Below, one piece after another: positions 1 through 64,000 of a stretch of 64,000 bases of DNA. The translations under genes were made by a program, and so were the position numbers. Each line of letters opens with the position of its first letter. Within the stretch, counting starts at the first letter, position 1. The notes below the pieces were generated by a model. That model worked only from the letters and a program-made list of their open reading frames with translations, did not search any database and had not been told where the DNA came from. This stretch comes from Candidatus Heimdallarchaeum aukensis (GTDB lineage: Archaea > Asgardarchaeota > Heimdallarchaeia > Heimdallarchaeales > Heimdallarchaeaceae): the NCBI GenBank assembly GCA_021513695.1, contig CP084166.1:1056001-1120000 (forward strand). The letters run 5' to 3'.

Positions 1-524
1 ATTTTTATTTTAACTGGAGAACCACAATGAGTTTTTAGTTCCAGCTTCTCATCAGAATTTAAAATCCGCTTCTTCTCCTCAGGTTCAATTTCAAATTCTT
101 GCTTACAGACTGAGCAGAAATAAACAATATCCGTTGATTTATCCGTTCTTGGTAATATTGGCCCTTTATCTATTACATGTCTAATCTCTCCCCGAGCTTT
201 TCTTCTTGCACCCAGCAAGGTCATATTATATATTCGATCAATTGAATCAATGAATACATTAAATACTTCATCTCGATTGAGAATTTTCTCTAAAGCTCTC
301 GCATATTCCTTTCTAACTTTTTTCAATTTTTCAAAATCAGTCATCAATTCATTGTCGTTTGAATTCAAAAGATCTTCATACTCTTTAACAAATTTTTTTG
401 ACAGTGCTTCTGCATTTTGTGGGAATAGTTTAAACAAAATTGCTTGGGTAGTTCCTATAATTGCCCATTTAACATTCTCCACATTTATACATAAATTGGT
501 TAAATCGTCAGAATCGTTTTCCAT
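1..524 (-). CDS. Hypothetical protein with C-terminal Cys4 zinc ribbon (3' end truncated by window edge)
   Basis: Manual translation of the minus strand from the ATG at 524..522 gives MENDSDDLTNLCINVEN...FCSVCKQEFEIEPEEKKRILNSDEKLELKTHCGSP, open to position 1. The frame is K/E-rich like other genes here, carries CxxC...HCGS, and is absent from the ORF track only because it has no stop inside the window. Confidence 0.4.
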   Translation of the reverse strand, partial: MENDSDDLTNLCINVENVKWAIIGTTQAILFKLFPQNAEALSKKFVKEYEDLLNSNDNELMTDFEKLKKVRKEYARALEKILNRDEVFNVFIDSIDRIYNMTLLGARRKARGEIRHVIDKGPILPRTDKSTDIVYFCSVCKQEFEIEPEEKKRILNSDEKLELKTHCGSPVKIK

Positions 525-552
525 ATTTATTAGACAATTGTAAGATATAAAT

Positions 553-936
553 ATGTTTTTATACTATAAAAATACAATAATGTATGTGGGGCAAATGGTT
601 AGAAGAACAATGTTGGAAAGAGCAAAAGCTATTTTTGAATTCATTAAAAAGGTTGATGAACCGTTCCCCAAGTCAAAATTGCAAAAAATAGGGCTGAATC
701 CTGAAACAGCAGAAAAGTGGTTGGAGTTAATAATATACATCCAAAGACAACCGAGAATAAGGCTTGTAAAAACAAAGAATACAACAATAATAGAAAAAAC
801 AGAAAAAGGGTATCATGTGATGAGTAGAGAGGTGTTTATGGATCCGACTAGAAGCTATAAGGAACGTTTTTACGCTTTACAAGATTATTTAAGTGCTTTA
901 ATTACTACAGAAAAACTAGAAAAGGAGCAAAAATAG
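553..936 (+). CDS. Small hypothetical protein, possibly a winged-helix DNA-binding protein
   Basis: 127-aa ORF with typical local composition. True start is probably internal (MYVGQ or MVRRT). No recognisable catalytic motif. Confidence 0.35.
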   Translation: MFLYYKNTIMYVGQMVRRTMLERAKAIFEFIKKVDEPFPKSKLQKIGLNPETAEKWLELIIYIQRQPRIRLVKTKNTTIIEKTEKGYHVMSREVFMDPTRSYKERFYALQDYLSALITTEKLEKEQK

Positions 937-1399
937 ATTCTCGGAATAGTTATTATTTGTTCATATTTTGAATGACCTCTGCAAGCGTTTGGAATTGTTC
1001 AAGGGAAGGTTTTTTTATTACTCTATCTTTTGAAATAACTATTCTATCAAAATCTAATCTTTTTGCATTAGTAACTCGAATAGGAACGATTGAACTGGGT
1101 AAGATATTGCCAAATAAATCTATGTCTCTTACTCCCCTATCCTTTTTCTTTAATTATAATAATTATTCTGGTTTCAATAGCTCATTTGTTAGGAAACTCT
1201 TTTGATGCTTTTTTAAGCAAATTTAAGGAAAGCTTCCAGAAAGAGCTTCTCTACTGTTTGTATTGGTCTTATATTTCACTTTCCTTTTCTAACTCCTTAC
1301 CGTCTAAAAAAAGAAAAAGAAGAGAAGACCCAAAAATAAACAAAAGTAAAATTTTGCTCAAACTTTTTATAGATAAATAGTGTTTATTATCTGACCAAA

Positions 1400-1927
1400 A
1401 TGTTATGGGTTACAAGAGATTATGTACATGTAGATAGAGTAGCTTGTCCTTGGTTGATCAAGCGTTTTGTTGACAAGAAAGCCCAATTCGTTTTCTTGCC
1501 TAGAGAAGAAATAACTGAATTTGTAGAAAAAACAGGAGCAATTCCTTTTGATACAGGAACAGGAATAGAACTCGATCACTTTGAACGTGATGGAGTAAAG
1601 TATTGCACTTTTGACGCAATTATTGAAAAGTATAATCTAACAGAAGATCCCGCTTTAGCAAAATTGAGAAAAATAGTCCGTTCTGGGGATACAGAAAGAG
1701 AACCAAGTGAAAAACTAGCTTATGGTTTAGAAGCAGTAGCAAGTGGAGCTCCTCTATTGTGTGAGTCTGACCACGATGCTTTGGAGTTGGAATTCCCATT
1801 TTACGATATTTTATATGCTTATCTCCAAAGAGAAGTAATATTAGAACGATATAAGAAAGAAATAGCTGATCTAAAAACACGAGGAGAGAGAAGGAATTTC
1901 ATTAAAGAAAAAATGAAAGAGTTGTAG
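1400..1927 (+). CDS. ChrB C-terminal-domain-like protein (chromate-resistance-associated domain family)
   Basis: The N-terminal motif WVTRDYVHVDRVACPWLIKRFVD matches the conserved W-V-T-R...DR-[IV]-A-C-P-W-L-I-[KR]-R-F signature of ChrB C-terminal domain proteins. Confidence 0.5.
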   Translation: MLWVTRDYVHVDRVACPWLIKRFVDKKAQFVFLPREEITEFVEKTGAIPFDTGTGIELDHFERDGVKYCTFDAIIEKYNLTEDPALAKLRKIVRSGDTEREPSEKLAYGLEAVASGAPLLCESDHDALELEFPFYDILYAYLQREVILERYKKEIADLKTRGERRNFIKEKMKEL

Positions 1928-2028
1928 AAATATTTCTAATTTATCATAAAACTATTTTTACTCTTTTTTCTTTTTTCAGAAAGAGATAAAAAATATAATT
2001 TGACGAGTGTTCACACTATAATTAAAAA

Positions 2029-3312
2029 ATGGTGAGTGAAATTACCAAGAAGTCAATTTCCACTATCCACGAGTACTTAAAAAGTTTTAAGTTGGATAGT
2101 AAAGAAAAAAAACGAAATTACTCAAAAAAACTAAATCAAAAATCAACGAAAATTGATTATTTGGAAATTGACGGAAAGAAAATTATCAGATACACTAACG
2201 AGTTCTGGACTTCTAAACAAAGACAAGCAGCTTCAATCCATGAAATATCTTATAGAGCTTGCTTTAAGGCCCAACTACCTAGATTTTTTATTCAGTTGTT
2301 AACTAAAGCAGATGAGATAGTATATGATCCTTTTAGTGGAAGAGGAACAACAGTCATAGAAGCAGGAATAATGGGAAGAAGAGTGATATCAAACGATATT
2401 AACCCTCTAAGTGAGATATTAACAGCTCCTAGATTCTTTGTCCCAACAATAAAAGAAGTAGAAGAAAGGTTAAGCGAGATAAAAGTAGATTATAGATCTG
2501 AAGCTGAAATAGATCTGTCAATGTTTTATCACAAAAAAACAGAAGCAGAAATAGTGTCTCTAAAGAATTATCTAAAAGAAAGAAAAGAAAAGAATGAAGA
2601 AGATATGATAGATAAGTGGATAAGAATGGTAGCAACAAATCGCTTGTCTGGACACTCAAAAGGATTTTTTTCAGTATTCACTCTTCCACCCAACCAAGCA
2701 GTATCACAAGAAAGACAAAAAAAGATCAATGAAAAAAGAGACCAAGTTCCAGAATATAGAGAAGTAAAAAAACTAATAGTAAGAAAAACAAAGGCCCTAC
2801 AAAGGAATATAACGAAAGAAGAAAAAGTAAAACTAGCAGAAGCAGGAAAAACAGCAAAGTTCCTAACATCTGACGCAAGAAAAACACCAGAAATAGAAGA
2901 TGAAAAAGTATCCCTGATAGTAACTTCTCCTCCATTTTTAGACGTGGTGCAATATTCAAAAGATAATTGGCTAAGATGTTGGTTTAATGATATTGACGTA
3001 AAAGAGATAGAAAAAAAGATAACAATAACAAGAAAACTAGATGAATGGACCAAAGTGATGAAGGAAGCATTCAAAGAATTCTATAGAATAATAAAACCAG
3101 GAGGTTATATAGCCTTTGAAGTAGGAGAAGTAAGAAAAGGAAAGATAAAACTAGATGAAGAAGTGGTACCAATAGGAATAGAAATTGGATTTGAACCAGT
3201 AGGAATAGTAATCAATCTTCAAGAATTTACAAAAACAGCAAATATTTGGGGGATAGAAAACAACGAATATGGAACAAATACGAATAGAATAGTGTTATTT
3301 GAGAAAAAATAA
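2029..3312 (+). CDS. N6-adenine/N4-cytosine DNA methyltransferase (PF01555-like); motif I precedes motif IV with a long spacer that may be a target-recognition region
   Basis: SAM-binding motif I VYDPFSGRGTTVIEAGIMGRRV (aa ~95) and catalytic motif IV LIVTSPPFLDVVQY (aa ~300). Confidence 0.8.
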   Translation: MVSEITKKSISTIHEYLKSFKLDSKEKKRNYSKKLNQKSTKIDYLEIDGKKIIRYTNEFWTSKQRQAASIHEISYRACFKAQLPRFFIQLLTKADEIVYDPFSGRGTTVIEAGIMGRRVISNDINPLSEILTAPRFFVPTIKEVEERLSEIKVDYRSEAEIDLSMFYHKKTEAEIVSLKNYLKERKEKNEEDMIDKWIRMVATNRLSGHSKGFFSVFTLPPNQAVSQERQKKINEKRDQVPEYREVKKLIVRKTKALQRNITKEEKVKLAEAGKTAKFLTSDARKTPEIEDEKVSLIVTSPPFLDVVQYSKDNWLRCWFNDIDVKEIEKKITITRKLDEWTKVMKEAFKEFYRIIKPGGYIAFEVGEVRKGKIKLDEEVVPIGIEIGFEPVGIVINLQEFTKTANIWGIENNEYGTNTNRIVLFEKK

Positions 3313-3517
3313 AAAATAATGTGAGTTCTATATCTCTGTGGTAGAGAGCGATCAATATTCTCTTCTGGCTCAATGATAGGAATGGGTTCTTCTATCAGTC
3401 GTTCTTGAGAGCAAGATTTCTACACAAAAATTTTTTGCGTAAAAATCGAGTGATAAAATAAATATTAGATATTTGATTGGCCAAGAATATAGACTTAAAC
3501 TTTTTTAAAGTAAATAA

Positions 3518-3940
3518 TCAGCTGCTATAATTTTTATCTTGACTTAGGTCGCATATTATTTCTTTATATCCATCTATTAGTAGTCGTAAGTTGACTAACA
3601 CTCCTCGCCCAATTATTATATCTTTATTTTCTAGGAAAGTTTCAACAACAATAGGTATTTTTTTCTCATTAACTTTCATCTCTGATAATGCAGAACGCAA
3701 AATTATCTCTTCTCCAGAGATCGTTTCAGCAATGAATTGTTCTGTTTCTTTTAAAAGAGCTTCCTCAAACCCATGGTTCTTGAAATCTTCAAAAGGAATT
3801 AAAATATCTCCATCAAATCCTGTGTCTATTATTACATTTTCATATTTTACCCATTTTAATTCTTTTTTTGAAAAGAGATCAATGTTAATTGCAAATTGTT
3901 TTATTCGATAGGTATTGTTTAGAAACTGCCAACATTTCAA
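3518..3940 (-). CDS. Retropepsin-like (clan AA) aspartic protease domain protein
   Basis: Catalytic-type motif VIIDTGFDGDILIP (D-T-G) and the ~140 aa size fit retropepsin-like single-domain aspartyl proteases. The start abuts the stop of the upstream RHH gene. Confidence 0.55.
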   Translation of the reverse strand: MKCWQFLNNTYRIKQFAINIDLFSKKELKWVKYENVIIDTGFDGDILIPFEDFKNHGFEEALLKETEQFIAETISGEEIILRSALSEMKVNEKKIPIVVETFLENKDIIIGRGVLVNLRLLIDGYKEIICDLSQDKNYSS

Positions 3941-4336
3941 TTAACTCACCACTTTTTTTCTTTTCATATACCAGCCTAATTGTCTCCTTTTTGTGTGGTC
4001 GAATTTAACAATATTTTTAGGTGCAATAATTCTCGTCTCTGAAGACAATGTAGGTGATTTGTATAAGTCTTCAATAGTCTTGAATGCTGCAACAACTTTA
4101 TAGTTTGAATCAATCACGATATATTGTTCAGGATATTTTCCCCGTAAATTTTCTATTATTTCTGCATTATAGTTGTTTTTCATTTCTAATATCCTTTTTT
4201 GCTTTGCAATCCACTCTTCTATAGCGTTCTTTAAAGCAAGTGAAATGTTCCCTTTTTTAAGTCCATATTTTTCAGCAATAACCTTTCTAAATTCTTTTTC
4301 TAATTCTTCTGGAACTTCACCCTTTATTGTTGCCAT
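3941..4336 (-). CDS. Ribbon-helix-helix (CopG/MetJ-like) domain protein with C-terminal extension
   Basis: N-terminus MATIKGEVPEELEKEFRKVIAEKYGLKKGNISLALKNAIEEWI has the beta-strand/helix/helix pattern of RHH antitoxin-like DNA binders. It is translationally adjacent to the protease gene. Confidence 0.5.
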   Translation of the reverse strand: MATIKGEVPEELEKEFRKVIAEKYGLKKGNISLALKNAIEEWIAKQKRILEMKNNYNAEIIENLRGKYPEQYIVIDSNYKVVAAFKTIEDLYKSPTLSSETRIIAPKNIVKFDHTKRRQLGWYMKRKKVVS

Positions 4337-4400
4337 TTTTAATCATATGTACATATGTACTTACGTACTTAAGTTTATCTTCAAAAGGATTTTTGAAAAA

Positions 4401-5729
4401 TTAATAATTTAGATATTTCTTCCATTCCCATTCTGTAATTTTTTTAGAATTTGATTTTTCTTCGATTAGTGTATATTCTTGAAACTCTTTTTCTTTTATT
4501 TTTATAAACGAATTGAAAATGTGTTCTCCCAAAACTTCTTTCAGAAAAGGGTTCTTTTTGGAGTTCTCTAGTGCTTCTATTAACGATGTAGGCAATAGGG
4601 GGTATTTTTCTCTTCTTTCATCAACATCCATTGAGAAAAGATTCTCTGAGACCTGTTCTGAAGGTTCAAGTTTTTCTCTGATTCCTTCCATTCCAGCAGC
4701 TAAAAGAACCGTGAAAGCAATATATGGGTTACAAGTAGGGTCAGAAGCTCTAAATTCTATGGTTATTGTTCTGTTCTTCCTTAATTTATACGTAGGTATA
4801 CGAATCAAAGTGCTTCTGTTACCAATTCCCCAAGAAGAATAAATAGGAGCTTCAAATCCAGGAACTAACCTTTTATAACTGTTAACAGTAGGAGCAAGGA
4901 AAAGTAGAATATCTTTAGAATACTTGATTAATCCTGCAATGAACATTTTTCCTAGTTCAGATAAACCTTTTTCACCGTTAAACACGTTGTTATTTGTTTT
5001 TGTATCAACTAAACTTTGATGAATATGTATACCAGAACCATTAAGATTAATGAAAGGCTTAGGCATAAAAGTTGCTATAAGACTAAAATTAGAAGCTAAC
5101 TGGCGAACAATAAATTTGTATGTTTGAATATTATCCGCAGTTCTAAGAGCTTCAGCATATCTAAAATTTATTTCGTGTTGACCTGGAGCAACCTCGTGAT
5201 GAAGAAATTCAGGTTTAATACCAAAATGCTCAAGAATCTCAGCCATCTCTAAACGAAAATAAGAGTGGAAGTCTAGATATTCTGAAGAAAAGTAAGAAGC
5301 ATTATCTGAAGGCTTTTTTCCATCAATAAGGAAGAATTCTATTTCACTTCCTGTATAATATTTATAGTTGAATTCCTTTTCTATCTTTTCTAAATATCCC
5401 TTTAGCAAGAATCTGGTGTCTCCAGGAAAAGGTTCGCCAGAAGGTTCAACAATTTCGCAAAAAACTCTTCCAATTCTTTTATCCCAAGGGTAAACTACAA
5501 AAGTGTCAAGAACAGGCTTAAGTAATAAATCGCTATTATCTATTGTAGTAAAACCTTCAATACTGCTCCCGTCTAAACCAAATTCTAAAAAGTTGTTCTG
5601 CTCCAACTCACTCTTTGTAACAGTAATAGATCTCAAGTGGCCAACTATATCAGTAAACTGTAGATTGACATACTTTACACTTTCAACAATTTCCTTTGTT
5701 ACTTCCTCTGTAATCATTTTTCGAACCAT
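4401..5729 (-). CDS. glnA: Glutamine synthetase type I
   Basis: 442 aa with the GS beta-grasp N-domain (YVNLQFTDIVG) and conserved catalytic-domain blocks (e.g. SYKRLVPGFEAP, NPYIAF). Confidence 0.9.
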   Translation of the reverse strand: MVRKMITEEVTKEIVESVKYVNLQFTDIVGHLRSITVTKSELEQNNFLEFGLDGSSIEGFTTIDNSDLLLKPVLDTFVVYPWDKRIGRVFCEIVEPSGEPFPGDTRFLLKGYLEKIEKEFNYKYYTGSEIEFFLIDGKKPSDNASYFSSEYLDFHSYFRLEMAEILEHFGIKPEFLHHEVAPGQHEINFRYAEALRTADNIQTYKFIVRQLASNFSLIATFMPKPFINLNGSGIHIHQSLVDTKTNNNVFNGEKGLSELGKMFIAGLIKYSKDILLFLAPTVNSYKRLVPGFEAPIYSSWGIGNRSTLIRIPTYKLRKNRTITIEFRASDPTCNPYIAFTVLLAAGMEGIREKLEPSEQVSENLFSMDVDERREKYPLLPTSLIEALENSKKNPFLKEVLGEHIFNSFIKIKEKEFQEYTLIEEKSNSKKITEWEWKKYLNY

Positions 5730-5892
5730 TCAATTGTATACTTGTGTTTGATATAAATCTAATATTTATTAGGGTTTATAAAAAAAGACGAAACGTATGT
5801 TTAAAAAGAAAAAATTTTTAAAAACATATGTCCTATTTAATGTTGTATTGAATAATAAAACCATACAAATATTCAATTGAGAATGTGATTAA

Positions 5893-6333
5893 ATGGATAG
5901 TGTAGATGAGAAAATAATTAAAATTTTACAATCAGACTCAAGATTGTCAGCAAGAGCAATAGCAAAAAAAATGAACATAGCTCCATCAACAGTGTTGTCT
6001 AGAATAAAGAAGCTAGAAGAAAAAAAGATAATAAGAGATTATACTATAACCCTCGATTATGCAAATTTAGGTTATGATGTTCCTGTAATTATAGATGTAA
6101 AAGTTTCAAAAGGAAAATTGTTTGAAGTAGAAAACGAAATAGCAAAATCAAAAAATGTAATAGCAGTATATGATGTAACAGGAGACTTCGATGTAGTAGT
6201 ATTAGCTATTTTTAAGACAAGAAAAGGATTAGATCAGTTCATTAAAAAGCTTCAAGCTTACAAATATGTAGAAAGAACAAATACAAAACTAATTCTAAAT
6301 ACAATAAAAGATTCGTCAACAATAAAAATATAA
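5893..6333 (+). CDS. lrp: Lrp/AsnC family transcriptional regulator
   Basis: N-terminal HTH DEKIIKILQSDSRLSARAIAKKMNIAPSTVLSRIKKLEE plus a C-terminal RAM domain. It is divergent from glnA. Confidence 0.85.
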   Translation: MDSVDEKIIKILQSDSRLSARAIAKKMNIAPSTVLSRIKKLEEKKIIRDYTITLDYANLGYDVPVIIDVKVSKGKLFEVENEIAKSKNVIAVYDVTGDFDVVVLAIFKTRKGLDQFIKKLQAYKYVERTNTKLILNTIKDSSTIKI

Positions 6334-6361
6334 CAAAAAGGTGTAGAAGTCAATACGAAGT

Positions 6362-7618
6362 GTGTGGAAAAAGAATAGGTGTAAGACAAAGAATAGTGTA
6401 TCAGATTATTTCAAAAGAATTTTAAATCGAAAGAATTTTGTAAAAATGCTTATGAAATTGAAAAAAGAAACAAAATTGCTATTGATACTTTTTTCAACAT
6501 ATATATTTCTTAACAGTGTTTTTATTCTGTACTGCATATTCATAAATACCAATTATGTTACTGAAGTACCAGATCAAGGAAATTTTGTCACAAGAGGGTC
6601 AGGAATTCTTTCTGGACTTTTACCTTATAGAGACTTTTATACAAATGCTGCTCCTTTAAGTCCATATGTTTGGTCAATTATAGTATTGATTTCCAGTTTA
6701 CTAGTGGTCAAATTTGACTTTGTAGTAAGATTCTTTTTCTCTTTATGTCTAATTTTGTCAAGTTTAATTTTATTTAAAATTCAAAAAAAGAAAAATAATC
6801 CCAAGGCATTCATTATGGCCCTTGTTTATGGATTAAATCCCTTTTTTCTTTACCTAAATGTTATATGGGGAGGAGATGAGTGTATTCTGCCATTACTTAT
6901 TTTAATACCTATATTCTTATTTGAAGAAAATAAACCTGTATTAGGCACAATTACTATAGCACTTGGAGCAGGAATAAAATACTATCCTGTTCTGTTAGCT
7001 CCTCTCATTTGGGCATATTTTGAAAATTGGAAGAAGAGAACAGTAGGAATAAGCTTATTTGTACTATTAGTTGGTTTAATATACATTCCTTTTTATTTCA
7101 TAGCTCCAGAAGAATTTCTTTTTCAGTTTAAAGATCCAGTTCAAGAAACATTTGGTGGAAACCAGGGAATATTATCTGTTATTCAAGCTTTTTTCAATTT
7201 GGATCTAGAAAAATACAATTTATACTTTAAAATAACCACGATAATTGTTTTATTTATTTGTGGGATATTTTTCCTATTTAGAAGAGAAGATAACTATATG
7301 GATGCTTTTCCTTTTCTTTTGATTTTTTTGATTTTTTACCCGAAATTCCAGATTTCTTATGTTGTTCTCCTTTTTCCATTTATAATCGAGTATATTTTTA
7401 TAGAAAGAAAAATTTATGTTAGCACAGCTTTTTATACTCTTTCTCTGGTATATGGTGATAGTGCAAATTCGCTAATGGAAGAAAATCTGTCAAATTTAGC
7501 TATGATTATATTATATTGGTTAATTGTTCTTGTATTTTATTTGCTGGCGTTTTCACTGCTTGTAATGTATTTCTCTACAACTAAAAAAATATCTTCAGAA
7601 CAAAAGACAGAAACTTAA
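6362..7618 (+). CDS. Polytopic membrane protein, possibly a GT-C/DUF2029-like glycosyltransferase
   Basis: More than 10 predicted TM helices. The GAGIKYYPVLLAPLIW block resembles DUF2029/GT87 membrane mannosyltransferases. Start may be the internal MLMKLKK. Confidence 0.4.
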   Translation: MWKKNRCKTKNSVSDYFKRILNRKNFVKMLMKLKKETKLLLILFSTYIFLNSVFILYCIFINTNYVTEVPDQGNFVTRGSGILSGLLPYRDFYTNAAPLSPYVWSIIVLISSLLVVKFDFVVRFFFSLCLILSSLILFKIQKKKNNPKAFIMALVYGLNPFFLYLNVIWGGDECILPLLILIPIFLFEENKPVLGTITIALGAGIKYYPVLLAPLIWAYFENWKKRTVGISLFVLLVGLIYIPFYFIAPEEFLFQFKDPVQETFGGNQGILSVIQAFFNLDLEKYNLYFKITTIIVLFICGIFFLFRREDNYMDAFPFLLIFLIFYPKFQISYVVLLFPFIIEYIFIERKIYVSTAFYTLSLVYGDSANSLMEENLSNLAMIILYWLIVLVFYLLAFSLLVMYFSTTKKISSEQKTET

Positions 7619-7740
7619 TCTCAATCCTCTGTTTTCGATGTCTAAACAGCTAAACTTTTCATATTTTAATTAATTTAAAACAATTTTTTCTTCATTTCCT
7701 TTCAAACAAATTTAAAAATAAAGTTCAAAAGTTTATTACT

Positions 7741-9162
7741 ATGCACCTCATAGAAAGGATTCCTATACCAGTAAAGGAAGATACTTCTTCACTAGAGCGA
7801 ATTGTAACTTTAGATTTTCTACGAGGAGTAGCTATTCTTTTTATGACCTTTGCTCACTGTTTTTACCATTCGTATGATTACAGTTGGGCTATTGAAAATC
7901 CAGAACTGTTGTTGGCCTATCCAAAAATACTAGTAGGAATAGGGGTATTAATCGCTTATTTAGGGAGCTGGAACACCTTTTTTCTATTAATTTCTTCAAT
8001 AGTCAACACCTACTCAATGACTAAAAGAATAAAAAATGGAAAAGATGCGAAAGAAGTTTTCAGAAAAAGGTTGTTAAGTGGAATAATTTTACTGTTTTAC
8101 AGTTATTTTATCGACGCTTTTGGTTACTATGGTTACTTTGGTTATGCAATAAGAACAGGCGATTGGTCAAACATTTATTTTATTTGGGCCCAGATGTTCC
8201 AAATAAGCACAATTCAAATTATTTCTCTATCGATAATAATTACAACTATAATAAACTATTATTTGTTAAGAAATGGAAAACACGATAATGACAGAAAAAA
8301 TTTGTTCATATACGGCTTTTTAGCTTTAGCAATTCTCGTCTCAACACAATTTGTCCACGATTGGGTAGATAATATGAATTGGGAAAAACCAACTGTTTAT
8401 CCAGGAATAGTTACACCAGTAATTGAACCAAATTGGCCAAATCCCTACATACAAGCACATAACGCATCAATAAAAACGTTCTTTTTAGTAATTATAGCAG
8501 GACACCTAGAACCAATCTTCCCATGCTTAGCAACAGGTTTTATAGGTGCAATGATAGGAATAATTCTATCAAATGATCGCCCTCCTAAAAAACTACCTCT
8601 TTTTGCTTCATTAGGAGGATTAATATTCATAATAATAGGAATAATTTTAATCATTCTAGGACTTCCATACTCCTTATTCGACCAGAGACCTGAAATTCCA
8701 ACTTTTATTATACAACTAGGTGGGCAGATAATGGTAGTGATGCTTTTCCTAAGAATAGTAGAGTATAGAGGAAAATCGGAAAAGTTTGCTAATAATCAAA
8801 TTGTTAAACATTTTAGACTTTGGGCAATAGCTTCATTATCAATTTATTGGTTAGAATTAGTGGATCTCTTTCCTAAATGGATTTTGAACATAATATTCGC
8901 AAAGAAAATAGGAAAAAATCTCTTTGAACATAGTTTAGGTTACGGTTACTTTACAATAGCTTTAGGAGTAGGTGCTTTCTCATTCTTATTCTACGAATTA
9001 ATAGTGTTTTTGTGGTCAAGAGTGAATTTCAAAGGTTCATTTGAATGGTTTTTGATTAATTTACAAGCAATAGGGTCAAAAACTAAATCAAAGAGACTAA
9101 ATGTAAAGGCATTGTTGAACCAAAGTAAATATATTGTATTCACAGAGGATAAACAAGCATAA
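7741..9162 (+). CDS. Integral membrane protein, DUF1624/acyltransferase-3-like (HGSNAT-like N-terminal motif)
   Basis: The N-terminal RIVTLDFLRGVAILFMTFAHC matches the conserved start of DUF1624/heparan-glucosaminide N-acetyltransferase-like membrane proteins. Many TM segments. Confidence 0.45.
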   Translation: MHLIERIPIPVKEDTSSLERIVTLDFLRGVAILFMTFAHCFYHSYDYSWAIENPELLLAYPKILVGIGVLIAYLGSWNTFFLLISSIVNTYSMTKRIKNGKDAKEVFRKRLLSGIILLFYSYFIDAFGYYGYFGYAIRTGDWSNIYFIWAQMFQISTIQIISLSIIITTIINYYLLRNGKHDNDRKNLFIYGFLALAILVSTQFVHDWVDNMNWEKPTVYPGIVTPVIEPNWPNPYIQAHNASIKTFFLVIIAGHLEPIFPCLATGFIGAMIGIILSNDRPPKKLPLFASLGGLIFIIIGIILIILGLPYSLFDQRPEIPTFIIQLGGQIMVVMLFLRIVEYRGKSEKFANNQIVKHFRLWAIASLSIYWLELVDLFPKWILNIIFAKKIGKNLFEHSLGYGYFTIALGVGAFSFLFYELIVFLWSRVNFKGSFEWFLINLQAIGSKTKSKRLNVKALLNQSKYIVFTEDKQA

Positions 9163-9246
9163 AAAATAAAGATACTGTAGATGATTTCTCGCTGATAATT
9201 CTTTTTTCAATTTTTATTTGCAAAAATAAAAAAATAAAAAGAATGG

Positions 9247-12200
9247 TCAAAATCTTTTTCTAGTTCTAATTTTAATCCAGCAAGAAAAAACCATAACAAT
9301 AAGGATTGTAATAAATGGGAATGGAAGAATAATAGTATTCTTATTGTTAGTATCATCTCCTGCTGAAGAAGTGGAATCAGTTTGAGAACTACTCTGTAAA
9401 TAGATTACGAATTGACTGGTTGAAGCGATGTTCTCATGAATATCTGAAGCTTCAATGTAGAAAGTCACCTTTTTTTCTTTAATAAATGGTCCTACTTGCA
9501 CGTAATAGACCCCATCTGAAGGTGTCATTAGAACAGACGTTTCTACTGTAGAATCACCTATTGTATAATATAATTTTATATATTTTAATTGACTTTCATC
9601 TGTTACTTTAGCAGATATTTCAATAACAGTTTGATCAGTAGGTTCTGAAGGAGTGTATTGAACGTCTGTTATCGTTGGAGGAATATCATCATAAATAAAA
9701 ATAGAAATTGAAATTTCGTAGAGTTCACTTCCTATAAAGTTTCCAAAAATGTCGACAGCTATGATGTAGAAACTAACTAAACTATTAGCTTCAAAAGGAC
9801 CTAAAGTACAATTATAGGTGTCATCACCAATGTAAGTCATTGTGGGAGAAAACCATTCACCATTGCTTTCGTATACCAACATAACGAACTGTACATCAGA
9901 TTCATAGTCGACAACATTGGCATATATATCTATAGTGTCTAATTCAGTTGGATTTTCAGGAGAATATTGAATATTTAAAATAGCTGGCGCTATATTGTCA
10001 ATTATTGTACCATTGTTTCTTACTGTATCAATGGCAGTTTCAACAGGTAACCATAGTTTTTCATATGTTGTAGTATAAAATAATAAATAATATTCAATAG
10101 TTTCATTAGCTGTTAAAACTAAAGATAATGAGTTATTTCCATAATTGTCTTTATCACCTAAAACACTCATTACATTTCCATAATGTTCATCAGTCCAACC
10201 ATCACCGTGGTAACTATAGTTGGCGAACATAGCAAATCCTTGTTTGTGATAGTCATCAAACATTGTTACATACATCATATTATTGTACGGAGAAACCTCA
10301 CTTGGTAAAATCAAATCCCCACTGTCAAACGGAAAAGAAAGAGCATCAAGAGCTCCAGAATAATAGTAATAGTCATTTGCTTGGTCTCCACCAGTTGTTA
10401 ACTGCAAACGAGTTTCAAGATTGTAAACGTCAGAATAATTGTTAGGGTTGTAAATATAACCACTAACTTTTATTAAGCCAGAGTTCCTTTGGACAGACAT
10501 GTTCATGTCTAAATAAACAACTTCATTTTTTGAAGAATAGATCATCTTTTGTTCCAAAGAAATATTAGCTCTGTATCCATCATTATAAACAATATCCATT
10601 CTTGTAAATTCATAGGGTTCATAACTCTCAGATTGTTTAGTTTGAATAAAATGAGAAAGAACATCAGTGCCAAGAGATACAACCTCAGACTCTGTTCCTG
10701 TTTTCAAGACAAAAGATGTATCGTTTGTTACACACCATTCGTAATAATCGGTGTTAATCCATAACTTGTTGAAATCGTCAATATAGACAAAATCTGAGCC
10801 TGGAGGAATGATGGGTGCTTTATAGATCATAGAATAATACATAGTGCTTGAAACGGCATCAAGACTGTTATCGTTGATAAGATTACCTAAAACAACTACA
10901 CTTCCATTATACAGAAAATGTAAAATATCTCCATTTGCCTTACCAACATCTATAATATCTCTATGACCGTCATTGTCAAAATCAACAAAAGAATCAGCTT
11001 GGTAATTATTATTACTAAGATAATAATATGGAAGACGTGAAACAGGCCTATCAGACTGCCACAACTTGTTTCCAGTACTTGTATCTATAAGTGCAAATCC
11101 TTCTTGATTGGTTGCAATATTTGTCAATATCTCATAATTTCCGTCATTATTATAATCAAATACAGCATCAGCAAAAAATAGCGAGTTGCCTGGAATGTTA
11201 ATAGCTGGAACTACATCTGCTCCAGTATTAACGTCAAGTAGATGAATGTACTCCGATGTACCACCATATGAACCAGTACCTATTGCAATTAACCCCTTGC
11301 TTAATAACTCATCAGTAACCAAATAGTTGCCATCAGCACTACCTTCTAGAGAAACAGACCAGATTTCTGTAAGATCAGTATCATACAATCTCCAATAAGA
11401 AGAACCCCAACCACCTATTAGCCACTCTGGCAGTCCATCACTGTCAAAATCATAAATGTAAGGCTTGCTTAATCCCCACGTACTGACATTAAAATCAACA
11501 AGTGTGGTTGGTATAAAATCCTTAAAATTTACCATCCTAAAATAAGTATTTGAATCATCCGGCCAACCGTAGAACATTATGTCTCTTACACCATCATTAT
11601 CATAGTCATATAAAATAGGAAAGTTTCCTAACTTTGGATATCCTCCATCGTAGTTAACTAAAATATCTCCATTAGTAGAATCAAAAATTAATAGTTGAAC
11701 AGGAGTAGGAGAAGTGTCATCATTAAATTGCTTGCCAAAAATTAATTCTTGAATACCGTCACCATTAAAGTCTTCAAATTCATAGAATCTGTAATAGTCA
11801 CTAGAACCTAAAATAAGTGTTTGTGACCAAACAATCTCTCCAGTATTTTCGTCAAGTCTATAAAATGTATAGTTAAAGTTATCCTCATATGCTTCAATAA
11901 ACCAAGTATAGATTTCTAAAACTCCGTCATTATCAGCGTCTTCAACTGCTCCAGGATTCATGTGGTCTTTTAACCACTGTAAAACCCATTTTCCATCTAT
12001 GTAACTAAATTTACCCATTTTTCTTGTACCTGTACTGTCCTCAAACTCAACTAAAATACTTGTAGTTTCATCTGACTGAAAGGTATCATAAGTTAAAGGG
12101 TTATCTTGAATTTGACTTATTTGAGAGCTAATATTGTTTTTATCTAGAAAAACAGAAGTATTAGTTATTTGGTTCCAGTCTTGACGGATCAAAAATGCAG

Positions 12201-12261
12201 ATAATAACAATAGAAGTAATATTAGAATTGTTTTTCTTTTTAATAACCTAAAGCCTGACAA
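9247..12261 (-). CDS. Large cell-surface protein with FG-GAP/VCBS-type beta-propeller repeats and C-terminal TM anchor
   Basis: N-terminal signal/TM (LILLLLLLSAFLI). At least six D-x-D/N-x-D-G-x-x-[DE] repeats (DNDGVLE, DFNGDGIQE, DYDNDGVRD, DFDSDGLPE, DYNNDGNYE, DFDNDGHRD). C-terminal hydrophobic anchor followed by the basic tail RTRKRF. Confidence 0.7.
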   Translation of the reverse strand: MSGFRLLKRKTILILLLLLLSAFLIRQDWNQITNTSVFLDKNNISSQISQIQDNPLTYDTFQSDETTSILVEFEDSTGTRKMGKFSYIDGKWVLQWLKDHMNPGAVEDADNDGVLEIYTWFIEAYEDNFNYTFYRLDENTGEIVWSQTLILGSSDYYRFYEFEDFNGDGIQELIFGKQFNDDTSPTPVQLLIFDSTNGDILVNYDGGYPKLGNFPILYDYDNDGVRDIMFYGWPDDSNTYFRMVNFKDFIPTTLVDFNVSTWGLSKPYIYDFDSDGLPEWLIGGWGSSYWRLYDTDLTEIWSVSLEGSADGNYLVTDELLSKGLIAIGTGSYGGTSEYIHLLDVNTGADVVPAINIPGNSLFFADAVFDYNNDGNYEILTNIATNQEGFALIDTSTGNKLWQSDRPVSRLPYYYLSNNNYQADSFVDFDNDGHRDIIDVGKANGDILHFLYNGSVVVLGNLINDNSLDAVSSTMYYSMIYKAPIIPPGSDFVYIDDFNKLWINTDYYEWCVTNDTSFVLKTGTESEVVSLGTDVLSHFIQTKQSESYEPYEFTRMDIVYNDGYRANISLEQKMIYSSKNEVVYLDMNMSVQRNSGLIKVSGYIYNPNNYSDVYNLETRLQLTTGGDQANDYYYYSGALDALSFPFDSGDLILPSEVSPYNNMMYVTMFDDYHKQGFAMFANYSYHGDGWTDEHYGNVMSVLGDKDNYGNNSLSLVLTANETIEYYLLFYTTTYEKLWLPVETAIDTVRNNGTIIDNIAPAILNIQYSPENPTELDTIDIYANVVDYESDVQFVMLVYESNGEWFSPTMTYIGDDTYNCTLGPFEANSLVSFYIIAVDIFGNFIGSELYEISISIFIYDDIPPTITDVQYTPSEPTDQTVIEISAKVTDESQLKYIKLYYTIGDSTVETSVLMTPSDGVYYVQVGPFIKEKKVTFYIEASDIHENIASTSQFVIYLQSSSQTDSTSSAGDDTNNKNTIILPFPFITILIVMVFSCWIKIRTRKRF

Positions 12262-12333
12262 TAATTTTACCCACTTAATAATTTGCTAAATATACCCTAT
12301 AAAATATTAAAGGATTTTGGGACTCTCAGAACA

Positions 12334-13102
12334 GGTAGTGTCTAGTTTTTATACCGCCTCCTAGGCAAAAAGGAACTAAGGGGTGGATGTCCCAAGCTCT
12401 GATGAGGACGAACGAAATTATAATGGAGCATAAAGAGAATAAGGAAACCAGAAAGATGAGTAGAGCCATAGACGGCACGGATAGGACAAGTGCAGTGGAG
12501 AATAGAATGAAACCAACGATAACTCTTAAGGGTAGCATTAAAACGTTCAATATAGGAGCGTAAACCACCTTTGATAACAGAGATTTTGATACCGAGACGA
12601 AGTAAAACAGGATACCATACCCCTACATCTGTAACGACAATACGAGGATTAAAACCCTATACCAGCATTTGAACCAATAACGGAAAGTTAGTAAACATTC
12701 AAGATTACTCCGTCCTTTAGTAATACTAAAACCCAGTAAAGTCTTGTTGTAAGGATCTAACGCGAACCACATATACATTGAGCCTTGAGAGGTCCTAATC
12801 TCTGTTTCATCTACTACTATAATCTCTGGTATTCTCCCTCTCTCTGCTACAATTCTATGTAAACTTTCCCTAAAGAGCCTGAACTTCTTTACCCAATACC
12901 ATAATGTTTGATGCGTTAAACCATTCTTCCATGCTACTGTCCTCAAACCATTCTTTGAACCAATATATTCATAAATCGCTTTTATTATTATCTTTTTGGG
13001 GACTCTGCATCTCTTAAAAAGAGTAGATAGTTTTTGAATGTTCATATCTTACTATTAGAGTCCCCACAAATATTTTTGTCGGAAGAAAACTAGACACTAC
13101 CC
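12334..13102 (-). mobile_element. IS6-family insertion sequence (~769 bp) with 16-17 bp terminal inverted repeats
   Basis: GGTAGTGTCTAGTTTT at 12334-12349 matches the reverse complement of 13086-13101 (AAAACTAGACACTACC). Length and the internal transposase are typical of IS6. No flanking direct repeat found. Confidence 0.7.
12342..13045 (-). pseudogene. IS6-family DDE transposase, interrupted by a frameshift near 12623-12660
   Basis: N-terminal frame ...IIVVDETEIRTSQGSMYMWFALDPYNKTLLGF matches the IS6 DET[YE][IV][KR]...W[ML][YW]xA[IV]D block. The C-terminal remainder (GFNPRIVVTDVGVWYPVLLRLGIKISVIKGGLRSYIERFNATLKSYRWF...) continues in a different frame. Confidence 0.7.
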
Positions 13103-13126
13103 TGCTTTCTTATTAAAAATATTTAA

Positions 13127-13330
13127 ATATCAATAAAATTTCAAAAATTCCATCGTATCCTTACAATAGAGGAAAGAGGAACATCTTCTAACTGTGCTCG
13201 TTGTGGAAAAGAAGTTTCTCGACCTGTTAAAGGTTTAGTTCATTTCTCCTCTTGCAACTAAACCTTCCACTCTGATTTAACAGGAGCAATGAATATCACT
13301 GGCAAGTTCATTGTTTCTCTTTTCAGTCCC
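13127..13330 (+). pseudogene. Remnant of the C-terminal end of an IS200/IS605-family TnpB (zinc-finger and RuvC-III region), truncated upstream by the IS6 element
   Basis: Manual translation gives ...HRILTIEERGTSSNCARCGKEVSRPVKGLVHFSSCN*. After a frame change it continues ...FHSDLTGAMNITGKF, resembling the TnpB C-terminus CxxCG...F.C..CG...[HD]ADxNAAxNI. Confidence 0.5.
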
Positions 13331-13737
13331 CGTGGGACAACTATCACTGATTACCTCACTGGTCAGAAATTCAGTTCTACTCATCTCACTGTTTTCCGAG
13401 GGCTCAGTCATTGGTTACAGTCCCAGTAGACAAAAAAGAAATTAATTCTATCCTTTTATATTTGAGGGTTAGTTCTTTCTTTTTTGTCTCTCGTGGAGTG
13501 AAGGAAAAAAGAAAAAAGATTTATACTTTTTTTCTTCCTTCTTTATGATTCCCACGATTCGTGTATGATGTCTGTATCAATCCCTCATTCTTTCATTGTA
13601 TGTTTAGGTTGAGTTTTCAAGCGATTAAACTTTTATTAGTTTTCTCTCTTGAAAGACCGAGTGCGAAAAACTTACGTAAAAAAGTAAATCATAAAGTTTA
13701 TTAAAACCGTATTTATTTCTCACTTATTGGGGTTTGT

Positions 13738-14835
13738 ATGGATTACTATCAAATTGCTAAATTAGCAGAGGGTTCGATACTATTACTTATAGCTGTTATA
13801 ACTCTTATTATTGGAAGGAGAAACAGTAGTATTTTTTACGTAAACTGGTTTTTTTTTACCCTTACTTTTAGTGCTTATCAATTCACCTTATACTTTGAAT
13901 ATTCCTACCAGACCCTGACATTGTATCAAATGGTTCAAACAACAAGAGCTTTTTTTATCACGATATTACTTGGAGCAACATTACAGCAATCACGTATTTT
14001 TCAAAGAAAATCTACCTTTTTCTTCATGGCATCGGTAACCATCTTTATGTTATACATTATCTGGGTTCCTTTAGCAATAAAAGAAACTGTAGAAACTTTT
14101 AGAGATGTCCAAGTAGTACTATTTCATACTATTAGAACAGATATTTTTGGACTTATTTTTGGTCTTCTAATTATTCTATCAGCTACTTTTTTGCTACCGA
14201 TTATTGTTAGAAATATAAAAATTATAAGAAGTTCAAAATTTTCAAATAAGCTAGTTACGAATATAATTATGACTTTAATAGTTATTATTTGTCTATTTGC
14301 TTTGGGAGGAGTTACTATTGCAAGAAGAGCACAAATGCTATATGATGTTAAAGAATACAAAATTGCTGAGATTTTTGTAGAATTAATAAGTGTGTCTTTC
14401 ACTTCGATTTACTTGAGTCAAAGCCAGAGTCATGGTATTCAAGCAGTATTAATAGTAGACAGAGAGGGTAATCCAATCTTAGGCTATTCTCCTCTAAAAA
14501 GAGAAAAAATCTCTTTTGAAGAGAAAATAATAGCTGCTTCAGGTTTTCTCTCATCATTATTTATGTTTGTTAAAAATTATGTTGCATCATCGAAAAATGA
14601 AGAATTCAAAGAATTAAAAACAACAAACTCTTCATTGCTATTCTACAGTGGAGAGAAATTCTTTTTGATTGTCCAATCCTACCTTACAAGTTCACAATTA
14701 GATATAGTTTCTGAAAGAGTTCTACGAGAAATAGATTTCTATTTATCCTCTCTTCCTCTAAATGAGATGCCTGATGAAAAACAGAGAAGTGATCTCTTCT
14801 TTTTATTAGACAAGAACTTTTATCTTCTCGCGTGA
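13738..14835 (+). CDS. Membrane protein (about 5 N-terminal TM helices) with C-terminal Roadblock/LC7-like domain
   Basis: C-terminal segment GIQAVLIVDREGNPILGYSP...IIAASGFLSSLFMF...LLFYSGEKFFLIVQS follows the Roadblock/MglB beta-alpha-beta pattern. Confidence 0.4.
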   Translation: MDYYQIAKLAEGSILLLIAVITLIIGRRNSSIFYVNWFFFTLTFSAYQFTLYFEYSYQTLTLYQMVQTTRAFFITILLGATLQQSRIFQRKSTFFFMASVTIFMLYIIWVPLAIKETVETFRDVQVVLFHTIRTDIFGLIFGLLIILSATFLLPIIVRNIKIIRSSKFSNKLVTNIIMTLIVIICLFALGGVTIARRAQMLYDVKEYKIAEIFVELISVSFTSIYLSQSQSHGIQAVLIVDREGNPILGYSPLKREKISFEEKIIAASGFLSSLFMFVKNYVASSKNEEFKELKTTNSSLLFYSGEKFFLIVQSYLTSSQLDIVSERVLREIDFYLSSLPLNEMPDEKQRSDLFFLLDKNFYLLA

Positions 14836-14866
14836 AAGATAATCTCTTTTAATTAAGCTAATAATA

Positions 14867-15565
14867 TTATTTTTTGGTTAAAGTGATTTCTTCTTCATAC
14901 ATATAAGGGTACGCTCTAAAGGTGATATTTAGTTTAATCGCAGCGAAAAAAATGAAGAACAAAGAGATTATTGCAAAGCTTCCAGCGATTATGTCTAGGG
15001 TTGTAAAGTATGAAAAGTAGAATAGAATGTAACGAATTAAAATAATAAGAAATGTAAGGGCTTGTAGTAAAAAGCCTATACTCATAAAGTAATCTGGTTT
15101 TTTAATTACTTTTTCTTCTTCAAATTTAAGAGCTAAATCTTGTTTTAGGTAAAAGAACTCTGTTGCACAAGCTAAATTTCCAATTATCATAAATAATAGT
15201 CCTAATATTTCTAAAATGTCTGATTTCCCTAGCTCTTGAATCGTAAATAATAGAAGAGATACAAATATTGACGAGCTTCCGATTATAGCAAACTTCCAGC
15301 TTTTTCTTCCATATTTCCATTTTGTTTCTTTATCTAAAGTAAATTCTTTTGAAGCGTAACCTATACCCAAAATTCCGGTTATGACAACAAAGTAAAGAAA
15401 GTTTATCCCATTAAAACCTTGATAGGGAACAGTCAACATAGCTTTATTTAATAGAATCAAAAAAAGATAGAAAAAACCGAGAAGAAATCCTCCACTTTTT
15501 ATTAAATTAGCACTCTGATATTTATTCATTTCATTCTTCTCCTTCATAATCATCTGTTTCATCAA
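14867..15565 (-). CDS. Polytopic membrane protein, paralogue of the upstream gene
   Basis: About 6 TM helices. Shares a block with the adjacent gene (KSWKFAIIGSSSIFVSLLLF versus SSWKFVSISLTSASILDLF). Start probably an internal Met. Confidence 0.45.
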   Translation of the reverse strand: MMKQMIMKEKNEMNKYQSANLIKSGGFLLGFFYLFLILLNKAMLTVPYQGFNGINFLYFVVITGILGIGYASKEFTLDKETKWKYGRKSWKFAIIGSSSIFVSLLLFTIQELGKSDILEILGLLFMIIGNLACATEFFYLKQDLALKFEEEKVIKKPDYFMSIGFLLQALTFLIILIRYILFYFSYFTTLDIIAGSFAIISLFFIFFAAIKLNITFRAYPYMYEEEITLTKK

Positions 15566-16211
15566 GATCTTCTTCTTTCTTTTTCACTATTGATTGGAAA
15601 AAGTAAACAAGATTCAAGAAACCAAGAATAATAATAAAGTTCGAGACAAACAGAATATATGATGCAACATCTATTAACCAATCTGGTCGAGAAACAAGGT
15701 CACTTATGAGAAATTCATTAGTCCAAAGAAAAACATAGCCTATAGAGGTTAAACCATATCCATAAACTAGGAACAATCTAGGGGTTACTTGGGAGAGATC
15801 ATCTGAATATATCTTCTTTTGTAGTTTAAACAGCTTGAGAAAACTTATTATTATAAGCAAATAATAAATTAACCCTGTAATTAATCTGTAAATTTGAAAG
15901 CCCACAGAAATCCAAACTGCTTTTTCATTATAAATAAGGTATAGGGTAATGTTAAATAGATCAAGAATAGAAGCGCTAGTTAGAGAGATACTTACAAATT
16001 TCCAAGAAGAAAAATTACTTTTCAGCATTTTTCCAAATCTATAGAAACCTAAAGCTAAAAAGATAATAGATAAATCAAAAGCTATTCCGATATAAGTTGC
16101 TGCAGAAGCAAAATAAAGGAATATAGAAAAAACATACAATAAGAGACTTGCTATTCCTGATATTAGCAAATAATTCTGAATTTCTTTTGTAAAATTATTA
16201 ATCAACATCAT
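15531..16211 (-). CDS. Polytopic membrane protein with acidic C-terminal tail
   Basis: About 6 TM helices and a C-terminal EEDLDETDDYEGEE tail. Overlaps its neighbours by 14-35 bp, which looks like an operon. Confidence 0.45.
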   Translation of the reverse strand: MMLINNFTKEIQNYLLISGIASLLLYVFSIFLYFASAATYIGIAFDLSIIFLALGFYRFGKMLKSNFSSWKFVSISLTSASILDLFNITLYLIYNEKAVWISVGFQIYRLITGLIYYLLIIISFLKLFKLQKKIYSDDLSQVTPRLFLVYGYGLTSIGYVFLWTNEFLISDLVSRPDWLIDVASYILFVSNFIIILGFLNLVYFFQSIVKKKEEDLDETDDYEGEE

Positions 16212-17130
16212 TCACCCTGTAGGGATTTCTTTCTCCACATTCTTCACAAAATAATGCGTCTGGGTCTAGTTCAACTCCACACTTAATACAAAACATTTTT
16301 TTCTTTACTGCTTTGTCTTGTTGTTCAGTAGTTAATGAAGGAGGATATAGCTTTTTTTCTTCTAAACTCTCCAAGACAAAACTTGGTTCTTCTTTTCTAG
16401 TTAGTAGTTTATTTATAAGTTCAGGAGGAATATTATCTAAAAGGAGGAATATTTTACGTAATTTCCAAATTCCAATTACTATGAAAACTAAATAGGAAAC
16501 TTCAACTATACTTAATACAAAGAATATAGTCTTAAAATCTTGATTTAGAGTACCTACCAAATAATATATCTTTGGAGGAGAGAGAATAAAGAAAGAAATT
16601 GCATTTTCACTTGTAGAATTTATAACATATTTCATTGGTGGAAAAATTACGTTTAGTAAGTTATAAATGAACAACAAAACAAATCCTATAGTAAATGACC
16701 AAGTAAGTTGAATAATATTTCGTTTATTCTTAACATGTTGTTCAGTAATATCTTGAATAATTATGCTACAATATATAAGGAAAGAAGAGTTAACAACATA
16801 AACAATTTGTAAAGCTAACACCATTTTATCAGAAAGAAAATTAAATTTAAAGTCTATATAAGATAATAAAATTAAACTTGAGGAAATGATACCATATATT
16901 GCAAGAAAAACCACTAATTGATTGATGGATACCTTTTTTTCTTCCTTATTAAACAAGAAGAAGCCCACACCAACCCAAATTAATGCTATTTGAGAGAGAA
17001 AATCAGGTAAAACGTGAATGAATATTATTTTATAGGAAACAAATGCTTCAACAAAAGTTTGTAAAATTATTATAGCTACATAAACAAAAGTAGACAAAGT
17101 AATATGCTTTCTTGCATTTAATGTAATCAT
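16198..17130 (-). CDS. Polytopic membrane protein with C-terminal cytoplasmic Cys4 zinc ribbon
   Basis: About 7 TM helices, then the C-terminal FCIKCGVELDPDALFCEECGERNPY (CxxC-x10-CxxC zinc ribbon). Confidence 0.5.
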   Translation of the reverse strand: MITLNARKHITLSTFVYVAIIILQTFVEAFVSYKIIFIHVLPDFLSQIALIWVGVGFFLFNKEEKKVSINQLVVFLAIYGIISSSLILLSYIDFKFNFLSDKMVLALQIVYVVNSSFLIYCSIIIQDITEQHVKNKRNIIQLTWSFTIGFVLLFIYNLLNVIFPPMKYVINSTSENAISFFILSPPKIYYLVGTLNQDFKTIFFVLSIVEVSYLVFIVIGIWKLRKIFLLLDNIPPELINKLLTRKEEPSFVLESLEEKKLYPPSLTTEQQDKAVKKKMFCIKCGVELDPDALFCEECGERNPYRVNDVD

Positions 17131-17212
17131 ATGACGAAAAAATAATTATTATTTTTAAACTTATATAAAAAGAAGAAAAGGAAGAAATAAAAAAGCTTGA
17201 ATTATTTTAGAT

Positions 17213-17758
17213 TTGATGAGATTATCTTCCACTCTATCTCTTATTTCAATGGTAATAGGCTTTCTTAGTGTATTAACTCCTGCTTGTTTTTATCTAGGAT
17301 ATGGTACAAGCCCAGATCAAGTTCTAGCTATGTCTTGGATAGAGTTACATGAAAGTCCAGTTTTGTGGATATATTTAGCTGTTACCTTTATTGTTGGAGC
17401 TCATGATATAGAAATCTTACAAGGGATAGATTTTATTAGAAAGTCCAATATCAAGATTTTACGTACAATTCTTCTAATAATTGGTGTACTAATGGCTTTT
17501 TCATTAGAATTATCAGTTAATGTTTATTATTCCCAAGGACCAACTTTTTGGAAGGAAAGTCTATTCTTTCAGATTCCAGATCATGAATTAATACAAGAGT
17601 TTGCATCAATTGGCTATTTCTTAATTAGAATTTGCAGATTAATTCTGACTATTGCTGTTATCTTAGCTATATTTGATAGATATACACCTACTTATTATCG
17701 TAAACTCGCTCTTGATGCAAGAGAGGAATATACTAAAAGATACTTTGAAAATAAATAG
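17213..17758 (+). CDS. Hypothetical membrane protein
   Basis: 181 aa with about 4 hydrophobic helices. No motif recognised. Confidence 0.35.
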   Translation: MMRLSSTLSLISMVIGFLSVLTPACFYLGYGTSPDQVLAMSWIELHESPVLWIYLAVTFIVGAHDIEILQGIDFIRKSNIKILRTILLIIGVLMAFSLELSVNVYYSQGPTFWKESLFFQIPDHELIQEFASIGYFLIRICRLILTIAVILAIFDRYTPTYYRKLALDAREEYTKRYFENK

Positions 17759-17857
17759 AAGATTATCAAAATTCAAATTGTTTTTTTCTTTTATTGAGTA
17801 CTCGTCTAAATTATAGAGAAGAAATTTAAACTAAAAAAAATAATTGTACATATCACT

Positions 17858-18925
17858 ATGACACCTTCGAAATTCTACTTATCAATGTCCATTCTTGTTC
17901 TAGATGATCTTGGAATAGAATTACGGGTTTCTTCTGACACAAAAATTAAACAGGAAGATATCGTTCTTATCGCCAACTTTTATTCTCCAATTATAGAAGC
18001 ATCAAAATCAGAAATCGGAGTATTTGGTCCTCTACCTGTCCCTAAATATCAAGAAAAGTATAACTTACTTGTTGTTTTATTTGAGCACAATGATTCAAAA
18101 ATAAAAAATAAACGTGCTCTTTCTAAAAGTGGTCTAGCTAGATGCTTAGGGCTGATAATTTATGAAAAAAAATATACAGAAAAAATCAATCTTGCCCACA
18201 GTTCAATCTTTGTAACAATTCAGAATTTTTTTAAAAAAGTAGATGATCTCTCCTCTTTGACTGAAAATCAAGTTGCTGAACTAAGTAATGATATTATTAA
18301 TACAATTCGCGAAAAAGAGAAAAATGTAAAATTGAAAAATATTGATGAATACATTTCAGAACTCTCTAATCGTATAAATATGTTAGAAATGCTCGCGACA
18401 ACCCTACAAAAAAGATACAAAATAGGATTCTTTACAGACGATGAATTCGCTTACAAACTAATTATTTCTGCTATTTTTGCGATTCAAAATATAGATCTGG
18501 TCTTATCTTATTCAGTTTCGGAGTGGATAATTCAAATACAAACATGTAACGGTGAGTATTATATTTCAAGACTTTATGATTTGGAAACTTTAGCTGATAT
18601 TTCAGAAATAAAAGACTTGAATTATGTAATATACCAAGGAAGATGTGATCTAGATAAAAGTCAGATAAAAAGACATTTTCGAAATATCGACAGAATAAAT
18701 AAACAAAATAAAGATACCCAAATAATTTTTACAACAACGAACGAAGCTTCAACCATTCCTATTAATGTTAAAAAAATTCTGCTAGAAGAAGAAAAACAAA
18801 GAGAAAATGTTCTCCTTCTTGTTACAATAGGAGATATATATAGATCTTTGGAAAATACATTATTCAAAATCGTTAATGACCTATTAGAAAAAAGAGAAAT
18901 GCAAATCCAAGAAAATTATGAATAA
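17858..18925 (+). CDS. Hypothetical cytoplasmic protein (N-terminal region weakly Roadblock/longin-like)
   Basis: 355 aa. The N-terminus FYLSMSILVLDDLGIELRVSSD...IVLIANFYSPIIEAS resembles the first beta-alpha-beta of Roadblock folds. The rest is K/E/N-rich helical. Confidence 0.35.
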   Translation: MTPSKFYLSMSILVLDDLGIELRVSSDTKIKQEDIVLIANFYSPIIEASKSEIGVFGPLPVPKYQEKYNLLVVLFEHNDSKIKNKRALSKSGLARCLGLIIYEKKYTEKINLAHSSIFVTIQNFFKKVDDLSSLTENQVAELSNDIINTIREKEKNVKLKNIDEYISELSNRINMLEMLATTLQKRYKIGFFTDDEFAYKLIISAIFAIQNIDLVLSYSVSEWIIQIQTCNGEYYISRLYDLETLADISEIKDLNYVIYQGRCDLDKSQIKRHFRNIDRINKQNKDTQIIFTTTNEASTIPINVKKILLEEEKQRENVLLLVTIGDIYRSLENTLFKIVNDLLEKREMQIQENYE

Positions 18926-18933
18926 TTATTCTG

Positions 18934-19500
18934 TTATAGAACAGTTAGAATTTTGCTCGTTTGAATAAGATCCTTTACACATCTCACAACTTGAGGTGTA
19001 TCAGGAACCAATGAAAAAGAGACAGAAGTATCAATTTTGTCTTTTACTTGTTCTATTAATGTTGTTACTTTCTCAGAAATCCTAAAAGTTTCTTTCTCTG
19101 AAAGGGTGTCTTGAACAACATCTACAATACTGATGAAAATATCTTTTTCTAATGCTTGATTTAATATTCCAAATAGTTTTTCAGCTTTGTTAAAATGATC
19201 AAGATTCATTCCTTCCATAACAACAAGTAATCCGTGGCATAAATTAAATAAGTGATTAGAAAAAACATCGCTCGTATAATCAAGAATTAAGAATTGTGTC
19301 TTAAACTCCTCATTTTCAATTGTGATATCGCAATTTACAGGGTGATATCCACCTACAAAATCAATTTTTTCAGGAACAGACGCAAAAGGTGAAAGAATCT
19401 TTCTTATTAAGTTATTTTCTCCGTGCACAAGAATCTTAATCCTTTTGGCAAAGTGTTCCATAGCTTCATCTTCATTTTTTTGTTTTAAAAACTTTACCAA
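18934..19500 (-). CDS. Hypothetical protein
   Basis: 188 aa ORF convergent with the previous gene. KILVHGENNLIRK is reminiscent of a G1 region but lacks a Walker A P-loop, so it is not called a GTPase. Confidence 0.35.
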   Translation of the reverse strand: MVKFLKQKNEDEAMEHFAKRIKILVHGENNLIRKILSPFASVPEKIDFVGGYHPVNCDITIENEEFKTQFLILDYTSDVFSNHLFNLCHGLLVVMEGMNLDHFNKAEKLFGILNQALEKDIFISIVDVVQDTLSEKETFRISEKVTTLIEQVKDKIDTSVSFSLVPDTPQVVRCVKDLIQTSKILTVL

Positions 19501-19567
19501 TAAATTAAAGCGTTAAGAAAATATTTTTAACGCGAGTGAAAAAGAGAACTCAAGAAGGATTGGTACA

Positions 19568-20476
19568 ATGTTTGAGCTTCTTGGATTAAGTATTCTAGTT
19601 ATTTTAGGATTATTCGGTTTAGGACTACTTATAGGGGCAATTTCTCCAACTTTTGGAATAGGGGGAGGATTGCTTACTGTTCCTTTGCTCATTTTACTTT
19701 ACGACTTTTCAGGTGAAGTAGCTACAGCAACATCACTAGGTGTTATTATTTTTACCTCCCTAAGCGGTAGTTTAGCATATATTCGTGAAAAAAGAATTGA
19801 CTTCAAAATAGCTTTTACTTTCATGATTTTCGCTATACCTGGTTCAGTCTCTGGAGCGTTGGTTAGCAGATGGTTAAAAAGTCAGAATTATGAAATAGAC
19901 TACTTTCAATACATTTTTGCAGGAACAATGATTATTATTTCAATTTATAAGATAGCAACAATATTCTTTCATGGCAAAAATAACTCATCAACAAATACTT
20001 CCGAAGAAAAAGTTGAAAATGAAAAAGAAGCAACGAAAAAAGTAATAAAAGAAAAATTTACTGTAATAAGATCTTTTGATGATAAGCGTGGAGTACATTT
20101 TGAATATAAAACTAAACTCTTCCCTGGAGTAATTATTGCTTTTGTAGGAGGTTTTATTGGAGCAATGCTTGGTCTAGGAGGAGGAGTAATTTATGTGCCG
20201 ATTTTAACAATGGTTTTAGGGATTCCTGCAGGAATTGCAACAGCTACTTCCACTTTCACCATTCTATTTGCTAATCCTTTTGCAGTAGCTCTAAGATGGT
20301 CTTCAATTCAATGGAATTATGTTCTTTTCCTTTCAATTGGGACAATTATATCAGCAAATATTGTTCCAAAATTTCTACATAAGATTAAGTCAAAATGGAT
20401 ATTAACAGGATTTTGGACATTAGCCATACTTGCAGCTATAAGGTTGTTGCTTAAAGTTTCGGGAGTCAACATCTAA
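19568..20476 (+). CDS. TSUP-family (TauE/SafE, DUF81) sulfite/anion exporter-like membrane protein
   Basis: Duplicated 4-TM halves, each with the signature glycine block (GIGGGLLTVPLLILL and GLGGGVIYVPILTMVLG). Confidence 0.8.
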   Translation: MFELLGLSILVILGLFGLGLLIGAISPTFGIGGGLLTVPLLILLYDFSGEVATATSLGVIIFTSLSGSLAYIREKRIDFKIAFTFMIFAIPGSVSGALVSRWLKSQNYEIDYFQYIFAGTMIIISIYKIATIFFHGKNNSSTNTSEEKVENEKEATKKVIKEKFTVIRSFDDKRGVHFEYKTKLFPGVIIAFVGGFIGAMLGLGGGVIYVPILTMVLGIPAGIATATSTFTILFANPFAVALRWSSIQWNYVLFLSIGTIISANIVPKFLHKIKSKWILTGFWTLAILAAIRLLLKVSGVNI

Positions 20477-20557
20477 AACCTTTTGATTTTTCTTTTTATA
20501 TTAGAAGATAAACCAGATATTTTGCACAAAATCTATAAAAGTGAATAGAATTTTTAA

Positions 20558-21409
20558 TTGATTAAAATGGTTGAATTTATTAAAATCACTCCATCTGTTT
20601 ATGCACATGTTATGGGAGAAACAAGAGGAAACATTGCATTTATTAATTTAGGAACAGCTTTGGCTTTTATTGATTCTGGAATGTATCCAACTGTAGCCAA
20701 AGAAGCTAGAAAGGTTGCAGAAGAAACTACAGGGTTAAAAACAAAATATTTGATAATTACTCATTACCATAGTGACCATATTCTTGGAAATCAAGCCTTT
20801 GAAGATTGTAAAATTATATCTTCAAAAGATACATCTAACTTAATTAAAAAAGTCGCTGAAGAACGTTTTTCAGAAGATAACATAAAAAAAATTATTGAAG
20901 AGAATCCTGAACTTAAAGATAAATGGAAGGAACTACGCATTGTTTTTCCCAATGAAACTTTTGAAGATAGTTATATCCTAAAAGAGGGAAAGAAAGAACT
21001 TGAGATAGTTCAAGTAGGCGGGCATACTAAAGGTAGCTCTTATGTTTATTTCAAAGAAGAAAAAGTAGTTGTTGTCAGTGATTTACTTTTTTCTGAGACT
21101 TTTCCTTATGCTGGAGATGAAACTTCAGATATTTATCAGTGGATAAAAGCTTTAGAAGCAATAACGAAATTACAAACCAACATAATAGTTCCTGGACATG
21201 GGCCTATTACATCAGTAAAAGAAATTGAAAAATATATACATTACTTCAAAGAATTTGTAGAGAAAGTGGAAAAACATGTTAAAGATGGCAAACAACTAGA
21301 AGACATTAATATTGAGAAAGATATACCATCTTTTCCCTATCAAGTTGATGAAACAAGGGTAAAAATGATGGTTGAACAGGTCTACAAAACAATAAAAAGA
21401 AAAGAATAG
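20558..21409 (+). CDS. MBL-fold metallo-hydrolase
   Basis: HxHxDH motif IITHYHSDHILGN plus a downstream His (VPGHGP), as in metallo-beta-lactamase-superfamily hydrolases. Confidence 0.8.
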   Translation: MIKMVEFIKITPSVYAHVMGETRGNIAFINLGTALAFIDSGMYPTVAKEARKVAEETTGLKTKYLIITHYHSDHILGNQAFEDCKIISSKDTSNLIKKVAEERFSEDNIKKIIEENPELKDKWKELRIVFPNETFEDSYILKEGKKELEIVQVGGHTKGSSYVYFKEEKVVVVSDLLFSETFPYAGDETSDIYQWIKALEAITKLQTNIIVPGHGPITSVKEIEKYIHYFKEFVEKVEKHVKDGKQLEDINIEKDIPSFPYQVDETRVKMMVEQVYKTIKRKE

Positions 21410-21421
21410 ATAATTGTAGAT

Positions 21422-22285
21422 CTAATACAATTCTTTAATTATATGCATAGAGTCTATAGATTCTTGTAAACTTAGTTCGTAGACAATCGGTCCTTTAAAC
21501 TTCTTTTTAATTAGGAAATCCATGAATTCTTTTACTGGTAAGTCTAGAGAGCCTAAAGTTTTATGGTCTACAGCAGGAAATCGGCCATCATGCAAATGGA
21601 TTTCAACTATTTTATCGTAATATCTATCCAGAAAACTCATTATTTCAATTTCTCCAGAGTAACCAGCTAATAAATGACCAGTGTCAAAACATATTCCCAA
21701 GTCTAACTCTTCTATTACTTTATACATTAATTCAAAGGGGAATTCGATATTTTCTACAGCAATTTTTTTAGTTGGAAAGTCTATGCTTTCAATTAGTAAG
21801 TTTAAAGATTCTTTAGCATAATTTGTAAATTGGTTTACAGCTAGGTTCTTAATCTTATTGTTGATATTCATTCTCAAGAATTCTACAGTTAAAGAGCCTG
21901 TTGGGTGAATAACATAACAGATTGGATCTAATTCTTTCGTAAGGTTTATTGCATCAGTAAAAGCTTCTACTGCAGCCTTTCTTATATGAGGAGAAAAAGC
22001 AGCGGGTTCTATTCCCCAAAGCGGAAGATGGACTGAAAAAGATAATCCTAATTTACTTTTTATATCTTTTAACAACCCTATTTTGTCTGGTGTAAATAGA
22101 TGGGGAAATACGTATAAAAGATCTCCATTTATTTCTAAATGTTTAAACCCTGCTTCTATTGACTTATTTATTATTGATATAAAATTTAGTTTTGTAATAT
22201 CGATTTCTTCATCTTTTTTACCTTCAAACAGACTAGCTAGATCTGCAAAATCTAAAGGTCTATGTCCAAACAGAAGTTCATTCAC
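21422..22285 (-). CDS. Sugar-phosphate isomerase/epimerase (xylose-isomerase-like TIM barrel)
   Basis: Conserved metal-site pattern of the AP-endonuclease-2/xylose-isomerase-like TIM barrel (VIHP..., GICFDTGH, EIHLHDG). Confidence 0.6.
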   Translation of the reverse strand: MNELLFGHRPLDFADLASLFEGKKDEEIDITKLNFISIINKSIEAGFKHLEINGDLLYVFPHLFTPDKIGLLKDIKSKLGLSFSVHLPLWGIEPAAFSPHIRKAAVEAFTDAINLTKELDPICYVIHPTGSLTVEFLRMNINNKIKNLAVNQFTNYAKESLNLLIESIDFPTKKIAVENIEFPFELMYKVIEELDLGICFDTGHLLAGYSGEIEIMSFLDRYYDKIVEIHLHDGRFPAVDHKTLGSLDLPVKEFMDFLIKKKFKGPIVYELSLQESIDSMHIIKELY

Positions 22286-23605
22286 TTATTCCACCTCTAT
22301 TTTCTTTAAGAAAGGGTCAAAATCTCCAAACATTATTACAGGTATCGATAATAAAATAAACAAAGACACTATTGGTCCTAACCATTTAAGTCCCAAAGAG
22401 TTAGGGTTATCTGGATCATGAATTAAAGGAATAAGTAGAAGAGCTAATGCTTGAAAAATGTTTAGGGGGATTGAGTTAAAACCAGTATACATTCCTGCTC
22501 TTGCTTCATTCGTTTCTTTGCTATCTTTATCGGCGATGTCAGCTATAATAGCATAAGGAAAGAGATAAATTGATGACAAACCTAGTCCCATAAGAAAGCC
22601 AAAAATGTATCCTTGAACATTTACAGGCAGAAATGGTAGTTTACCTACAACTAGTGTCAAAGGCAGAATCAGTGAAGAATAAAGAAAACCACTAATAAGA
22701 CTTTTTTTCTTACCGATTTTCTTTGCGAGTTTTCCCCAAAAGACAAAGGATATCATAACTGTTCCAAACATAGATATTCCAAAAATTGCGAAATCTACTA
22801 TCCCACTAAGCCCTATATATTCAATAAAATCTAGTGTTAAGGATAGAAGAATTGTTACACCTATAGAATATATTCCTTGTCCAATGAGCCAAATTACATA
22901 GTTTTTGTTCTTCATCACAGTTTTTATTTCGTTAACAATGTCCCTTTCGACTGGTTTAATTTCTTTTTCTTTAATTGAAATAAGAGTGGGTAAAAACATC
23001 ATTATTTCTATTACAGCAAAAACGACAACTGAAACTAGTAAAACTATACCTGCTTTACTGTCTATTCCTCCTTGCTCGTTTAGATATCCTGCAATGAAAA
23101 AAGTAAAACCTAATCCTACAATTGTTGCTATCAAGTTTGAAGAGTTTTGTAAAGCAGATACTTCTATTCTCTCATCTTCTCCGGTTATTTCAGGCATCCA
23201 AGACTGATATGGAGTAAGAAGATATCCATAAAACAAATTGAATAATGAATTCCAGATAAGTAACCAAGAAAATACAGCTACTTGGTTATTTAATGGAATG
23301 AACAAGTGTGGAATAAATAACATTACAAATGAAAGAGCTAAAGCTGGTGCCCCTGTCCAAATGAAAAATTTTCTTTTTCCTAATTTCATATTTGGAGGGA
23401 GAATATCAGAAATATAACCAAAAAGGAAACCAGAAAAAGCAATAACTATCTTTCCCACAGCATTCCCAATTGAATTCCAAGTTTGATTCAAAGCGAAGTG
23501 ATTGTTGTATATCCATACTGTTGCTAATGAACTCATATTCATGAAAATAGATGTCCCGAACCTACAAGAACCGTAGAACATTTTTTGCTTTCTCGTAAGG
23601 CACAT
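22286..23605 (-). CDS. MFS transporter (GPH/sugar-cation symporter-like)
   Basis: 439 aa with 12 predicted TM helices and MFS-type loop motifs. Abuts the isomerase gene. Confidence 0.7.
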   Translation of the reverse strand: MCLTRKQKMFYGSCRFGTSIFMNMSSLATVWIYNNHFALNQTWNSIGNAVGKIVIAFSGFLFGYISDILPPNMKLGKRKFFIWTGAPALALSFVMLFIPHLFIPLNNQVAVFSWLLIWNSLFNLFYGYLLTPYQSWMPEITGEDERIEVSALQNSSNLIATIVGLGFTFFIAGYLNEQGGIDSKAGIVLLVSVVVFAVIEIMMFLPTLISIKEKEIKPVERDIVNEIKTVMKNKNYVIWLIGQGIYSIGVTILLSLTLDFIEYIGLSGIVDFAIFGISMFGTVMISFVFWGKLAKKIGKKKSLISGFLYSSLILPLTLVVGKLPFLPVNVQGYIFGFLMGLGLSSIYLFPYAIIADIADKDSKETNEARAGMYTGFNSIPLNIFQALALLLIPLIHDPDNPNSLGLKWLGPIVSLFILLSIPVIMFGDFDPFLKKIEVE

Positions 23606-23648
23606 GGAAAATAGTAGAATTTAAAGTTAAAAAAGTTAACGGGAGAAT

Positions 23649-24389
23649 TTAGCTATCTCCTTGAATTTGGGACGCAACCCATTGTTTAATCATTGAAAAA
23701 GCTTTTTCTTTACCCAAATCTTCCGGAATTATATGTCCTCCTTCATTAATAAAAAGGAGGGTTTTGTCCTTACATGTTATTTTATCATATATTTTTTTTG
23801 CGTGACTTACTGGAACTGATGGATCTCTTATTGAATGAAGAATCAGAGTAGGTACAGAAATTTTAGGTAGATTTTTTCGTGTTTCTTTTAGCAAATCCAT
23901 CAACCAGAAAACACTTTTTGTATAATATTTGTTATAACACTTATGGGCTTTCTTTACTTCTTCATCCTCTATCTCCTCATTAGTATTATATTGAAATGGC
24001 ATCAGCTTTACCAAAAAAGGGAATAACTTAAGAAAAACAGCCCTGAAATCAGGAATTTTATAAGGGGCAGACATTGCTATTGCTCCTGTGATTGAAAGAT
24101 TTTGAGAAGCTAGATATAGAGAAATAGCTCCTCCCATACTTAAACCTGCAACAAATACTTTATCGACCTCGTTTTTAAGTTCAATAAGTTTTTCATTTGC
24201 ATAATTAACAATTTCAAGCCAAGTTAGGTTAGCATGTTCTTCAGCAGTTGTCTCGTGTCCTGGTAGAGTTATGTTATTTACAATATAACCTTCATTTTTC
24301 AGAAAGTTTTCTAAAGGTTGCATTTCAAAATGAGTTCCAGTAAAACCGTGTATCAAGATAAAGCCTATTTTTTCTTGAGACATAAGCAA
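23649..24389 (-). CDS. Alpha/beta-hydrolase (carboxylesterase/lipase-like)
   Basis: N-terminal ILIHGFTG oxyanion region, nucleophile elbow GLSMGG (GxSxG) and a C-terminal His (GGHI). Confidence 0.75.
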   Translation of the reverse strand: MLMSQEKIGFILIHGFTGTHFEMQPLENFLKNEGYIVNNITLPGHETTAEEHANLTWLEIVNYANEKLIELKNEVDKVFVAGLSMGGAISLYLASQNLSITGAIAMSAPYKIPDFRAVFLKLFPFLVKLMPFQYNTNEEIEDEEVKKAHKCYNKYYTKSVFWLMDLLKETRKNLPKISVPTLILHSIRDPSVPVSHAKKIYDKITCKDKTLLFINEGGHIIPEDLGKEKAFSMIKQWVASQIQGDS

Positions 24390-24510
24390 ATATTAGTATT
24401 TTTTCTTTTCAATCTTTTTGTCAAAATAAATTGAAATGATTAGCTTTGATTCAGATTTTTGTCCTTATTAAAAAATTTCAAACACAAAAACACAAAGCTA
24501 AAATAGAAAG

Positions 24511-25101
24511 ATGTTTAATAAATTCTGTATGATTAATGATCTTTGGTTCTGGATAATCATTGGAACAATTGTTATGTTTTTATTTATATGGCTATTTGTA
24601 TCTATTTACCGTGGAATTAAGCATGAAATGTTACAGATTTTAGGTTATCTTTTACTTATTGCAGGCTTGTCTCTTTCTATAGGTAGTTATCCAGCACCAG
24701 CTTATTTTGATATAATTGGAGGTATTTTAGGATATATTGCCTTAATTATCTCTTTCTTTAGTGTTCTAATGGCTAATAGACGTTGGGTCATTAGAAGAGG
24801 AATAAAAAATCTTAACAAATTCAGAAACCTAATGATTTTTGCTTATGCTAGACACCCTCTTACTCTAGCAATGATTATAGTAAGTTTAGCAGTATTTATG
24901 ATTAACAATTCAGTGCTTTCTAATGTTCTTTGTGTAATGGCTGGAATGTGCTTTATCTTATCATCTATTGAAAAAGACCTTTTTTATGAGCAACAATATG
25001 GATATCCTTACAAATTCTACTGCAGCAAAGTTCCTCGTTTTAATCTTATTTTAGGTTTTATTAGATCATTCAAAACAGAAAAAGAAGAAAGTACGGGGTA
25101 A
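24511..25101 (+). CDS. Hypothetical membrane protein (weak ICMT/PEMT-like RHP motif)
   Basis: About 5 TM helices. The ARHPLTL block only partly matches the RHPxYxG methyltransferase motif. Confidence 0.35.
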   Translation: MFNKFCMINDLWFWIIIGTIVMFLFIWLFVSIYRGIKHEMLQILGYLLLIAGLSLSIGSYPAPAYFDIIGGILGYIALIISFFSVLMANRRWVIRRGIKNLNKFRNLMIFAYARHPLTLAMIIVSLAVFMINNSVLSNVLCVMAGMCFILSSIEKDLFYEQQYGYPYKFYCSKVPRFNLILGFIRSFKTEKEESTG

Positions 25102-25109
25102 GTAACAGT

Positions 25110-26399
25110 TTATTCTTCTAAAGTGTCTACTGATGGAATTAGGAATATCCAGAGACCAGCAATCAATGCAAATATTCCACCTAAAATAATTGCTCCACTA
25201 AATCCAAATTTAGAATTTAGCATTAATGTTACAATTAAAGGAGCAAAGAAAGTTCCTAGTCTTCCAGTATTAAAACTCACAGAAGTTCCTGTGGCCCTAA
25301 CTTTTTGAGGAAAGATTTTAGCGAATAAGGGTCCAAAACCGGAGAATATTCCTGTTCCTAGGCCTATAATTATGAAAGATAGAATAAGCATTCCTTTATT
25401 TGTTCCAGCAAAAGCAAATACTGTTGCACCAGTTGCAAGAATAACGGTGTAGCTGAAAAAAGTAATTTTAGGTTTTTCAGTAATATCTGCAATGAATCCA
25501 AAAGAAAGATAACCAATAAAAGCACCTAGTTGAGCTAAAAGAGTAATTTTTCCAACCCATGAAGCATCATCGAGAATAGATTTGAGATATTTTGGTGCCC
25601 AGGAGAAAATAACCCAATATGCCATTAAAGCAAAGAAAGACAGTATTATTCCTAAAAGGAGTGAGAGTTTTACTTTCTTTAGATCTTTAAATTGGTGATT
25701 GAGGGTCATTCGTATATAAGCTGCACCTCTTGGTATAGTTCGCTCTTTTTCATCATCTTCAACTATTTTCATCTCATCTGCGGCTTCTGCCTTAAATATT
25801 AGAAATTTGGGAGATTCAGGAAGAAAGAAAATCATTAAGATTGCGAAAAATAATGAAACTGCACCAGAACCACCATAAGACCATCTCCAACCAATTATTG
25901 GTGTGAGAAAAGAGCCTACAACGGCAGCTAAAGCTGCTCCTAATGGAGCTCCTGTTTGGATAAAAGCACTAGCAGAACCTCGATATTTTTTCGGTATAGT
26001 CTCATTTACAAGCGTGTGTCCTGCAGCCCATTCTCCTCCAATTCCAAACCCTGTAATTAATTGAAACAGTATCAAAGCCGTGAAAGATTGAGCAAAAGAA
26101 CACAACACAACTCCAAGAGAAAAGATCATTATCGAAGCAACAATCATTGTTTTTCTTCCAAAAATATCACTTAGATAACCTAGAATTATTCCACCTAAAG
26201 CAGTCACGGAGAGAGAAGCAGAATAAATTAAAGCTAGTTGATGATCTGTTAAATTAATTTCATCAGGTATATACAACATCAAAAAACTGTACAATATCAA
26301 ATTGTAAAAATCAAATAACCAACCTATCCATGAAAATGATATAACTTTAGTATAATTCCAATTAATATTTTTCACATTCATCTGGCTCAGATGAAGCAT
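25110..26399 (-). CDS. MFS transporter
   Basis: 429 aa, 12 TM helices, GR[KR]-type loop between TM2 and TM3 (SDIFGRKTMIV). Confidence 0.75.
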   Translation of the reverse strand: MLHLSQMNVKNINWNYTKVISFSWIGWLFDFYNLILYSFLMLYIPDEINLTDHQLALIYSASLSVTALGGIILGYLSDIFGRKTMIVASIMIFSLGVVLCSFAQSFTALILFQLITGFGIGGEWAAGHTLVNETIPKKYRGSASAFIQTGAPLGAALAAVVGSFLTPIIGWRWSYGGSGAVSLFFAILMIFFLPESPKFLIFKAEAADEMKIVEDDEKERTIPRGAAYIRMTLNHQFKDLKKVKLSLLLGIILSFFALMAYWVIFSWAPKYLKSILDDASWVGKITLLAQLGAFIGYLSFGFIADITEKPKITFFSYTVILATGATVFAFAGTNKGMLILSFIIIGLGTGIFSGFGPLFAKIFPQKVRATGTSVSFNTGRLGTFFAPLIVTLMLNSKFGFSGAIILGGIFALIAGLWIFLIPSVDTLEE

Positions 26400-26447
26400 T
26401 CTAAAAGTGCTTTTAAAATTGACTAAATAAACCTAATCAAAATTTTT

Positions 26448-26882
26448 TTACTTTAACTTTTCAACTATAATTGCTGGACAAATATTGAAAATTCCAGGGT
26501 GTTTACTTAATTTTTGCTCGAATTCATTCAACTCTTCTAGATCATGGAACCAAGCTTCTATCATTACCATGTGATCACCTGTAGAGGTTGACAAACTTAT
26601 TACTTCTGGTAAGTTTTTTAGTTCTAAAAGTGTTGAAGTGTAGTGTTCTTCCTTAATATCAAAACCAATCATTGCCTCAATTTTATAACCAATTTTTCTT
26701 GGATCCACATCAATAGTAAATTTTCTAATAACACCTTTGTTTATCATTTTTTTTACTCTTTTTCTCACTGTAGCTTCTGTAACAGAGAATTTTTCAGCTA
26801 TTTTGTTATAAGAAATTCTACTATTTTTTTTTAATTCTTGTATTATATCAATATCCGTAATTTTTCTTCTTTGAACAGTCAT
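26448..26882 (-). CDS. Lrp/AsnC family transcriptional regulator (start reassigned to the internal Met, MTVQRR)
   Basis: HTH IIQELKKNSRISYNKIAEKFSVTEATVRKRVKKM plus a RAM domain. The upstream 18 codons of the track ORF cover the palindromic promoter element, so the shorter 144-aa product is preferred. Confidence 0.75.
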   Translation of the reverse strand: MTVQRRKITDIDIIQELKKNSRISYNKIAEKFSVTEATVRKRVKKMINKGVIRKFTIDVDPRKIGYKIEAMIGFDIKEEHYTSTLLELKNLPEVISLSTSTGDHMVMIEAWFHDLEELNEFEQKLSKHPGIFNICPAIIVEKLK

Positions 26883-26919
26883 TTTTTCTACCTTTGTCCA
26901 ACTATACTTTATATGTATG

Positions 26920-26934
26920 GTTCGAATTTCGAAC
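26920..26934. promoter_or_regulatory. Perfect 15-bp palindrome GTTCGAAtTTCGAAC between the divergent lrp-family and peroxiredoxin genes; candidate Lrp operator
   Basis: Seen directly. Sits next to a TATA-like TTTATAT at ~26908-26914. An additional TTTCGAA half-site lies at ~26973-26981. Confidence 0.4.
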
Positions 26935-26994
26935 ATTTTTATTTTGTAATTAGAAAAGATTTATATAAACTTTCGTATATTTCGAATCAGAAAG

Positions 26995-27672
26995 GTGAAT
27001 AAAATGGAAAAAGGATATGAAGAAACCGGAAAAATACCTTTAATAGGGACACAGTTCCCAAAAATGGTTGTAAACACATCTCAAGGAATGAAAAAACTTC
27101 CCATGGATTACAAAGGAAAATGGGTCGTTTTGTTTAGCCATCCTGCAGACTTTACACCCGTATGTACCACTGAATTTGTTAGCTTTCAAAAGCACTATGA
27201 CCAATTTAAAGAACTAAATGTTGAACTTATAGGATTAAGCATGGACCAAGTTTTTAGTCATATAAAATGGATTGACTGGATAAAGGAACAACTAGATGTG
27301 GAGATTAAATTCCCAATAATTGCAGATCATGGAGAAGTAGCTCGTAAACTTGGAATGTTGCATTATAAAGCCACAAATACTGTTAGAGCTGTATTTATCA
27401 TTGATCCTAAAGGAATAATTCGTGCAATTTTATATTACCCAAGTGAACTTGGAAGAAATATGAAAGAAATATTAAGAATGATAAAAGGCTTAAAATTTGC
27501 TGAAGAACACAATGTAGCTATTCCAGCCAACTGGCCTGAAAATGAACTTATTCAAGATAAAGTAATCATACCTCCTGCAGGAGATGTAGAAACAGCAAAA
27601 GACAGACTTGCTCATGCCAAAGCTGGAGAACATGAGTGCTTTGATTGGTGGTTCTGTTATAAAAAAGTATAA
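26995..27672 (+). CDS. Peroxiredoxin (archaeal Prx6/1-Cys-like thiol peroxidase)
   Basis: Peroxidatic Cys motif FTPVCTTE and the archaeal-Prx C-terminal Cys pair [10 protein letters not shown]. Confidence 0.9.
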
Positions 27673-27738
27673 TTTTTTTTCTTATCTTTTTATTTTTTAT
27701 AGACAATTTTTAAAAAATGGCTAATGAAAGAATAGTTA

Positions 27739-28584
27739 ATGAATGATGATAAACACATAGAATTCTTAACAACAAAGACTAATCCTGAAGTTAAAATCAG
27801 GTTAATGACAATAAAAGCAAAGAATTCTAAATATTCTAATCGTAATTTTTTTCTAATTATGGGGTGGTTAAGTGAAATTAACTTATTTGAACCACTAGCT
27901 GAACAATTAGCAGAATTTGGTAATGTTTTCATTTATGAACCCAGGGGGTACGGAAAATCTATCACACCTCACAAAAAAGGGCTTTTTTCAATTGAGGAGT
28001 ATAATAAAGAAATATCTACTGTCCTACAATTAAAGGGGCTAAAAGATAAAGAATTCATTATTTTTGGTAGTTGCTCTGGTGGAGCAATGGCTTTCTGCTA
28101 TTATTTGGACGGCAAAGGCCCTAAACCTTTTGCAATGGCTATTATCAGCCCTCAACCACATTACAAAACACCTTTTTGGTTACCTATCTTTGGCCATTTA
28201 CCCAACTTTCTTATGAATTTTATTCAAAAATTAATTATTATTTTTATGAATATTTATCTGAAATTTAAAGATCCTGAGGAAGTAAAAAACGTTATTCATG
28301 CAAAAACACAATTAACAAAAAATGATGCATGGTGTCTTCGTAGATTTGTTCATGAATTCATAATCCCTTACGATATCAGAGATAGAATAGCTGATATAGA
28401 CATTCCTATGGTAATGTTTGTAGGCAAAAAAGACCATTTTCTAAACCTAGAGCAATCAAAACAATTCTTACTTAACCCTAAATCCAAATTAATTGAGCTT
28501 GAAGAAACTGCTCATAGAATTCAAGAAGGAAATGAAAAGAAAATGGCTGAAGAAACAAATATTTTTCTTGAAAATCTACTCTAG
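27739..28584 (+). CDS. Alpha/beta-hydrolase fold protein
   Basis: Nucleophile elbow FGSCSGG (GxSxG) at the expected position. C-terminal His in ETAHRI. Confidence 0.6.
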   Translation: MNDDKHIEFLTTKTNPEVKIRLMTIKAKNSKYSNRNFFLIMGWLSEINLFEPLAEQLAEFGNVFIYEPRGYGKSITPHKKGLFSIEEYNKEISTVLQLKGLKDKEFIIFGSCSGGAMAFCYYLDGKGPKPFAMAIISPQPHYKTPFWLPIFGHLPNFLMNFIQKLIIIFMNIYLKFKDPEEVKNVIHAKTQLTKNDAWCLRRFVHEFIIPYDIRDRIADIDIPMVMFVGKKDHFLNLEQSKQFLLNPKSKLIELEETAHRIQEGNEKKMAEETNIFLENLL

Positions 28585-29519
28585 TGAACTTTCTTTTTCT
28601 TTACTTCTTCTATTTGCTCAATTGTTGGAACTAGTGAAACTATTATTGTTCCTTCACCAGTATTTACTCCAATTATCGGACTGCATACAGACTTATAGAT
28701 AGAAGACAATTCTACTTTTTGTTTAAGTTTGTTTTCTATATATTCTACCCCTTGTTCGTTGTTTAAATGTGTAATAATCATGTTATATTTCCAGCCGTTT
28801 TTTATTTTACTAAGAGTTAAATGAACCAATCGTTTAACCATTGATCTCTTAAAAAAAAGACCAGGAAACTTTGAAATCAATTTCCCTTGTTTAGACATTA
28901 TAGCAACAGGCTTTACCTTCATAAATCTTGTAAAGTCAAGTAGTAGTTTTGATTTTAGTCTTCCAGATTTATAGACATTATCTAATGTTAGAAAACCAAC
29001 TGTAAGAATAGAATATTTTTTCATTTCTTCTAGTATTTCAATTATATATTCCAACTCTTTTCCTTTTTTAGCTAGTTTCGCAGCAGTGAGAACAAGCAAT
29101 CCTTGTACTCCTGAAGCTGAAACAGAATCAATGAGAGTTATTTTTCCTTTAAACTTTCTAGCGATTATTCTAACACTATTAAAAGTTGAAGTTAGAGCTG
29201 AAGAAACAGAAATATAAATGATATGATCATATTTTTGTTTATTTAGCGCATTATCAAAAGCAGTTTGATAATCTGCAATATCTGGTGCAGAAGATTGAGG
29301 TAAATAATCAAGTTTTGCAATTTCATTGTAATATTCTGAAATGGATAGATCTTTTCCGACTTTCCATACTTTATCTTTTAATAAAACATTATGTGGTATT
29401 TGTTCAATATCCCATTCATCATAGAGTTCAACTGGCAAGTCTGCAGCAGAATCAGTAATGATTTTGATTTTCATTCTTATTATGAAGCTAATAGCACTAA
29501 TGTTAAATTTTTCCTCCAA
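28581..29519 (-). CDS. DegV-family fatty-acid-binding protein
   Basis: N-terminal KIKIITDSAADLP and overall DegV/EDD-fold length and pattern. Confidence 0.8.
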   Translation of the reverse strand: MEEKFNISAISFIIRMKIKIITDSAADLPVELYDEWDIEQIPHNVLLKDKVWKVGKDLSISEYYNEIAKLDYLPQSSAPDIADYQTAFDNALNKQKYDHIIYISVSSALTSTFNSVRIIARKFKGKITLIDSVSASGVQGLLVLTAAKLAKKGKELEYIIEILEEMKKYSILTVGFLTLDNVYKSGRLKSKLLLDFTRFMKVKPVAIMSKQGKLISKFPGLFFKRSMVKRLVHLTLSKIKNGWKYNMIITHLNNEQGVEYIENKLKQKVELSSIYKSVCSPIIGVNTGEGTIIVSLVPTIEQIEEVKKKKVH

Positions 29520-29611
29520 AAATTTAGAAATAATTTGTTTTTATTATTTAGTTGCTTGGGAAAAAAACATAAACATCAAAACATAGATAATTTAGAGAGA
29601 GTTGGTTTAAA

Positions 29612-31372
29612 TTGAGAACTGAAGAAATAATTTCATATGCAATGGCTGATAAGAAGGCAAGTTTAATTTTGAGAGGAGGAAAAGTAGCTAATGTTTATAC
29701 AAGAGAACTAATTGATGCAGACGTTGTAATTGCAGATAATTATATTGTATATGTTGGAAAAAACACAGATGATTTTAAAGGTGAAGAAACACAAATTATT
29801 GAGTTAGAAAACAAGGTAATCTGCCCAGGATTAATAGAATCACATATTCACGTTGAATCATCCATGTTATCTTTAACTGAATTCTCCAAAGTTGTAGTTT
29901 CTAAAGGAACCACCACATGTGTAATTGATCCCCACGAAATCGCAAATGTTTGTGGAATTGAAGGTATAAACCTATTTATTGAAGAAAGTAAAGAATTACC
30001 TGTGAAATTTTTAATTGAAGCTCCTTCTTGTGTTCCTTCTTTATCTGGTTTTGAAACACCAGGAGCTGAATTAGATGTCAAAAAAATCATAAAGTTGCTT
30101 AAAAAAGATGAGATATTTGGTTTAGCAGAGATGATGAATTTTCCTGGAGTTTACCTCCGATTTCCTGATGTACTAGGAAAAATTGATGCTGCAAAAAAAT
30201 CTAAAAAGATAGTAGAAGGGCATGCTCCTCTCTTAACAAATAAAGAATTACAAGCATATATTGCTGCTGGAATTTCTTCTGACCATGAAGCTACAACAGC
30301 AGAAGAAGCTTTAGAAAAACTGCGTTTAGGAATGAAACTACAAATTAGAGAAGGTTCTTTTGCTAAAGATCTTGAAAACATATTCTCCGATTTGATAAAA
30401 TATGACATTGATTATAGGAACATTATTATTGCTTCTGATGATAGAAATCCAATTGATTTAGTTGAAAAAGGTCATTTAGATTACTCTTTTAGAAAACTTG
30501 TTAAACTAGGTGTTGACCCCATCAAAGCTTTACAGATGTTTACTATTAACACAGCAACTCACCTAAAATTGGATAACAAAATAGGTGGAATCTCTCCTGG
30601 TAAAATTGCAGATATTGTAGTGGTTAACGATTTGGAGAACTTTAACGTGGAAATGACTATTGTTGAAGGAAAGATTATTTATAGAGAGAATAAGGTTCAA
30701 CAAAATATTATTAGAAAAAAATATCCCAAATCTGTTTTAGAAACAATGAAATTTTTTGAAGTTCCTTCAGTCAATGACCTTATGATTGATGAGGAAGAGG
30801 AAGAGATAACTGTTAATGTAATCGGATTAAAGGAACATTCTCTAATTACTGAACATTTACAATTAAAATTAAAAGCAACAGATGGATACCTTCAACCAGA
30901 TTTAGAACAAGATATTCTCCCTGTTTTTGTTATAAATCGCCATACACCAGAGAAAAATATCGGAAAAGGTTTTATCCAAGGTTTAGGAATAAAAGAAGGT
31001 GCTTTAGCAAGTACAATAGCTCACGATTGTCATCAAGTAATTTGTACTGGAACTAGTTATGACCTAATTATACAAGCTTTACAAAAAATCAAAGAAATAG
31101 GTGGAGGACAAGTTGTTGTAACAAAAAACAGTGTAGCAACACTTCCTTTGAAAATTGCTGGATTAATGAGTACTGAAACTTCTTCAGAAGTTGTTAAAAA
31201 AATAAGAAACATTAATCAAGAGTTGAAGAAACTTCAACCAGCATTATCAGAACCCTTTATGGCTCTAGCTTTTGTAGCTTTACCTGTAATTCCACACTTG
31301 AAAATAACTGATAAAGGATTAGTAAATGTTGATGCTTTTAGTTTCATTGAATTAAAAGTTCTAGAAAAATAG
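29612..31372 (+). CDS. ade: Adenine deaminase
   Basis: Amidohydrolase metal site GLIESHIHVESSM, LAEMMNFPGV and the ~580 aa length typical of AdeC-type adenine deaminases. Confidence 0.8.
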   Translation: MRTEEIISYAMADKKASLILRGGKVANVYTRELIDADVVIADNYIVYVGKNTDDFKGEETQIIELENKVICPGLIESHIHVESSMLSLTEFSKVVVSKGTTTCVIDPHEIANVCGIEGINLFIEESKELPVKFLIEAPSCVPSLSGFETPGAELDVKKIIKLLKKDEIFGLAEMMNFPGVYLRFPDVLGKIDAAKKSKKIVEGHAPLLTNKELQAYIAAGISSDHEATTAEEALEKLRLGMKLQIREGSFAKDLENIFSDLIKYDIDYRNIIIASDDRNPIDLVEKGHLDYSFRKLVKLGVDPIKALQMFTINTATHLKLDNKIGGISPGKIADIVVVNDLENFNVEMTIVEGKIIYRENKVQQNIIRKKYPKSVLETMKFFEVPSVNDLMIDEEEEEITVNVIGLKEHSLITEHLQLKLKATDGYLQPDLEQDILPVFVINRHTPEKNIGKGFIQGLGIKEGALASTIAHDCHQVICTGTSYDLIIQALQKIKEIGGGQVVVTKNSVATLPLKIAGLMSTETSSEVVKKIRNINQELKKLQPALSEPFMALAFVALPVIPHLKITDKGLVNVDAFSFIELKVLEK

Positions 31373-31394
31373 TTACTTAAGAATACATTTGTAT

Positions 31395-31523
31395 TTTTAA
31401 TAGTACTTCCGCAATAAGTTGACTGATTTCTATAGGTTAAAATTATAGGAGTTCATACTATCATTGGCGTGTTCTCAATTCATACTTTTTGAGATAATTC
31501 GGAAGTACTATTTTAATTAAAAA
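31395..31523. repeat. 13-bp perfect inverted repeat (AATAGTACTTCCG / CGGAAGTACTATT) flanking an ~86-bp AT-rich segment; possible MITE-like or structured-RNA element
   Basis: Seen directly, in the intergenic region between ade and the ABC ATPase gene. Confidence 0.35.
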
Positions 31524-31560
31524 TATTTTTATAATGAATTTTCTTTTTTTCTTGATTTCT

Positions 31561-32289
31561 ATGACAGATGAAATTATTGTCAGAACTAAAGATTTGCGAA
31601 GAACTTTTGAGTTTGGAGAAACAGAAGTTATAGCTTTAGATAAAATAGATATGGAAATAAGAAGAGGAGAATTTGCAGTGGTTCTTGGTCCTTCTGGATC
31701 AGGAAAAACTACCTTACTTAATATGATAGGAGGAATTGACAAACCTACAAAAGGAAAAGTGGAAGTAGATGGAGAAGAAATAACAGCTTACGACAAAGAT
31801 AAACTAAATGAATATAGAAGAAATGATGTAGGCTGGATTTTTCAATTTTTCAACATTGTAGCAAGTCTTAGAGCTTGGGAAAATGTTGGTTTAGCTTTAG
31901 AATTTAAAGAGGGGTATAAAACCTCAGAGATAAAAAAACTCTCTTATGAAATTTTAGAACATGTTGGGCTAAAAGGAAAAGAAGAAAGATTTCCCAGCCA
32001 ATTATCAGGAGGAGAACAACAACGTGTCGCTATTGCTCGAGCATTAATCAAAAAACCGAAAATTATTGTTGCGGATGAACCCACAGGAAACTTGGATTTT
32101 GTGACTGGCCAAAAAATAGCTGAATTAATGCGTAATTTGAATAAAGAAGAGAAAATAACCTTCATTGTTGTAAGTCATGATCTCAACATTACTCAATATG
32201 CTGATAGAGTTTTTCATCTCCGCATGGGTAAAATAGAGAAGATAGAAGAACATCCAGGAACAGTAGTATCTAATAAAGTGGAGGGATAG
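31561..32289 (+). CDS. ABC transporter ATP-binding protein (MacB/LolD-type)
   Basis: Walker [10 protein letters not shown], signature [15 protein letters not shown], Walker [13 protein letters not shown]. Start set at MTDEII. Confidence 0.9.
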
Positions 32290-32292
32290 TCA

Positions 32293-34776
32293 ATGAAAAT
32301 CATGACTAAGAAGACACTAAGAGAGATAAAGAACAATAAATTCCGTAGTTTAAGCATCGTACTTATAGTTGCAATAACTTTAGCAATGCTAGTTGGTTTA
32401 CGTGCAGCAGAACCAGGTCTTTTTGCTACCTATAATTTAAATATGAGAGAACAACATGTCGCAGATGGAACATTTTCATTTACTCAAATGATTGATGAAT
32501 CAAATGTTACAGCAATTTCGAACAATCAAACTTTCCTTCAACAGTCAGACATCTCGGAGATTGAAGGAAGAATATTTTACAGTACTGAATTAATATTCAA
32601 TGATGAACCTTTCAAAGCATATGTTATAGGAATAGATTTTCCAAATAAACTAAATGTACTAAATATAGAGGAAAAAGCCGATGATATAACTGATGATAAC
32701 ACAATTTTAGATAAAAATAACAGCTGCTTAGTTGAAACAAGATTTGCTGGCCATAAAATCAAATTTCTGGGCCAAAATGTTCCTTTGAACGCTAATCTAA
32801 CTGTTAATTTTATGGGGAATGATGTAAATTTAACAGTAAAAGGGATTGCACAAGATAGTTATTACACATATCTTGTTGATGAAATATCTAAAATCCCTCT
32901 TCTTGGAAATCTGGCAGTAATATGGGTAAATATTGACACTGTTAGAAATTTGTTAAATGTAAGTGATACAGCAATTAACCAAGTTTTGTTCACAGTAAAA
33001 GACAGATTCAATAAAAATATGATATATAAAGCAGTAGGACATTTAACTAATTACTTTTCAGCAAACAACGTTGAAACAAGTACAATTAAATTTACTATTT
33101 ATGATGAAACTGATGAATATAATATGTTTTTAGGTGATGCAGGGGCAGCTGATAAGGCAGGAACATTTTTTGCAACTTTAGGTTTAATCATATGTGTAGT
33201 AATCATTTCTAATACCGTCTCTAAACTTATATATTCACAAAGAAAAAACATAGGATTATTCCTAGCAATGGGGTCAAAGAAGAGAGAGATAGTTTTTCAC
33301 TATTTAGGAATCGTTATGTTTCTATCAATTATAGGTATTCTTCTAGGAATTCCCCTCGCCTTGTATCTTATAATATCAATGGTTAAAGCTACGACAAAGG
33401 TCTATGGTTTTCATTTAGTAGCTAGAACTATCCCACTTGATGAGTTTATTATTGGTACTACCGTAACTTTTGTTATATGCGCTTTGAGTTCTGTTCTAAG
33501 TTCTTTACCCATTACTAAAACGACACCTAGAGAAGCAATGAGCGTAGCTTTCTCAAGAATCACAATTACTGAAAAGACTTTAATTGAAAAATCTTTAAGT
33601 TGGATTCCTGTTCTGAATTCAATTTTTCTACGTATCCCTCTTCGAGAAGTATTTCTAAAAAAGAGAAAATCTATGATTACTATTCTAGCTCTTACAACTT
33701 CTATGATCTTTCTTATAATCTCTGCTTCTATGACTTATAATACTATTAGTTCAATGGAGAAAAATTTCGATGTTTACAACAATTTCGATGTAAAAGTTAC
33801 TTTAAGCGTACCTGTCCCTACGCAAAAAATATCTACATTCTTTAAACAAAATAGTGATAAACTAGAAAATATAACATATCACGAAATATTCTTGAGCTTT
33901 TACACAAAAATAATAAGAAACGATGAACTACTAACATGGTCTCAATTTGAATGCTATCAAACAAACTCAACTTTACGTAATTACCATGTAGTTAAGGGAG
34001 ATGTTACTGAAAAAGAGGATTTAGGTAACAGTACTATTTTTTTGGGTAAATCGCTAGCTGGAAAATACGACATTAAGATTGGAGACAAGATTAACATTGG
34101 AATCTTAGGAAATTATACAGTAGAGGTAGTAGGATTAGTAGGTGAACTAGTAGATTACTCTGTATTGTGGACAATCGAATCATTTCAAGAAAGTGGAGCA
34201 AATGCGTATTTTGGCATTCCTAACAATTATGTTAATGGAATAACATTTAATGTTAAACCAGGCACAGATCTAAAGATACTAAGAAAGATTTTCGAAGAAA
34301 ATTTCTATATTGACACTTGGACTGATCAGCAAACAGCAAAAAATTCAAGTTTAGCCTTGCTCGAATCATCTTTAGGAATATTAATGGTTTTCTTAGGAAT
34401 TGGACTAGCTATTGGCATAATATTCTCTTTTCAAACTATGTATATGTCATTTATTGACAGGCACCTTGATTTCATCGCATTTAAGGCAATGGGAACAAAA
34501 CTAAAACTTATACGGAGGATAATCTTTATCGAAAATGGTATTTTGAGCCTATTTTCCTTAGTGTTATCTGTACCTATTGGATACATTACATATCGTTGGA
34601 GTATTGATTATATGATGGGAGATACATTCTATGTTCCTTACACCATTCCATTATTTATTTGGCCAATCATTCTCTTCCTTTCACTTTCGTCAATCTATTT
34701 AGCAACATTAAGACTGATGAGAAAAATCAAGAAGATGAAACTTGCTGATGAACTGAGACAAACAGGAGTATCTTAA
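32293..34776 (+). CDS. ABC transporter permease with duplicated FtsX domains (MacB-type)
   Basis: 827 aa with two 4-TM FtsX-like modules separated by large extracytoplasmic domains. Adjacent to the ATPase. Confidence 0.8.
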   Translation: MKIMTKKTLREIKNNKFRSLSIVLIVAITLAMLVGLRAAEPGLFATYNLNMREQHVADGTFSFTQMIDESNVTAISNNQTFLQQSDISEIEGRIFYSTELIFNDEPFKAYVIGIDFPNKLNVLNIEEKADDITDDNTILDKNNSCLVETRFAGHKIKFLGQNVPLNANLTVNFMGNDVNLTVKGIAQDSYYTYLVDEISKIPLLGNLAVIWVNIDTVRNLLNVSDTAINQVLFTVKDRFNKNMIYKAVGHLTNYFSANNVETSTIKFTIYDETDEYNMFLGDAGAADKAGTFFATLGLIICVVIISNTVSKLIYSQRKNIGLFLAMGSKKREIVFHYLGIVMFLSIIGILLGIPLALYLIISMVKATTKVYGFHLVARTIPLDEFIIGTTVTFVICALSSVLSSLPITKTTPREAMSVAFSRITITEKTLIEKSLSWIPVLNSIFLRIPLREVFLKKRKSMITILALTTSMIFLIISASMTYNTISSMEKNFDVYNNFDVKVTLSVPVPTQKISTFFKQNSDKLENITYHEIFLSFYTKIIRNDELLTWSQFECYQTNSTLRNYHVVKGDVTEKEDLGNSTIFLGKSLAGKYDIKIGDKINIGILGNYTVEVVGLVGELVDYSVLWTIESFQESGANAYFGIPNNYVNGITFNVKPGTDLKILRKIFEENFYIDTWTDQQTAKNSSLALLESSLGILMVFLGIGLAIGIIFSFQTMYMSFIDRHLDFIAFKAMGTKLKLIRRIIFIENGILSLFSLVLSVPIGYITYRWSIDYMMGDTFYVPYTIPLFIWPIILFLSLSSIYLATLRLMRKIKKMKLADELRQTGVS

Positions 34777-34825
34777 TTTCTTTTTCTTTCAAAAATTTTT
34801 TATTCCCTTTACCTTTTTTAAAATT

Positions 34826-35545
34826 ATGACTGAACTTTTATTTCGAGATGATTCATATTTAACTGAATTTAAAGCAAAGATACTTGCCATTGAAGAAAAT
34901 GCAGTGATTTTAGATAAAACAGCTTTTTCTTTTCAAGGAGGAGGACTTAAATCTGATACTGGTGTTATCACAACTTCAGAGGGAGTAGAGTTTGAAGTTA
35001 CAAAAGTTTTATCTCAGAAGGGAAAAATTTTACATTTTCTTAATCCAGCCCCTTCAGAGGATTTAGTGGGAAAGGAAATAACTGGTAAAATTGATTGGGA
35101 GAGAAGATTTAGACAGATGAGGATGCATACATGCCTTCATGCCATCTCTGGTATACTTTACAAAAAATATGGAGTTCATGTCACAGGGGGAGATATTAAA
35201 CCAGAAAAAAGCAGAGTAGATTTTGAAATAGATCATCTTAGAGAAGAACGAGTAAAAGAGATTAAGGAAGCAATAGATAAGATAATAGAAGAAGACCATC
35301 CAATAACTGTATCATATATGAAAAGAGAAGAAGCTATCAAAAATCCTGATCTCATTCGTACAAAAGTTAACCTTATTCCCGAATCTGTAAAAATCCTCCG
35401 AATTGTTGAAATAGAAGGGGTAGACATTCAAGCTGATGGGGGAGTTCATGTTAAAAGCACGAAAGAGATAGGAGAATTTATTCCTCTTAAAGCTGAAAAC
35501 AGAGGTAAAAACCATAAAAGGTTATACTTTACTGTAAAGCCCTAA
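34826..35545 (+). CDS. alaX: Alanyl-tRNA editing protein AlaX (AlaRS editing-domain homologue)
   Basis: Zinc-binding HxxxH (MHTCLHAI) and GGxH (DGGVHV) motifs of the AlaX/ThrRS second additional domain. 239 aa. Confidence 0.8.
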   Translation: MTELLFRDDSYLTEFKAKILAIEENAVILDKTAFSFQGGGLKSDTGVITTSEGVEFEVTKVLSQKGKILHFLNPAPSEDLVGKEITGKIDWERRFRQMRMHTCLHAISGILYKKYGVHVTGGDIKPEKSRVDFEIDHLREERVKEIKEAIDKIIEEDHPITVSYMKREEAIKNPDLIRTKVNLIPESVKILRIVEIEGVDIQADGGVHVKSTKEIGEFIPLKAENRGKNHKRLYFTVKP

Positions 35546-35875
35546 ATTACTTTACTTCACTTTTTAAAAAAATTTAGAAGCACAACAATTACTCTGATAT
35601 AACTTGCCTTAATAAATGAATAACTTAATTTTTTTTCCTGATTGGTTCAACTATCTTAAATCCTTAAATATTCGTTAAGAATTTTTCAAGAATTTCATTC
35701 TAAAGTACTTTTTTGAAATCCTTTTTTCAAGATTCAATACACTCAAACAATTTTTTATTAAAAATGCTATATTAAATAACTACATTATAATATAGTTCTA
35801 AAAATTCTAATCCAAACTTAACCAAAACCTTAAAAATGTTTGAAAAAAACCCAACAACAAGAATAAATAGATATT

Positions 35876-36802
35876 GTGATGTACATGAACAAGTCGAAAA
35901 TTTTCGGAACACTCTTAATATTAACAATGGTAGGTTTGAGTTTAACATCCTCTTCATTAAGTAGTCTAGCTTATGATCAACTTGAAGAAGCTAATTCATT
36001 AAGAGCTACAACAGTCATAAAACCTCACGACATCATCAGCCAAGATTATCTCAACGCTTTTTCTTACTCCAGCCAAATTAGGGTTGGAAAACTCATTAAG
36101 TTTAAAGTTACAGAGCTTGAACGAACAGAGAATATTCATGTTCAAGAAGGAGATAAAAAGATAAAGAAAGGAGACAACATTATTATTAGAATCGAAGCTG
36201 ATCCAGATTTGAACCTAAACCACCCAGACCAATGGGCTCTAATTTATGTTAATGACGTTAAAGCTCTTTACACTAGAGAATCCTATCAAATTGCTCGTTT
36301 CTTCCATTACATATTACCAAAAACAGTAAATATCTCGATGGTTGATTTTGCTCAAGATTTAGATGGTTCTATGTTTGGAGATTATCCAATTGGAACAGAA
36401 GTAATCAGTTTCTTTGATTTTGTAAAATATTTCAAAGAAACAGGTGACCCAGACTTCCAAACATGGGAATTCGAAGGAAACACAGCTATTTATGAATATG
36501 ACCAAGTTATAGAAACAGGAAACACCTCACATACAAAATTGATCTACGATATGGATACAAGTTTCTTAAATGAATACTATTACTCTGAAGTTCATACTGT
36601 CAATGGTGAGGTAGTTGCTAGTGCTAACATGACATTAATTAGAACACACGGTTGGGGACTTCCATATAATGTCAGTACTTTAGTTGTGTGGATACCCATT
36701 ATGGTTTTCACATTAGGTATCATCATTGCTATCAGACTAAGAGTTGCACAAAGAATAAAAATCTACTTTGAAGCTAAAAAACTAGCAAAAAGAGAAGAAT
36801 AA
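35876..36802 (+). CDS. Secreted protein with C-terminal TM anchor (hypothetical)
   Basis: N-terminal signal-like hydrophobic segment, C-terminal TM helix plus basic tail (RLRVAQRIK). Confidence 0.45.
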   Translation: MMYMNKSKIFGTLLILTMVGLSLTSSSLSSLAYDQLEEANSLRATTVIKPHDIISQDYLNAFSYSSQIRVGKLIKFKVTELERTENIHVQEGDKKIKKGDNIIIRIEADPDLNLNHPDQWALIYVNDVKALYTRESYQIARFFHYILPKTVNISMVDFAQDLDGSMFGDYPIGTEVISFFDFVKYFKETGDPDFQTWEFEGNTAIYEYDQVIETGNTSHTKLIYDMDTSFLNEYYYSEVHTVNGEVVASANMTLIRTHGWGLPYNVSTLVVWIPIMVFTLGIIIAIRLRVAQRIKIYFEAKKLAKREE

Positions 36803-36926
36803 ACTTTTTATCTTTCTTTTTTATTTCCAGATTATTTTTTTGATTTTTAAGTTAATTTAGAACAAAAATAATTTTTAAATATGCCTTTCTACATCGTATT
36901 ATTTCCCTAAAAAAAGAGGTGAACAA

Positions 36927-38465
36927 ATGCCAAACATGAAAGCTAAACAAATAGATGTTAACGTTGATAATAACATTGTAATAATAAACGAAAAGACTTT
37001 AGATAAAGAGAAAATTAAACACTCTTCATATGTGAAAGTGAGGAATAAAGACAAAGAAGTTTTATGTCAAGTTGTAGCTACATCTTCATTAGTACCTGAA
37101 GGTTATGCAGGTTTAACTAATAGTATTATTGAAACATTAAAAGTAAAAGAAGAAGATGTTGTAAATATTTTTTCTAGAAAAATTCCTCAGTCGATAGAAT
37201 ATGTAAAGAAAAAAAGAATGGGAACAGTCTGGACAGAGAACCAAATTAGGCAGATTGTAAATGACATATGTGCAGGTCAATATACAGATTTAGAAATAGG
37301 AATGTTTACTCTTTCACAATATTTTATTGGATTAACAATGGATGAAATAGCCTCCTTAACAAAAAATATGGCTGAATATGGTACCACATTACAATTTGGT
37401 GAACCAGTATATGATAAACATAGTATAGGAGGGGTTCCAGGAAACAAAGTTAGCTTACTAATTGTTCCTACTGTAGCTGCCGCTGGTCTTCTGATTCCTA
37501 AAACGAGTTCACGAGCTATTACAAGCCCATCTGGAACAGCTGATACTATGGAAGTTTTAGCTGAAGTTAACTTTTCAGCAGATGAGATATTAGAAATTGC
37601 ACCGAAAGTAAGAGGAATGCTTGTTTGGGGTGGTACTTTAGATCTTTCTCCATTGGATGAAATTGTTATACACAGAGTAGAACGACCATTAAGTATAGAT
37701 CCTCACAGTCAAATGCTTGCGAGTATATTTAGTAAAAAAATCTCCACAGGAGTTGACTACTTAGTCTTAGACATGCCTACTGGAGCTGGAACTAAAATGC
37801 CTACAAAAGAAGATGCAATAAACTACGCCCATGAAGCTACAGAACTAGGTAGAAGATTAGGTATCAGAGTCGAAGCAGCATTGAGTTATGGTGATCAACC
37901 TGTAGGAAGAGCTATTGGACCAGCCTTAGAAGCTAAGGAAGCTTTGCTAACATTAGAAGGAAAAGGTTCTAAGAGTGTTCTTGAGAAAAGTATAGAATTA
38001 GCAGGTATATTATTTGAGATGGCAGGTTTAGCTCCTCCAACAAAAGGATCAGAATTAGCTTTTAAATATATCAAGAGCGGTAAAGCTAAAGAAAAGATGG
38101 AAGAAATTATAGGAGTTCAAGGAGGAGATCCGGCTATAAAACCTGAAGACATCCCTGTAGGAAGTAAAACACAAACTATTGAATCTCCCCATGATGGATA
38201 TATAGTCAAGTTATCTAATTCAGCTATAAAGAAAATAGCTTTTACAGCTGGAGCTCCTAGACACAAAGAAGCGGGTGTTTATTTGCATAAAAAAATAGGC
38301 GAATTTGTAAGGAAGGGAGAACCCTTATATACAATTTATGCAAATAGTGAAGGAAGGCTCACAGATGCAGCGAATGTAGGAGCTAATCTTCGTCCATATT
38401 CAATTGAAGGGATGATAATCCAAAGGATTTCTTCTGGACCTAGAAATCAAGATATAAAAGAGTGA
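36927..38465 (+). CDS. AMP phosphorylase / thymidine-phosphorylase family protein (archaeal long form)
   Basis: 512 aa with an N-terminal extension followed by the pyrimidine-nucleoside-phosphorylase glycosyltransferase core (GGVPGNKVSLLIVP, TSSRAITSPSGTADTME). Confidence 0.85.
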   Translation: MPNMKAKQIDVNVDNNIVIINEKTLDKEKIKHSSYVKVRNKDKEVLCQVVATSSLVPEGYAGLTNSIIETLKVKEEDVVNIFSRKIPQSIEYVKKKRMGTVWTENQIRQIVNDICAGQYTDLEIGMFTLSQYFIGLTMDEIASLTKNMAEYGTTLQFGEPVYDKHSIGGVPGNKVSLLIVPTVAAAGLLIPKTSSRAITSPSGTADTMEVLAEVNFSADEILEIAPKVRGMLVWGGTLDLSPLDEIVIHRVERPLSIDPHSQMLASIFSKKISTGVDYLVLDMPTGAGTKMPTKEDAINYAHEATELGRRLGIRVEAALSYGDQPVGRAIGPALEAKEALLTLEGKGSKSVLEKSIELAGILFEMAGLAPPTKGSELAFKYIKSGKAKEKMEEIIGVQGGDPAIKPEDIPVGSKTQTIESPHDGYIVKLSNSAIKKIAFTAGAPRHKEAGVYLHKKIGEFVRKGEPLYTIYANSEGRLTDAANVGANLRPYSIEGMIIQRISSGPRNQDIKE

Positions 38466-38466
38466 A

Positions 38467-38961
38467 CTATTTTTTAATTTCTTTCTTTTCTTTTTTTTCA
38501 AACATCATCCTATGCATGTAAAGTGATTGATCTATAAATTTCAGTTCAAAACCCAATTTTTCCCAAAAACCTGCAACAAAAGGAGTGCATGATAAAATGA
38601 CAGTATCACTCTCGATTACTTTTTCTATAAGGAGTTCAACACATTTTTTTCCATAACCTAACCCTCTCTTATCTTCTCTAACTTCAAAAACATAAATAAT
38701 TGGCGAACCATATGTGTAAAAACTCCCATTATTTAAATCACTATCTGGAATAACCGCTGAAACTGCAATCATCTCTTCATTTAAGAAAAAGCCATAAATT
38801 TGAATAGAATCATTAATAGAAAGTTTATAAGAAGTGAAAAAAGGAAAGATCATATCTGAAACATCATCTACTTTTATAAGTACAACGTTAATCTCTTCTC
38901 TTTTAGTAATAATATCCACTTTCTTAACCTCAAATATATAATCTTTCCTCTGTAATTTCAT
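38467..38961 (-). CDS. GNAT-family N-acetyltransferase
   Basis: Motif-A-like RGLGYGKKCVELL, 164 aa. Confidence 0.55.
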   Translation of the reverse strand: MKLQRKDYIFEVKKVDIITKREEINVVLIKVDDVSDMIFPFFTSYKLSINDSIQIYGFFLNEEMIAVSAVIPDSDLNNGSFYTYGSPIIYVFEVREDKRGLGYGKKCVELLIEKVIESDTVILSCTPFVAGFWEKLGFELKFIDQSLYMHRMMFEKKEKKEIKK

Positions 38962-39034
38962 CGTTTACGGCTCCACTTTTTAGTGTAGCTAAAGAGGAAA
39001 AGGTTTTTTACTTAAGAAATTTATTTTTATAAGA

Positions 39035-40228
39035 ATGTCTCCATTTAACTTCGTAGAAGAAGCAATGATTGGAAGATCAGTGTTTAGAAACGAGTCTTCC
39101 TTGTTCCCAGAATATGTTCCTCAAGAGCTTCCCTGTAGAGAAGAAGAAATAAAGCGTTTAGCACAAAATTTCAGAATTTTAATTGAAGATGAAGGTTCTT
39201 TTTCAGTAAATGTTGCAATAGTAGGACAAGCTGGAGTAGGAAAAACAGCATTATGTAAATATACAATGGAAAGAGTAGAAGAGATAGCAAATCAAAGAAA
39301 TAGAGCAGTAAAATTTGTTTATTATAATTGTCACTCATTTAGAAGTAAAACAGCAATATTAAGAAACATCTTGACTGAGCACTTTGGAATTAGGTCCAGA
39401 GGTTTTAGTGACGAAGAAATTTTAGAGATGCTTGTCAAGAGATTATCTAAAGAAGGAATCAGGCTAATTATTGCACTAGATGAGGCAAATATGCTCGATT
39501 CACAAGATATTCTGAGTATATTTCATGCAGGAGAGTATTTCGGTTCAAAACATAGTATGATATCAACGATAATCATTTCTCGTCCTGTAGAATGGTCTTC
39601 ACTCCTCAATGTCCCTCTTTCAGGTCATATTCATGATCAAATGGACATTCAAGGTTATACACGTGAAGAAATTTTGGAAATTCTGAAATACAGAGCAGAG
39701 ATTGCTTTATATGAAACTGCTTATTCAGAAGAAACTTTGCAATTAATTGCAGACATTTCTTCAAGTTCTAGAAATGCACGTCATGGCTTAGAGATTTTGT
39801 ATCGTGCAGGTAAAATAGCAGATAGAAAAAGAGAAAAGTTCATCAAACCAGATTATATACGTGCAGCAAAAGCAGATGTTTATCCTGAATTAAGAAGAGA
39901 TGTTTTCAAAGAGCTAAAAGAACAAGAATTAGTTGCAGCTTTAGGCGTTGGAAGAAGCCTAAGAGTAGAAGGAGTTACAGCAACAACAATTGATGAAGCG
40001 TACGAATATTATATTGTGGCATGCGAAGAATTTAACATCGAAGCTAAAAGCAAGTCAACTTTTAGAAGTTCCATTGAAATATTAAATAAAGTAGGCATCT
40101 TAAGTAAATCAGTTGGGCCTATAGAAACAGGAAAAAGAGGAAGAAGAGCAAAAATCACAACCTATGATATTCCGGTTTCAGTTCTGATTGAAAGAATAGA
40201 AAATATTCTTAAACAGAAAACAATGTAA
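39035..40228 (+). CDS. orc1: Orc1/Cdc6 replication initiation protein
   Basis: AAA+ Walker A VGQAGVGKTALCKY, Walker B LIIALDEANML and a C-terminal winged-helix domain. 397 aa. Confidence 0.85.
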   Translation: MSPFNFVEEAMIGRSVFRNESSLFPEYVPQELPCREEEIKRLAQNFRILIEDEGSFSVNVAIVGQAGVGKTALCKYTMERVEEIANQRNRAVKFVYYNCHSFRSKTAILRNILTEHFGIRSRGFSDEEILEMLVKRLSKEGIRLIIALDEANMLDSQDILSIFHAGEYFGSKHSMISTIIISRPVEWSSLLNVPLSGHIHDQMDIQGYTREEILEILKYRAEIALYETAYSEETLQLIADISSSSRNARHGLEILYRAGKIADRKREKFIKPDYIRAAKADVYPELRRDVFKELKEQELVAALGVGRSLRVEGVTATTIDEAYEYYIVACEEFNIEAKSKSTFRSSIEILNKVGILSKSVGPIETGKRGRRAKITTYDIPVSVLIERIENILKQKTM

Positions 40229-40266
40229 AAAAGATCGATGTAAGAAAAAATTTATACCAAATAAAT

Positions 40267-40500
40267 CTATTCAACACAGATCATAGTCATTGAATCTTTA
40301 ACTCCCTCTACAATAACTTTGTTATTTAATACTTGATTCTTCAGTTCATCCATGCTATCAAAGGTAACTTTTACAATTAGGTCATAAATTCCATATACAG
40401 CATGAATTTCGTTTACACCTTTTAACATTGACAATTTTTCACGTACTTCTTCTAATTTTCCTGGTTGAACATTTAATAGTATATATGCTGATTGAGTCAT
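40267..40500 (-). CDS. Stand-alone RAM (Lrp/AsnC C-terminal ligand-binding) domain protein
   Basis: 77-aa beta-alpha-beta-beta-alpha-beta pattern YILLNVQPGKLEEVREKLSMLKGVNEIHAVYGIYDLIVKV. Start taken at the internal Met. Confidence 0.6.
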   Translation of the reverse strand: MTQSAYILLNVQPGKLEEVREKLSMLKGVNEIHAVYGIYDLIVKVTFDSMDELKNQVLNNKVIVEGVKDSMTMICVE

Positions 40501-40812
40501 AATATCACATCTCAAACTTATAAATCAACAAAAAAAAATGAATATAAAAGTTTAAACATCTAGACATGACTTTTTTCTTTTTCTTTTTAACGACATAAAC
40601 TAAATAATTACTAACCATCACCCATTTTACACTGAAAAACAAGGTGTGGAGCATTTAATAGACAAAAAAGATTACCATAGTGCTGTTTAGTAGTTATTCT
40701 TATTAAAAAATAAATTGGATAACAATATTATTCAGATTATATCTTGTTCGTTGAATACAAAATATTTTTATTATTACTTCTATCTAACTCCAAAAAAAGA
40801 AAAAGAAGTTTT

Positions 40813-42117
40813 TTAGGTTGCTATACGTAATTTTGTTTTACAAGTTGGGCAAGTTCCTTTTTGAATAATCCATTGATAGAGATGATTTTTGTGGAAAATA
40901 TTATCACAAGAAGGACAACGAATAGAATTCTTAAGATTATTTATGCTTTGGAAGCAAATACTACATTTAGGTTTCATTTGAGACGTACCAACAATTCTAA
41001 AATCTTTTGGAATCGAAGAAAAGTCCACTCTAATAGCGTTCTCAGGTGCGTATTCTGCTTTTTTATATTTTATAGAAGGATAAGACTCAAAACTTTGATA
41101 CTTCTTATTCTTTCTTTTTCTAAGTACAATTGATACAATTATAACAGAAATAACTAGAAATGGTGGTCCAGCATAAAGCACTATTTTCAGAAATATTACT
41201 AAAATACTCAAAAAAGACAAAAATACATCACTTTCATACCATTTTTTAATTTTGAAACTATAATCTTTTCCAAAATCAATAGGTATAGAAAAAATAGAAC
41301 TTTTTACTTTAACAAAGAATAATCTTACAATGTTCAATTCTGTAGCATGATCATAAAAAAGCATTATTGAAGCAAAAGAAGAGGAGTTCGAGTATGTTTC
41401 ATTAAAACTAATAGAAAACCATTCAGCTTTTTGAATACTTTCAGAAAGCTTTAATGAAGCAGAAATCGACGATACTGGTCCTTGATAGGTTTCAGAAAAA
41501 ATTGCATTATTAGATTGATCACACACCATTATATCCAAATTCGAAATATTTTTTCCATAAAAATTAATGTTTACATATAGTTTTTTTAATTCAGTAAAAT
41601 GGTCTGGAATTCTTTCTAAACTAAAGTATAATCGGTTTGTCTGTGCTAAGTCTATAAAAGAGTTATAAGTCCAGATTATAGGTTCAGTGAGATTCAAGTT
41701 CCATGAAAAAACAATTTCCTGAACAAATTTATTAACAAATTGTAGTATATAAATTCCAGGTTTTAATTCTTCTGTAATTAAAAAGTGCTTTTCTTTGTCT
41801 CTAGCTGTTATTAACCAATTATTTAGATTTTGCATATCTTTTTCATGGATTAATAATATACCAAGTCCAGTGTAATCATCATCTAATATAATTTCTCCCC
41901 ATTCACCAACTATAACTGAAATTTCGAGAGTTGCAGGTTCATCTAAATAGACATAATACTCTGTTTCTGAGAATGTATCATCTAGTTTCAAAGAAAAAGA
42001 TGAAGAATTCGATTCTTTTTTAATATAATCTGTAGTTCTTTCTGAAATAGCATAAGTACAAAAAAAGTAAGAAGAAAAAAGAACTAATAGTACTAGCAAA
42101 GTAATTTTCTTTTTCAT
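40813..42117 (-). CDS. Type-I membrane protein with extracellular domain and cytoplasmic C-terminal RING-like zinc finger
   Basis: Signal peptide, ~300-aa ectodomain, TM helix, then C-x2-C-x12-C-x2-C-x4-H-x2-H-x10-C-x2-C (CSICFQSINNLKNSIRCPSCDNIFHKNHLYQWIIQKGTCPTCK). This has RING-H2-like FH...W...CPxC[KR] features. Confidence 0.6.
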   Translation of the reverse strand: MKKKITLLVLLVLFSSYFFCTYAISERTTDYIKKESNSSSFSLKLDDTFSETEYYVYLDEPATLEISVIVGEWGEIILDDDYTGLGILLIHEKDMQNLNNWLITARDKEKHFLITEELKPGIYILQFVNKFVQEIVFSWNLNLTEPIIWTYNSFIDLAQTNRLYFSLERIPDHFTELKKLYVNINFYGKNISNLDIMVCDQSNNAIFSETYQGPVSSISASLKLSESIQKAEWFSISFNETYSNSSSFASIMLFYDHATELNIVRLFFVKVKSSIFSIPIDFGKDYSFKIKKWYESDVFLSFLSILVIFLKIVLYAGPPFLVISVIIVSIVLRKRKNKKYQSFESYPSIKYKKAEYAPENAIRVDFSSIPKDFRIVGTSQMKPKCSICFQSINNLKNSIRCPSCDNIFHKNHLYQWIIQKGTCPTCKTKLRIAT

Positions 42118-44225
42118 TTTTTAGCTCCATTTTGTTTTAATATTAATGCACTTAAACTTATGAAACTTATTAGTATAACAAGAAATTGGAAGTCTGCTGT
42201 TACACCGTAATAATGTTCAAAAGGTTCATTCTTACTATCAAGGTTGAAAGAAACAAATATCTCACCTTCATGATATGAAGGATAGATTAGAACAAAGCAT
42301 TCGTCCTCTGGTAAAAGTACTTCAACAAATCCAGAAGCGATCTCTGTCCAATTCACGTCGTAAATAATAATTTTCATTTCTACATACTCTGAATCGGCTA
42401 ATATAGTTCTCTGCTCGCTGAGATTTAATCTATTATCGATGTACAGAAGAATTGATTGATTATATGTTAAAGTTATGGTCATATTCTGTTCAAATTCCAA
42501 GTTTATCTTTTCTACATTGTAAATATTAACATCGATTGCAATGTTTGTCCAAATTTTTATCTTGTAGAGAGAAAGAGATGAAAGACTCAAGTTGATGAAA
42601 TCTTGGCCTGTTTTTTCATAAACTATTTCTCCTTTCTTAACATCTAAACAAATAATATTTACTGGAGATTCTGCATCAATGAGCCCAATTGTACTATTTT
42701 CTTTAGCTTCTAGATAGAATATGGTACTTTGGTTTTCATAAAGATGGAATGTGAATCGCTCATTTGGTAAAAGATTCAAGTACTCAACATTTTCTCCTAA
42801 AGGAGCTGTATATATGCCTGTTACAATATCATTACCTAGATAATCTTCGGTGTAAATATAATAACTCAGTAGCTCATCTTCATCATCATATTTTAATGAT
42901 AAAATAAAGGTATCACCAGATTGATTGGTAGCTTGAGCAATAACCCAAGTAAGATTGTCATTATAACGGTAAAAAACTTCAACAAAAGGTACTCGGGAAA
43001 CATCTAAAACCTCAACTATGATATTAACATACTTTTGTTCAGTGTTGAAATCTTCAGTGTAAGAAGCCCAAGCTCTTATTTCAGGTGGTAAATCATCAAC
43101 TAAGACTCGAAAAACTTTTTCAATTGTTTGAGTAGATGAAGTATCACTTTCAATTGTTAAATAGGTAACAGTAAGGAATATTTTAAGAGCTTTCTCAACA
43201 GAGTAAGTCTCGATGAAATATTTAATTATTCTTGGTAGATCAGCAGTTGAAGGAAATTCTTCTGTACCAATTCTGACATAGGTTCCATGAGTAATTTCAG
43301 CACCTAAACTTAATCTTTCAATAGTCAATTCATCTGAACCTTTCGCTGCAACAGTACACAAAATAAACTTTTCTTCAGCTAATTGTTCATACAAGTTTTG
43401 TAAATCTCTTGTAGAAACCTTTATTCCATCATCTCCAGCTTCATCAGTAATTAAGACAATAAGATTAGGAACATCCTCTCTCCAATCCATTTGATACATA
43501 GCCACCCATAAAGCATCACCCCAAGGTTCAATAGAGCCAGAAGCTTTCGTTTTTTTCAATTTTTTAACGATTTGTTGAACATCAGAGGTTAAAGGTGTAA
43601 CTAGTTCTTCAAAAAGGTAAGGATTTTCTTTTTCTCCTCCGAAAAGAACTAGACCTATTCGTAAATCATTTATTGTATCTGAAAGTTCATTCACTACTGA
43701 GATTAAGTCAGAAGTTAAAGCTTCAATTTCATCGTCCATCGAACCAGATTGATCTAAAACAATAACTAAATCCAGAGATTCACTTATAGTTTCATTTGTT
43801 GTTACATTTACTTTATATTCTTTTGAAAGGTAGGTTTCATGTCCATTTAAAGTCCCTACAGTTTCAAAGGCACTGTTACTTTCTTCGCCACCATCACTCA
43901 CTAAAACGCCTAAATCATTCAAAGAGAAGTTTAATTTCACATCATAAGCTGCAGTTTCATTAATATTGGTTATATTGAAGTAAAATGAGAACTGATTTTG
44001 AGATTTTATACTTGGCATCTTATCTTCTCTGTGACTTTCTAAATTAGTATTGAAAGATACCTTAAGTTCAGGTTCATCTCTCTCTTGTGTAGTAGTAATT
44101 AAACTTTTGATTTCGTTTTCTGTATCACCAATATTTTCAATATTTCCATCAATCTTTATCCCGCCCAATATAAATCCAGCTATCAAAAGAAGGATTAATA
44201 CTTTTTTTAACTTACCAGTAATCAT
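42114..44225 (-). CDS. Cell-surface protein with von Willebrand factor A (vWA) domain, N-terminal and C-terminal TM segments
   Basis: MIDAS motif LVIVLDQSGSMDD, downstream T and D ligands, N-terminal TM and C-terminal anchor. Start reassigned to MITGKLKK (ATG at 44225). The 4-bp overlap with the RING-like gene indicates an operon. Confidence 0.7.
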   Translation of the reverse strand: MITGKLKKVLILLLIAGFILGGIKIDGNIENIGDTENEIKSLITTTQERDEPELKVSFNTNLESHREDKMPSIKSQNQFSFYFNITNINETAAYDVKLNFSLNDLGVLVSDGGEESNSAFETVGTLNGHETYLSKEYKVNVTTNETISESLDLVIVLDQSGSMDDEIEALTSDLISVVNELSDTINDLRIGLVLFGGEKENPYLFEELVTPLTSDVQQIVKKLKKTKASGSIEPWGDALWVAMYQMDWREDVPNLIVLITDEAGDDGIKVSTRDLQNLYEQLAEEKFILCTVAAKGSDELTIERLSLGAEITHGTYVRIGTEEFPSTADLPRIIKYFIETYSVEKALKIFLTVTYLTIESDTSSTQTIEKVFRVLVDDLPPEIRAWASYTEDFNTEQKYVNIIVEVLDVSRVPFVEVFYRYNDNLTWVIAQATNQSGDTFILSLKYDDEDELLSYYIYTEDYLGNDIVTGIYTAPLGENVEYLNLLPNERFTFHLYENQSTIFYLEAKENSTIGLIDAESPVNIICLDVKKGEIVYEKTGQDFINLSLSSLSLYKIKIWTNIAIDVNIYNVEKINLEFEQNMTITLTYNQSILLYIDNRLNLSEQRTILADSEYVEMKIIIYDVNWTEIASGFVEVLLPEDECFVLIYPSYHEGEIFVSFNLDSKNEPFEHYYGVTADFQFLVILISFISLSALILKQNGAKK

Positions 44226-44227
44226 AT

Positions 44228-44310
44228 ATATCAAGATATCGATATACATACAACTATATAAAAGTTTCTCTTTCACAGAGTATAAGAGAAATATATCAAA
44301 ATATCGAAAT
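44228..44310. promoter_or_regulatory. Two copies of an 18-bp direct repeat, ATATCAAGATATCGATAT at 44228-44245 and ATATCAAAATATCGAAAT at 44293-44310, in a divergent promoter region
   Basis: Seen directly; 16/18 identical. One copy sits just upstream of each divergent operon start. Confidence 0.4.
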
Positions 44311-44340
44311 ATTTATAACATGTATAAATGATTCTTAAAT

Positions 44341-44694
44341 ATGGAAAAACTACTGAACAGAGTAGTTGAGCTTTTAGAAGAGATCAACACAAAATTGAGT
44401 AGAATAGAAAAAAAATTAGAAGGAGAAGGAGAGATTAATATACCTTCTTCAATTGATTTATTAACAAAAATGACTAAAGCGCAAAGATTGACTTATTTTG
44501 CTGTACAAAAAATCGGAGAAGCGACTTGTTCAGAAGTAGCAGAAGAGACAGGAAGAAGTATGAATTTAGAGTCAAGGTATTTAAGGAGATTATATGAAAT
44601 GGGAGTTTTAGGAAGAAAACGTGTTCCTGTTTCAGATAAAGAAGAAGAATGGAAGGGGACAGAAGTGAAGTATTTCATAAAGGAGGAGAAGTAA
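44341..44694 (+). CDS. Small winged-helix (MarR/TrmB-like) DNA-binding protein
   Basis: QRLTYFAVQKIGEATCSEVAEETGRSMNLESRYLRRLYEMGVL fits an HTH plus wing. The stop abuts the start of the ParA-like gene. Confidence 0.5.
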   Translation: MEKLLNRVVELLEEINTKLSRIEKKLEGEGEINIPSSIDLLTKMTKAQRLTYFAVQKIGEATCSEVAEETGRSMNLESRYLRRLYEMGVLGRKRVPVSDKEEEWKGTEVKYFIKEEK

Positions 44695-45462
44695 ATGAAA
44701 ACAATAAGTGTTCATAGTTATAGAGGAGGAACAGGAAAAACAACTTTTTTGTTAAATATTGCAGGAGAGTTAGTAACAAGAGGAAAAAAAGTTTTAGCTA
44801 TAGACTTTGATTTAAGAGCACCAGCATTTCAATCTTATTTTAAAATTGATAAACTGAACTATTTGAGTGACTACCTGTTAAATAAAAAGCATTTAGAAGA
44901 AGTTATTGTTCAAGCAGAAGAAAGAGGAAATGGAAGAATAGATTTGATTTTTTCATCTATGGAATTTTTAAAGCAACATTCAAAACAAAGAGATAAGCTT
45001 GTGAGAGATGATACAGTTTATCTTTCAAAGTTGTATCAATTGCAAAAAGAAGTAGAAGAGAATTATGATTATTTATTAATAGATACAACCCCAGGTTTCT
45101 TTTATAGATCAATTGATGCAATGATGATATCAGATATTCTCTTGATTGTTTCTACACCAACCATTTCTAATGTTCAAGGATTAGAAGAGTTATGGAGAAA
45201 TGTCTATTCTATGCTTAAAGAAGATGTAAATATGTACTTATTAATTAATATGATAGAAAAAGAGGGAGAAAAAGTAGATAAAGAATTAGTAGAAAAAAGT
45301 ATAGAAGAGCTAAAAAAAATGGGGAAGAAATATTTTGCAAATAAGTTGATAGAAATACCAGATTATGGAGCAATGGGAGAAAGAATACATTCGTTTGAAC
45401 AAGAACCAAATAAAGAATTTCTAAATAAGATATCAGAATTAATAGATTTACTAAATGGATAA
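44695..45462 (+). CDS. ParA/MinD-family P-loop ATPase (deviant Walker A with Arg in place of the signature Lys)
   Basis: MKTISVHSYRGGTGKTT aligns to the ParA N-terminus xKGGxGKTT. Walker B-like LLIDTTPG. Confidence 0.75.
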   Translation: MKTISVHSYRGGTGKTTFLLNIAGELVTRGKKVLAIDFDLRAPAFQSYFKIDKLNYLSDYLLNKKHLEEVIVQAEERGNGRIDLIFSSMEFLKQHSKQRDKLVRDDTVYLSKLYQLQKEVEENYDYLLIDTTPGFFYRSIDAMMISDILLIVSTPTISNVQGLEELWRNVYSMLKEDVNMYLLINMIEKEGEKVDKELVEKSIEELKKMGKKYFANKLIEIPDYGAMGERIHSFEQEPNKEFLNKISELIDLLNG

Positions 45463-45475
45463 TAGAGGGAAATAG

Positions 45476-46840
45476 GTGAAAGGTGAGAAGGAAAAAGTAA
45501 AGGATTTAAAAAAGGTCCAAAGTTATTTGAAAGATTCTAAAAAAAATCTTTTACTTTTAAAAAGAGGAAAGAAGCCAAGAAGAAAGCTTAAGTTTCTCAT
45601 TAAAGATCACCTTTTTTTCACAATTTTATTCTTAGTCCTAATAGTAGGAGCAACAACTATTCCCCTCTTAATTAAAGAGAAGACAGATGATAAAATAGAG
45701 CAACCAGAAGAGAAAAAAGTAAAGGAAACGCTTACTCTTCTATCGACAAATTTCACAGATAGTGAAGGTATTCCTATAAACGAGTTAGGTAATTACACTG
45801 AATCATCTAAATTAATTATCCTCTCCACTCTTTCATTTTCAATGCTATATCTGGCAGGCTTTAACATAACAATTGAGCAGTTATCACTTCAGAAAGACAA
45901 TATTCTTTCAATTCTTAATGATGGTTCCTTTGTTCAGTTTAACAACAATAGTCAAAAACTTTCTATTTTCTATCAATTTTTGGGCTTATATGCTCTAATC
46001 CAGCTTCTATATGCAACAAAAAACACTGAGATCGGCTTTAGTATTGATATCTTATTCAACAGTTTGAACAAACAATTGAGGGAATATTACAATAAAGAAA
46101 ATAGGCTATTTATTGATAAAAACGCTACAGAAGCTTTTTTGGTTGACCAATCTTTAGCTTTGTGGGTTATTGCTATCACAATACTCTACTTTAATGTAGA
46201 ATCAATATTTGAATTTTATTTACCTGATATAATTCAAGATGTGTTATACAGTTTAAATCAAGATTATAGAAACGCAACAACTAATAAAATTGTGAGCTCA
46301 ATAAGCAATAAGACAAAAGAGCCAATACAATTAGAAGTGACTTCCTTTGATTTATTAATCTTAGTAGCAGCATTATCCAGAGTAAACTTGCTATATGATT
46401 ACTTCTTTGATAATGATTTAAGTAGTATAAATTTGTTTGAAAATATTATTAACCAGTATACAGATGAGAAACTGATAGTTTACGAAAAAAGATTTCTTAA
46501 TGGACATCTACTAATAAGAAATCAGTGTTTTTTTACTCTAACATCATACCTTTTACACTTAACAGTTACAGGAAATCAAAGTTTGAATGTTGTAACAACA
46601 AACTATTGGAAAGATAATAAGGGTTTCATTGAGGAAATTAATGCAAATAAGTTTTCAGCAGAAGCAAACTACTATGGATTGATAACTTTAGCTAGCCCAG
46701 AATGGAGTAAAGGAGAATATTTCTATATTCAAGACAATTATAAGGGAAATGCCGTAACCTCTAGAGCAGATGTGTTAACGATATTCGTATCATTAGTGAT
46801 AGTATTCATCATAAATAAGAGAAGAAAAAGAATAAAATAA
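45476..46840 (+). CDS. Bitopic membrane protein with large extracytoplasmic domain (hypothetical)
   Basis: Basic N-terminus, TM helix at aa ~45-65, C-terminal TM plus KRRKRIK tail. Confidence 0.45.
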   Translation: MKGEKEKVKDLKKVQSYLKDSKKNLLLLKRGKKPRRKLKFLIKDHLFFTILFLVLIVGATTIPLLIKEKTDDKIEQPEEKKVKETLTLLSTNFTDSEGIPINELGNYTESSKLIILSTLSFSMLYLAGFNITIEQLSLQKDNILSILNDGSFVQFNNNSQKLSIFYQFLGLYALIQLLYATKNTEIGFSIDILFNSLNKQLREYYNKENRLFIDKNATEAFLVDQSLALWVIAITILYFNVESIFEFYLPDIIQDVLYSLNQDYRNATTNKIVSSISNKTKEPIQLEVTSFDLLILVAALSRVNLLYDYFFDNDLSSINLFENIINQYTDEKLIVYEKRFLNGHLLIRNQCFFTLTSYLLHLTVTGNQSLNVVTTNYWKDNKGFIEEINANKFSAEANYYGLITLASPEWSKGEYFYIQDNYKGNAVTSRADVLTIFVSLVIVFIINKRRKRIK

Positions 46841-46844
46841 CAAT

Positions 46845-47495
46845 TTAATTACCAATTAGCCCTTGAGTAATAGAAAAACTAGTTTCATCTTTAATTTGAT
46901 TGTAAAATTGTTTTAGTATTTTTAATCGTCGTCTCGCAAGCCTTTTGGTGAAACAGAAATGCATTCTTGAAGGAAGAAGAAAAAGTTTATCATCAAAATG
47001 AAGTAACATCTCATCTATATCTCTATTGTGCTCTAAACTGAAAGAAATTACACGAAAAAGGCCGATAGAACCTAAAGCATCCAACATATCTGCATCTTGT
47101 AAGATTTTGCCTTCAATACTCGTAGGCTCTCTACTTTTACTGAAACGGTGTTCAAGAATATTAACACGAACTTCCTCTGCTAAATCAGGAAAACCTCGCT
47201 CAGAAAGAAAGTCAAAAGCTATTTTTGAACCCATTTCAGCATGACACTCTCCTGTTTTAGACTCTTCTGGGCGAGCAACATCATGAAAAAGGGCACTTAA
47301 TAAACAAACATCAAGAAAAACATGGAGCTTGACTCCAATAGAATAACACAAGTCAATAACACGAATAGTATGCTCTAAAGAGTGAGTAGAAGAATCATTG
47401 TCTAATTTAGAAGAAACAAAAGAATATCCTTCTTTAAAGATTTTAAGAAATAAAGAATAGTCTTTAATATACTTGGCTTTGTAATGAGAAATCAT
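46845..47495 (-). CDS. HD-domain metal-dependent phosphohydrolase
   Basis: H...HD motif (HTIRV...ALFHDVARPEE) and downstream His/Asp ligands. Confidence 0.75.
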   Translation of the reverse strand: MISHYKAKYIKDYSLFLKIFKEGYSFVSSKLDNDSSTHSLEHTIRVIDLCYSIGVKLHVFLDVCLLSALFHDVARPEESKTGECHAEMGSKIAFDFLSERGFPDLAEEVRVNILEHRFSKSREPTSIEGKILQDADMLDALGSIGLFRVISFSLEHNRDIDEMLLHFDDKLFLLPSRMHFCFTKRLARRRLKILKQFYNQIKDETSFSITQGLIGN

Positions 47496-47527
47496 TAAAC
47501 AATTAAAAAACCTCAGCTATTAATAAT

Positions 47528-49165
47528 TTATGAATAGGCATTTTCATATTCTTCATTATTTGCAGTTAAGCATGAAATTCGGCTATAAATTTCTTCAAAA
47601 TATGATCGTGAATAAATAGTTTCAGAAATGTTATAGTGGTCTTGAATCACACTTAAAGCTTTGTAATAAATTTCCTGAATCAGAAAAAATATATTAACAT
47701 CAAACATGTTTTTTCCAAATGATTTTGGAATCTTATGTAAACCATGAAGTGGATTAATGCAAAACTCTGTATTGAGCTCTGTTAATCCAGACCAATCACT
47801 GTGACTAATACCAGCTGTTGGACCGTAAAACAAATCATAGTATTTTTTGTCTCCAATGTCTTCAGCCATTTTTCTAATACTAGTTTTATCAGCCCAACTA
47901 CCTGTGAGCTTTATTTTTATTAGATCTGATAAACCTTTTTCTGTTAAAATTCTATCAATTTGCTTAATTTTTTTTTCATATCCTTTTGGTTTATATTCCT
48001 CTAATTTCATTTTTTCATTCTTTTTTTCACCATAACCATATTCTTTAAACTTTGCATATAATTCTTCATCATCTTTTAGTAATAACCACTTTAAAACAAA
48101 ATATGTTTCTAAATGGTTTCTTAGTAGAATATAGCCAATAGATGGTTCTTGGAAAACTAAATAATTGGAAAAAAATTGAAAATTTGACGCTAGTCTAGAA
48201 ATAAGTCCAGCAACGATATCCTCTTTGGATGGATTATATATGTTAATTTTGATTTTTTTCCACATTTGATTGATTTCAAGATCAATACTATCAATCAAAT
48301 AAAGTCGCATTTCGGTAAGTTCATACCAAACTTGATTATATTCTTGAATATTTATCTTTCTCATGGAAGGAATACAAGGAGATAATAGTCCATTTTTCAT
48401 CCAGAATTTTTTTGACCAATTTTGATCAATAAAATTATCTAAAAATATAGCTGATATGCTTCGCGCCGATGATTCAACCAATTTTTTGTCTCCCTGCGGA
48501 TATACCGATAGTGCTTTAATAATCCTCGAACAAGTTTCTTGTTCTAACCCGATTATTTTTCTCTCTTCCATCATTCTCATTAGAACAAGTACTCGCATTA
48601 ATGATGCAAGATCACCATGACTCTCATATAACTCGATAATAAGATTAGAAATAACATCTAAAATCTCATCTTTTTGACTCTCGGAAAATGGTTTTACGTT
48701 AAATAAATAATTAAGAGAATCTTCTTGATAAATATTCATTATATCCTCAAAACGCGTTCTAATAAAAATAGACGCAAAAATGTGTTGAATTTCATTTAAG
48801 AAATCTTTTTGATGCTCTAAAGGAATATTAGAAAATTCGCTTACCAAGCCAAATGAGACAGCATCAGATTGAAGATATTTTTGAATTAATTGAGTAGTCT
48901 TTCTGTAAAGATAAAGAGCTTTATGATGATCATAAGTAGTGAATAAACTAGCTACCCAAAGAAACTCAGGAAGTTGTTTTTTTGACCAATCAACTTCTAT
49001 TATCTTATCCTCTCCTAACAGATATAAGAGGGGGGAAATCAAATGTTTCTTATATCGTTTGTGTTTTAAATACTTATCTTTTTTGTGTTTCATAAAAGAT
49101 ATTATTGAAAAATATAATATAAAATATTCGAAATTTAATTTTTTAATATTAATAAAATAAAGCAT
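47528..49165 (-). CDS. Large hypothetical protein (no recognisable domain)
   Basis: 545-aa ORF with good local coding character, 33 bp upstream of the HD gene. Start probably internal (MKHKKDKY). Confidence 0.45.
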   Translation of the reverse strand: MLYFINIKKLNFEYFILYFSIISFMKHKKDKYLKHKRYKKHLISPLLYLLGEDKIIEVDWSKKQLPEFLWVASLFTTYDHHKALYLYRKTTQLIQKYLQSDAVSFGLVSEFSNIPLEHQKDFLNEIQHIFASIFIRTRFEDIMNIYQEDSLNYLFNVKPFSESQKDEILDVISNLIIELYESHGDLASLMRVLVLMRMMEERKIIGLEQETCSRIIKALSVYPQGDKKLVESSARSISAIFLDNFIDQNWSKKFWMKNGLLSPCIPSMRKINIQEYNQVWYELTEMRLYLIDSIDLEINQMWKKIKINIYNPSKEDIVAGLISRLASNFQFFSNYLVFQEPSIGYILLRNHLETYFVLKWLLLKDDEELYAKFKEYGYGEKKNEKMKLEEYKPKGYEKKIKQIDRILTEKGLSDLIKIKLTGSWADKTSIRKMAEDIGDKKYYDLFYGPTAGISHSDWSGLTELNTEFCINPLHGLHKIPKSFGKNMFDVNIFFLIQEIYYKALSVIQDHYNISETIYSRSYFEEIYSRISCLTANNEEYENAYS

Positions 49166-49183
49166 AATTTTTATAATAGTTAA

Positions 49184-49576
49184 GTGAATAGTTTAGTTAT
49201 GAACAATAAAAAAATAAACAAGAATCAAGGAGAAAAACAAGAGTCTCAAGCTTTTACCATGTCAATTTTTTCTAGACGCTGGGGACATGAAGATAACTAT
49301 ATTGTATTTATGTGGGAAGAAGGTTGGAAAATATCATCACATAGTGGTATTGTTGAATGTAATAAAAGATTTGAACCAGGATTATATGACATACTTAAAC
49401 ATGACTCGATTAATTACCCTAAAAATCTTCCTCTATATTTCGAATGGTTTTGGGAAGAAGCTCAAGAACAAGGATTAAACCATGAAGAAATTCAAGAAGG
49501 ATTGACAGAACTTACTAACTGGATAAACAGATGTGAAATTTCAACTCCTTCAAAAGGAATATTTGAAAGATTTTAA
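49184..49576 (+). CDS. Small Trp-rich hypothetical protein
   Basis: 130-aa ORF between the unknown 545-aa gene and the OLD-family gene. Confidence 0.4.
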   Translation: MNSLVMNNKKINKNQGEKQESQAFTMSIFSRRWGHEDNYIVFMWEEGWKISSHSGIVECNKRFEPGLYDILKHDSINYPKNLPLYFEWFWEEAQEQGLNHEEIQEGLTELTNWINRCEISTPSKGIFERF

Positions 49577-49670
49577 AATTTGCATGTAAAATCAAAGGCT
49601 ATATTAGACAACATAAAATGATGTCTCCATATGATTGCTAAGATTGACACAATATATAAAAAGAATTTTT

Positions 49671-51815
49671 CTAATTTAAATTACCTAAGAATTCTAAAAA
49701 AGCTAAAAATTCAGTATTTTTATTTTTAATTAATTTTATAACTAAATTGAAACATTCTTCAAATGTCATATCTTTCCAGTCGTCTTTTTTGAATTTTGTT
49801 ACTGTCTTTTTAATCATACCTTCTAAATCATTCTCCCAAGAGAAAATATTGTAATTCTTTGCAAAACTAATAATCTCCTTTTTCCTTTCTTGTATATTAG
49901 TTGTTTTTGAAGAAAAAATTTCATCTAAATTTATATTACACCGTTGTTTCAAAATTTTACTAATATAACTATTAGTCAAAGAATTTTTAGGTTTAAGAAA
50001 TGCATCAAAATCACATATTAAAACATACTTAATATCAAAGAAATCTGCTATCGATAAAGCCTTGGAAATATCACCGGTACCATCAATTGAAATAACATCC
50101 CAATTTAAGAAATTCGTGCTTGAAAGATTAAGTTCTTTTTGAATATGATGATTCTCCAGAACAGAGAATAAAGTTGTAACAATTTTATTGTCATATGTTC
50201 CTTCAACAAAAATAACATTGGAAGCAAAAAATATGCTTTTTATGTTAGGATCCAAGAGAAAACGATTATAACGCTCTTCATCTTTAAGTCCTTCAAGAAA
50301 AGATCTTAAATATTTAATCTGACTTCCAGTTTTTGTTTTTAAACATCGAAGAATTGAATATAGAAGTTCATTAGATATCAAATCAGGACTATGAGTGACA
50401 ACTAAATAAGAATGCTCATTATCTTGTTTAATATAATTACCAAGTTTCTTTCTAAAAGAAGGATGAAGAGTTTTACCAGGTTCATCTAATATTATAGTAT
50501 CAGCTTCAAATCCATAAATGGAACATAAAACCATTAAAATCTCATAAGCTCCTCCAGGCGAGCAATTTAATCTAAAAGCTTTATTATTTTGCAAGTCGTG
50601 AAATTGAATATCAGGACGTTTACCTGTTAATACTGCACCTTCATCTAATTTAATAGAATAGGAGTTTTGTTGAGAATAAGAAGAATCAGGTTCAATTAAG
50701 AGAACAGGAGCTTTTTTTTCATGAACCTTTTCGTCAACAAGGACAATGTTAAAATTATATTTTTCTTCAGTCATAGTTTTGAAATGTTCTCTGATACGTT
50801 CAAAAATTTCTTGCTCTTTGGGATTTGAACTCATTTTCTTTTGAAATAGTGCATATTTGATTCTTTCAAGAGTTAGTACATTTGTAATGTTTTCTCTCCA
50901 AGGATAACTAAAACCATTTTCTAATAATCCTCTATCTTCTCTTAAAATAACAACTTTTTGTCTAATGATTTTTGAAATAAAATTGCCAAAATATTTGTAG
51001 TAATTATAAATTTCAATTTTATAACCCATTTTTCGAAGCAAAATTCTAAAATCTGCAGATAAATTATGAAGTTCAGGTAAAAAATCAATATTACTGAAAT
51101 CTAATTCAGATAAATATAAAATTAAGGCTTTTTCAAATATATATTGAAAAAAAATATTTTTTAGAAAATCTTCATTATTTTTAACAAGTTCTTTAATATC
51201 TTCTCCAGGATATAAATCATTAAAGGATTTGACGAAAGAAGTAATATTTCGAAAATCTAGATATTGATTTTTACTTAATGTTAAAATTTCATCTAATTTT
51301 TTCTCTTTGTCAACTAAAATAATTATATTTGTTGAAGGATTACTTAAGTAAATGTTTAAAGATTCATTAAATGAAAGTATTAAAAAATATTTTAATCTCT
51401 CAGGATTGTTGCTTTCAGAACAAAAGCCTATTGTTAAATCAGAAAAAGAATCCTTGAGAAAATTCTCCCAATTGTTAAAGAAAGAATAGATTAATGCTCT
51501 ACCGAATTCTTGATCTGAACTTAAATGCATTGAACAAAAAGATAAGACAAGAAATTTACGTAAAAAAATACGTTCATCTTCACTTAGTTCAAAGGTTAAA
51601 TAAATTTTAGATTGAGTTTTGGTGTCCCAAAAAGGAAAATAAGACCAATCTAAGTTAGAGGTTGCAGAGTTGGATAATATAAAATCAATTATTCTAACAA
51701 GATTAGATTTTCCAGAACCATTCTCGCCAACAATAATAGACTTTTGATTAAGATTTATTTCTTGTTCTTCAGAATAAGAAAGAAAGTTCTTGATATAAAT
51801 CTTCTTAAGAATCAT
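49671..51815 (-). CDS. OLD-family (overcoming lysogenization defect) ABC-type ATPase with C-terminal Toprim nuclease domain
   Basis: N-terminus IKNFLSYSEEQEINL...IIVGENGSGKSNLVRIIDFIL (AAA_15/21-type Walker A). Distal D-loop/H-loop ILDEPGKTLHP...LVVTHSPDL. C-terminal Toprim-like VIFVEGTYDNKIV and LICDFDAF (E and DxD). Confidence 0.7.
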   Translation of the reverse strand: MILKKIYIKNFLSYSEEQEINLNQKSIIVGENGSGKSNLVRIIDFILSNSATSNLDWSYFPFWDTKTQSKIYLTFELSEDERIFLRKFLVLSFCSMHLSSDQEFGRALIYSFFNNWENFLKDSFSDLTIGFCSESNNPERLKYFLILSFNESLNIYLSNPSTNIIILVDKEKKLDEILTLSKNQYLDFRNITSFVKSFNDLYPGEDIKELVKNNEDFLKNIFFQYIFEKALILYLSELDFSNIDFLPELHNLSADFRILLRKMGYKIEIYNYYKYFGNFISKIIRQKVVILREDRGLLENGFSYPWRENITNVLTLERIKYALFQKKMSSNPKEQEIFERIREHFKTMTEEKYNFNIVLVDEKVHEKKAPVLLIEPDSSYSQQNSYSIKLDEGAVLTGKRPDIQFHDLQNNKAFRLNCSPGGAYEILMVLCSIYGFEADTIILDEPGKTLHPSFRKKLGNYIKQDNEHSYLVVTHSPDLISNELLYSILRCLKTKTGSQIKYLRSFLEGLKDEERYNRFLLDPNIKSIFFASNVIFVEGTYDNKIVTTLFSVLENHHIQKELNLSSTNFLNWDVISIDGTGDISKALSIADFFDIKYVLICDFDAFLKPKNSLTNSYISKILKQRCNINLDEIFSSKTTNIQERKKEIISFAKNYNIFSWENDLEGMIKKTVTKFKKDDWKDMTFEECFNLVIKLIKNKNTEFLAFLEFLGNLN

Positions 51816-51961
51816 TGATTAAAAATGAATTTTAACTATAAGTATTTTTCTTTTATAATTAAAGAAAATAGTAAGAAGAAAAAGATTAAACAAAATTTAG
51901 AATAGATAGAAAATTTTAAATGAGAAAATAAAAAGAGAACTGTAGATAGAAACAGCAAATT

Positions 51962-52038
51962 GACCGGGTAGTCTAGCTTGGTACGATACATGCTTGGGGT
52001 GCATGTGATCCTGGGTTCGAATCCCAGCTCGGTCACCA
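51962..52038 (+). tRNA. tRNA-Pro (anticodon GGG), CCA encoded
   Basis: Manual fold: acceptor GACCGGG/CTCGGTC (one G-U pair), anticodon stem CATGC/GCATG with loop TTGGGGT (anticodon GGG, G37), T-arm CTGGG-TTCGAAT-CCCAG, discriminator A, then CCA. Confidence 0.85.
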
Positions 52039-52385
52039 TGTATTATTCTCCAATTACAGCAAACATAGATGAAATATGCGAAATTTCTTTTTTTCATTGA
52101 ATTATTTGTACTATTTTTTTTACTATAAGATAAATTTACATGTAATTACTTATCTATATTAATGTAGTAAATATTGTTTGTTTAAAATCACATTATTTTA
52201 AGAACTATTATAAAAAATGTTGTAAATGATAATTTATTTTCTTGTTATTGAAAAATAGGAACAAATAAGGATTTCTTCATTAAGTACAAAGTCTTAAATA
52301 TTGAGCAAAATAAACACAAATAATTACACATAGAAAAAACTAAACAATAATGTCAAATTAAGCGTTGATACTCTATAATATGTAA

Positions 52386-52785
52386 TTGTCCCCAAATTTC
52401 CTTGCTTTGTTTGGCATTTGTGTTGGAATGAGTAGTATGAAACTTATCAAGGTATCAATTCTGACCACTTTATTTTCTCTATATCTATTTTTTTCAAGTT
52501 CACAACATTTAGTTTTTGCAGCTAATCTGGAACTTAATTCACAATTGCCGTTATTATGGACTTTTACAACTGACAGTCAATTCTATTCAAGCCCTGCTAT
52601 TGGAGATTTGGATGGAGATAACATATATACGTAAAACAAATCCTTGGAAATGGGATACAGATTGGGATACATTACCAGATGGATATGATATATTTCCCCT
52701 ATTTCCAGATGGATGGATCTATTATGGGATACTTGGTTCAGTTATTGTATTAGTTGTGGTAAAATTATACAAAAAGAAAAGATAA
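52386..52785 (+). pseudogene. Degenerate remnant of a surface-protein gene (signal peptide plus first FG-GAP-like repeat, frameshift, then C-terminal TM anchor only)
   Basis: ORF1 has a signal peptide and GDLDGD. Overlapping ORF2 in another frame ends with a TM helix plus KKKR, the same termini architecture as the intact surface proteins here. Confidence 0.4.
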
Positions 52786-52901
52786 ACTAATAAAACAGAA
52801 TATTGGTCTATATCCTTGTTTGAAATACTAATCTGTTATCTATCATTTTTTTATGCTTGATAAAAAAGTGAATAGAATATCTGAATTCTTTTTTCTTTTT
52901 T

Positions 52902-53444
52902 TTACATTTTTCTTATTATTTCTATTGCTTCTTCTACTTCTTTTACTTTTATTATTTTTTCTCTTTCTTTTTCATCTATTTTTTCTTCTTTTGCTATTTT
53001 TTCGCTCCACCCACCTGATTTTTCTATTAATATTATTTTTTTACCATATTGCCACGCCATTGCTATTTCTGATAATGTCCCTGCTCCTCCTCCTATCCCT
53101 ACCACCACATCTGCGGACAGTACTATTATTTGATTTCTCGCGTAACTCATTCCTGTTGGTATTATGATATCCACGTATTCATTTGCTTGTTCTTTTTTTG
53201 TTGTCGGCAATATTCCTATAGTCATTCCTTCTCTGTATTTTTTTGCCTTTTTTGCTCCTTTACACACTTCTTTCATTATTCCGTCTTTTCCTCCACATAT
53301 TATTCTGCAATTATTTTCTACTAGTTTTTCTCCTAGTTCCTCTGCTATTTTTTTCAGTTCTTCTTTTATTTCTCCCCCTTTGCCTATTACTGCTACTTGC
53401 TTTATTTTATTCACCTTCGTCCCTCCAAATGTTATTATTTTCAA
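52902..53444 (-). CDS. LOG/TIGR00725-family (SLOG-type Rossmann) protein
   Basis: VAVIGKGG...CGGKDGIM...VVVGIGGGAGTLSEIAMAW matches the GGGxGTxxE signature of LOG-like/DprA-related Rossmann proteins. Confidence 0.65.
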   Translation of the reverse strand: MKIITFGGTKVNKIKQVAVIGKGGEIKEELKKIAEELGEKLVENNCRIICGGKDGIMKEVCKGAKKAKKYREGMTIGILPTTKKEQANEYVDIIIPTGMSYARNQIIVLSADVVVGIGGGAGTLSEIAMAWQYGKKIILIEKSGGWSEKIAKEEKIDEKEREKIIKVKEVEEAIEIIRKM

Positions 53445-53500
53445 AAAGTTGTCCTAGTTTTTATGTTTAAGCTTTCTTCTTTTCTTTATTTAATTATTCT

Positions 53501-54403
53501 TTAATTATATCTTTTTGACATTGCTTTCATTAGTTTTGCTTGGAACTTTGTTCTTTTGTTAAAGGGTATATTTAGCTGATATCTTTTTGTAAACAGTTTT
53601 TGCAATTCTCTATGTTCGTTATGGTACATTCCTATTACAAACTTTGCTTGTTCTTCAAGTAATGTTTCATAATTTTCATTTAATATTAAGTCTATATAGT
53701 AATCTAGGAAATATTTTTCTTCTTTTGCTATTTTTTCTACTTTTGACTGCTTATTTTTTACTATTACTTTTTCTTCTCTTGCTTTTTCATGTTTTCCAAA
53801 GAAGTACAATACGTTGTGAACTAGTTGGTTTTGGCATGTTTTATCTGAATACGAAATTAGGGAAAAGTCATAGCTTGCTTCGTATGGTATTGCTTTATCT
53901 ACTAGTGCTGCTAGTTCAATTAGTCCTTTTTCACTTAAATTTGGTTGTAATATTACTTTATCCTGTATCATTGCTGATACAACAATTTCTCTTAGAGTTT
54001 TATCGTCTATTTTTTCATAGATTTTGTTTTTTTCTTTCCTAAAATGCTTTTCTGTGAGAATTTGTGGTTCTTGTTCTATTGAATCAAATAAATCTGAATA
54101 AATTAGAGGAGAAGCATAATAAAATAATGAATTAAAATTATACTCTTCTGACGGAACTATTATATTTTGTGCAAGTGCTTTTGGTCTTCCAAACGGATCT
54201 ACCCCATCACTTCTTACTAGTTTTACTACTATATCTCCTGTGTTTTGCATTGTAAATTTAGAAACGTATTTTATATGCTTTTTTTGCTTGGATGACAATT
54301 CTGGTAGAAAAATAATTGAATTTTCCTTTAATTCTTCTGGAATATTGGCTAACCAGATTTTATATCCATACTTGTCATCTCTCTTAGTTACAACTTGATA
54401 CAT
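53501..54403 (-). CDS. Hypothetical protein (unknown partner of the SLOG-like gene)
   Basis: 300-aa ORF 56 bp upstream of the SLOG-like gene on the same strand. Confidence 0.45.
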   Translation of the reverse strand: MYQVVTKRDDKYGYKIWLANIPEELKENSIIFLPELSSKQKKHIKYVSKFTMQNTGDIVVKLVRSDGVDPFGRPKALAQNIIVPSEEYNFNSLFYYASPLIYSDLFDSIEQEPQILTEKHFRKEKNKIYEKIDDKTLREIVVSAMIQDKVILQPNLSEKGLIELAALVDKAIPYEASYDFSLISYSDKTCQNQLVHNVLYFFGKHEKAREEKVIVKNKQSKVEKIAKEEKYFLDYYIDLILNENYETLLEEQAKFVIGMYHNEHRELQKLFTKRYQLNIPFNKRTKFQAKLMKAMSKRYN

Positions 54404-54528
54404 CTACAGTTCATCTTTTTGATTTTCAGTTATTTTGCCTTTATTCAATAAATATCTTTCTCTTGTAAAAATTTTTCCTCTTTCTTTTTGAAAATATTCT
54501 TATAGTTTTTTTAGTTAATTAGTATATC

Positions 54529-55560
54529 TTGAAAAAGAACTATGATTTATCTGAATTATTTTCTGTTATCGACAATCAACTAGTTAACTCTCCTCTCAAA
54601 GCAATTGAACTTTTAGAAGATAATTCAGAGCACTTCGAGGACAATATCCTTTTTTTCTTGCGTTTAGGAGAACTTTATTTCAATCAAAAAAAATATGACA
54701 GTGCTTTACTTTCTTTTTCCCGAGCACTAGAGCTTGAACCAGAGAATGTGGAAGTATTATCACATATCAGTGATGTTTACATCAAGAAAAGAGATTACAC
54801 CCAAGCTGAAGTTGCTCTCCTAAAGGCTATAGAATATGAACCTAAGAACACTCTATTACTAAGTAAACTTGCTAATTTGTATTTTGATATTGGTAAATAT
54901 TACGAGTCTCAACAATTGCTCATTCAAGCAATAGAAGAAGAACCTAAAGCTGAATACTATTCTTTACTTGCTACTATCTATAAGAAAATGGATAATGATA
55001 TTGCTTGTTGGAACACTTTAGTAAAAGCAGAACAATTGTTTCCAGATGATATAAACATACTTAACCAGATTGGAGCTTATTATTTTGATTTGGACAATTT
55101 CTCAAAAGCTTTATCTTATTTTCAACGAGCTCTTTCTTTAGACCCTGAAAACCAGCATTCTCTTTTTCAGTTAGCAAAAACTTTTGAGAAAATGAACGAT
55201 CCTTACAATGCTATTGATATGTATTCAAAAATTGTAGAGATTAATCCTGATCATGCTTTAGCTTATTTTTATTTAGGAAAACTTTATTCTTCTCTTGGCG
55301 ACTTCGCTCAAGCACTTATTTGCTATTCTAAATGTTTAGAACTTGATCCTTCCTTCTCTGATGCTGCTTTAGATTTAGCTTCTATACACTGGGTATCAAA
55401 AGAATATAACAAAGCTTTATCTATTTTGAAAGAAGCATTAAAATTTTCAAAAGACAAGGAGATTTATAAGATGATGAGCAATATTTACGAAGAAACAGGC
55501 AATGAAAATAAAGCTAAATATTATAGAGAACTATCTAGAACAAATAATAACGAGGATTAA
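54529..55560 (+). CDS. TPR-repeat protein
   Basis: At least 8 tandem 34-aa repeats with the W-LG-Y/A-F-A-P pattern (AL..F..AL.L.P.N). Confidence 0.8.
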   Translation: MKKNYDLSELFSVIDNQLVNSPLKAIELLEDNSEHFEDNILFFLRLGELYFNQKKYDSALLSFSRALELEPENVEVLSHISDVYIKKRDYTQAEVALLKAIEYEPKNTLLLSKLANLYFDIGKYYESQQLLIQAIEEEPKAEYYSLLATIYKKMDNDIACWNTLVKAEQLFPDDINILNQIGAYYFDLDNFSKALSYFQRALSLDPENQHSLFQLAKTFEKMNDPYNAIDMYSKIVEINPDHALAYFYLGKLYSSLGDFAQALICYSKCLELDPSFSDAALDLASIHWVSKEYNKALSILKEALKFSKDKEIYKMMSNIYEETGNENKAKYYRELSRTNNNED

Positions 55561-55562
55561 GA

Positions 55563-55970
55563 TTGTTACTTCTTCCTATTGTCTCTTTTTCACAAGGACT
55601 AAAAGGTACATATCTTCTTTTCATTAGTCTAGACAAAAAATTAACTATTAACCTAAGTAATAAACAATTTTCCCTCGAAAAAGCTAACTATATTTATGTT
55701 GGGAGTGCTTTTGGCTCTGGAGGACTAAAATCTCGGGTTTCTCGCCATCTTTTAAAAACAAAGAATAAACGCTGGCACATAGATTTTTTGACTAGTTCTG
55801 ATCATTCTGAAGTTGTAGGAGTAGTTTATTTTATTAATCAAAAAATTGAGTGCTATTTAGGTAAGCTTCTTTCTACTTTCTCTTCTTTAGAACCTGTTTT
55901 TGGTTTTGGAAACTCTGATTGTAAAGAAAATTGTGATAGTCATTTATTTAAAATTGTAAAAAAGGAATAA
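55563..55970 (+). CDS. GIY-YIG (Uri) superfamily endonuclease, DUF123/COG1833-like
   Basis: YIYVGSAFGSGGLKSRVSRHL followed by RWHIDFL resembles the GxYxYxGSA...R...H and HWHIDYL blocks of archaeal DUF123 Uri nucleases. Begins 3 bp after the TPR gene stop. Confidence 0.5.
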   Translation: MLLLPIVSFSQGLKGTYLLFISLDKKLTINLSNKQFSLEKANYIYVGSAFGSGGLKSRVSRHLLKTKNKRWHIDFLTSSDHSEVVGVVYFINQKIECYLGKLLSTFSSLEPVFGFGNSDCKENCDSHLFKIVKKE

Positions 55971-56037
55971 AATGAAGTTTTAATGATACCTTCAAATATC
56001 TTTTTGGGGTAAGATTTAATAAACAAATAATAAAAAT

Positions 56038-56445
56038 ATGTTTATGGCAAGTGCAGTTGTCGAGCAATTACTTAATCTTGCTGTTGAAATAGTTCTATTC
56101 TATGCTGCAGCAGCGATTATAAGCGCTTCAATGTTTTCTAAAAAAGCTAAGAAGTGGAGTTGGGTTAACCTGATCATGGCTATTATTGTAAGCTTAGCTT
56201 GGACTTTTTCAATCAATCTCTTTAACGGGCGAGCCGCCGCAGCGACTTTCGGTATCATACTATTTATTATTTGTTTCTTCTTGTGGACTATTGCTGCTGA
56301 TGTTTCTGATAGACGTGCAGCATATGCAGCTCTCTTATCGCTTCTACTATGGTTCCTTTTCTGTTGGGTTTTAATTATTATCCTCCACTTATTCGAAGTA
56401 CACTTATTTGACAGTATACCTTACTTATTTAGCTATTTCACATAA
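56038..56445 (+). CDS. Small 4-TM membrane protein
   Basis: 135 aa, four hydrophobic helices, Ala-rich. Its 3' end overlaps the radical SAM gene's 3' end by 8 bp (convergent). Confidence 0.4.
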   Translation: MFMASAVVEQLLNLAVEIVLFYAAAAIISASMFSKKAKKWSWVNLIMAIIVSLAWTFSINLFNGRAAAATFGIILFIICFFLWTIAADVSDRRAAYAALLSLLLWFLFCWVLIIILHLFEVHLFDSIPYLFSYFT

Positions 56446-57859
56446 AGAAATCAACAAATTGGTTAATATCCAAAGAATAATTAATTTTATTCTTTACCTT
56501 TTTTTCTTTCTCATACTTATCAAAAAAAAGAGGAAAACGCTCTTTCACTGTATCAATGAAGTAAATAAGTAATTCTACCAACCTAATATTTAATTCACAC
56601 TCTATTTTGTTAACATCACCTTCAACAGCTTGCTTTTCTTTCCAATCAACACAAGGTCCTCCGCAAATATACCTTATGGGACAAGAAGAACATTCTTGTA
56701 TTAAATCTACAAGTTTCACTACATCGTTTTCAAGATCTTTCATGGACAAATTCTTTTTCCATTCTCCAAGTTTGTATTTTTTGTTTCCAATAAGGCTAGA
56801 ACAAGGATAGATTTCTGAATTTGGGCTTAAACTCAGAGCTGTTTTCCCTGCGGGGCAACGAGTAATCAGTTTTTCTCTTGATAATAGTCTATTCAAATAA
56901 CGTGAGATATAATCAGTAGGGCCGATTTTCTTTAAAAAGGATAGTAGTTCTCCTTCATTTAAGTTGAGTAAATGATCTACTAAATCTTCAACCCTTTCTA
57001 GAAAAGAGTCTAATTTTCTTTTATCCCATGCTCGATAATGATTATTATCTATTCTAAGAAGCCTTAAAGAAACATAGTCAAAATATTCTGAATAATAAGA
57101 ATAGAGAATGAACAAGTCTTCTATGTTAGGATGAACAGGTATAATTAAGTGTTTTACTACATTTTTCTTTACTAGAGACAAATTATCTATTACTCTTCTT
57201 TTTACTTTTTCATTTTCGATATCAAGTGTAACAGTCAAAAAACCATATTTATTTACAAAATCAATAAAACTTTGTTTTGGTGAAAAAAAGTTAGTGGAAG
57301 GGAGGAAATAGTAAATGGGAAAAGAGTATTTATTTTTAATCTGTTCAATAAACAGAACCATTTCATTAAAATATTCAAAGTTAAGCGTAATTTCACTTGT
57401 ATAGAAAAAGCTTATTCCTAGCGCTGTTTCTGATTTAGCTTTCCTTTTTAAATCTGCAAAATGTATAATTATTTCTTTAGCTCTTTCTACATCTAACTTT
57501 TCGTTCTCTTTTTTTCTCTCATTTCTTGCATAACAAAACCAACAATTTAAATTACATTCATTTGAAGGATTAATTACCAAATGGTCAAAAGTAACAATTT
57601 CTTTATCGAAACTTGCTCTTTCTTTCTCAGTTTCTACAATAAATTTTCTTTTCTTTAACAATCCCATTTGTGTTAGGATATTTTGATACTCTTTTTCTGA
57701 ATAATACTCCTTTAAGTCCTTTAAAGACAAAAATCTTTTCTTTTCAGAACATAACTCTGAATTACTAATTCTCCAAAAAAATCTAGTTTCAGGAGTATAA
57801 AGATAGGATTTACCATTATAAGAAAAAATCAAGATGTTAGTATTTTCTAGATTTAGCAT
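56438..57859 (-). CDS. Radical SAM enzyme with C-terminal SPASM domain and ~100-aa N-terminal extension (peptide-maturase-like)
   Basis: CxxxCxxC at CNLNCWFCYA. C-terminal Cys cluster CSSCPIRYICGGPCVDW is typical of SPASM/twitch auxiliary Fe-S domains. The N-terminal extension precedes the core, as RiPP recognition elements do. Confidence 0.8.
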   Translation of the reverse strand: MLNLENTNILIFSYNGKSYLYTPETRFFWRISNSELCSEKKRFLSLKDLKEYYSEKEYQNILTQMGLLKKRKFIVETEKERASFDKEIVTFDHLVINPSNECNLNCWFCYARNERKKENEKLDVERAKEIIIHFADLKRKAKSETALGISFFYTSEITLNFEYFNEMVLFIEQIKNKYSFPIYYFLPSTNFFSPKQSFIDFVNKYGFLTVTLDIENEKVKRRVIDNLSLVKKNVVKHLIIPVHPNIEDLFILYSYYSEYFDYVSLRLLRIDNNHYRAWDKRKLDSFLERVEDLVDHLLNLNEGELLSFLKKIGPTDYISRYLNRLLSREKLITRCPAGKTALSLSPNSEIYPCSSLIGNKKYKLGEWKKNLSMKDLENDVVKLVDLIQECSSCPIRYICGGPCVDWKEKQAVEGDVNKIECELNIRLVELLIYFIDTVKERFPLFFDKYEKEKKVKNKINYSLDINQFVDFFM

Positions 57860-58059
57860 ACAGATCCTGTCTCTTCATAGTCAGCTTCTTCATCATCACT
57901 TTCTTCATCTTGCATAAAGAAAGCTACTTTATCTAACGCAGAATTTTTATCTATAAATTTGCCCAACCTTTTATTCTTTTTAGTATCATAAACCACCCAC
58001 CACCCATCGCTTTCATCTCTGTAAATTTCAAAATCCCCACACTTTTCCCTTTCTGACAT
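57853..58059 (-). CDS. 68-aa highly acidic small protein ending in Cys; candidate substrate/precursor peptide of the radical SAM-SPASM enzyme
   Basis: MSEREKCGDFEIYRDESDGWWVVYDTKKNKRLGKFIDKNSALDKVAFFMQDEESDDEEADYEETGSVC. The stop overlaps the radical SAM start by 7 bp. Confidence 0.45.
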   Translation of the reverse strand: MSEREKCGDFEIYRDESDGWWVVYDTKKNKRLGKFIDKNSALDKVAFFMQDEESDDEEADYEETGSVC

Positions 58060-58250
58060 ATAGCAAAGTTCAGTTCAATATTTTAAAAATTTTTAGATAA
58101 CTAGCTTCTTATACTTACGAATAATTTTTATTAATTAAAACAAAGAATAGTAATAACAGATATTATTTAACTACTGTTAAGTAATTTAATTAAGATAAAA
58201 ATCAACTATATTTAGAAATTATCAGATAGTGTAATAAGGAGTAAATAAGA

Positions 58251-59762
58251 TTGACCAATGAGGAAATAGAGCAATTAAATCAAGTTAATTTGTTAATATA
58301 TCAAAATAAAGATTTTTTTTCTTCAGATATTTTTCCTACAGAAATCATAGAAGATTCAAAACGTAAAGAGATTAAAAAAGACATAAAGGAATTATTAAAT
58401 GTTGATTTCTTTACTAAAAGTGAGATTTACCCTCTTGTTAGTTATTTCAAGGGGTGGAACTATTCAACTAAAACTTTTTCTACCGAGAATCTTTTTGCGA
58501 TAAGAAAAAATAATGAATCATCTAGTTTGGTTAATATAACACTAATTAAAGAAGAGGTTAATTTAATTAAGTCTCTTCAAGAGATCGGTTTTATTCTTGA
58601 TACACTTGATGGTATTTATAATAAAATCGTCCTATTACAATCTCAGCTCTCAACAATGGAAAGAAGTAAAGAAGAAGAACCTTATTTAGAATTAGAAAAA
58701 AAACTCGACCTCCTTGGAAAATACTATCATTGGATGCTTTCTGAAGAGAAGTCTTTGTCTACTAAAGAAAAAGAAAACATAGTCCAAAAAACAATGTTAA
58801 CAACTGTTCTTTTACTTAGATTAAAAATTCGTTCAGATAGACTTCAATGTTTAGGTGCTTGTAATAAAACTTTCTCAAAAGAAGAATATGCTTCAAAGGA
58901 AGATTGTGACTGTAAAGGTGAAATTGTTTCTGCCCCACCATATTTTGAAATAACTGATATTTCATTTGTTTATCCTGAACAATATAGCGACATAATTCAA
59001 GAAGAAAGGGAATCTTCACCTAAAGGGATTATCGAAAAAGTCAATCGGGCGACTTTTCCTTATCCTCTATTATTATTATTGAACCAAATTAATCATTCAT
59101 ACTTCAGTAAAAATCTAATATTTCCAAAGTATAGTCTTTGGGAATATACAAGTACAAGAGACATAACAAAAATCAATTTTGACTTCTTATCGATAACAGA
59201 TACTGAAGCTTTCTTAGTAGCTTATGTTAGTGATTCAAGATTTTATCATGAAAATTTAGAATCCTCGGTAATAATTCCTGTTCTCTCAAGAAAAATAACA
59301 AGTAATCTTAAAGAAGGATATAGTTGGCATTCTACTATAGAAAATACTCAAATAAATCATTGGAAGATTACACCGTTCATTCCTCTCTCTGATATTAGAA
59401 AATACATGAAGTTAGAAGACATTCGATTAATAAAAGTTGAAGAAAAAACAGAAGAAGTTTTAGATAAAATAACTCAAGAAGAGGAAATACCACTTTCCCA
59501 AAGTCAATTAGAAGAAAAAGAAGATAATAAAGAGAAAATAGTTGAATTTCAAGAGGAGAGCATAACAAGGCCTTTAGAAAAAAAAGTTGTTTATGGATCT
59601 AGAATTAATGTTATAAAAAGAGAAGAAGAAAAAGAAGAAATAGAAATTCCACAGTTTGAAAGACCTATTGGAGAACAAGAAACTACAAAGCTGGAAGAAC
59701 AAGAAACTACAAAGCTGGAAGAACAAGAAGAACAAAAAGAGGAGGAAGAGAACAATGAGTAA
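58251..59762 (+). CDS. Hypothetical K/E-rich protein with C-terminal tandem QETTKLEE repeats
   Basis: 503-aa ORF (TTG start in track). A 24-bp tandem duplication at 59664-59711 encodes the repeated EQETTKLE. Confidence 0.45.
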   Translation: MTNEEIEQLNQVNLLIYQNKDFFSSDIFPTEIIEDSKRKEIKKDIKELLNVDFFTKSEIYPLVSYFKGWNYSTKTFSTENLFAIRKNNESSSLVNITLIKEEVNLIKSLQEIGFILDTLDGIYNKIVLLQSQLSTMERSKEEEPYLELEKKLDLLGKYYHWMLSEEKSLSTKEKENIVQKTMLTTVLLLRLKIRSDRLQCLGACNKTFSKEEYASKEDCDCKGEIVSAPPYFEITDISFVYPEQYSDIIQEERESSPKGIIEKVNRATFPYPLLLLLNQINHSYFSKNLIFPKYSLWEYTSTRDITKINFDFLSITDTEAFLVAYVSDSRFYHENLESSVIIPVLSRKITSNLKEGYSWHSTIENTQINHWKITPFIPLSDIRKYMKLEDIRLIKVEEKTEEVLDKITQEEEIPLSQSQLEEKEDNKEKIVEFQEESITRPLEKKVVYGSRINVIKREEEKEEIEIPQFERPIGEQETTKLEEQETTKLEEQEEQKEEEENNE

Positions 59763-61038
59763 AATATTTCAACTAACAAGTCATTTGAAATACGTTCCCA
59801 AAGACACTATTGATTTGATTAGTGAGTTTGATCAATTATTCTCATCGTTTAAATCTCAAATAAAGAAATTTATCTTAACTCAACCTACTTTTCTTCAAGA
59901 GATTAGAAATCAAATTAAATCAGAGATAGGATTCCTTTCTCCTCAGCAAAAGAATATGGCTTTAGCTTTATATGGTATTATTATCACAGAAGATATTCTA
60001 AAGGAATATTCTCCTTCTCAATACGTAAATGATATTTCTTTTCTCCTAGAAGCTACAGAAAAGAAGAACAAATGCACAGATGACGAATTTATTGGAATTG
60101 TTACAACCTACATCAATTGCTTAAAAGTAGCTCAAACATCTACTAATGCCGTTATCAACAGTTTCATTGAATTAAAAGGTGTTGGAATTGATGATGAAAT
60201 AATAACTGGAATATTAATCAGAAGATACTATTACTATATTTTTACTGAGATTAATGAAATGTTTGAGATTGCAGAGTTTCCTATTGATATAAGATGGATT
60301 ACAGCTTTGCTTGCTTATTCATTAGAAACAGCTGTTCAAAAAACAAAACAGCAGGATGATTCGAAATCCATTTCTGGGATTTATCGTAAGATATTAAACA
60401 AGTATCCCCCTTGTGATGGTTCAAAATATATTTTTGATTTGATTTATGAATTTGTAATCAAAGAGTACTATGACATATTAGATAGAACCTTCAAACAGAG
60501 AGCAGAACTAAAGAAAATTGAAAGAGGGCTTTTAAAGAAAGAAGACTCTTCTAAGGAAGTAAAAGAAGCATCCAAAGAAGAAGCGAAAAGAAAAACAGAA
60601 CATCTCATTACAGTTATTGAAAAGGCTATTTCTGAAACTTTGAAATTTAACAGGGATTTTGACGAAAGAAAGCGTAAAAATTTGGAAGCAAATATTGAAA
60701 CATCATTAAAAAGGCTAGCTTTTGACGAATTTGGTGTTCAAGATATAGCTGATGAGGAAAAATACATGACCTATCTGTTAGAAAGTTGGTTCAAGTTATT
60801 TTTAGAATGGCCTCAAATGGTTATTCCTATTATAAACTTGACTGCTTACTCACGATTCCTAAATGATCCTGTAAATTATATTAAAAAGCACAAAGATGAA
60901 ATTGAAAGGCAACTTCAATTTAAAATAAGAAGACAAATAGGAGGGGAAAGAATGACACCCAAGAATTTATCTGAAGCTTTTTCAAAACTACTTTATGAAA
61001 TTCTTAACAATTCTTCTGTTAGAACACTTACAATTTAA
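59755..61038 (+). CDS. Hypothetical protein, translationally coupled to the upstream gene (start reassigned to MSKIFQ)
   Basis: An ATG at 59755 overlaps the upstream stop by 8 bp and is preceded by GGAGGA at 59741-59746. The longer track ORF would overlap 107 bp out of frame. Confidence 0.45.
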   Translation: MSKIFQLTSHLKYVPKDTIDLISEFDQLFSSFKSQIKKFILTQPTFLQEIRNQIKSEIGFLSPQQKNMALALYGIIITEDILKEYSPSQYVNDISFLLEATEKKNKCTDDEFIGIVTTYINCLKVAQTSTNAVINSFIELKGVGIDDEIITGILIRRYYYYIFTEINEMFEIAEFPIDIRWITALLAYSLETAVQKTKQQDDSKSISGIYRKILNKYPPCDGSKYIFDLIYEFVIKEYYDILDRTFKQRAELKKIERGLLKKEDSSKEVKEASKEEAKRKTEHLITVIEKAISETLKFNRDFDERKRKNLEANIETSLKRLAFDEFGVQDIADEEKYMTYLLESWFKLFLEWPQMVIPIINLTAYSRFLNDPVNYIKKHKDEIERQLQFKIRRQIGGERMTPKNLSEAFSKLLYEILNNSSVRTLTI

Positions 61039-61040
61039 AA

Positions 61041-62147
61041 TTATATTTTTTCTTTAGATATAGCTAATTTTTCAATTTTTTCTTGGATTACATTAACACC
61101 TATTCCATTTTCTTTAGGAACCCCTAACTCTCCGTTATTGTCTAGTTTGAAGATAGGATCAATTATGTATTCTGTAAAGTATCTTTCACTTTCACTTATA
61201 TCATTTGGTAAGGTGAAATTTTTCATACTCGCTACTGCAACATTCTTTGCTCTACCAATCCCTGTTTCTAACATCCCTCCAACCCATAGAGGTACTTTGA
61301 ATTCTTCTGCCAATCTATGAATTTCTAAAGTTTCAGTTATTCCTCCCACTCGTGAAGGTTTAATATTGATTATTCTTGTTGCATCCATTTCTAAAGCATG
61401 TTTAGCATCATCAAAACTTTTTATTGACTCGTCTAGACATATGGGGGTAGATATCATTTTTTGTAATTTTGAATGCTCTATTATATCCTTATAATGTAAA
61501 GGCTGTTCGATCATCATTAAATCATATTTATCCAATTTTTTGAATATTTCAGCATCTTTCAAACTATAAGCTGCATTAGCATCTACCATCAAACCTAAAT
61601 CTGGAAAATGATCTCTTATTTGTTTTATTATCTCTACATCCCAACCAGGTTCTATTTTGATTTTTACACGTTTGTATTTTTTTTCAATTGCATATTCTAT
61701 TTTTTGAAGTAAAACTGCGAAATCATTTTCAATCCCTAAGCTAATTCCAGAAGGAATTTTGTTTTTCGTTCCTCCTAGAAGCTCTGAAAGAGATTTACCT
61801 TTTATCGTACCATATAAATCCCACAAAGCATCTTCTACACAAGCTTTTGCCATTGGGTTTCCACGTATTTTAGAAACAATAGAAGTAAAATCTTTTGGAT
61901 GCTCAATTTCTTTTTCTTTTTTCAACCATGGGCCAATGAATTTCTTAATAATGTATGTAACTGAATTATTTGTTTCTGGGGAATACCAAGGTCCTGTATC
62001 AGTTACACTTTCTCCCCACCCACATAGGTCTCCAGATTGAAGTTTAGTTAAGACAATTTCTCTTGTTTTTTGAACGCCAAAACTTGTTCTAAAAGGTCTT
62101 TTCAAGTTCATAATTATTTTATAAATAGTTACAGAGTCTATTTTCAT
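61041..62147 (-). CDS. Enolase-superfamily enzyme, MR/MLE subgroup (o-succinylbenzoate synthase or N-acyl-amino-acid racemase-like)
   Basis: N-terminal capping domain (IYKIIMNLKRPFRTSFG), KxK (VKIKIEPGWD) and metal ligands D (MVDANAAY), E (MIEQPL), D (LDES). Confidence 0.8.
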   Translation of the reverse strand: MKIDSVTIYKIIMNLKRPFRTSFGVQKTREIVLTKLQSGDLCGWGESVTDTGPWYSPETNNSVTYIIKKFIGPWLKKEKEIEHPKDFTSIVSKIRGNPMAKACVEDALWDLYGTIKGKSLSELLGGTKNKIPSGISLGIENDFAVLLQKIEYAIEKKYKRVKIKIEPGWDVEIIKQIRDHFPDLGLMVDANAAYSLKDAEIFKKLDKYDLMMIEQPLHYKDIIEHSKLQKMISTPICLDESIKSFDDAKHALEMDATRIINIKPSRVGGITETLEIHRLAEEFKVPLWVGGMLETGIGRAKNVAVASMKNFTLPNDISESERYFTEYIIDPIFKLDNNGELGVPKENGIGVNVIQEKIEKLAISKEKI

Positions 62148-62243
62148 TTCAAGATAACACTCTATCTTGTTTTATAACAATTACGTATATTTTTTGCAAA
62201 CAACTCTTTTAAGTGTCGATAAAAAGTATAGACAGTTCTTGAA

Positions 62244-62267
62244 AATGTCGAAAAAAATATCGACATT
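62244..62267. promoter_or_regulatory. 8-bp inverted repeat AATGTCGA-(8 nt)-TCGACATT, with a third TGTCGA half-site at 62214-62219, upstream of the enolase-family gene
   Basis: Seen directly in the 130-bp intergenic region. Confidence 0.3.
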
Positions 62268-62277
62268 TCTCTAAAAA

Positions 62278-63120
62278 TTAAAGTTCAAAATTTTTTTGCA
62301 GGACATAATAAGACTCTATTTCCTCTGGATTCTTTATTACATAGAGATCCACGATTGTATAATTCTTCTTCAAGTAATGTTGGAAAACTTTTCTTGTCTT
62401 CATTCTCCATTCTATTGCTAAAGAGTTATTTTCTTTCTTTATTTCATTAATGTTCGGGGGTATTCTTACAAATAGTAAATCTTTGCTAGCATTTAGTTTC
62501 AAATCCTTAGGGTGTAAAAATTTGTCTTTTTTTTCAGCAGATAAGACTAAATTTACAGATTTTAATGAGCTAGAATAATCATCAAATTTACTTTGAAGTC
62601 TATCTTCCACTCTTCTGCTTTCTATATACCAGTTTACATAGAATCTATCTGTCGGTAATCCTATGTTCTCTGCATCATGCATTTCTCCCCAGTAATTCTC
62701 CTTGTAAGTGTTACATACCGCCCCTAACTTGTGAAGATTTAGAAAAGCGTTCTTGCTTTGTAGAGGATCAAAAGTCCAATTAATTAGTTTAAACCCTTTT
62801 TTTATAGCCCATTTTCTCTGCTCTAGCTTTAACTTAAAACCTAAGCCTAGATTCTGATAATCTTTTTTAACTGCGTTATGGTGTGAGTAAATGAAAAACC
62901 CATATTCTGAAAGATTTCCAATCCATCCCCACACATAACCTATAAGTTCATCCTTTTTATATGCACCAATGAGAACAGCGCCACTCCTTTTAGTTGCTTT
63001 AAATAATCTCCTTGGAACTAATTCTAGATCAGGCATACCCCAAGCTTCTCTCTCAATAGCTTCTATTTCACTGAAACTTTTTTCATCTTCTATCTCTTTG
63101 AAAATGATTTCACTAGACAT
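62278..63120 (-). CDS. GNAT-like acyltransferase-fold protein
   Basis: Motif-A-like QNLGLGFKLKLEQRKWAIKKG. 280 aa. Confidence 0.45.
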   Translation of the reverse strand: MSSEIIFKEIEDEKSFSEIEAIEREAWGMPDLELVPRRLFKATKRSGAVLIGAYKKDELIGYVWGWIGNLSEYGFFIYSHHNAVKKDYQNLGLGFKLKLEQRKWAIKKGFKLINWTFDPLQSKNAFLNLHKLGAVCNTYKENYWGEMHDAENIGLPTDRFYVNWYIESRRVEDRLQSKFDDYSSSLKSVNLVLSAEKKDKFLHPKDLKLNASKDLLFVRIPPNINEIKKENNSLAIEWRMKTRKVFQHYLKKNYTIVDLYVIKNPEEIESYYVLQKNFEL

Positions 63121-63298
63121 AAAATCAAATTAAAAATAATAAAAGAAGATATAAACGTTTACGATGGTTTACTTTTTCTGAAATACGAAATCATAGGAAA
63201 AAGTGAAAAAAGAAGAGAAGAAAGAAAAAAAAGAGGAAGGAGAAGAGGAGAGGAGAGGGAAAATGAGGGTTTTATATAGGGGAAAAAAGTAAGAAGAA

Positions 63299-64000
63299 AT
63301 GAAAGAAAAAATGAGTAGAAAGGTGTGGCGAACTGAGGAAATATGGGTGAAGGATTCGATCACTCTAAAACAGTTGGCACACAAGGTAAAAAACTTGTAT
63401 AATCAAGCAAATTATATTATTAAGTATCAGTTAAGAAAAAGTAAATATTTCACAAAAGAGTTTGAACTGATGAATATTTTAAGGTATCACCCGACTTACA
63501 CAGCTTTACCTGGTCATACGGCACAACGGACGATAAAGTTTCTATGTTTAGCGTGGAAAGGGTATTTTAGGTCTTTAGAAGAATGGAAAAAGGAACCAGA
63601 AAAGTTTAACGGTAAACCCTGTCCTCCAAGATATAAGAAGAAAGAAGGACTTGCTATAATCTATTTTACTAACTCTCAAGTGAAAATTAAAGAAGAAAAA
63701 GAACAAGAAAAAGAAAAATTTTTTATCTCTTTCCCTAAACGTGTAGGACTAAAGATAGTTACAAGACTGTCTCCTTCAACGAAAGTGAAGTTTGCCCGTC
63801 TCATACCTATGGGGACGAAGTTTAAATTAGAGATAGTTTACGAGAAAGAGGTAGAAGAACAAAAAAAAACGACATGCAGAAAGAGTTCTAGCTCTTGATC
63901 TGGGAGTGAATAATTTAGTCGCAGGTTTAACCACTATTCCAGGTGAAAAAGGTTTTCTGATAAATGGTAGACCCATTAAAGCTGTTAACCAGTGGTTTAA
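63299..64000 (+). pseudogene. tnpB: IS200/IS605-family TnpB (OrfB) gene, frameshifted around the A9 run at 63861-63869, continuing beyond the window end
   Basis: N-terminal block TALPGHTAQRTIKFLCLAWKGYF and PCPPRYKKK are OrfB_IS605-like. After the frameshift the next frame reads RVLALDLGVNNLVAGLTTIPGEKGFLINGRPIKAVNQWF (RuvC-I D-containing block). Confidence 0.7.

Follow-up and report, generated by a model that had tools for sequence, protein, structure and literature searches.

A membrane-anchored RING protein encoded with a vWA surface protein in a conserved gene module of Heimdallarchaeota

The transmembrane (TM) RING-H2 E3 ligases of eukaryotes (the PA-TM-RING proteins RNF13/RNF167/GRAIL, ZNRF3/RNF43, plant ATL/EL5, RNF24, Hrd1 and gp78/AMFR) are built from a signal peptide, a ligand-binding ectodomain, one TM helix and a cytoplasmic C-terminal RING of the C3H2C3 type. 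vWA and RING domains occur together in plant RGLG1/2 and in TFIIH p44/Ssl1, in each case within one cytoplasmic or nuclear polypeptide. Some prokaryotic RINGs, according to what Burroughs et al. 2011 reportedly described, lie outside ubiquitin pathways. The archaeal RING E3s encoded by ubiquitin operons, found in Caldiarchaeum subterraneum and in Asgard Hel/Odin, are presumed or shown to work with eukaryote-like E1, E2 and ubiquitin (Ub); they are small, cytoplasmic and encoded beside Ub-system/ESCRT genes, the Hel/Odin RING E3 gene adjoining those for Ub, E1, E2 and UEV-Vps23. Asgard E1/E2/RING cascades were functional in vitro (bioRxiv 10.1101/2023.07.25.550441), and Asgard archaea also have ESCRT-I components that bind Ub (PMC9192718). 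In the eukaryotic proteins that carry both vWA and RING, a MIDAS-type vWA domain is functionally tied to the RING (PMC7155146). Extracellular MIDAS vWA domains with a membrane anchor and a very short cytoplasmic tail are found in integrin beta I-like, Dictyostelium Sib and bacterial BatA/CglD proteins.

We analyzed a 64-kb stretch of genomic DNA (the window), in which a gene for a vWA surface protein of 703 aa (42114..44225, minus strand) and a gene for a type-I membrane RING protein of 434 aa (40813..42117, minus strand; named E3 ubiquitin protein ligase by NCBI) overlap by 4 bp (ATGA), as the first-pass annotation had stated. That annotation had suggested a component of an archaeal ubiquitin-like system or a surface-signaling module if the genome were Asgard-like, and the window does come from an Asgard archaeon, Candidatus Heimdallarchaeum aukensis, whose RING-family member (P0001) is 100% identical to the 434-aa protein. 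The full vWA open reading frame is longer (42114..44276, minus strand); the ATG at 44225 chosen earlier is nevertheless taken as the correct start, because it agrees with the N-termini of the orthologues and has a conserved TATA-plus-operator arrangement immediately upstream.

The vWA/RING pair always faces a divergent operon encoding a winged-helix (wHTH) protein, a ParA/MinD-like ATPase and a two-TM membrane protein. The bidirectional promoter region between them (44226..44340) contains two copies of a 16-nt motif as a direct repeat (44228-44243 and 44293-44308). The corresponding pattern, ATCGRWATNTTGATAT, has two occurrences in the 64 kb, each within this region, against 0.12 expected; conservation of the motif, and of TATA-like boxes, extends to the orthologous intergenic regions of the clade. 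The vWA and RING genes are predicted to form one operon within a five-gene surface module, and the two divergent operons to be co-regulated via the shared putative operator. The vWA/RING pairing proposed earlier stands; the functional unit is larger than the two genes then considered. The 117-aa wHTH protein (44341..44694, plus strand), encoded by the first gene of the divergent operon and with weak TrmB/HTH_24 matches, is a candidate regulator; its orthologues are 55% identical and syntenic in 19 loci. Next is the 255-aa P-loop ATPase (44695..45462, plus strand; Pfam AAA_31, E=2.7e-27, with ParA, CbiA and MipZ matches), also syntenic and 58% identical among orthologues. Its P-loop motif reads RGGTGKT, and its matches to archaeal MinD/ParA NCBIfam models fell below the cutoffs. 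The 454-aa protein (45476..46840, plus strand) has a basic cytoplasmic N-tail with a conserved GKKPRRKLRF motif, a TM helix, a sequon-rich middle part of ~360 aa, a C-terminal TM helix and a basic tail; it is syntenic, 32% identical among orthologues and without a match in Pfam, NCBIfam or PDB. We found no description of a RING protein tied to a ParA/MinD-type ATPase operon via a shared operator.

The topology assigned to the RING protein in the first-pass annotation, a signal peptide, an ectodomain, one TM helix and a cytoplasmic tail, agrees with its hydrophobicity profile and with its orthologues. The signal peptide or N-terminal hydrophobic segment (aa 1-24, 42046..42117, minus strand; Kyte-Doolittle aa 3-26) is also present in the orthologues and is deleted in H. 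endolithica. The ectodomain (aa 25-296, 41230..42045, minus strand) consists of two tandem beta-sandwich jelly-roll domains that in fold searches resemble PPC/collagen-binding, GOLD and CUB domains. Most of the matches in fold searches with the full RING protein came from this ectodomain. The TM helix (aa ~297-335, 41113..41229, minus strand) corresponds to a hydrophobic stretch at aa 294-334 and an AF2 helix at aa 297-339, and is directly followed by RKRKNKK; each orthologue has one TM segment of 20-30 aa and then K/R. In the topology analysis of the membrane proteins, sequons were restricted to the predicted outside parts, and the charges were positive-inside. The cytoplasmic linker (aa 336-380, 40978..41112, minus strand) carries conserved PSxKY and [AV]-x-Y-x-P motifs, with Y356 and P358 invariant in the orthologue alignment, and is probably disordered given its low pLDDT. 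This AF2 model was built from 18 sequences and had a mean pLDDT of 76.6; a model with only 3 sequences (pLDDT 45) was discarded. The protein thus has the topology of PA-TM-RING ligases, but its ectodomain is of the tandem jelly-roll type, and Pfam found no PA domain in it or in its family members. Homology of this ectodomain to the 454-aa protein or to the vWA protein, whose N- and C-terminal parts were both compared, was rejected (hhalign probabilities <1%).

The tail of the RING protein (aa 381-434 plus stop, 40813..40977, minus strand) contains the ligand series C385-x2-C388-x12-C401-x2-C404-x4-H409-x2-H412-x10-C423-x2-C426, exactly as first read. Pfam zf-RING_2 (PF13639) matches it at aa 384-427 with 29.1 bits (gathering cutoff 27.3, E=1.2e-6) and matches all 18 family members examined (best E=7.2e-9). 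The family profile matched 34 PDB chains at E<0.01, every one of which is a RING E3 domain, mostly RING-H2, and none a zinc ribbon; Arkadia was the best (E=2e-11), and the others included RNF165, gp78, RNF38, EL5, ZNRF3, RNF13 and Hrd1, with a significant match also to RNF24. These matches support the initial RING interpretation, and the tail is predicted to be a true RING. All eight ligands are invariant in 18-20 sequences, down to 24% identity, and fall into four pairs with cross-brace-compatible spacing. Because the tail has the sole RING-type pattern among all six-frame open reading frames of the window, scores above the zf-RING_2 cutoff and keeps its ligands invariant, the pattern is judged not to be due to chance. 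In AF2 the domain forms strands at 398-400 and 407-409 and a helix at 410-420 (pLDDT 85-93), a modeled strand-strand-helix arrangement of RING-like topology. Invariant residues of the alignment comprise C385, C388, R400, C401, P402, C404, D405, H409, H412, L413, W416, C423, P424 and C426.

The RING belongs to a C4H2C2 variant. Its ligands align with RING-H2 ligands 1, 2, 3, 5, 6, 7 and 8; at the canonical His4 position there is Asn in the window protein and Ile/Val in its orthologues, and ligand 6 is His412. Cys401, 3 residues upstream of ligand 3, likely replaces the lost His4. What was described earlier as a swap of the 4th and 6th ligands is better read as a displacement of ligand 4. A canonical C3H2C3 RING-H2 was rejected, as His at ligand 4 and Cys at ligand 6 are both absent. 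Partial matches to Prok-RING_1 (PF14446; Burroughs, Iyer & Aravind 2011) were obtained for 13 of the 18 family members and for many related Asgard RINGs, spanning positions 3-33 of the 54-position profile and in most cases not reaching the gathering cutoff (29.1 bits); the window protein had no such match at E<=0.1, and by these profile comparisons zf-RING_2 fits the family better. Orthologues of 24-33% identity retain the predicted E2-contact residues Ile387, Trp416, Pro424 and Lys427: I387 is nearly invariant, W416 and P424 are invariant, and K427 is Lys in at least 90% and occasionally Arg/Asn. These residues align residue for residue with their counterparts in Arkadia and RNF165 and are common to the RINGs of RNF13, ZNRF3, EL5, RNF24, gp78 and Hrd1. 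Since the domain is only 45 residues long, orthology to any single eukaryotic RING family could not be deduced. Unlike the eukaryotic TM RING-H2 E3s, the window protein is archaeal, operon-encoded and partnered with a separate vWA protein.

The partner was correctly described at first pass as a vWA/MIDAS surface protein. Its vWA domain (43296..43772, minus strand) scores 43.5 bits with Pfam VWA (cutoff 23.8), is also matched by VWA_2, and contains the DxSxS motif of the MIDAS (D158-Q-S-G-S162 at 43740-43754) and downstream acidic ligands. Among 22 sequences LDQSGSM is invariant and G-x-EPWGDAL and LITDE are conserved, with a median identity of 52% for the domain. A signal peptide precedes it, and a C-terminal ectodomain region of ~330 aa follows; hydrophobic segments lie at aa 1-29 and aa 673-700. 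The C-terminal TM anchor (42126..42209, minus strand) ends in the cytoplasmic tail KQNGAKK, and all orthologues end in a TM segment and a K/R tail of 4-7 residues. There are 14 sequons, compared with 6.5+-2.3 expected. A PDB sequence search with the protein gave no match, and the Pfam matches to Integrin_beta and vWA_SIBA-E and NCBIfam matches to BatA and CglD were weak and below the cutoffs. We rejected an integrin beta chain (Integrin_beta 21.9 bits, below the cutoff of 24.8, 53 residues covered, no other integrin modules). In contrast to the integrin, Sib and BatA/CglD proteins, the vWA protein has no PSI, hybrid or EGF domains, alpha subunit or MoxR partner. It also differs from RGLG1/2 and p44/Ssl1 in that the vWA (extracellular) and the RING (cytoplasmic) are on two proteins; therefore, any coupling between them must cross the membrane.

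The genome of Heimdall AB_125, which carries the same vWA/RING cluster (locus L015), encodes ubiquitin, two catalytic E2s and Ub-binding UEV/ESCRT proteins (PMC9192718). Our overall model, for which we see about even chances, is a surface module of a vWA adhesin and a receptor-like RING E3 under ubiquitin control. The vWA protein would act as an integrin-like adhesin or receptor, binding its ligand via the MIDAS metal ion and anchored in the membrane by its C-terminal helix. The RING protein would be receptor-like, exposing its two jelly-roll binding domains, and, because the genes are tightly coupled, we infer that it is probably in a physical complex with the vWA protein. Its RING-H2-derived domain appears to keep every residue required for E2~ubiquitin docking; by the likeliest mechanism, the tail would recruit a Heimdall E2~Ub and transfer ubiquitin to lysines on nearby cytoplasmic segments. 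Candidate substrates are the linker of the RING protein itself, the K-rich tails of its vWA and 454-aa neighbors, or associated proteins. Surface events would thereby be linked to signaling, to turnover or to sorting by way of ESCRT or the proteasome, as with eukaryotic transmembrane RING E3s. The wHTH protein probably regulates the complex, and the ATPase, together with the 454-aa protein's basic N-tail, probably positions or assembles it; the N-tail might stimulate the ATPase. Given that AB_125 proteins have already been expressed, the pair offers a concrete E3-plus-candidate-substrate system for reconstitution, and it makes addressable the question of what Asgard ubiquitylation targets, including whether membrane proteins are cargo.

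The 64-kb window has no gene for Ub, E1, E2 or JAB, and none lies closer than about 9 kb to the cluster in any of 23 loci. The reading of the RING protein as a ubiquitin-operon RING E3 was rejected on this ground; it further differs from those E3s by its membrane anchor and 270-aa ectodomain. The same gene neighborhoods, together with the non-canonical set of zinc ligands and the co-regulated ParA-like ATPase and basic-tailed membrane protein next door, would suit a RING tail that serves as a non-catalytic zinc-binding module, docking the surface complex to the ATPase, the cytoskeleton or a signaling protein without ubiquitin transfer. Non-ubiquitin roles that Burroughs et al. 2011 are said to have proposed for prokaryotic RINGs also count for such a docking module. 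We consider it doubtful, however, as the positions by which eukaryotic RINGs contact E2~Ub, namely the Ile that follows Cys1, the Trp of the helix, the Pro that follows Cys7 and the basic linchpin behind Cys8, are invariant or nearly so, and as Ub and catalytic E2s are present in the clade (PMC9192718).

The five-gene module is conserved in the Heimdallarchaeum/AB_125 clade, and about 21 Heimdallarchaeota species-level genomes have both the vWA and the RING gene, a favorable outcome of the co-occurrence test proposed in the first-pass annotation. A word-indexed protein search recovered only 3-7 RING-family members, even with a profile; the remainder came from an exhaustive representative search and a genome scan. 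Conserved gene order continues past the cluster on the Cdc6 side in all loci, through genes for GNAT, AMP phosphorylase, a 308-aa protein and AlaX. Because the cluster belongs to this longer syntenic block, gene adjacency is by itself weak functional evidence, and the vWA and RING proteins might be independent surface proteins that merely inherited their places in a conserved block beside orc1/cdc6, all loci being from one clade whose neighboring housekeeping proteins are 64-73% identical. We regard this explanation as improbable. The vWA-RING spacing is 4-8 bp in 16 of 19 loci, and such spacing or a stop/start overlap has been kept despite protein divergence to about 30% identity, while both operons have the conserved operator motif. 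Orthologous ectodomains of all three membrane proteins are 26-33% identical, compared with 55-62% for the cytoplasmic parts of the module, and these matched rates point to coordinated fast evolution of the three. The sole loss seen was a joint one: in H. endolithica a single deletion of 4.6 kb took out the vWA, wHTH and ParA genes as well as the 5' end of each flanking gene, whereas the cluster is intact in a near-identical relative (locus L004). The H. endolithica RING copy, which a recent deletion has left truncated at its 5' end, provides no evidence for independent RING function.

It was also observed that the cluster adjoins a variable region encoding a nuclease of the OLD family and a DUF5677 protein. 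That region, the very fast ectodomain evolution and the recurrence of vWA domains in prokaryotic conflict systems (PMC7159879) could suggest a virus- or conflict-related sensor or exclusion device whose ectodomains track viral or foreign ligands and whose RING triggers the response, but this is improbable in view of PADLOC finding no match for the vWA, RING or 454-aa protein, the lack of a MoxR partner or effector domain, and a fixed chromosomal position and normal composition unlike those of mobile defense islands.

Ubiquitin control of surface proteins in an archaeon closely related to eukaryotes could be tested on this candidate RING-E3 surface module. If its E3 is active, the eukaryotic design in which an ectodomain senses and a cytoplasmic RING marks would be older than eukaryotes. 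The earlier view, that no such protein family is established in prokaryotes, remains valid only for the full-length architecture. The RING domain itself is not new, as it already has an E3 ligase name at NCBI and is annotated by Pfam, and Asgard RING E3s are known. What appears to be undescribed is the receptor-like architecture, together with the coupling to a vWA protein and the module of five genes. The C4H2C2 variant is Asgard-wide, often fused to TM helices, and occurs on many different ectodomains in the Heimdall, Loki and Freya lineages, which would point to a broader receptor-like family, none having been described so far as we searched. We tentatively suggest, as a rather speculative extension, that transmembrane RING E3s of the Heimdall group ubiquitylate the tails of their own surface complexes and pass these to Ub-ESCRT or the proteasome, a pre-eukaryotic form of receptor down-regulation, and that other Asgard C4H2C2 proteins are of the same receptor class. 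The two other C4H2C2 RING genes that we examined (P0035 and P0021) had no vWA neighbor; thus, the link to a vWA protein appears specific to this RING family.

The analysis gives firm support to a type-I membrane protein whose cytoplasmic domain derives from RING-H2. The gene is predicted to share a transcript with that of an integrin-like vWA surface protein, and the analysis places the pair inside a co-regulated five-gene module that is specific to the Heimdallarchaeum/AB_125 clade. The RING protein, the 434-aa product of 40813..42117(-), was 100% identical to an H. aukensis protein at NCBI (3.08-Mb contig), where it is named "E3 ubiquitin protein ligase." Both this gene and the vWA gene (42114..44225(-)), described as an operon by the first-pass annotation, were present and overlapped by 4 bp (ATGA). 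The longest ORF of the vWA gene starts with GTG at 44276. The ATG originally proposed, at 44225, is preferable, because the N-termini of all orthologues align there and a conserved TATA-plus-motif arrangement lies immediately upstream. The tail of the RING protein read C385-x2-C388-x12-C401-x2-C404-x4-H409-x2-H412-x10-C423-x2-C426, exactly as first described, and it was the only RING-type pattern among the six-frame ORFs of the window.

Several searches bore out the assignment of this tail as a RING. Pfam zf-RING_2 matched aa 384–427 with 29.1 bits, above its gathering score of 27.3 bits, and matched 18 of 18 aligned family members (best E=7.2e-9). Compared with PDB sequences, the single tail matched RING-H2 E3 domains, including those of Arkadia (1.4e-6), gp78, RNF165, RNF126, Hrd1, listerin, EL5, ZNRF3, and RNF13. 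A profile of 13 orthologous tails found 34 PDB sequences at E<0.01, with Arkadia at the top (2e-11); all 34 were RING E3 domains, and no zinc ribbon, PHD or B-box was among them. In the AF2 model built with 18 sequences, the RING domain (pLDDT 85–93) contained strands at 398–400 and 407–409 and a helix at 410–420, and this modeled strand-strand-helix order agrees with the beta-beta-alpha core of RINGs. Fold searches with the full-length model returned matches to the ectodomain only.

Residue alignment to RING-H2 placed the second Cys of the C-P-S-C sequence at canonical ligand 3, H409 at ligand 5 and H412 at the position of Cys6. Where canonical RING-H2 has His4, the window protein has Asn and the orthologues have Ile/Val; thus Cys401, 3 residues upstream of ligand 3, is the likely fourth zinc ligand, as judged from the alignment. 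With Cys401 as a ligand, two CxxC knuckles would make up site 2, and the ligands of site 1 would be C2H2. The swap of the 4th and 6th ligands proposed earlier is better described as a displacement: His412 occupies the Cys6 place, and His4 is absent and probably replaced by the upstream Cys401. The best single-sequence PDB match, 7p2k, is an Arkadia RING variant in which a Cys likewise precedes ligand 3 by three residues; since it reads RCLPC at the place where 2kiz has RRLPC, it happens to share the extra CxxC of the archaeal family.

The proposed topology of a signal peptide, ectodomain, single TM helix and cytoplasmic tail was supported by hydrophobicity and orthologue comparison, which indicated an N-terminal signal segment and a single TM helix followed by K/R residues, and by the N-x-S/T sequons, which were confined to the parts predicted to be outside. 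The ectodomain had no match in Pfam or NCBIfam. The 45-residue cytoplasmic linker (aa 336–380; 40978–41112) is predicted to be disordered and contains the conserved motifs PSxKY and [AV]-x-Y-x-P, in which Tyr356 and Pro358 are invariant. These motifs could be docking sites, and any likeness to late-domain-type peptide motifs is speculative. The vWA protein passed Pfam VWA. Among its orthologues the MIDAS motif LDQSGSM was invariant, and G-x-EPWGDAL and LITDE were conserved. It consists of a signal peptide, the vWA domain, a ~330-aa C-terminal ectodomain region without matches in database searches, a C-terminal TM and a basic tail of 4–7 residues. Matches of the vWA protein to the integrin-beta, Sib, BatA, and CglD families were all sub-threshold.

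A word-indexed protein search found only three relatives. An exhaustive search of 1.84 billion representatives gave 270 matches at E<1e-3; these included ~18 clusters in which the ectodomain-TM-RING architecture is complete (23–32% identity). The scan of GTDB species representatives identified 23 loci: 18 are titled Heimdallarchaeota MAGs, the original AB_125 among them, and the other five H. endolithica, "uncultured archaeon" (three) or "Promethearchaeati archaeon." Invariant residues in the family were C385, C388, R400, C401, P402, C404, D405, H409, H412, L413, W416, C423, P424, and C426. As all eight ligands are among them, the orthologues clearly keep the Cys/His pattern whose loss the first-pass annotation had named as grounds for rejecting its reading. 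In two loci (L017:8863-10197 and L027:8896-10207) the RING gene was split into two ORFs, by either a frameshift (pseudogene) or an assembly error.

Co-occurrence of the vWA/RING pair, suggested earlier as a check, was found in 18–21 genomes with the same order: the 454-aa membrane protein(-), ParA-like ATPase(-), and wHTH(-) genes, divergent from the vWA(+) and RING(+) genes, with a stand-alone RAM-domain gene(+) and orc1/cdc6(-) downstream. In 16 of 19 loci, 4–8 bp separated the vWA stop from the RING start, and the distance nowhere exceeded 53 bp. Gene adjacency alone is weak evidence, because synteny runs on past cdc6 through GNAT, AMP phosphorylase, a 308-aa protein and AlaX. The RAM-domain gene (40267–40515), encoding an 82-aa Lrp/AsnC ligand-binding domain without HTH, separates the RING gene from orc1/cdc6 in all loci (71% identity) and may be transcribed on its own, as suggested by a T-rich stretch that follows the RING stop. 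Beyond the 454-aa gene, synteny with other Heimdall genomes breaks. The variable stretch there (46845–51815) looks like a defence islet and encodes an HD-domain protein, a 545-aa DUF5677 protein, a 130-aa "integron cassette protein"-like ORF and a 714-aa OLD-family (AAA_15 + TOPRIM) nuclease. The basic cytoplasmic N-tail of the 454-aa protein (45476–45680) carries, immediately ahead of the first TM, the strongly conserved motif L-x-R/K-x-K-x-GKKPRRKLRF, which may resemble the basic N-terminal peptides of partner proteins that stimulate ParA/MinD ATPases.

Three other observations argue for a functional unit. The first is the matched evolutionary rates of the three predicted extracellular parts, which were 26–33% identical; conservation was much higher in the RING domain (62% identity), ParA (58%), wHTH (55%) and the vWA domain (52%), and the housekeeping neighbors were 64–73% identical. 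The second is a 16-nt motif, ATCGRWATNTTGATAT, shared by the divergent operons. It is present twice in their 115–140-bp intergenic region, at 44228–44243 and 44293–44308, which are its sole matches in 64 kb (expected, 0.12), is partly palindromic (ATCGATATCTTGATAT / TTCGATATTTTGATAT) and is conserved across the clade in all orthologous intergenic regions. One copy separates a TATA-like box from the start codon of the vWA gene; the second adjoins a TATA-like box on the wHTH side. The motif is likely to serve the neighboring 117-aa winged-helix protein (44341..44694(+)) as its operator. In one genome a 4.7-kb insertion separates the divergent operons (L019:1993-6752). The third is joint loss in H. 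endolithica CP084167 (L001:9796-10002 and 10001-11212), where a clean ~4.6-kb deletion matching ~42034–46627 joins a 3' remnant of the 454-aa gene, its final 70 codons, to ~codon 29 of the RING gene. In this one event ParA, wHTH, vWA and the signal peptide of the RING protein (first ~28 codons) were lost. The same junction was found in two Logan read-set assemblies (L002 and L003). Given that a near-identical relative (L004) keeps the cluster intact, the deletion is probably recent and the H. endolithica RING gene probably a remnant. A DDE transposase is found ~2 kb from the deletion.

The RING residues that contact E2~Ub are known from the structures of c-Cbl, RNF4, RNF38, and Arkadia, and the family keeps Ile387 (C-x-I-C), Trp416 (helix), Pro424 (C-P-x-C) and the "linchpin" Lys427 at these positions. 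Homologues of Ub, E1, E2 and JAB were found neither in the window nor, at any of the loci, within ~9 kb of the cluster. The main rival explanation, that the RING serves in docking and is non-catalytic, is in our judgment possible but rather unlikely. AB_125, which has the cluster (L015), has genes for ubiquitin, for two E2s that possess the catalytic Cys and for UEV/ESCRT-I proteins to which AB_125 ubiquitin binds (PMC9192718), and an Asgard E1/E2/RING cascade has been rebuilt in vitro (bioRxiv 10.1101/2023.07.25.550441). Thus, the machinery that the RING would need is present in the clade and encoded away from the cluster. The most likely reading, to which we give an even chance, is that the vWA- and RING-protein ectodomains would act together at the cell surface and the RING would recruit E2~Ub. 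Lysines on nearby cytoplasmic segments might then be modified, so that turnover, sorting or signalling could respond to events at the surface.

The domain is annotated and RING E3s are already known in Asgard archaea, so the earlier statement that this is not an established prokaryotic family stands only for the receptor-like architecture, of which no description was found in the searchable literature. Nor did that literature yield a description of a large Asgard class defined by the C4H2C2 ligand variant, of the obligatory vWA partner, or of the link to the ParA-like operon via a shared operator. The variant, C-x2-C-x8-16-C-x2-C-x4-H-x2-H-x2-3-W-x5-9-C-x2-C, was found in 116 of the 148 top representative matches, and more than half of the proteins with it had TM helices preceding a C-terminal RING. 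Named members belong to Heimdall, Loki and Freya archaea. Several share the signal peptide/ectodomain/TM/RING design with different ectodomains, such as Ig-like repeats in a Lokiarchaeial protein of >1864 aa and, in another protein, a DUF2341 domain. In the two contexts examined for other class members, a vWA neighbor was absent. Many members gave partial matches to Pfam Prok-RING_1. Some of the representative matches P0021-P0151 carry two RINGs, or zinc ribbons ahead of the RING, and in the P0076 cluster (999 aa) the RING forms the C-terminus of a Dna2-like nuclease-helicase.

Follow-up and report, generated by a model that had tools for sequence, protein, structure and literature searches.

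Between a gene for an HD-domain phosphohydrolase and the 5′ side of tRNA-Pro(GGG), the genome of Candidatus Heimdallarchaeum aukensis carries three genes, one of which encodes a protein with the architecture of OLD-type nucleases. This arrangement raises the question of whether the three genes work as one defence system, as separate defence genes or as the remains of a mobile element, and whether the HD gene belongs with them. An earlier note on this DNA had read the region as a defence island and had treated it, from 46845 to 52038, as one block.

The three genes form an accessory block

All positions refer to the window, the 64-kb stretch of H. aukensis DNA that was analysed. The locus consists of the gene for a 216-residue HD-domain protein (46845..47495, reverse strand), a DitA-like DUF5677 gene (47528..49093, reverse), a small M1E1E6-like gene (49184..49576, forward), the OLD gene (49671..51815, reverse) and tRNA-Pro(GGG) (51962..52038, forward), which provides the right-hand landmark of the block. 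ORF calls, ARAGORN and Rfam confirmed the ORF coordinates and the tRNA position reported earlier. The small gene is convergent with the OLD gene and divergent from the DitA-like gene, with spacers of 95 bp and about 100 bp in the block; the divergent, AT-rich intergenic stretch at 49094..49183, as read from the sequence, would hold the promoters of the DitA-like and small genes. A sigma-70 promoter and terminator scan, which is of the bacterial type while the host is archaeal, gave 39 sites where 36 are expected.

To the closed genome of the sister species Ca. H. endolithica, blastn homology of the window ends at 47524 and restarts at 51888. The ~4.36 kb in between (47525..51887) are missing from the same position in that genome, and the flanks are syntenic with nucleotide identities of 85–88%. 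Junction alignments show the empty site of H. endolithica, where the HD gene lies ~130 bp from the same tRNA-Pro. Thus, the block is accessory: H. aukensis carries it and H. endolithica does not. Since a single outgroup genome was compared, insertion and deletion are formally indistinguishable, and the block may have been gained by H. aukensis or lost by H. endolithica, both of which fit. The GC content of the block is 0.267, compared with 0.304 for the whole window; in gene composition the OLD gene alone is atypical, having the lowest GC of the 56 genes in the window (z = −2.3), and the DitA-like and small genes are typical.

The HD identity of the left-hand neighbour was confirmed by a Pfam HD match (2.3e-14). 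Its orthologue in H. endolithica, 87% identical over 216 residues, stands beside tRNA-Pro where the block is missing. The HD gene belongs to the conserved genes of the host and not to the block, and the span first given has to be narrowed because this gene falls outside the variable part. PADLOC defence models match two of the three block genes, so that the locus combines variable presence at a syntenic site with clustered defence-family genes. The defence-island reading is supported because 47525–51887 is missing where the sister genome has the same tRNA-Pro; a block that is universally conserved and syntenic, which would have spoken against it, is not what the comparison shows.

The OLD-family ATPase-Toprim protein

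The 714-residue product of the OLD gene (UJG41740.1) matches the Pfam families AAA_15, SMC_N, AAA_21 and OLD-like_TOPRIM (the last at 1.9e-9), and its best PADLOC model is Old (2.6e-28, 97 bits), with GajA close at 85 bits. In an alignment of the OLD clade the Walker A motif G30-x-N-G-x-G-K36-S37 (GENGSGKS, residues 30–37), the Walker B residues D444-E445 (LDEP, 443–446) together with H451, and the H-loop residue H475 (THS, 474–476) are invariant, as are the Toprim residues E538, G579, D602-F-D604 and S/T659-W-E661, where position 659 is Ser or Thr. These motifs are in register with the T. scotoductus OLD structure 6P74 (TsOLD), the best match of a profile search against the PDB (4e-10), and the E and DxD align with the TsOLD VEG and DED motifs. 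E538 is separated from the DxD motif by 64 residues and DxD from SxE by 55, in a region where the AF2 model has pLDDT values of 55–70; in TsOLD the spacings may be about the same. The AF2 model has an overall pLDDT of 71, with residues 180–390 at low confidence. Foldseek searches with it returned GajA, TsOLD and retron Eco8 at 1e-13 to 1e-10, and the fold agrees with OLD enzymes of classes 1–3, which this fold search does not split.

Pfam, PADLOC and motif alignment thus agree on the OLD/GajA-like architecture proposed earlier, an N-terminal ABC ATPase followed by a C-terminal Toprim domain. That proposal would have failed had the Toprim catalytic residues been lacking, and E, DxD and SxE are all there in the alignment. 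By these sequence criteria the protein is a genuine member of the OLD family, an ATPase-Toprim protein with intact catalytic motifs and a predicted nuclease.

Relatives of the window OLD are patchy, with 6 matches among 5.8 billion proteins. The nearest share 47%, 44% and 31% identity with it. The genes around these three are unrelated, and none of them is a helicase, RT or split Toprim gene. The window and five OLD-relative loci have no neighbour in common; one relative has a type I R-M system on its flanks, together with one DUF4145/PD-T7-4-like and one SLFN_AlbA_2 gene. When metagenome and viral contigs were scanned with an OLD profile, only remote P-loop proteins were found among the matches listed.

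Class 1 OLD nucleases have as their defining context standalone genes in variable neighbourhoods (PMC12796447), and this is the context found here, with no conserved partner. The absence of the partners GajB and PtuB, remarked on earlier, is borne out, as no UvrD-like helicase or HNH gene adjoins the window OLD. It is not anomalous, however, since the relatives also stand alone, in other defence islands and in changing neighbourhoods, and a class-1-like standalone lifestyle would account for the missing partner. Like P2 Old, TsOLD and Vc OLD of class 1, the window protein is a single polypeptide with an ABC ATPase and a Toprim domain and has the same Walker A and B motifs, His after Walker B ('LHP'), H-loop, E, DxD and SxE. 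Yet it is just ~13–15% identical to the solved OLDs and, because its ATPase domain carries a far larger insertion, is longer than they are (714 compared with 528–586 residues); it also scores nearly as well on the GajA models, and its host is an archaeon without RecBCD. Because the OLD clade scores about equally on the Old and GajA models and the fold search is non-discriminating, we call the window OLD class-1-like by its context and not by phylogeny. It could sit in one of the uncharacterised clades U1–U11 of PMC12796447.

The other OLD classes fit less well. GajA of Gabija (class 2) has the same two-domain architecture and provides the top Foldseek matches (8X5I and 8SM3, 1e-13), but no gene for a UvrD/PcrA-like GajB helicase was found beside the window OLD or any of its five relatives, and the sequence-profile search returned no GajA structure at 1e-3 or better. 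The OLDs of class 3 belong to retrons, with a reverse transcriptase gene and an msr/msd ncRNA beside them; here there is no RT domain among the neighbours, Rfam finds the tRNA alone, and the NCBIfam model of the retron Eco8 effector gives 39.7 bits against a cut-off of 250. PARIS (class 4) has separate AriA and AriB genes, whereas here both domains lie in one 714-residue ORF. Class 5 is defined by order-wide vertical inheritance and by a conserved operon shared with a membrane-protein gene, and includes Cran1 of the Sulfolobales, the only characterised archaeal OLD, which is essential and cell-cycle regulated, showed no antiviral effect and is not a defence protein (PMC12796447). The window OLD resembles Cran1 in being an archaeal OLD-family ATPase-nuclease with its active-site residues intact. 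In contrast to Cran1, which is core, essential, vertically inherited and in an operon with a membrane-protein gene, it is accessory, being absent from the sister species, and has no membrane-protein partner.

A remote full-length homologue of DitA

The second large gene of the block lies in an ORF that extends to 49165 and would encode 545 residues; the GenBank protein and homologue alignments indicate that the true start is probably M25, which gives 521 residues (47528..49093). The earlier note had found no recognisable domain in this protein and had called it uncharacterised. In fact the ORF product matches Pfam DUF5677 (6.5e-16) and the PADLOC model of DitA (2.3e-31, 107 bits), the latter over residues 30–519 and model positions 4–480 of 486, so that known models cover nearly its full length and place it in the DitA/DUF5677 family of Aditi, a validated defence system. 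In the control, a true DitA scored 709 bits and stood beside a DitB of ~355 residues that scored 399 bits. Identity between the DitA-like protein and true DitA is ~21%.

The DitA-like family is large, with 851 cluster representatives (clusters at 50% identity) in an exhaustive HMMER scan, and all 41 of the members that were aligned match the DitA model. Invariant positions that are common to true DitA are W226, F230, W231, C240, R325, G355, A410, H431, C445, H450 and H453, while R300 is invariant in the DitA-like clade and Tyr in true DitA. The AF2 model is all-alpha (pLDDT 89, pTM 0.83). We conclude from the sequence comparisons that the 521-residue protein is a full-length, remote homologue of DitA in the DUF5677 family.

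Aditi consists of DitA and DitB (Millman et al. 2022), with DitB encoded directly downstream. The window protein aligns end to end with the DitA model, has the same invariant Trp, Phe, Cys, Arg and His residues and likewise occurs in an accessory defence context, but the similarity is remote (107 compared with 709 bits) and DitB is missing. The downstream gene is the HD gene, which gives no match to the DitB model, and tblastn of true DitB against the whole 64-kb window returned noise only (E at least 7). Because DitB is not present in the window, DefenseFinder and PADLOC rules would not call Aditi here. At two further loci, relatives of the DitA-like gene are also solo. A word-indexed homologue search followed by a family-profile search retrieved the DitA-like protein itself and one other member, and no tblastn match was found in phages, no Foldseek match in BFVD and no related locus in viral contigs. 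In E. faecalis, a DUF5677 ORF alone was not among the active defences (10.1101/2025.10.07.681051).

The small M1E1E6-like protein

The small gene (UJG41739.1) encodes 130 residues from a GTG start at 49184, or 125 if the ATG at 49199 is used. Earlier described as a plain Trp-rich protein, its product matches the whole domain of Pfam PF21648 (M1E1E6-like, 1.8e-11) and the integron cassette protein structure 3FY6 (2.9e-7). It is 44% identical to Bacillus plasmid proteins in defence-island settings, and a further homologue is found in Burkholderia phage BgManors32. Genes adjoining the homologues encode TIR, ATPase plus HNH, OLD, or HEPN plus DUF4238 proteins and serine recombinases. The window protein shares with the integron cassette proteins of this family a setting in mobile, accessory DNA; its host, however, is an archaeon, and we saw no attC or IntI and thus no integron. 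We also considered the protein as a DitB: it does not match the DitB model and is unrelated to true DitB, which has ~355 residues. To our knowledge, no M1E1E6-like family member has a known function.

Probably independent genes at one site

Collectively, these findings make it likely that 47525–51887 is a small accessory islet with a defence role, made up of three genes that move independently and not of one co-evolved system. The strands of the three genes alternate, and they are therefore separate transcription units and not an operon. All-against-all blastp of the neighbourhoods did not find a second shared gene, and no two block genes co-occur in the contexts examined elsewhere, about five for OLD, three solo for DitA-like and six for the small gene; these few contexts suggest that the three genes act independently. 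That they cooperate as one system, for example with a DitA-like sensor, a small regulator or antitoxin and an OLD effector, would make a new OLD class in which other partners replace GajB or PtuB, but we regard this as quite unlikely. Such a system would be consistent with the tight packing of the genes and with their gain or loss as a single block relative to the sister genome, and B. thuringiensis pMC319 has M1E1E6-like and OLD-family genes 2.2 kb apart. However, the pMC319 OLD is only marginally like that of the window (E = 2.5e-4 over 88 residues), DUF5677 and M1E1E6 genes are missing from the five OLD-relative loci, as are OLD and M1E1E6 genes from the three DitA-like loci, the neighbours of the M1E1E6 loci vary, and the alternating strands without an operon also argue against cooperation. 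The pairing suggested earlier, a two-gene effector or sensor module of the 545-residue and HD proteins, in which HD would then stand in for DitB, we consider extremely unlikely. Since HD and the DitA-like gene are on the same strand and 32 bp apart, they could now share a transcript. Yet in H. endolithica the 87%-identical HD gene stands at the same tRNA without a DitA-like gene and with its own upstream region, none of the DitA-like homologues examined at other loci lies beside an HD gene, and true DitB, at ~355 residues, is unlike anything in the window. The sister-genome comparison largely refutes this module.

Two further alternatives concern the nature of the block itself. The tRNA-Pro gene is intact with CCA encoded (Rfam RF00005, 55.8 bits; the sole Rfam match in the window) and lies in divergent orientation to the OLD gene, 146 bp from its 5′ end. 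It is kept in H. endolithica, where the T-stem bears a compensatory change and where an IS has inserted on the other side of the gene. Integrases that target tRNA genes usually act on the tRNA 3′ side. In the same genus, defence systems are reported to lie beside tRNA genes, and mobile elements and CRISPR-Cas loci integrate beside tRNAs (PMC8813620). Of the 'classic integration hotspot' of the earlier note, the adjacency to the tRNA stands, but the block is on the tRNA 5′ side and comes with neither an integrase nor a duplicated tRNA segment, so that this reading is only circumstantial. A Pfam scan of the block genes found no recombinase domain, a search allowing up to 3 mismatches found no second copy of either tRNA half, and the direct repeats round the block are low-complexity, AT-rich matches, none of them significant; integrase or recombinase plus tRNA direct repeat, the marks of a tRNA-integrated mobile element, were thus not found. 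It is unlikely that the block is a decayed tRNA-associated virus, plasmid or transposon whose genes serve competition between elements, as old does in phage P2. This is what the tRNA adjacency in a genus with tRNA-side integration (PMC8813620), the low GC of the OLD gene, the bacterial plasmid and phage relatives of the small protein, the IS across the tRNA and a marginal 9-nt repeat (ATTAAACAA at 47494 and 51885) would suggest. Against it, the block contains no integrase, transposase, replication or structural gene, and the 9-mer is roughly at chance level, with 0.1–0.3 expected in such AT-rich DNA by our estimate. A housekeeping role of OLD in chromatin or the cell cycle, without defence, would follow the sole studied archaeal OLD, Cran1, which is essential, cell-cycle regulated and without antiviral effect (PMC12796447). 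We consider it very unlikely here: the window OLD is missing in the sister species, its relatives are patchy with changing neighbours, and one of them lies between R-M and Schlafen-like genes.

Predicted functions and implications

As a defence islet of independent genes, the block would be an ordinary small antiviral one. In the OLD protein, the ABC-type ATPase would control the C-terminal two-metal Toprim nuclease (E538, D602/D604, S659/E661) and presumably dimerise via the large insertion at residues ~90–420. By analogy with the class 1 enzymes P2 Old and Vc OLD, incoming DNA of viruses or plasmids would be nicked or cut by this nuclease and its replication stopped; the nickase Vc OLD prevents phage genomes from replicating and requires both active sites (PMC12392090). 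In the DitA-like protein, C240, H431, C445, H450 and H453 together with conserved arginines may form a metal site, probably for Zn, which could be structural or catalytic. This protein probably acts alone, because its large clade occurs without DitB in the contexts examined. The small protein is of a kind that often rides along on plasmids, in integron cassettes and phages, and in defence islands.

A wider interpretation of the locus is possible, if doubtful. The DitA-like proteins would be a large clade (~850 clusters) of DitB-independent, single-gene defence proteins whose all-alpha scaffold, with a HEPN-like four-helix bundle, bears a conserved Cys2-His3 metal centre, and the Asgard example would mean that this clade crosses domains. 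As the second part of the same tentative interpretation, the OLD protein would belong to a small Asgard clade tied to metazoan OLD-like genes, a link made in a 2026 preprint (10.64898/2026.08.18.745644). Were this so, the accessory status of OLD would argue that those genes spread horizontally and were not passed down vertically from the archaeal ancestor of eukaryotes; likewise, if the window OLD is the H. aukensis OLD of the preprint, that status weakens the case for vertical Asgard inheritance.

The locus provides a junction-resolved defence islet in a closed Asgard genome and shows standalone OLD and DitA-like genes as accessory ones in the archaea that are nearest to eukaryotes. Within the DitA/DUF5677 family, a sizeable branch that lacks DitB and has a conserved Cys/His cluster could help to approach the unknown mechanism of Aditi. 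Finally, the GenBank labels 'AAA family ATPase', given to the OLD protein, and 'hypothetical protein' are corrected.

Three genes form an accessory block beside tRNA-Pro(GGG)

Ca. H. aukensis is an Asgard archaeon with a closed genome of 3.08 Mb (Wu et al. 2022, PMC8813620). ORF calling, with ARAGORN and Rfam for the tRNA, recovered four ORFs and tRNA-Pro(GGG) exactly where the earlier note had placed them: an HD gene (216-aa ORF, 46845..47495, minus strand), a DitA-like gene (545-aa ORF, 47528..49165, minus), a small M1E1E6-like gene (130-aa ORF, 49184..49576, plus), an OLD gene (714-aa ORF, 49671..51815, minus) and the tRNA gene (51962..52038, plus). The OLD and tRNA genes are divergent, with 146 bp between their 5' ends.

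We scanned genome contigs with the flanking SLOG/TIGR00725 gene and so obtained the syntenic region of Ca. H. endolithica PR6, the sister species (L009; 95% identity). The flanks are collinear at 85–88% identity (blastn), with window segments 38001–40567, 40779–42004, 46624–47524, 51888–52060 and 52623–63164 aligned; the segment 51888–52060 corresponds to tRNA-Pro and its upstream region. Window 47525–51887 has no blastn counterpart in L009, where ~130 bp lie between the HD start codon and the same tRNA-Pro, and because this gap falls between collinear flanks the DitA-like, 130-aa and OLD genes constitute a 4.36-kb accessory block, variably present at the tRNA. The HD gene lies inside the aligned segment 46624–47524 and therefore outside the block, and its product is 87% identical to the H. 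endolithica orthologue across all 216 residues, matching the nucleotide identity of the flanks. Its proposed membership of the locus thus falls away, and the module once envisaged for it with the 545-aa protein is unlikely, since H. endolithica keeps the HD gene by tRNA-Pro without the block. With one genome as outgroup, gain of the block in one lineage and loss in the other are formally inseparable.

Relative to tRNA-Pro, the block is on the 5' side. A domain scan of its genes found no integrase or transposase, and we found neither a second copy of either tRNA-Pro half nor a significant flanking repeat around the block. The GC content of the OLD gene (0.257, z = -2.3) is the lowest among the 56 window genes; the other two block genes have ordinary composition. 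According to Wu et al., tRNA genes in these genomes are adjoined by CRISPR-Cas loci and other elements; their paper does not describe this locus (PMC8813620).

The 714-aa protein is an OLD-family ATPase-Toprim nuclease

The 714-aa protein, read earlier as an OLD nuclease, is confirmed as such. It matches Pfam AAA_15, SMC_N, AAA_21 and OLD-like_TOPRIM and PADLOC Old (2.6e-28), and many models of GajA (Gabija) match too. In an alignment with its four closest relatives the ATPase motifs are invariant (Walker A G30..K36-S37, Walker B D444-E445, the next His, H451, and the H-loop H475), as are the Toprim residue G579 and the Toprim catalytic residues, all of them present: E538, D602-x-D604 and S/T659-x-E661. 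The best solved relative of the alignment profile is the class 1 OLD of Thermus scotoductus (6P74, 4e-10), with motifs in register, and an AF2 model (pLDDT 71) matches GajA, TsOLD and retron-Eco8 OLD subunits at 1e-13 to 1e-10.

We assign the protein to class 1 from context only, the PADLOC Old and GajA scores being close and the fold search not separating the classes. The lack of GajB and PtuB is no anomaly, because class 1 OLD proteins normally have no such partners (PMC12796447). A recent phylogeny contains eleven uncharacterised OLD clades (PMC12796447), in one of which the protein might be placed. Acting in the class 1 manner, the ABC domain would bind and hydrolyse ATP to gate a two-metal Toprim nuclease, which would nick or cleave foreign DNA and so block its replication, as has been shown for Vc OLD (PMC12392090) and P2 Old.

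Relatives are few, with six matches in a 5.8-billion-protein database (best identities 47%, 44% and 31%), and their neighbourhoods contain no DUF5677, HD, M1E1E6, helicase, HNH or reverse transcriptase genes. One protein in the 90%-identity cluster of the closest relative is encoded on a 304-kb contig, with a complete type I restriction-modification system (including a PIN gene) and a DUF4145/PD-T7-4-like gene upstream and a Schlafen/AlbA_2 gene downstream; this setting is a defence island unlike the window block in composition. Within one 90%-identity cluster the immediate neighbours differ between two related assemblies: type I restriction-modification, DUF4145 and Schlafen-like genes in L050 (1–13073, GCA_019057815.1) versus TPR proteins in L004. 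A downstream three-gene run (317, 95 and 135–139 aa) is common to both, which points to turnover of the island around the OLD gene.

A DitA-like protein without DitB and a small cassette-type protein

The 545-aa protein had been said to have no recognisable domain. Instead, it matches Pfam DUF5677 (6.5e-16) and, nearly full length, PADLOC DitA (2.3e-31). GenBank and homologue alignments indicate M25 as the most likely true start of the protein, giving 521 aa. The family is large: at E <= 1e-3 an exhaustive HMMER scan gave 851 cluster representatives, and all 41 aligned members match the DitA model (1e-31 to 1e-40). In our positive control, the true Aditi (DitA/DitB) pair of a C. difficile plasmid (L049), DitA scored 709 bits and the immediately downstream DitB (354 aa) 399 bits, whereas the window protein scored 107 bits and the whole 64-kb window contains no DitB-like sequence. 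Residues common to the window protein and true DitA are W226, F230, W231, C240, R325, G355, A410, H431, C445, H450 and H453. Two more clade members, one from a bacterial MAG and one from a Rhodococcus plasmid, likewise stand alone. The control pair (NZ_CP149720.1, L049 5007..7518) has a 26-bp gene overlap, adjoins a transposase and is annotated merely as 'DUF5677 domain-containing protein' and 'hypothetical protein'.

Searches with the 130-aa protein gave matches to Pfam PF21648 (M1E1E6-like 'integron cassette protein') and PDB 3FY6, and ~220-aa proteins encoded on plasmids of Bacillus mycoides and B. thuringiensis share 44% identity with it over their C-terminal halves. The 130-aa protein is far closer to bacterial proteins than either neighbouring gene's product. 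Homologues adjoin a TIR protein, an ATPase+HNH pair, an OLD-family gene, HEPN+DUF4238 genes and serine recombinases, never a DUF5677 gene in the contexts examined, and one is encoded in a Burkholderia phage. Sequence similarity suggests that this gene (49184–49576) alone moved between domains recently.

A probable, ordinary defence islet

The evidence is against the three genes being one system, because the OLD relatives lack DUF5677 and M1E1E6 neighbours, the small protein's homologues examined have no DUF5677 neighbour, the two other DitA-like clade members are solo, and the strands alternate (-, +, -), an arrangement that makes an operon impossible. For the OLD gene, a role like that of Cran1, an essential cell-cycle OLD of Sulfolobales, is a real rival, as for any archaeal OLD; Cran1 is defined by vertical inheritance and a membrane-protein operon (PMC12796447), whereas the window gene has neither. 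We read the locus as an ordinary accessory islet with a probable role in defence: all three gene families are already described, and their arrangement is typical of a small defence island. The earlier note's observations are thus confirmed in part, and its interpretation is supported as regards the defence island, without the HD gene or a domain-less 545-aa protein.

Some novelty lies in the DitA family branch without DitB, in the Asgard OLD clade with a large ATPase insertion, here accessory, and in the apparent inter-domain transfer of a small cassette-type gene. A 2026 preprint (10.64898/2026.08.18.745644) sets an H. aukensis OLD in an alignment with metazoan OLD-like proteins and makes a case for their descent from an Asgard ancestor; if that OLD protein is the one in the window, the gene's absence from the sister species weakens the argument.

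Other features near the block

The neighbourhood is dynamic beyond the block, with a deletion to its left and a 3'-side transposase in H. endolithica. A second indel (42005–46623) comprises a VWA protein (720 aa), a wHTH protein, a ParA/MinD-like ATPase and a 454-aa membrane protein, all absent from H. endolithica. Because that genome retains a C-terminal remnant of the 454-aa ORF (L009 13741..14010), the indel is a deletion in that species. The module with ParA may resemble a set of four genes described upstream of aloposon giant genes (PMC8813620). RING-finger (zf-RING_2) and VWA-domain genes are adjacent on the minus strand (40813–44276), and the neighbouring deletion has left the two species with different RING protein N-termini.

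H. endolithica has a DDE_Tnp_1 transposase (L009 11274..12218) located 3' of the same tRNA-Pro. The window counterpart of this region (52061–52900) is ~840 bp with two broken ORFs, 52386..52634 and 52516..52785; the latter matches the C-terminus of a 176-aa H. endolithica ORF and is therefore a decayed membrane-anchored gene. Just right of the tRNA, the SLOG/LOG-like TIGR00725 protein (52902–53444) has weak matches to Thoeris ThsA/ThcA and ShosA SLOG domains; we rejected it as a defence component because it is 95% identical and syntenic in the sister genome, and thus core. The tRNA itself (51962–52038 versus L009 12866–12942) carries a compensatory T-stem change (CTGGG/CCCAG versus CGGGG/CCCCG) along with T-loop changes, and its 3' CCA is genome-encoded in both species.

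Follow-up and report, generated by a model that had tools for sequence, protein, structure and literature searches.

A conserved gene pair in an Asgard lineage points to radical SAM modification of an acidic, Cys-ended protein tail

Introduction

Radical SAM/SPASM maturases that carry a fused N-terminal peptide-recognition (RRE) domain come, to our knowledge, almost all from bacterial peptide natural products, and a few from cofactor pathways. CteB, TigE, SuiB and SkfB are known maturases of such peptides (RiPPs), and ChlB has been crystallised with the leader region of its precursor. The chemistry of these and related enzymes is diverse. SuiB makes a Lys-Trp C-C bond. In the QhpD-QhpC system, the radical SAM enzyme is of the SPASM type and joins Cys to Asp or Glu by thioethers; its small target goes on to work as a protein and does not become a secreted peptide. 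In NxxcB-NxxcA a beta-thioether is formed between Cys and the upstream Asn of an N-x-x-C motif. The mycofactocin precursor MftA ends in Gly-Val-Tyr; through MftC, this Tyr is decarboxylated and becomes bonded to the Val C-beta. Known thioether donors need not be the last residue of the chain, and precursors of the Nif11 type have long structured leaders.

CteB is the main reference here. Its radical SAM cluster is held by C104, C108 and C111, and the ligands of its two auxiliary clusters, AC1 and AC2, have been assigned (PMC10177961). In PapB and Tte1186 the substrate Cys or Sec binds an iron of the enzyme, and in Tte1186 the cluster was assigned as AC1 (PMC10177961).

Here we describe a gene pair in a 64,000-nucleotide stretch of the genome of Candidatus Heimdallarchaeum aukensis, referred to below as the window. 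An earlier, sequence-only reading had proposed that a small acidic protein and a radical SAM enzyme encoded side by side are a precursor and its maturase, possibly an undescribed pairing. Our literature searches returned no description of this radical SAM/small-protein pair.

Results

A small gene is coupled to a radical SAM/SPASM gene

The features of the locus are listed in Table 1. The small ORF, MSEREKCGDFEIYRDESDGWWVVYDTKKNKRLGKFIDKNSALDKVAFFMQDEESDDEEADYEETGSVC in the ORF list, was said to overlap the radical SAM gene by 7 bp, and both the coordinates and the junction letters, gtATGcTAA, confirm this: in the window, the ATG of the enzyme gene falls inside the Val-Cys codons of the small ORF. 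The spacing between stop and start is conserved across loci at -7, -1 or +5 nt, and most relatives have the stop codon, 5 nt and then the ATG. Purifying selection acts on the small ORF: dN/dS is 0.09-0.13 against an orthologue of 90% identity, and over 25 more distant pairs the median is 0.16. By these values (0.09-0.16) it is a real gene. A TATA-like element, tttttaaaatat, lies about 19-30 nt upstream of its ATG, a position that suggests a short or absent 5' leader. Scans for bacterial sigma-70 promoters and terminators gave no usable signal; the models are bacterial and the host is archaeal.

Table 1. Features of the locus, in window coordinates
Feature	Position	Strand	Evidence
135-aa 4-TM protein, convergent with the enzyme gene	56038..56445	+	ORF list
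473-aa radical SAM/SPASM enzyme with N-terminal RRE-like domain	56438..57859	-	ORF list, NCBIfam, AF2, Foldseek
SPASM domain, residues about 331-430	56570..56869	-	TIGR04085, invariant columns, CteB alignment
Radical SAM [4Fe-4S] motif C102-x3-C106-x2-C109	57533..57556	-	invariant in 14 family members
RRE-like peptide-recognition domain, residues 1-92	57584..57859	-	CteB profile alignment, model, Foldseek
68-aa small protein, presumed substrate	57853..58059	-	ORF list, 77 homologous clusters (59-78 aa), dN/dS
Acidic tail of the small protein, residues 52-68, predicted disordered, presumed core	57856..57906	-	pLDDT below 55 in model
Residues 1-51 of the small protein, predicted four-stranded sheet and one helix	57907..58059	-	structure model
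AT-rich divergent intergenic region	58060..58250	.	sequence reading
u503 and u460, lineage-restricted, divergent from the pair	58251..61038	+	alignments

The domains and cysteines of the enzyme match those of CteB

CteB is the best solved relative of the enzyme, both by sequence profile and by fold. The profile match (E 1.8e-23) begins at query residue 7 and CteB chain residue 6 and continues through the N-terminal domain. An AF2 model of the enzyme (pLDDT 83.8, pTM 0.88) finds CteB (5wgg) as its best Foldseek match, with TM 0.69/0.73 over 469 columns, followed by TigE, SuiB, ChlB and SkfB. The N-terminal extension had been noticed to lie where RREs sit in peptide maturases; residues 1 to about 92 do align with the CteB RRE, and the model places strands at residues 10-14, 17-21 and 28-32 and a helix at 55-70. 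The model has the order of RRE-like domain, radical SAM core and SPASM domain found in CteB, SuiB and SkfB, and its N-terminal domain is predicted to bind a peptide.

The CxxxCxxC motif and the SPASM cysteine cluster reported for the enzyme are both present. C102, C106 and C109 align with the CteB sequence CNLRCKYC in the profile alignment, and with 43.4 bits the enzyme passes the cut-off of 27 of the SPASM model TIGR04085. Ten cysteines are invariant in the enzyme family (14 members), the three of the radical SAM motif and seven in the SPASM domain: C335, C353, C390, C393, C399, C403 and C421, of which the stretch CSSCPIRYICGGPC spans C390-C403. In the alignment, C335/C353/C403 correspond to CteB C344/C362/C413, the three ligands of an AC1-like cluster, and C390/C393/C399/C421 to C400/C403/C409/C432, the four ligands of an AC2-like cluster. 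This is the 3+4 scheme of CteB and PapB, a motif that also occurs in enzymes of other chemistries. The Pfam Radical_SAM model (PF04055) scores the window protein at 27.4 bits, just under the gathering score of 29.5, so membership in the superfamily rests on the motif, the NCBIfam matches and the fold.

The small protein combines a predicted mini-domain with a conserved end

In the structure model, the N-terminal part of the small protein is compact. It carries the nearly invariant residues C7, G8, W21, G33-K-F35, A41 and L42, suggesting a conserved folded mini-domain rather than a floppy leader, and possibly a leader-like recognition domain. The predicted sheet-plus-helix fold resembles mini-domains of the DUF2188, DUF7387, UPF0339 and AP2 types, but neither an acidic Cys-ended tail nor linkage to radical SAM genes is a defining feature of any of those families. 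The window protein has no Pfam match; DUF2188/DUF7387 matches below threshold occur in 9-10 of 47 members (best E-value 2.6e-5), and one database source names a member 'DUF2188 domain-containing'.

The acidic C-terminal half and the terminal Cys described from the sequence are as stated. The tail ends E-T-G-S-V-C in the window, where the family consensus is E-x-E-S-V-C, and in 76 of the 77 family clusters the stop codon comes straight after S-[V/T/I]-C. S66 and C68 do not vary, and E63 is nearly invariant. The Glu at -3 is replaced by Gly in the window's own clade, the Glu at -5 is missing in two clusters (P0051 and P0091), and tail length differs between members through inserted acidic residues. 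The small protein has two cysteines, one in the tail; the other, C7, is the second nearly invariant Cys. We considered that the Val-Cys end is conserved as a by-product of the overlapping enzyme start and rejected this, as most loci have the ATG 5 nt past the stop yet keep SVC. The Val and Cys codons vary between loci, and the tail end is therefore conserved at the protein level.

The pair stays together in one lineage

A word-indexed search with the small ORF of the window alone gave one cluster, and a profile search gave 77, all from Heimdallarchaeota-type sources. Only three family representatives, all ending in SVC, were recovered by an exhaustive HMMER scan of 1.84 billion representatives. 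The same scan gave marginal matches to AP2-like and FG-GAP-like repeat proteins, which we regard as resemblance in fold or motif and did not count as family members. The enzyme and small-protein families share the same narrow phyletic range.

In every locus that includes upstream DNA (>30), the enzyme gene is directly preceded by the small ORF, and no homologue away from the enzyme was found in these loci or among the 1.84 billion representatives. The sequence-only reading had made much depend on this point: it asked whether homologues always sit next to such an enzyme, which is so in all >30 loci with enough sequence, and it named independent homologues as evidence against itself, of which neither the profile nor the HMMER search found any.

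Nearly all loci share the gene order of a region of about 12 kb around the pair: SLOG, MR_MLE, GNAT, u460, u503, the pair, 4TM, DUF123, TPR and u300. Because this synteny holds across radical SAM protein identities of 32-75%, the pair appears to be vertically inherited within one Asgard lineage rather than to form a sporadic biosynthetic cluster. Part of the co-occurrence is thus inherited gene order, the whole region being syntenic. That the two genes adjoin through inherited order alone, with no functional link, is nevertheless very improbable, as the pair and its stop/start coupling are kept in three loci with rearranged flanks (L003, L077 and L079), both families have the same range, and the small ORF lies where a precursor is normally encoded, just in front of a maturase with an RRE.

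Two further genes are frequent neighbours in other members and absent from the window. One encodes a small GTPase of the Arf/Ras type. In most loci it is the gene immediately upstream, and in L077 and L079 it shares the strand of the pair; the Heimdallarchaeum loci that keep the pair do not have it. The other is a second radical SAM gene, activase-like. The sequence-only reading saw no transporter or protease partner, and we found neither domain among the neighbours; no peptidase, ABC transporter or immunity gene was present in any of >30 loci.

The enzyme falls outside the curated subfamilies

We scanned the window protein and all 14 family members against the curated subfamily cut-offs of NCBIfam. 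The best matches across all 14 members were PapB, nif11 maturase, SCIFF maturase, CbpB and QhpD, all far below their cut-offs; three of these five families form thioethers. The top match of the window protein was the nif11-like peptide maturase, at 74 bits.

Individual candidates were rejected on score and context. The SCIFF maturase model ScfB/CteB (TIGR03974) gave 70.8 against 425 bits, and the small protein does not have the six Cys in 45 residues of that precursor. PapB (NF047865) gave 70.4 against 340 bits, with a best family E-value of 1.2e-23, and the C-x3-D/E motif is absent from the small protein across the family clusters, the tail Cys being the last residue. QhpD (TIGR03906) reached 62.4 against 453 bits, and the neighbourhood holds no qhp dehydrogenase genes. 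The anSME model (TIGR03942, cut-off 349 bits) was not among the 25 matches listed for the window protein; seven of the 14 members match it weakly (best E-value 1.2e-11), and the sulfatase motif (C/S)-x-(P/A)-x-R is absent from the small protein. MftC (TIGR03962) scored 16.8 against 265 bits, with a tail of SVC instead of GVY and no mft-like neighbours. PqqE was neither among the NCBIfam matches listed for the window protein nor among the 25 most widely matched families for the 14 members, and an E-x3-Y motif of the PqqA type is not conserved across the tails. Profile comparison with the SPASM subfamilies, which had been suggested as a check, thus reaches no equivalog cut-off and leaves RiPP maturases closest. 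An assignment to anSME or a cofactor enzyme, which would have spoken against a maturase-precursor pair, was not obtained for any of the 14 members.

Discussion

Comparison with described systems

The closest parallels are CteB/ScfB with CteA (SCIFF) and PapB with PapA. They share with this locus the N-terminal RRE, the radical SAM domain, the SPASM domain with three AC1 and four AC2 cysteines, a precursor encoded immediately upstream, and Cys near acidic residues; for every one of the 14 enzyme members, the top NCBIfam matches include the PapB and SCIFF models. In contrast to the six Cys of SCIFF or the repeated CX3D motif, the tail here has one Cys at its extreme C-terminus, so that any acceptor would lie N-terminal to it. 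Further differences are a conserved leader region that is predicted to fold, an archaeal host, and synteny of the pair throughout one lineage.

The other three systems each match in part. QhpC is likewise an acidic Cys-containing substrate, and the QhpD model is matched by all 14 enzyme members, but no qhpA-, qhpB- or qhpE-like genes or dehydrogenase subunits lie nearby and the presumed substrate here has only one or two Cys. The majority tail motif E-S-V-C would resemble the N-x-x-C motif of NxxcA in the acceptor-x-x-Cys spacing and in an acceptor N-terminal to Cys, although the residue would be Glu here instead of Asn, and is Gly in the window's own clade. In MftA, as proposed here, the modified residues are at the extreme C-terminus after a beta-branched residue (GVY and SVC), and for both the distribution suggests a role inside the cell rather than that of an antibiotic. 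Unlike the mycofactocin system, which has a separate MftB, this enzyme has a fused RRE; mftD, mftE and mftF are not found, and the terminal residue is Cys rather than Tyr.

A possible reaction on the tail

These comparisons, with the models and the conserved residues, suggest a dedicated enzyme-substrate pair in which the enzyme would modify the C-terminal tail, most likely by forming a thioether with the sulfur of the terminal Cys, and the small protein would be retained in its modified form. Our confidence in this reading is about evenly balanced. The small protein would be translated just ahead of the enzyme, in tight coupling, and the RRE-like domain would bind its residues 1-51 while the acidic tail, being flexible, would reach into the active site of the radical SAM/SPASM enzyme. 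In that site the thiolate of the C-terminal Cys would bind the open iron of the three-Cys auxiliary cluster, much as the substrate Cys or Sec binds an enzyme iron in PapB and Tte1186; the Cys count and alignment of the enzyme fit the CteB scheme. The 5'-deoxyadenosyl radical could then take a hydrogen from a nearby tail residue, which may be the Glu at -3 or at -5, the Ser at -2 or the beta-branched -1 residue, and a single intramolecular thioether would close a small C-terminal ring. We infer that the small protein is the substrate. The product would most likely stay in the cell as a modified small protein and not be an antibiotic-type peptide, because there is no protease or exporter, the N-terminal domain is conserved and predicted to be folded, and the locus is syntenic and apparently vertical.

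Several observations weigh against parts of this proposal. The cut-offs for thioether maturases are missed by a wide margin (e.g. 70 against 340-425 bits). The 7-Cys SPASM motif is common and does not alone specify thioether formation, and the nearest enzymes by fold differ in chemistry, TigE making cyclopropylglycine and SuiB a Lys-Trp bond. The proposed acceptor is not fixed: the window clade has Gly in place of the Glu at -3, and P0051 and P0091 lack the Glu at -5. Precursors bound by an RRE do not typically have a folded 'leader', and the adjacency and coupling of the two genes could reflect another kind of partnership. The Cys is always the last residue, which known donors do not need, so the free C-terminus may itself take part in the chemistry.

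The last point is the core of a different reading, in which the small protein is the precursor of a cofactor or prosthetic group, like those of PQQ or mycofactocin. The reaction would take place at the free C-terminus: oxidative decarboxylation of the terminal Cys, followed by C-C or C-S ring closure with the beta-branched -1 residue or Ser -2, and the modified end would serve as a redox group or be excised by an unlinked peptidase. The tail is well suited to this: Cys is last in 76 of 77 clusters, -1 is always V, T or I, Ser -2 is invariant, and the SVC end recalls the Gly-Val-Tyr of MftA. Lineage-wide synteny fits a housekeeping function better than a sporadic one, no exporter is nearby, and the activase-like gene often adjoins in other members. 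We nevertheless consider it unlikely, given the low score for the mycofactocin maturase model and the absence of PqqE from the listed matches, both described above, a neighbourhood with no MftB-, MftD-, MftE-, MftF-, PqqB-, PqqC- or PqqD-like or peptidase genes, and a large conserved N-terminal domain that a throw-away precursor would not need.

The small protein might instead be an accessory factor: an adaptor that recruits a different target, a regulator or plug that caps the open auxiliary-cluster iron with its C-terminal Cys, or a carrier of sulfur or metal. The substrate would then be encoded elsewhere, and might be the small GTPase next to the pair or some other protein. Such a role would suit the predicted N-terminal fold, which is of a generic binding type (AP2-, UPF0339- or DUF2188-like), as well as the conserved C7 and the position of the GTPase gene. 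On the other hand, the enzyme already has its own RRE-like domain, the strongest conservation in the C-terminal half is an end motif on a predicted disordered tail, as in a substrate core, and the GTPase is absent from the window and the Heimdallarchaeum loci. This makes an accessory role somewhat less probable again than a cofactor precursor.

A classical secreted RiPP, with a signalling or antimicrobial function, is improbable. Residues 1-51 would be a long leader like those of Nif11 or NHLP precursors, and the acidic Cys-ended core would be crosslinked, cut and exported by genes elsewhere. The nif11-like top match of the window protein, the maturase-type domain order and the small membrane protein that often adjoins the enzyme are what such a system would have. 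Against it stand the >30 loci with no peptidase, ABC transporter or immunity gene, the loss of the 4-TM protein from a whole clade that keeps the pair, and a leader-core boundary with no recognisable cleavage motif in front of a tail that varies in length by acidic insertions. The gene is also single-copy, strictly syntenic and of low dN/dS, whereas antimicrobial RiPPs are typically patchy and fast-evolving. Of the maturase-precursor proposal, therefore, the pairing has held up, while 'natural-product RiPP' does no better as a description than 'protein or cofactor maturation': the predicted folded N-terminal domain, the apparently vertical, syntenic gene set and the GTPase and second radical SAM neighbours fit the latter at least as well.

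Implications for the lineage

The enzyme and its partner appear to be a fixed part of the gene set in one lineage of the Asgard archaea, which are studied because they are close to eukaryotes, and the sequences point to an undescribed, vertically inherited modification of the acidic Cys-ended tail. The presumed substrate is of unusual design, with a mini-domain predicted to fold, an acidic linker and Ser-Val-Cys or its V/T/I variants at the chain end. Were the modification confirmed, radical SAM enzymes would gain a new precursor class and possibly a new kind of chemistry at a C-terminus. The pair would also be an archaeal example of protein or cofactor maturation for which bacteria have no counterpart, and two 'hypothetical' gene families would be given a function. 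A more specific picture is speculative. In Heimdallarchaeaceae-type archaea, a lineage-wide, apparently vertical maturation system might turn the free Ser-Val-Cys end of a small folded protein into a new C-terminal prosthetic group, such as a decarboxylated, cyclised cap bearing a thiol or thioether. The logic would be like that of mycofactocin and QhpC, with a role inside the cell in redox chemistry, metal handling or signalling, and possibly a tie to the neighbouring small GTPase.

Other genes next to the pair

Three adjoining genes are not counted as established parts of the system: in L079 the pair has neither u503 nor u460 beside it, and one clade lacks the 4-TM gene. The convergent 4-TM protein reported earlier does show four hydrophobic segments by Kyte-Doolittle analysis and has no Pfam or NCBIfam match. 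Its ORF overlaps the 3' end of the enzyme gene by 8 bp. The gene occurs in most loci, including the rearranged L003, and is absent from L007, L008, L011, L013, L028 and L029, so that by the loci compared it looks like a frequent but not universal neighbour. The divergent genes u503 and u460 have no informative Pfam or PDB relatives, and their membership in the system is doubtful. Both usually adjoin the pair, in L003 as well; in the window, u503 occupies 58251-59762 and carries a CxxxC...CxC zinc-ribbon-like motif, and the probable start of u460 is at 59755.

Linkage and distribution of the two genes

The three ORFs picked out by the sequence-only reading in the window, which has a G+C content of ~30%, are all present with the features ascribed to them: a small ORF, a radical SAM/SPASM enzyme gene, and a convergent gene whose product has the claimed four hydrophobic segments (4-TM protein). 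The 7-bp overlap between the small ORF and the enzyme gene was confirmed; the enzyme ATG sits within the Val-Cys codons of the small ORF, at the junction gtATGcTAA. Whether the two genes always occur together had been proposed as a check. Wherever the available sequence extends far enough upstream (>30 loci, reached from three sides: the enzyme, the small protein and a neighbouring gene), the small ORF lies immediately upstream of the enzyme gene on the same strand. The spacing is either a 7-bp overlap (1 bp in one locus) or a stop codon, 5 nt and ATG. The pair is intact even in L003, L077 and L079, three relatives' loci with rearranged flanks.

Features of the locus and of related loci (L-numbers) in other genomes
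Feature	Position	Strand	Remarks
tRNA-Pro (GGG) gene	51962-52038	+	
SLOG/LDcluster4 protein	52902-53444	-	conserved syntenic neighbour
TPR protein	54529-55560	+	conserved syntenic neighbour
DUF123	55563-55970	+	conserved syntenic neighbour
4-TM protein, 135 aa	56038-56445	+	ORF listing; four hydrophobic segments
Radical SAM/SPASM enzyme, 473 aa	56438-57859	-	ORF listing
SPASM cysteines of enzyme	C335, C353, C390, C393, C399, C403, C421		invariant, 14-member alignment
Small ORF, 68 aa	57853-58059	-	ORF listing
u503 + u460	58251-61038	+	overlapping genes, restricted to same lineage as pair
Enolase-superfamily MR_MLE protein	61041-62147	-	conserved syntenic neighbour
GNAT-type acetyltransferase	~62293-63120	-	conserved syntenic neighbour
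Small GTPase	L004 4182-4706	-	
Small GTPase	L077 3351-3947	+	
Small GTPase	L079 3417-3944	+	
Second radical SAM gene	L004 6940-8073	+	also in L008, L077, L078
Second radical SAM gene	L079 6067-7290	+	

Relatives of the enzyme form 14 clusters (99-34% identity) in a collection of 5.8 billion proteins; those with a named source are all Heimdallarchaeota or Heimdallarchaeaceae, and the next match is at E 7e-4. Species-representative genomes, which give a lower bound on the phyletic range, hold at least 23 enzyme loci, almost all labelled Heimdallarchaeota among the matches listed. One is in the complete genome of Ca. Heimdallarchaeum endolithica PR6 (75% identity). Below these loci, the matches listed are only bacterial, at ~20-40% identity, mostly from Bacteroidales and many over short segments. 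The exceptions in labelling are a few 'uncultured archaeon' bins, one 'Promethearchaeati' bin and one Thorarchaeota bin. The last of these carries the pair at L031 (JBHLQZ010000207.1), and its label may reflect mis-binning, because gene order and sequences match Heimdallarchaeota loci.

The enzyme resembles peptide maturases

Exactly ten cysteines are invariant among the 14 aligned members of the enzyme family. Three form the CxxxCxxC motif that had been noted (C102-x3-C106-x2-C109) and seven the canonical SPASM pattern; the cysteine stretch quoted earlier, CSSCPIRYICGGPC, is found in the enzyme. The window enzyme scores marginally with Pfam Radical_SAM (27.4 bits versus a gathering score of 29.5) and clears the NCBIfam SPASM domain model (43.4 versus 27 bits). 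With the enzyme-family profile, the one solved relative of note is CteB, the SCIFF thioether maturase (5wgg/5why; E 1.8e-23), in whose alignment each of the seven auxiliary cysteines has a single counterpart. Because it begins at enzyme residue 7, the alignment also covers the N-terminal peptide-recognition domain (RRE) of CteB, in line with the recognition-type extension proposed for the enzyme. In CteB, auxiliary cluster AC1 is held by three cysteines (C344, C362, C413) and AC2 by four (C400, C403, C409, C432) (PMC10177961); the cysteines of the window enzyme align with this 3+4 scheme.

An AlphaFold2 model of the enzyme (pLDDT 83.8, pTM 0.88) has three strands and a helix at residues 10-70, followed by the barrel and the SPASM helices. 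Its top Foldseek match is again CteB (TM 0.69/0.73, 469 columns), followed by TigE, a cyclopropylglycine synthase (PMC10878394), SuiB, ChlB and SkfB. Of these five, CteB, TigE, SuiB and SkfB are established peptide maturases; crystals of ChlB contained its precursor's leader region. The suggested subfamily check placed the enzyme, and all 14 members of its family, below every curated NCBIfam subfamily cut-off. The families matched most widely and strongly were PapB, nif11-peptide maturase, SCIFF maturase, CbpB and QhpD, every score falling four- to sevenfold short of the respective cut-off; MftC scored 16.8 bits, anSME gave weak matches in half of the 14 members, and PqqE was not among the families listed. 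Since profile and fold both match maturases while all curated subfamily cut-offs are missed, the enzyme is predicted to represent a subfamily of its own, restricted to this lineage, among SPASM peptide maturases that carry an RRE. The nearest relatives of this subfamily form thioethers.

A small protein with a predicted folded domain and a conserved C-terminal motif

A single-sequence search with the small ORF returned one cluster only. A profile was built from ORFs collected upstream of the enzyme's relatives (22 aligned); it found 77 clusters of 59-78 aa, all at E <= 4.5e-20, and no weaker match though the search extended to E 1. When 1.84 billion representatives were scanned exhaustively with HMMER, only three belonged to the family; a few repeat proteins containing AP2-like or FG-GAP-like motifs matched marginally. 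The small gene is under purifying selection (dN/dS 0.09-0.13 against a 90%-identical orthologue; median 0.16 for more distant pairs).

Conservation falls into two parts. Residues 1-51 contain C7 (with one exception), G8, W21, G33-K-F35 and A41-L42; the tail beyond is Asp/Glu-rich and variable in length. In 76 of the 77 clusters, the protein ends in S-[V/T/I]-C directly before the stop codon, and the remaining cluster looks truncated. Positions -3 and -5 are usually Glu; in the window's clade, the tail is longer and reads E-T-G-S-V-C. Because the Val and Cys codons vary between loci, the terminal motif is conserved at the protein level rather than through the overlapping enzyme start codon.

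Proposed substrate, chemistry and fate

That the two form an enzyme-substrate pair is suggested by several observations: the predicted RRE, radical SAM and SPASM architecture of the enzyme, a small ORF placed and coupled as a precursor gene would be, the invariant motif that ends its disordered tail, and strict co-occurrence. In the homologous enzymes PapB and Tte1186, Sec put in place of the substrate Cys binds an iron atom, which in Tte1186 was assigned to AC1 (PMC10177961). A three-Cys AC1 in the window enzyme would be compatible with binding of the terminal Cys thiolate, from which a thioether would be formed. By homology, a thioether from the terminal Cys is the most likely product. This assignment is tentative because the closest structural relatives differ in the reactions they catalyse, the 7-Cys motif occurs widely, neither candidate Glu acceptor is strictly conserved, and the Cys is invariably the last residue, after a beta-branched one. 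Such a terminal position of the Cys suggests that the small protein's free carboxy-terminus is important, like that of MftA in mycofactocin synthesis.

A secreted antibiotic-type peptide is argued against by the folded and conserved N-terminal domain, the lineage-wide synteny of the pair, and the lack of a protease or exporter: a domain search of the window and the relatives' loci found no protease, transporter or immunity-type domain anywhere among the neighbours, as had been noted for transporter and protease partners. The same observations favour a role inside the cell, as a modified small protein or cofactor. We found no literature description of this pair. SPASM maturases that carry an RRE and have a precursor encoded next to them are already well known as a kind of system; new are the enzyme subfamily, the precursor design (a folded mini-domain, acidic linker and terminal SVC) and the setting, archaeal and apparently core-genome.

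Neighbouring genes

In most loci ~12 kb are syntenic, comprising SLOG, MR_MLE, GNAT, u460, u503, the pair, 4-TM, DUF123, TPR and a 300-aa unknown protein. Nothing about the SLOG/LDcluster4, TPR, DUF123, MR_MLE or GNAT neighbours suggests a peptide-processing role. The divergent genes u503 and u460 flank the pair in most loci, with L079 as an exception; no Pfam or PDB relatives of either were found. The u503 product has invariant C200/C204/C219/C221 in a zinc-ribbon-like motif and, in the genus Heimdallarchaeum, an additional acidic repeat tail (EQETTKLEEQETTKLEEQ). Conservation of u460 is high, and its probable start is at 59755. The 4-TM protein, absent from one clade and without a family assignment, is more conserved than the enzyme whose gene it overlaps (95-97% versus 75% identity between Heimdallarchaeum species; 78% versus 42% to L003), with invariant Trp including W40, W42, W55 and W83 and a consensus motif KKWSWLNLIMA.

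Two further genes occur in relatives and are absent from the window. In most loci outside Heimdallarchaeum, the gene directly upstream of the small ORF encodes an Arf/Ras/Roc-type small GTPase, in L077 and L079 on the same strand and ~55 nt away; the GTPase may be functionally tied to the Cys-terminated protein. Many relatives also carry a second, activase-like radical SAM gene (373-407 aa) just downstream of the pair. Its product has Fer4_12 and Radical_SAM domains and an N-terminal Cys-rich segment, and weakly matches glycyl-radical activases as well as the AmmeMemoRadiSam enzyme (48-54 bits, below cut-offs). Short ORFs listed across the tRNA-Pro gene of the window are translation artefacts.
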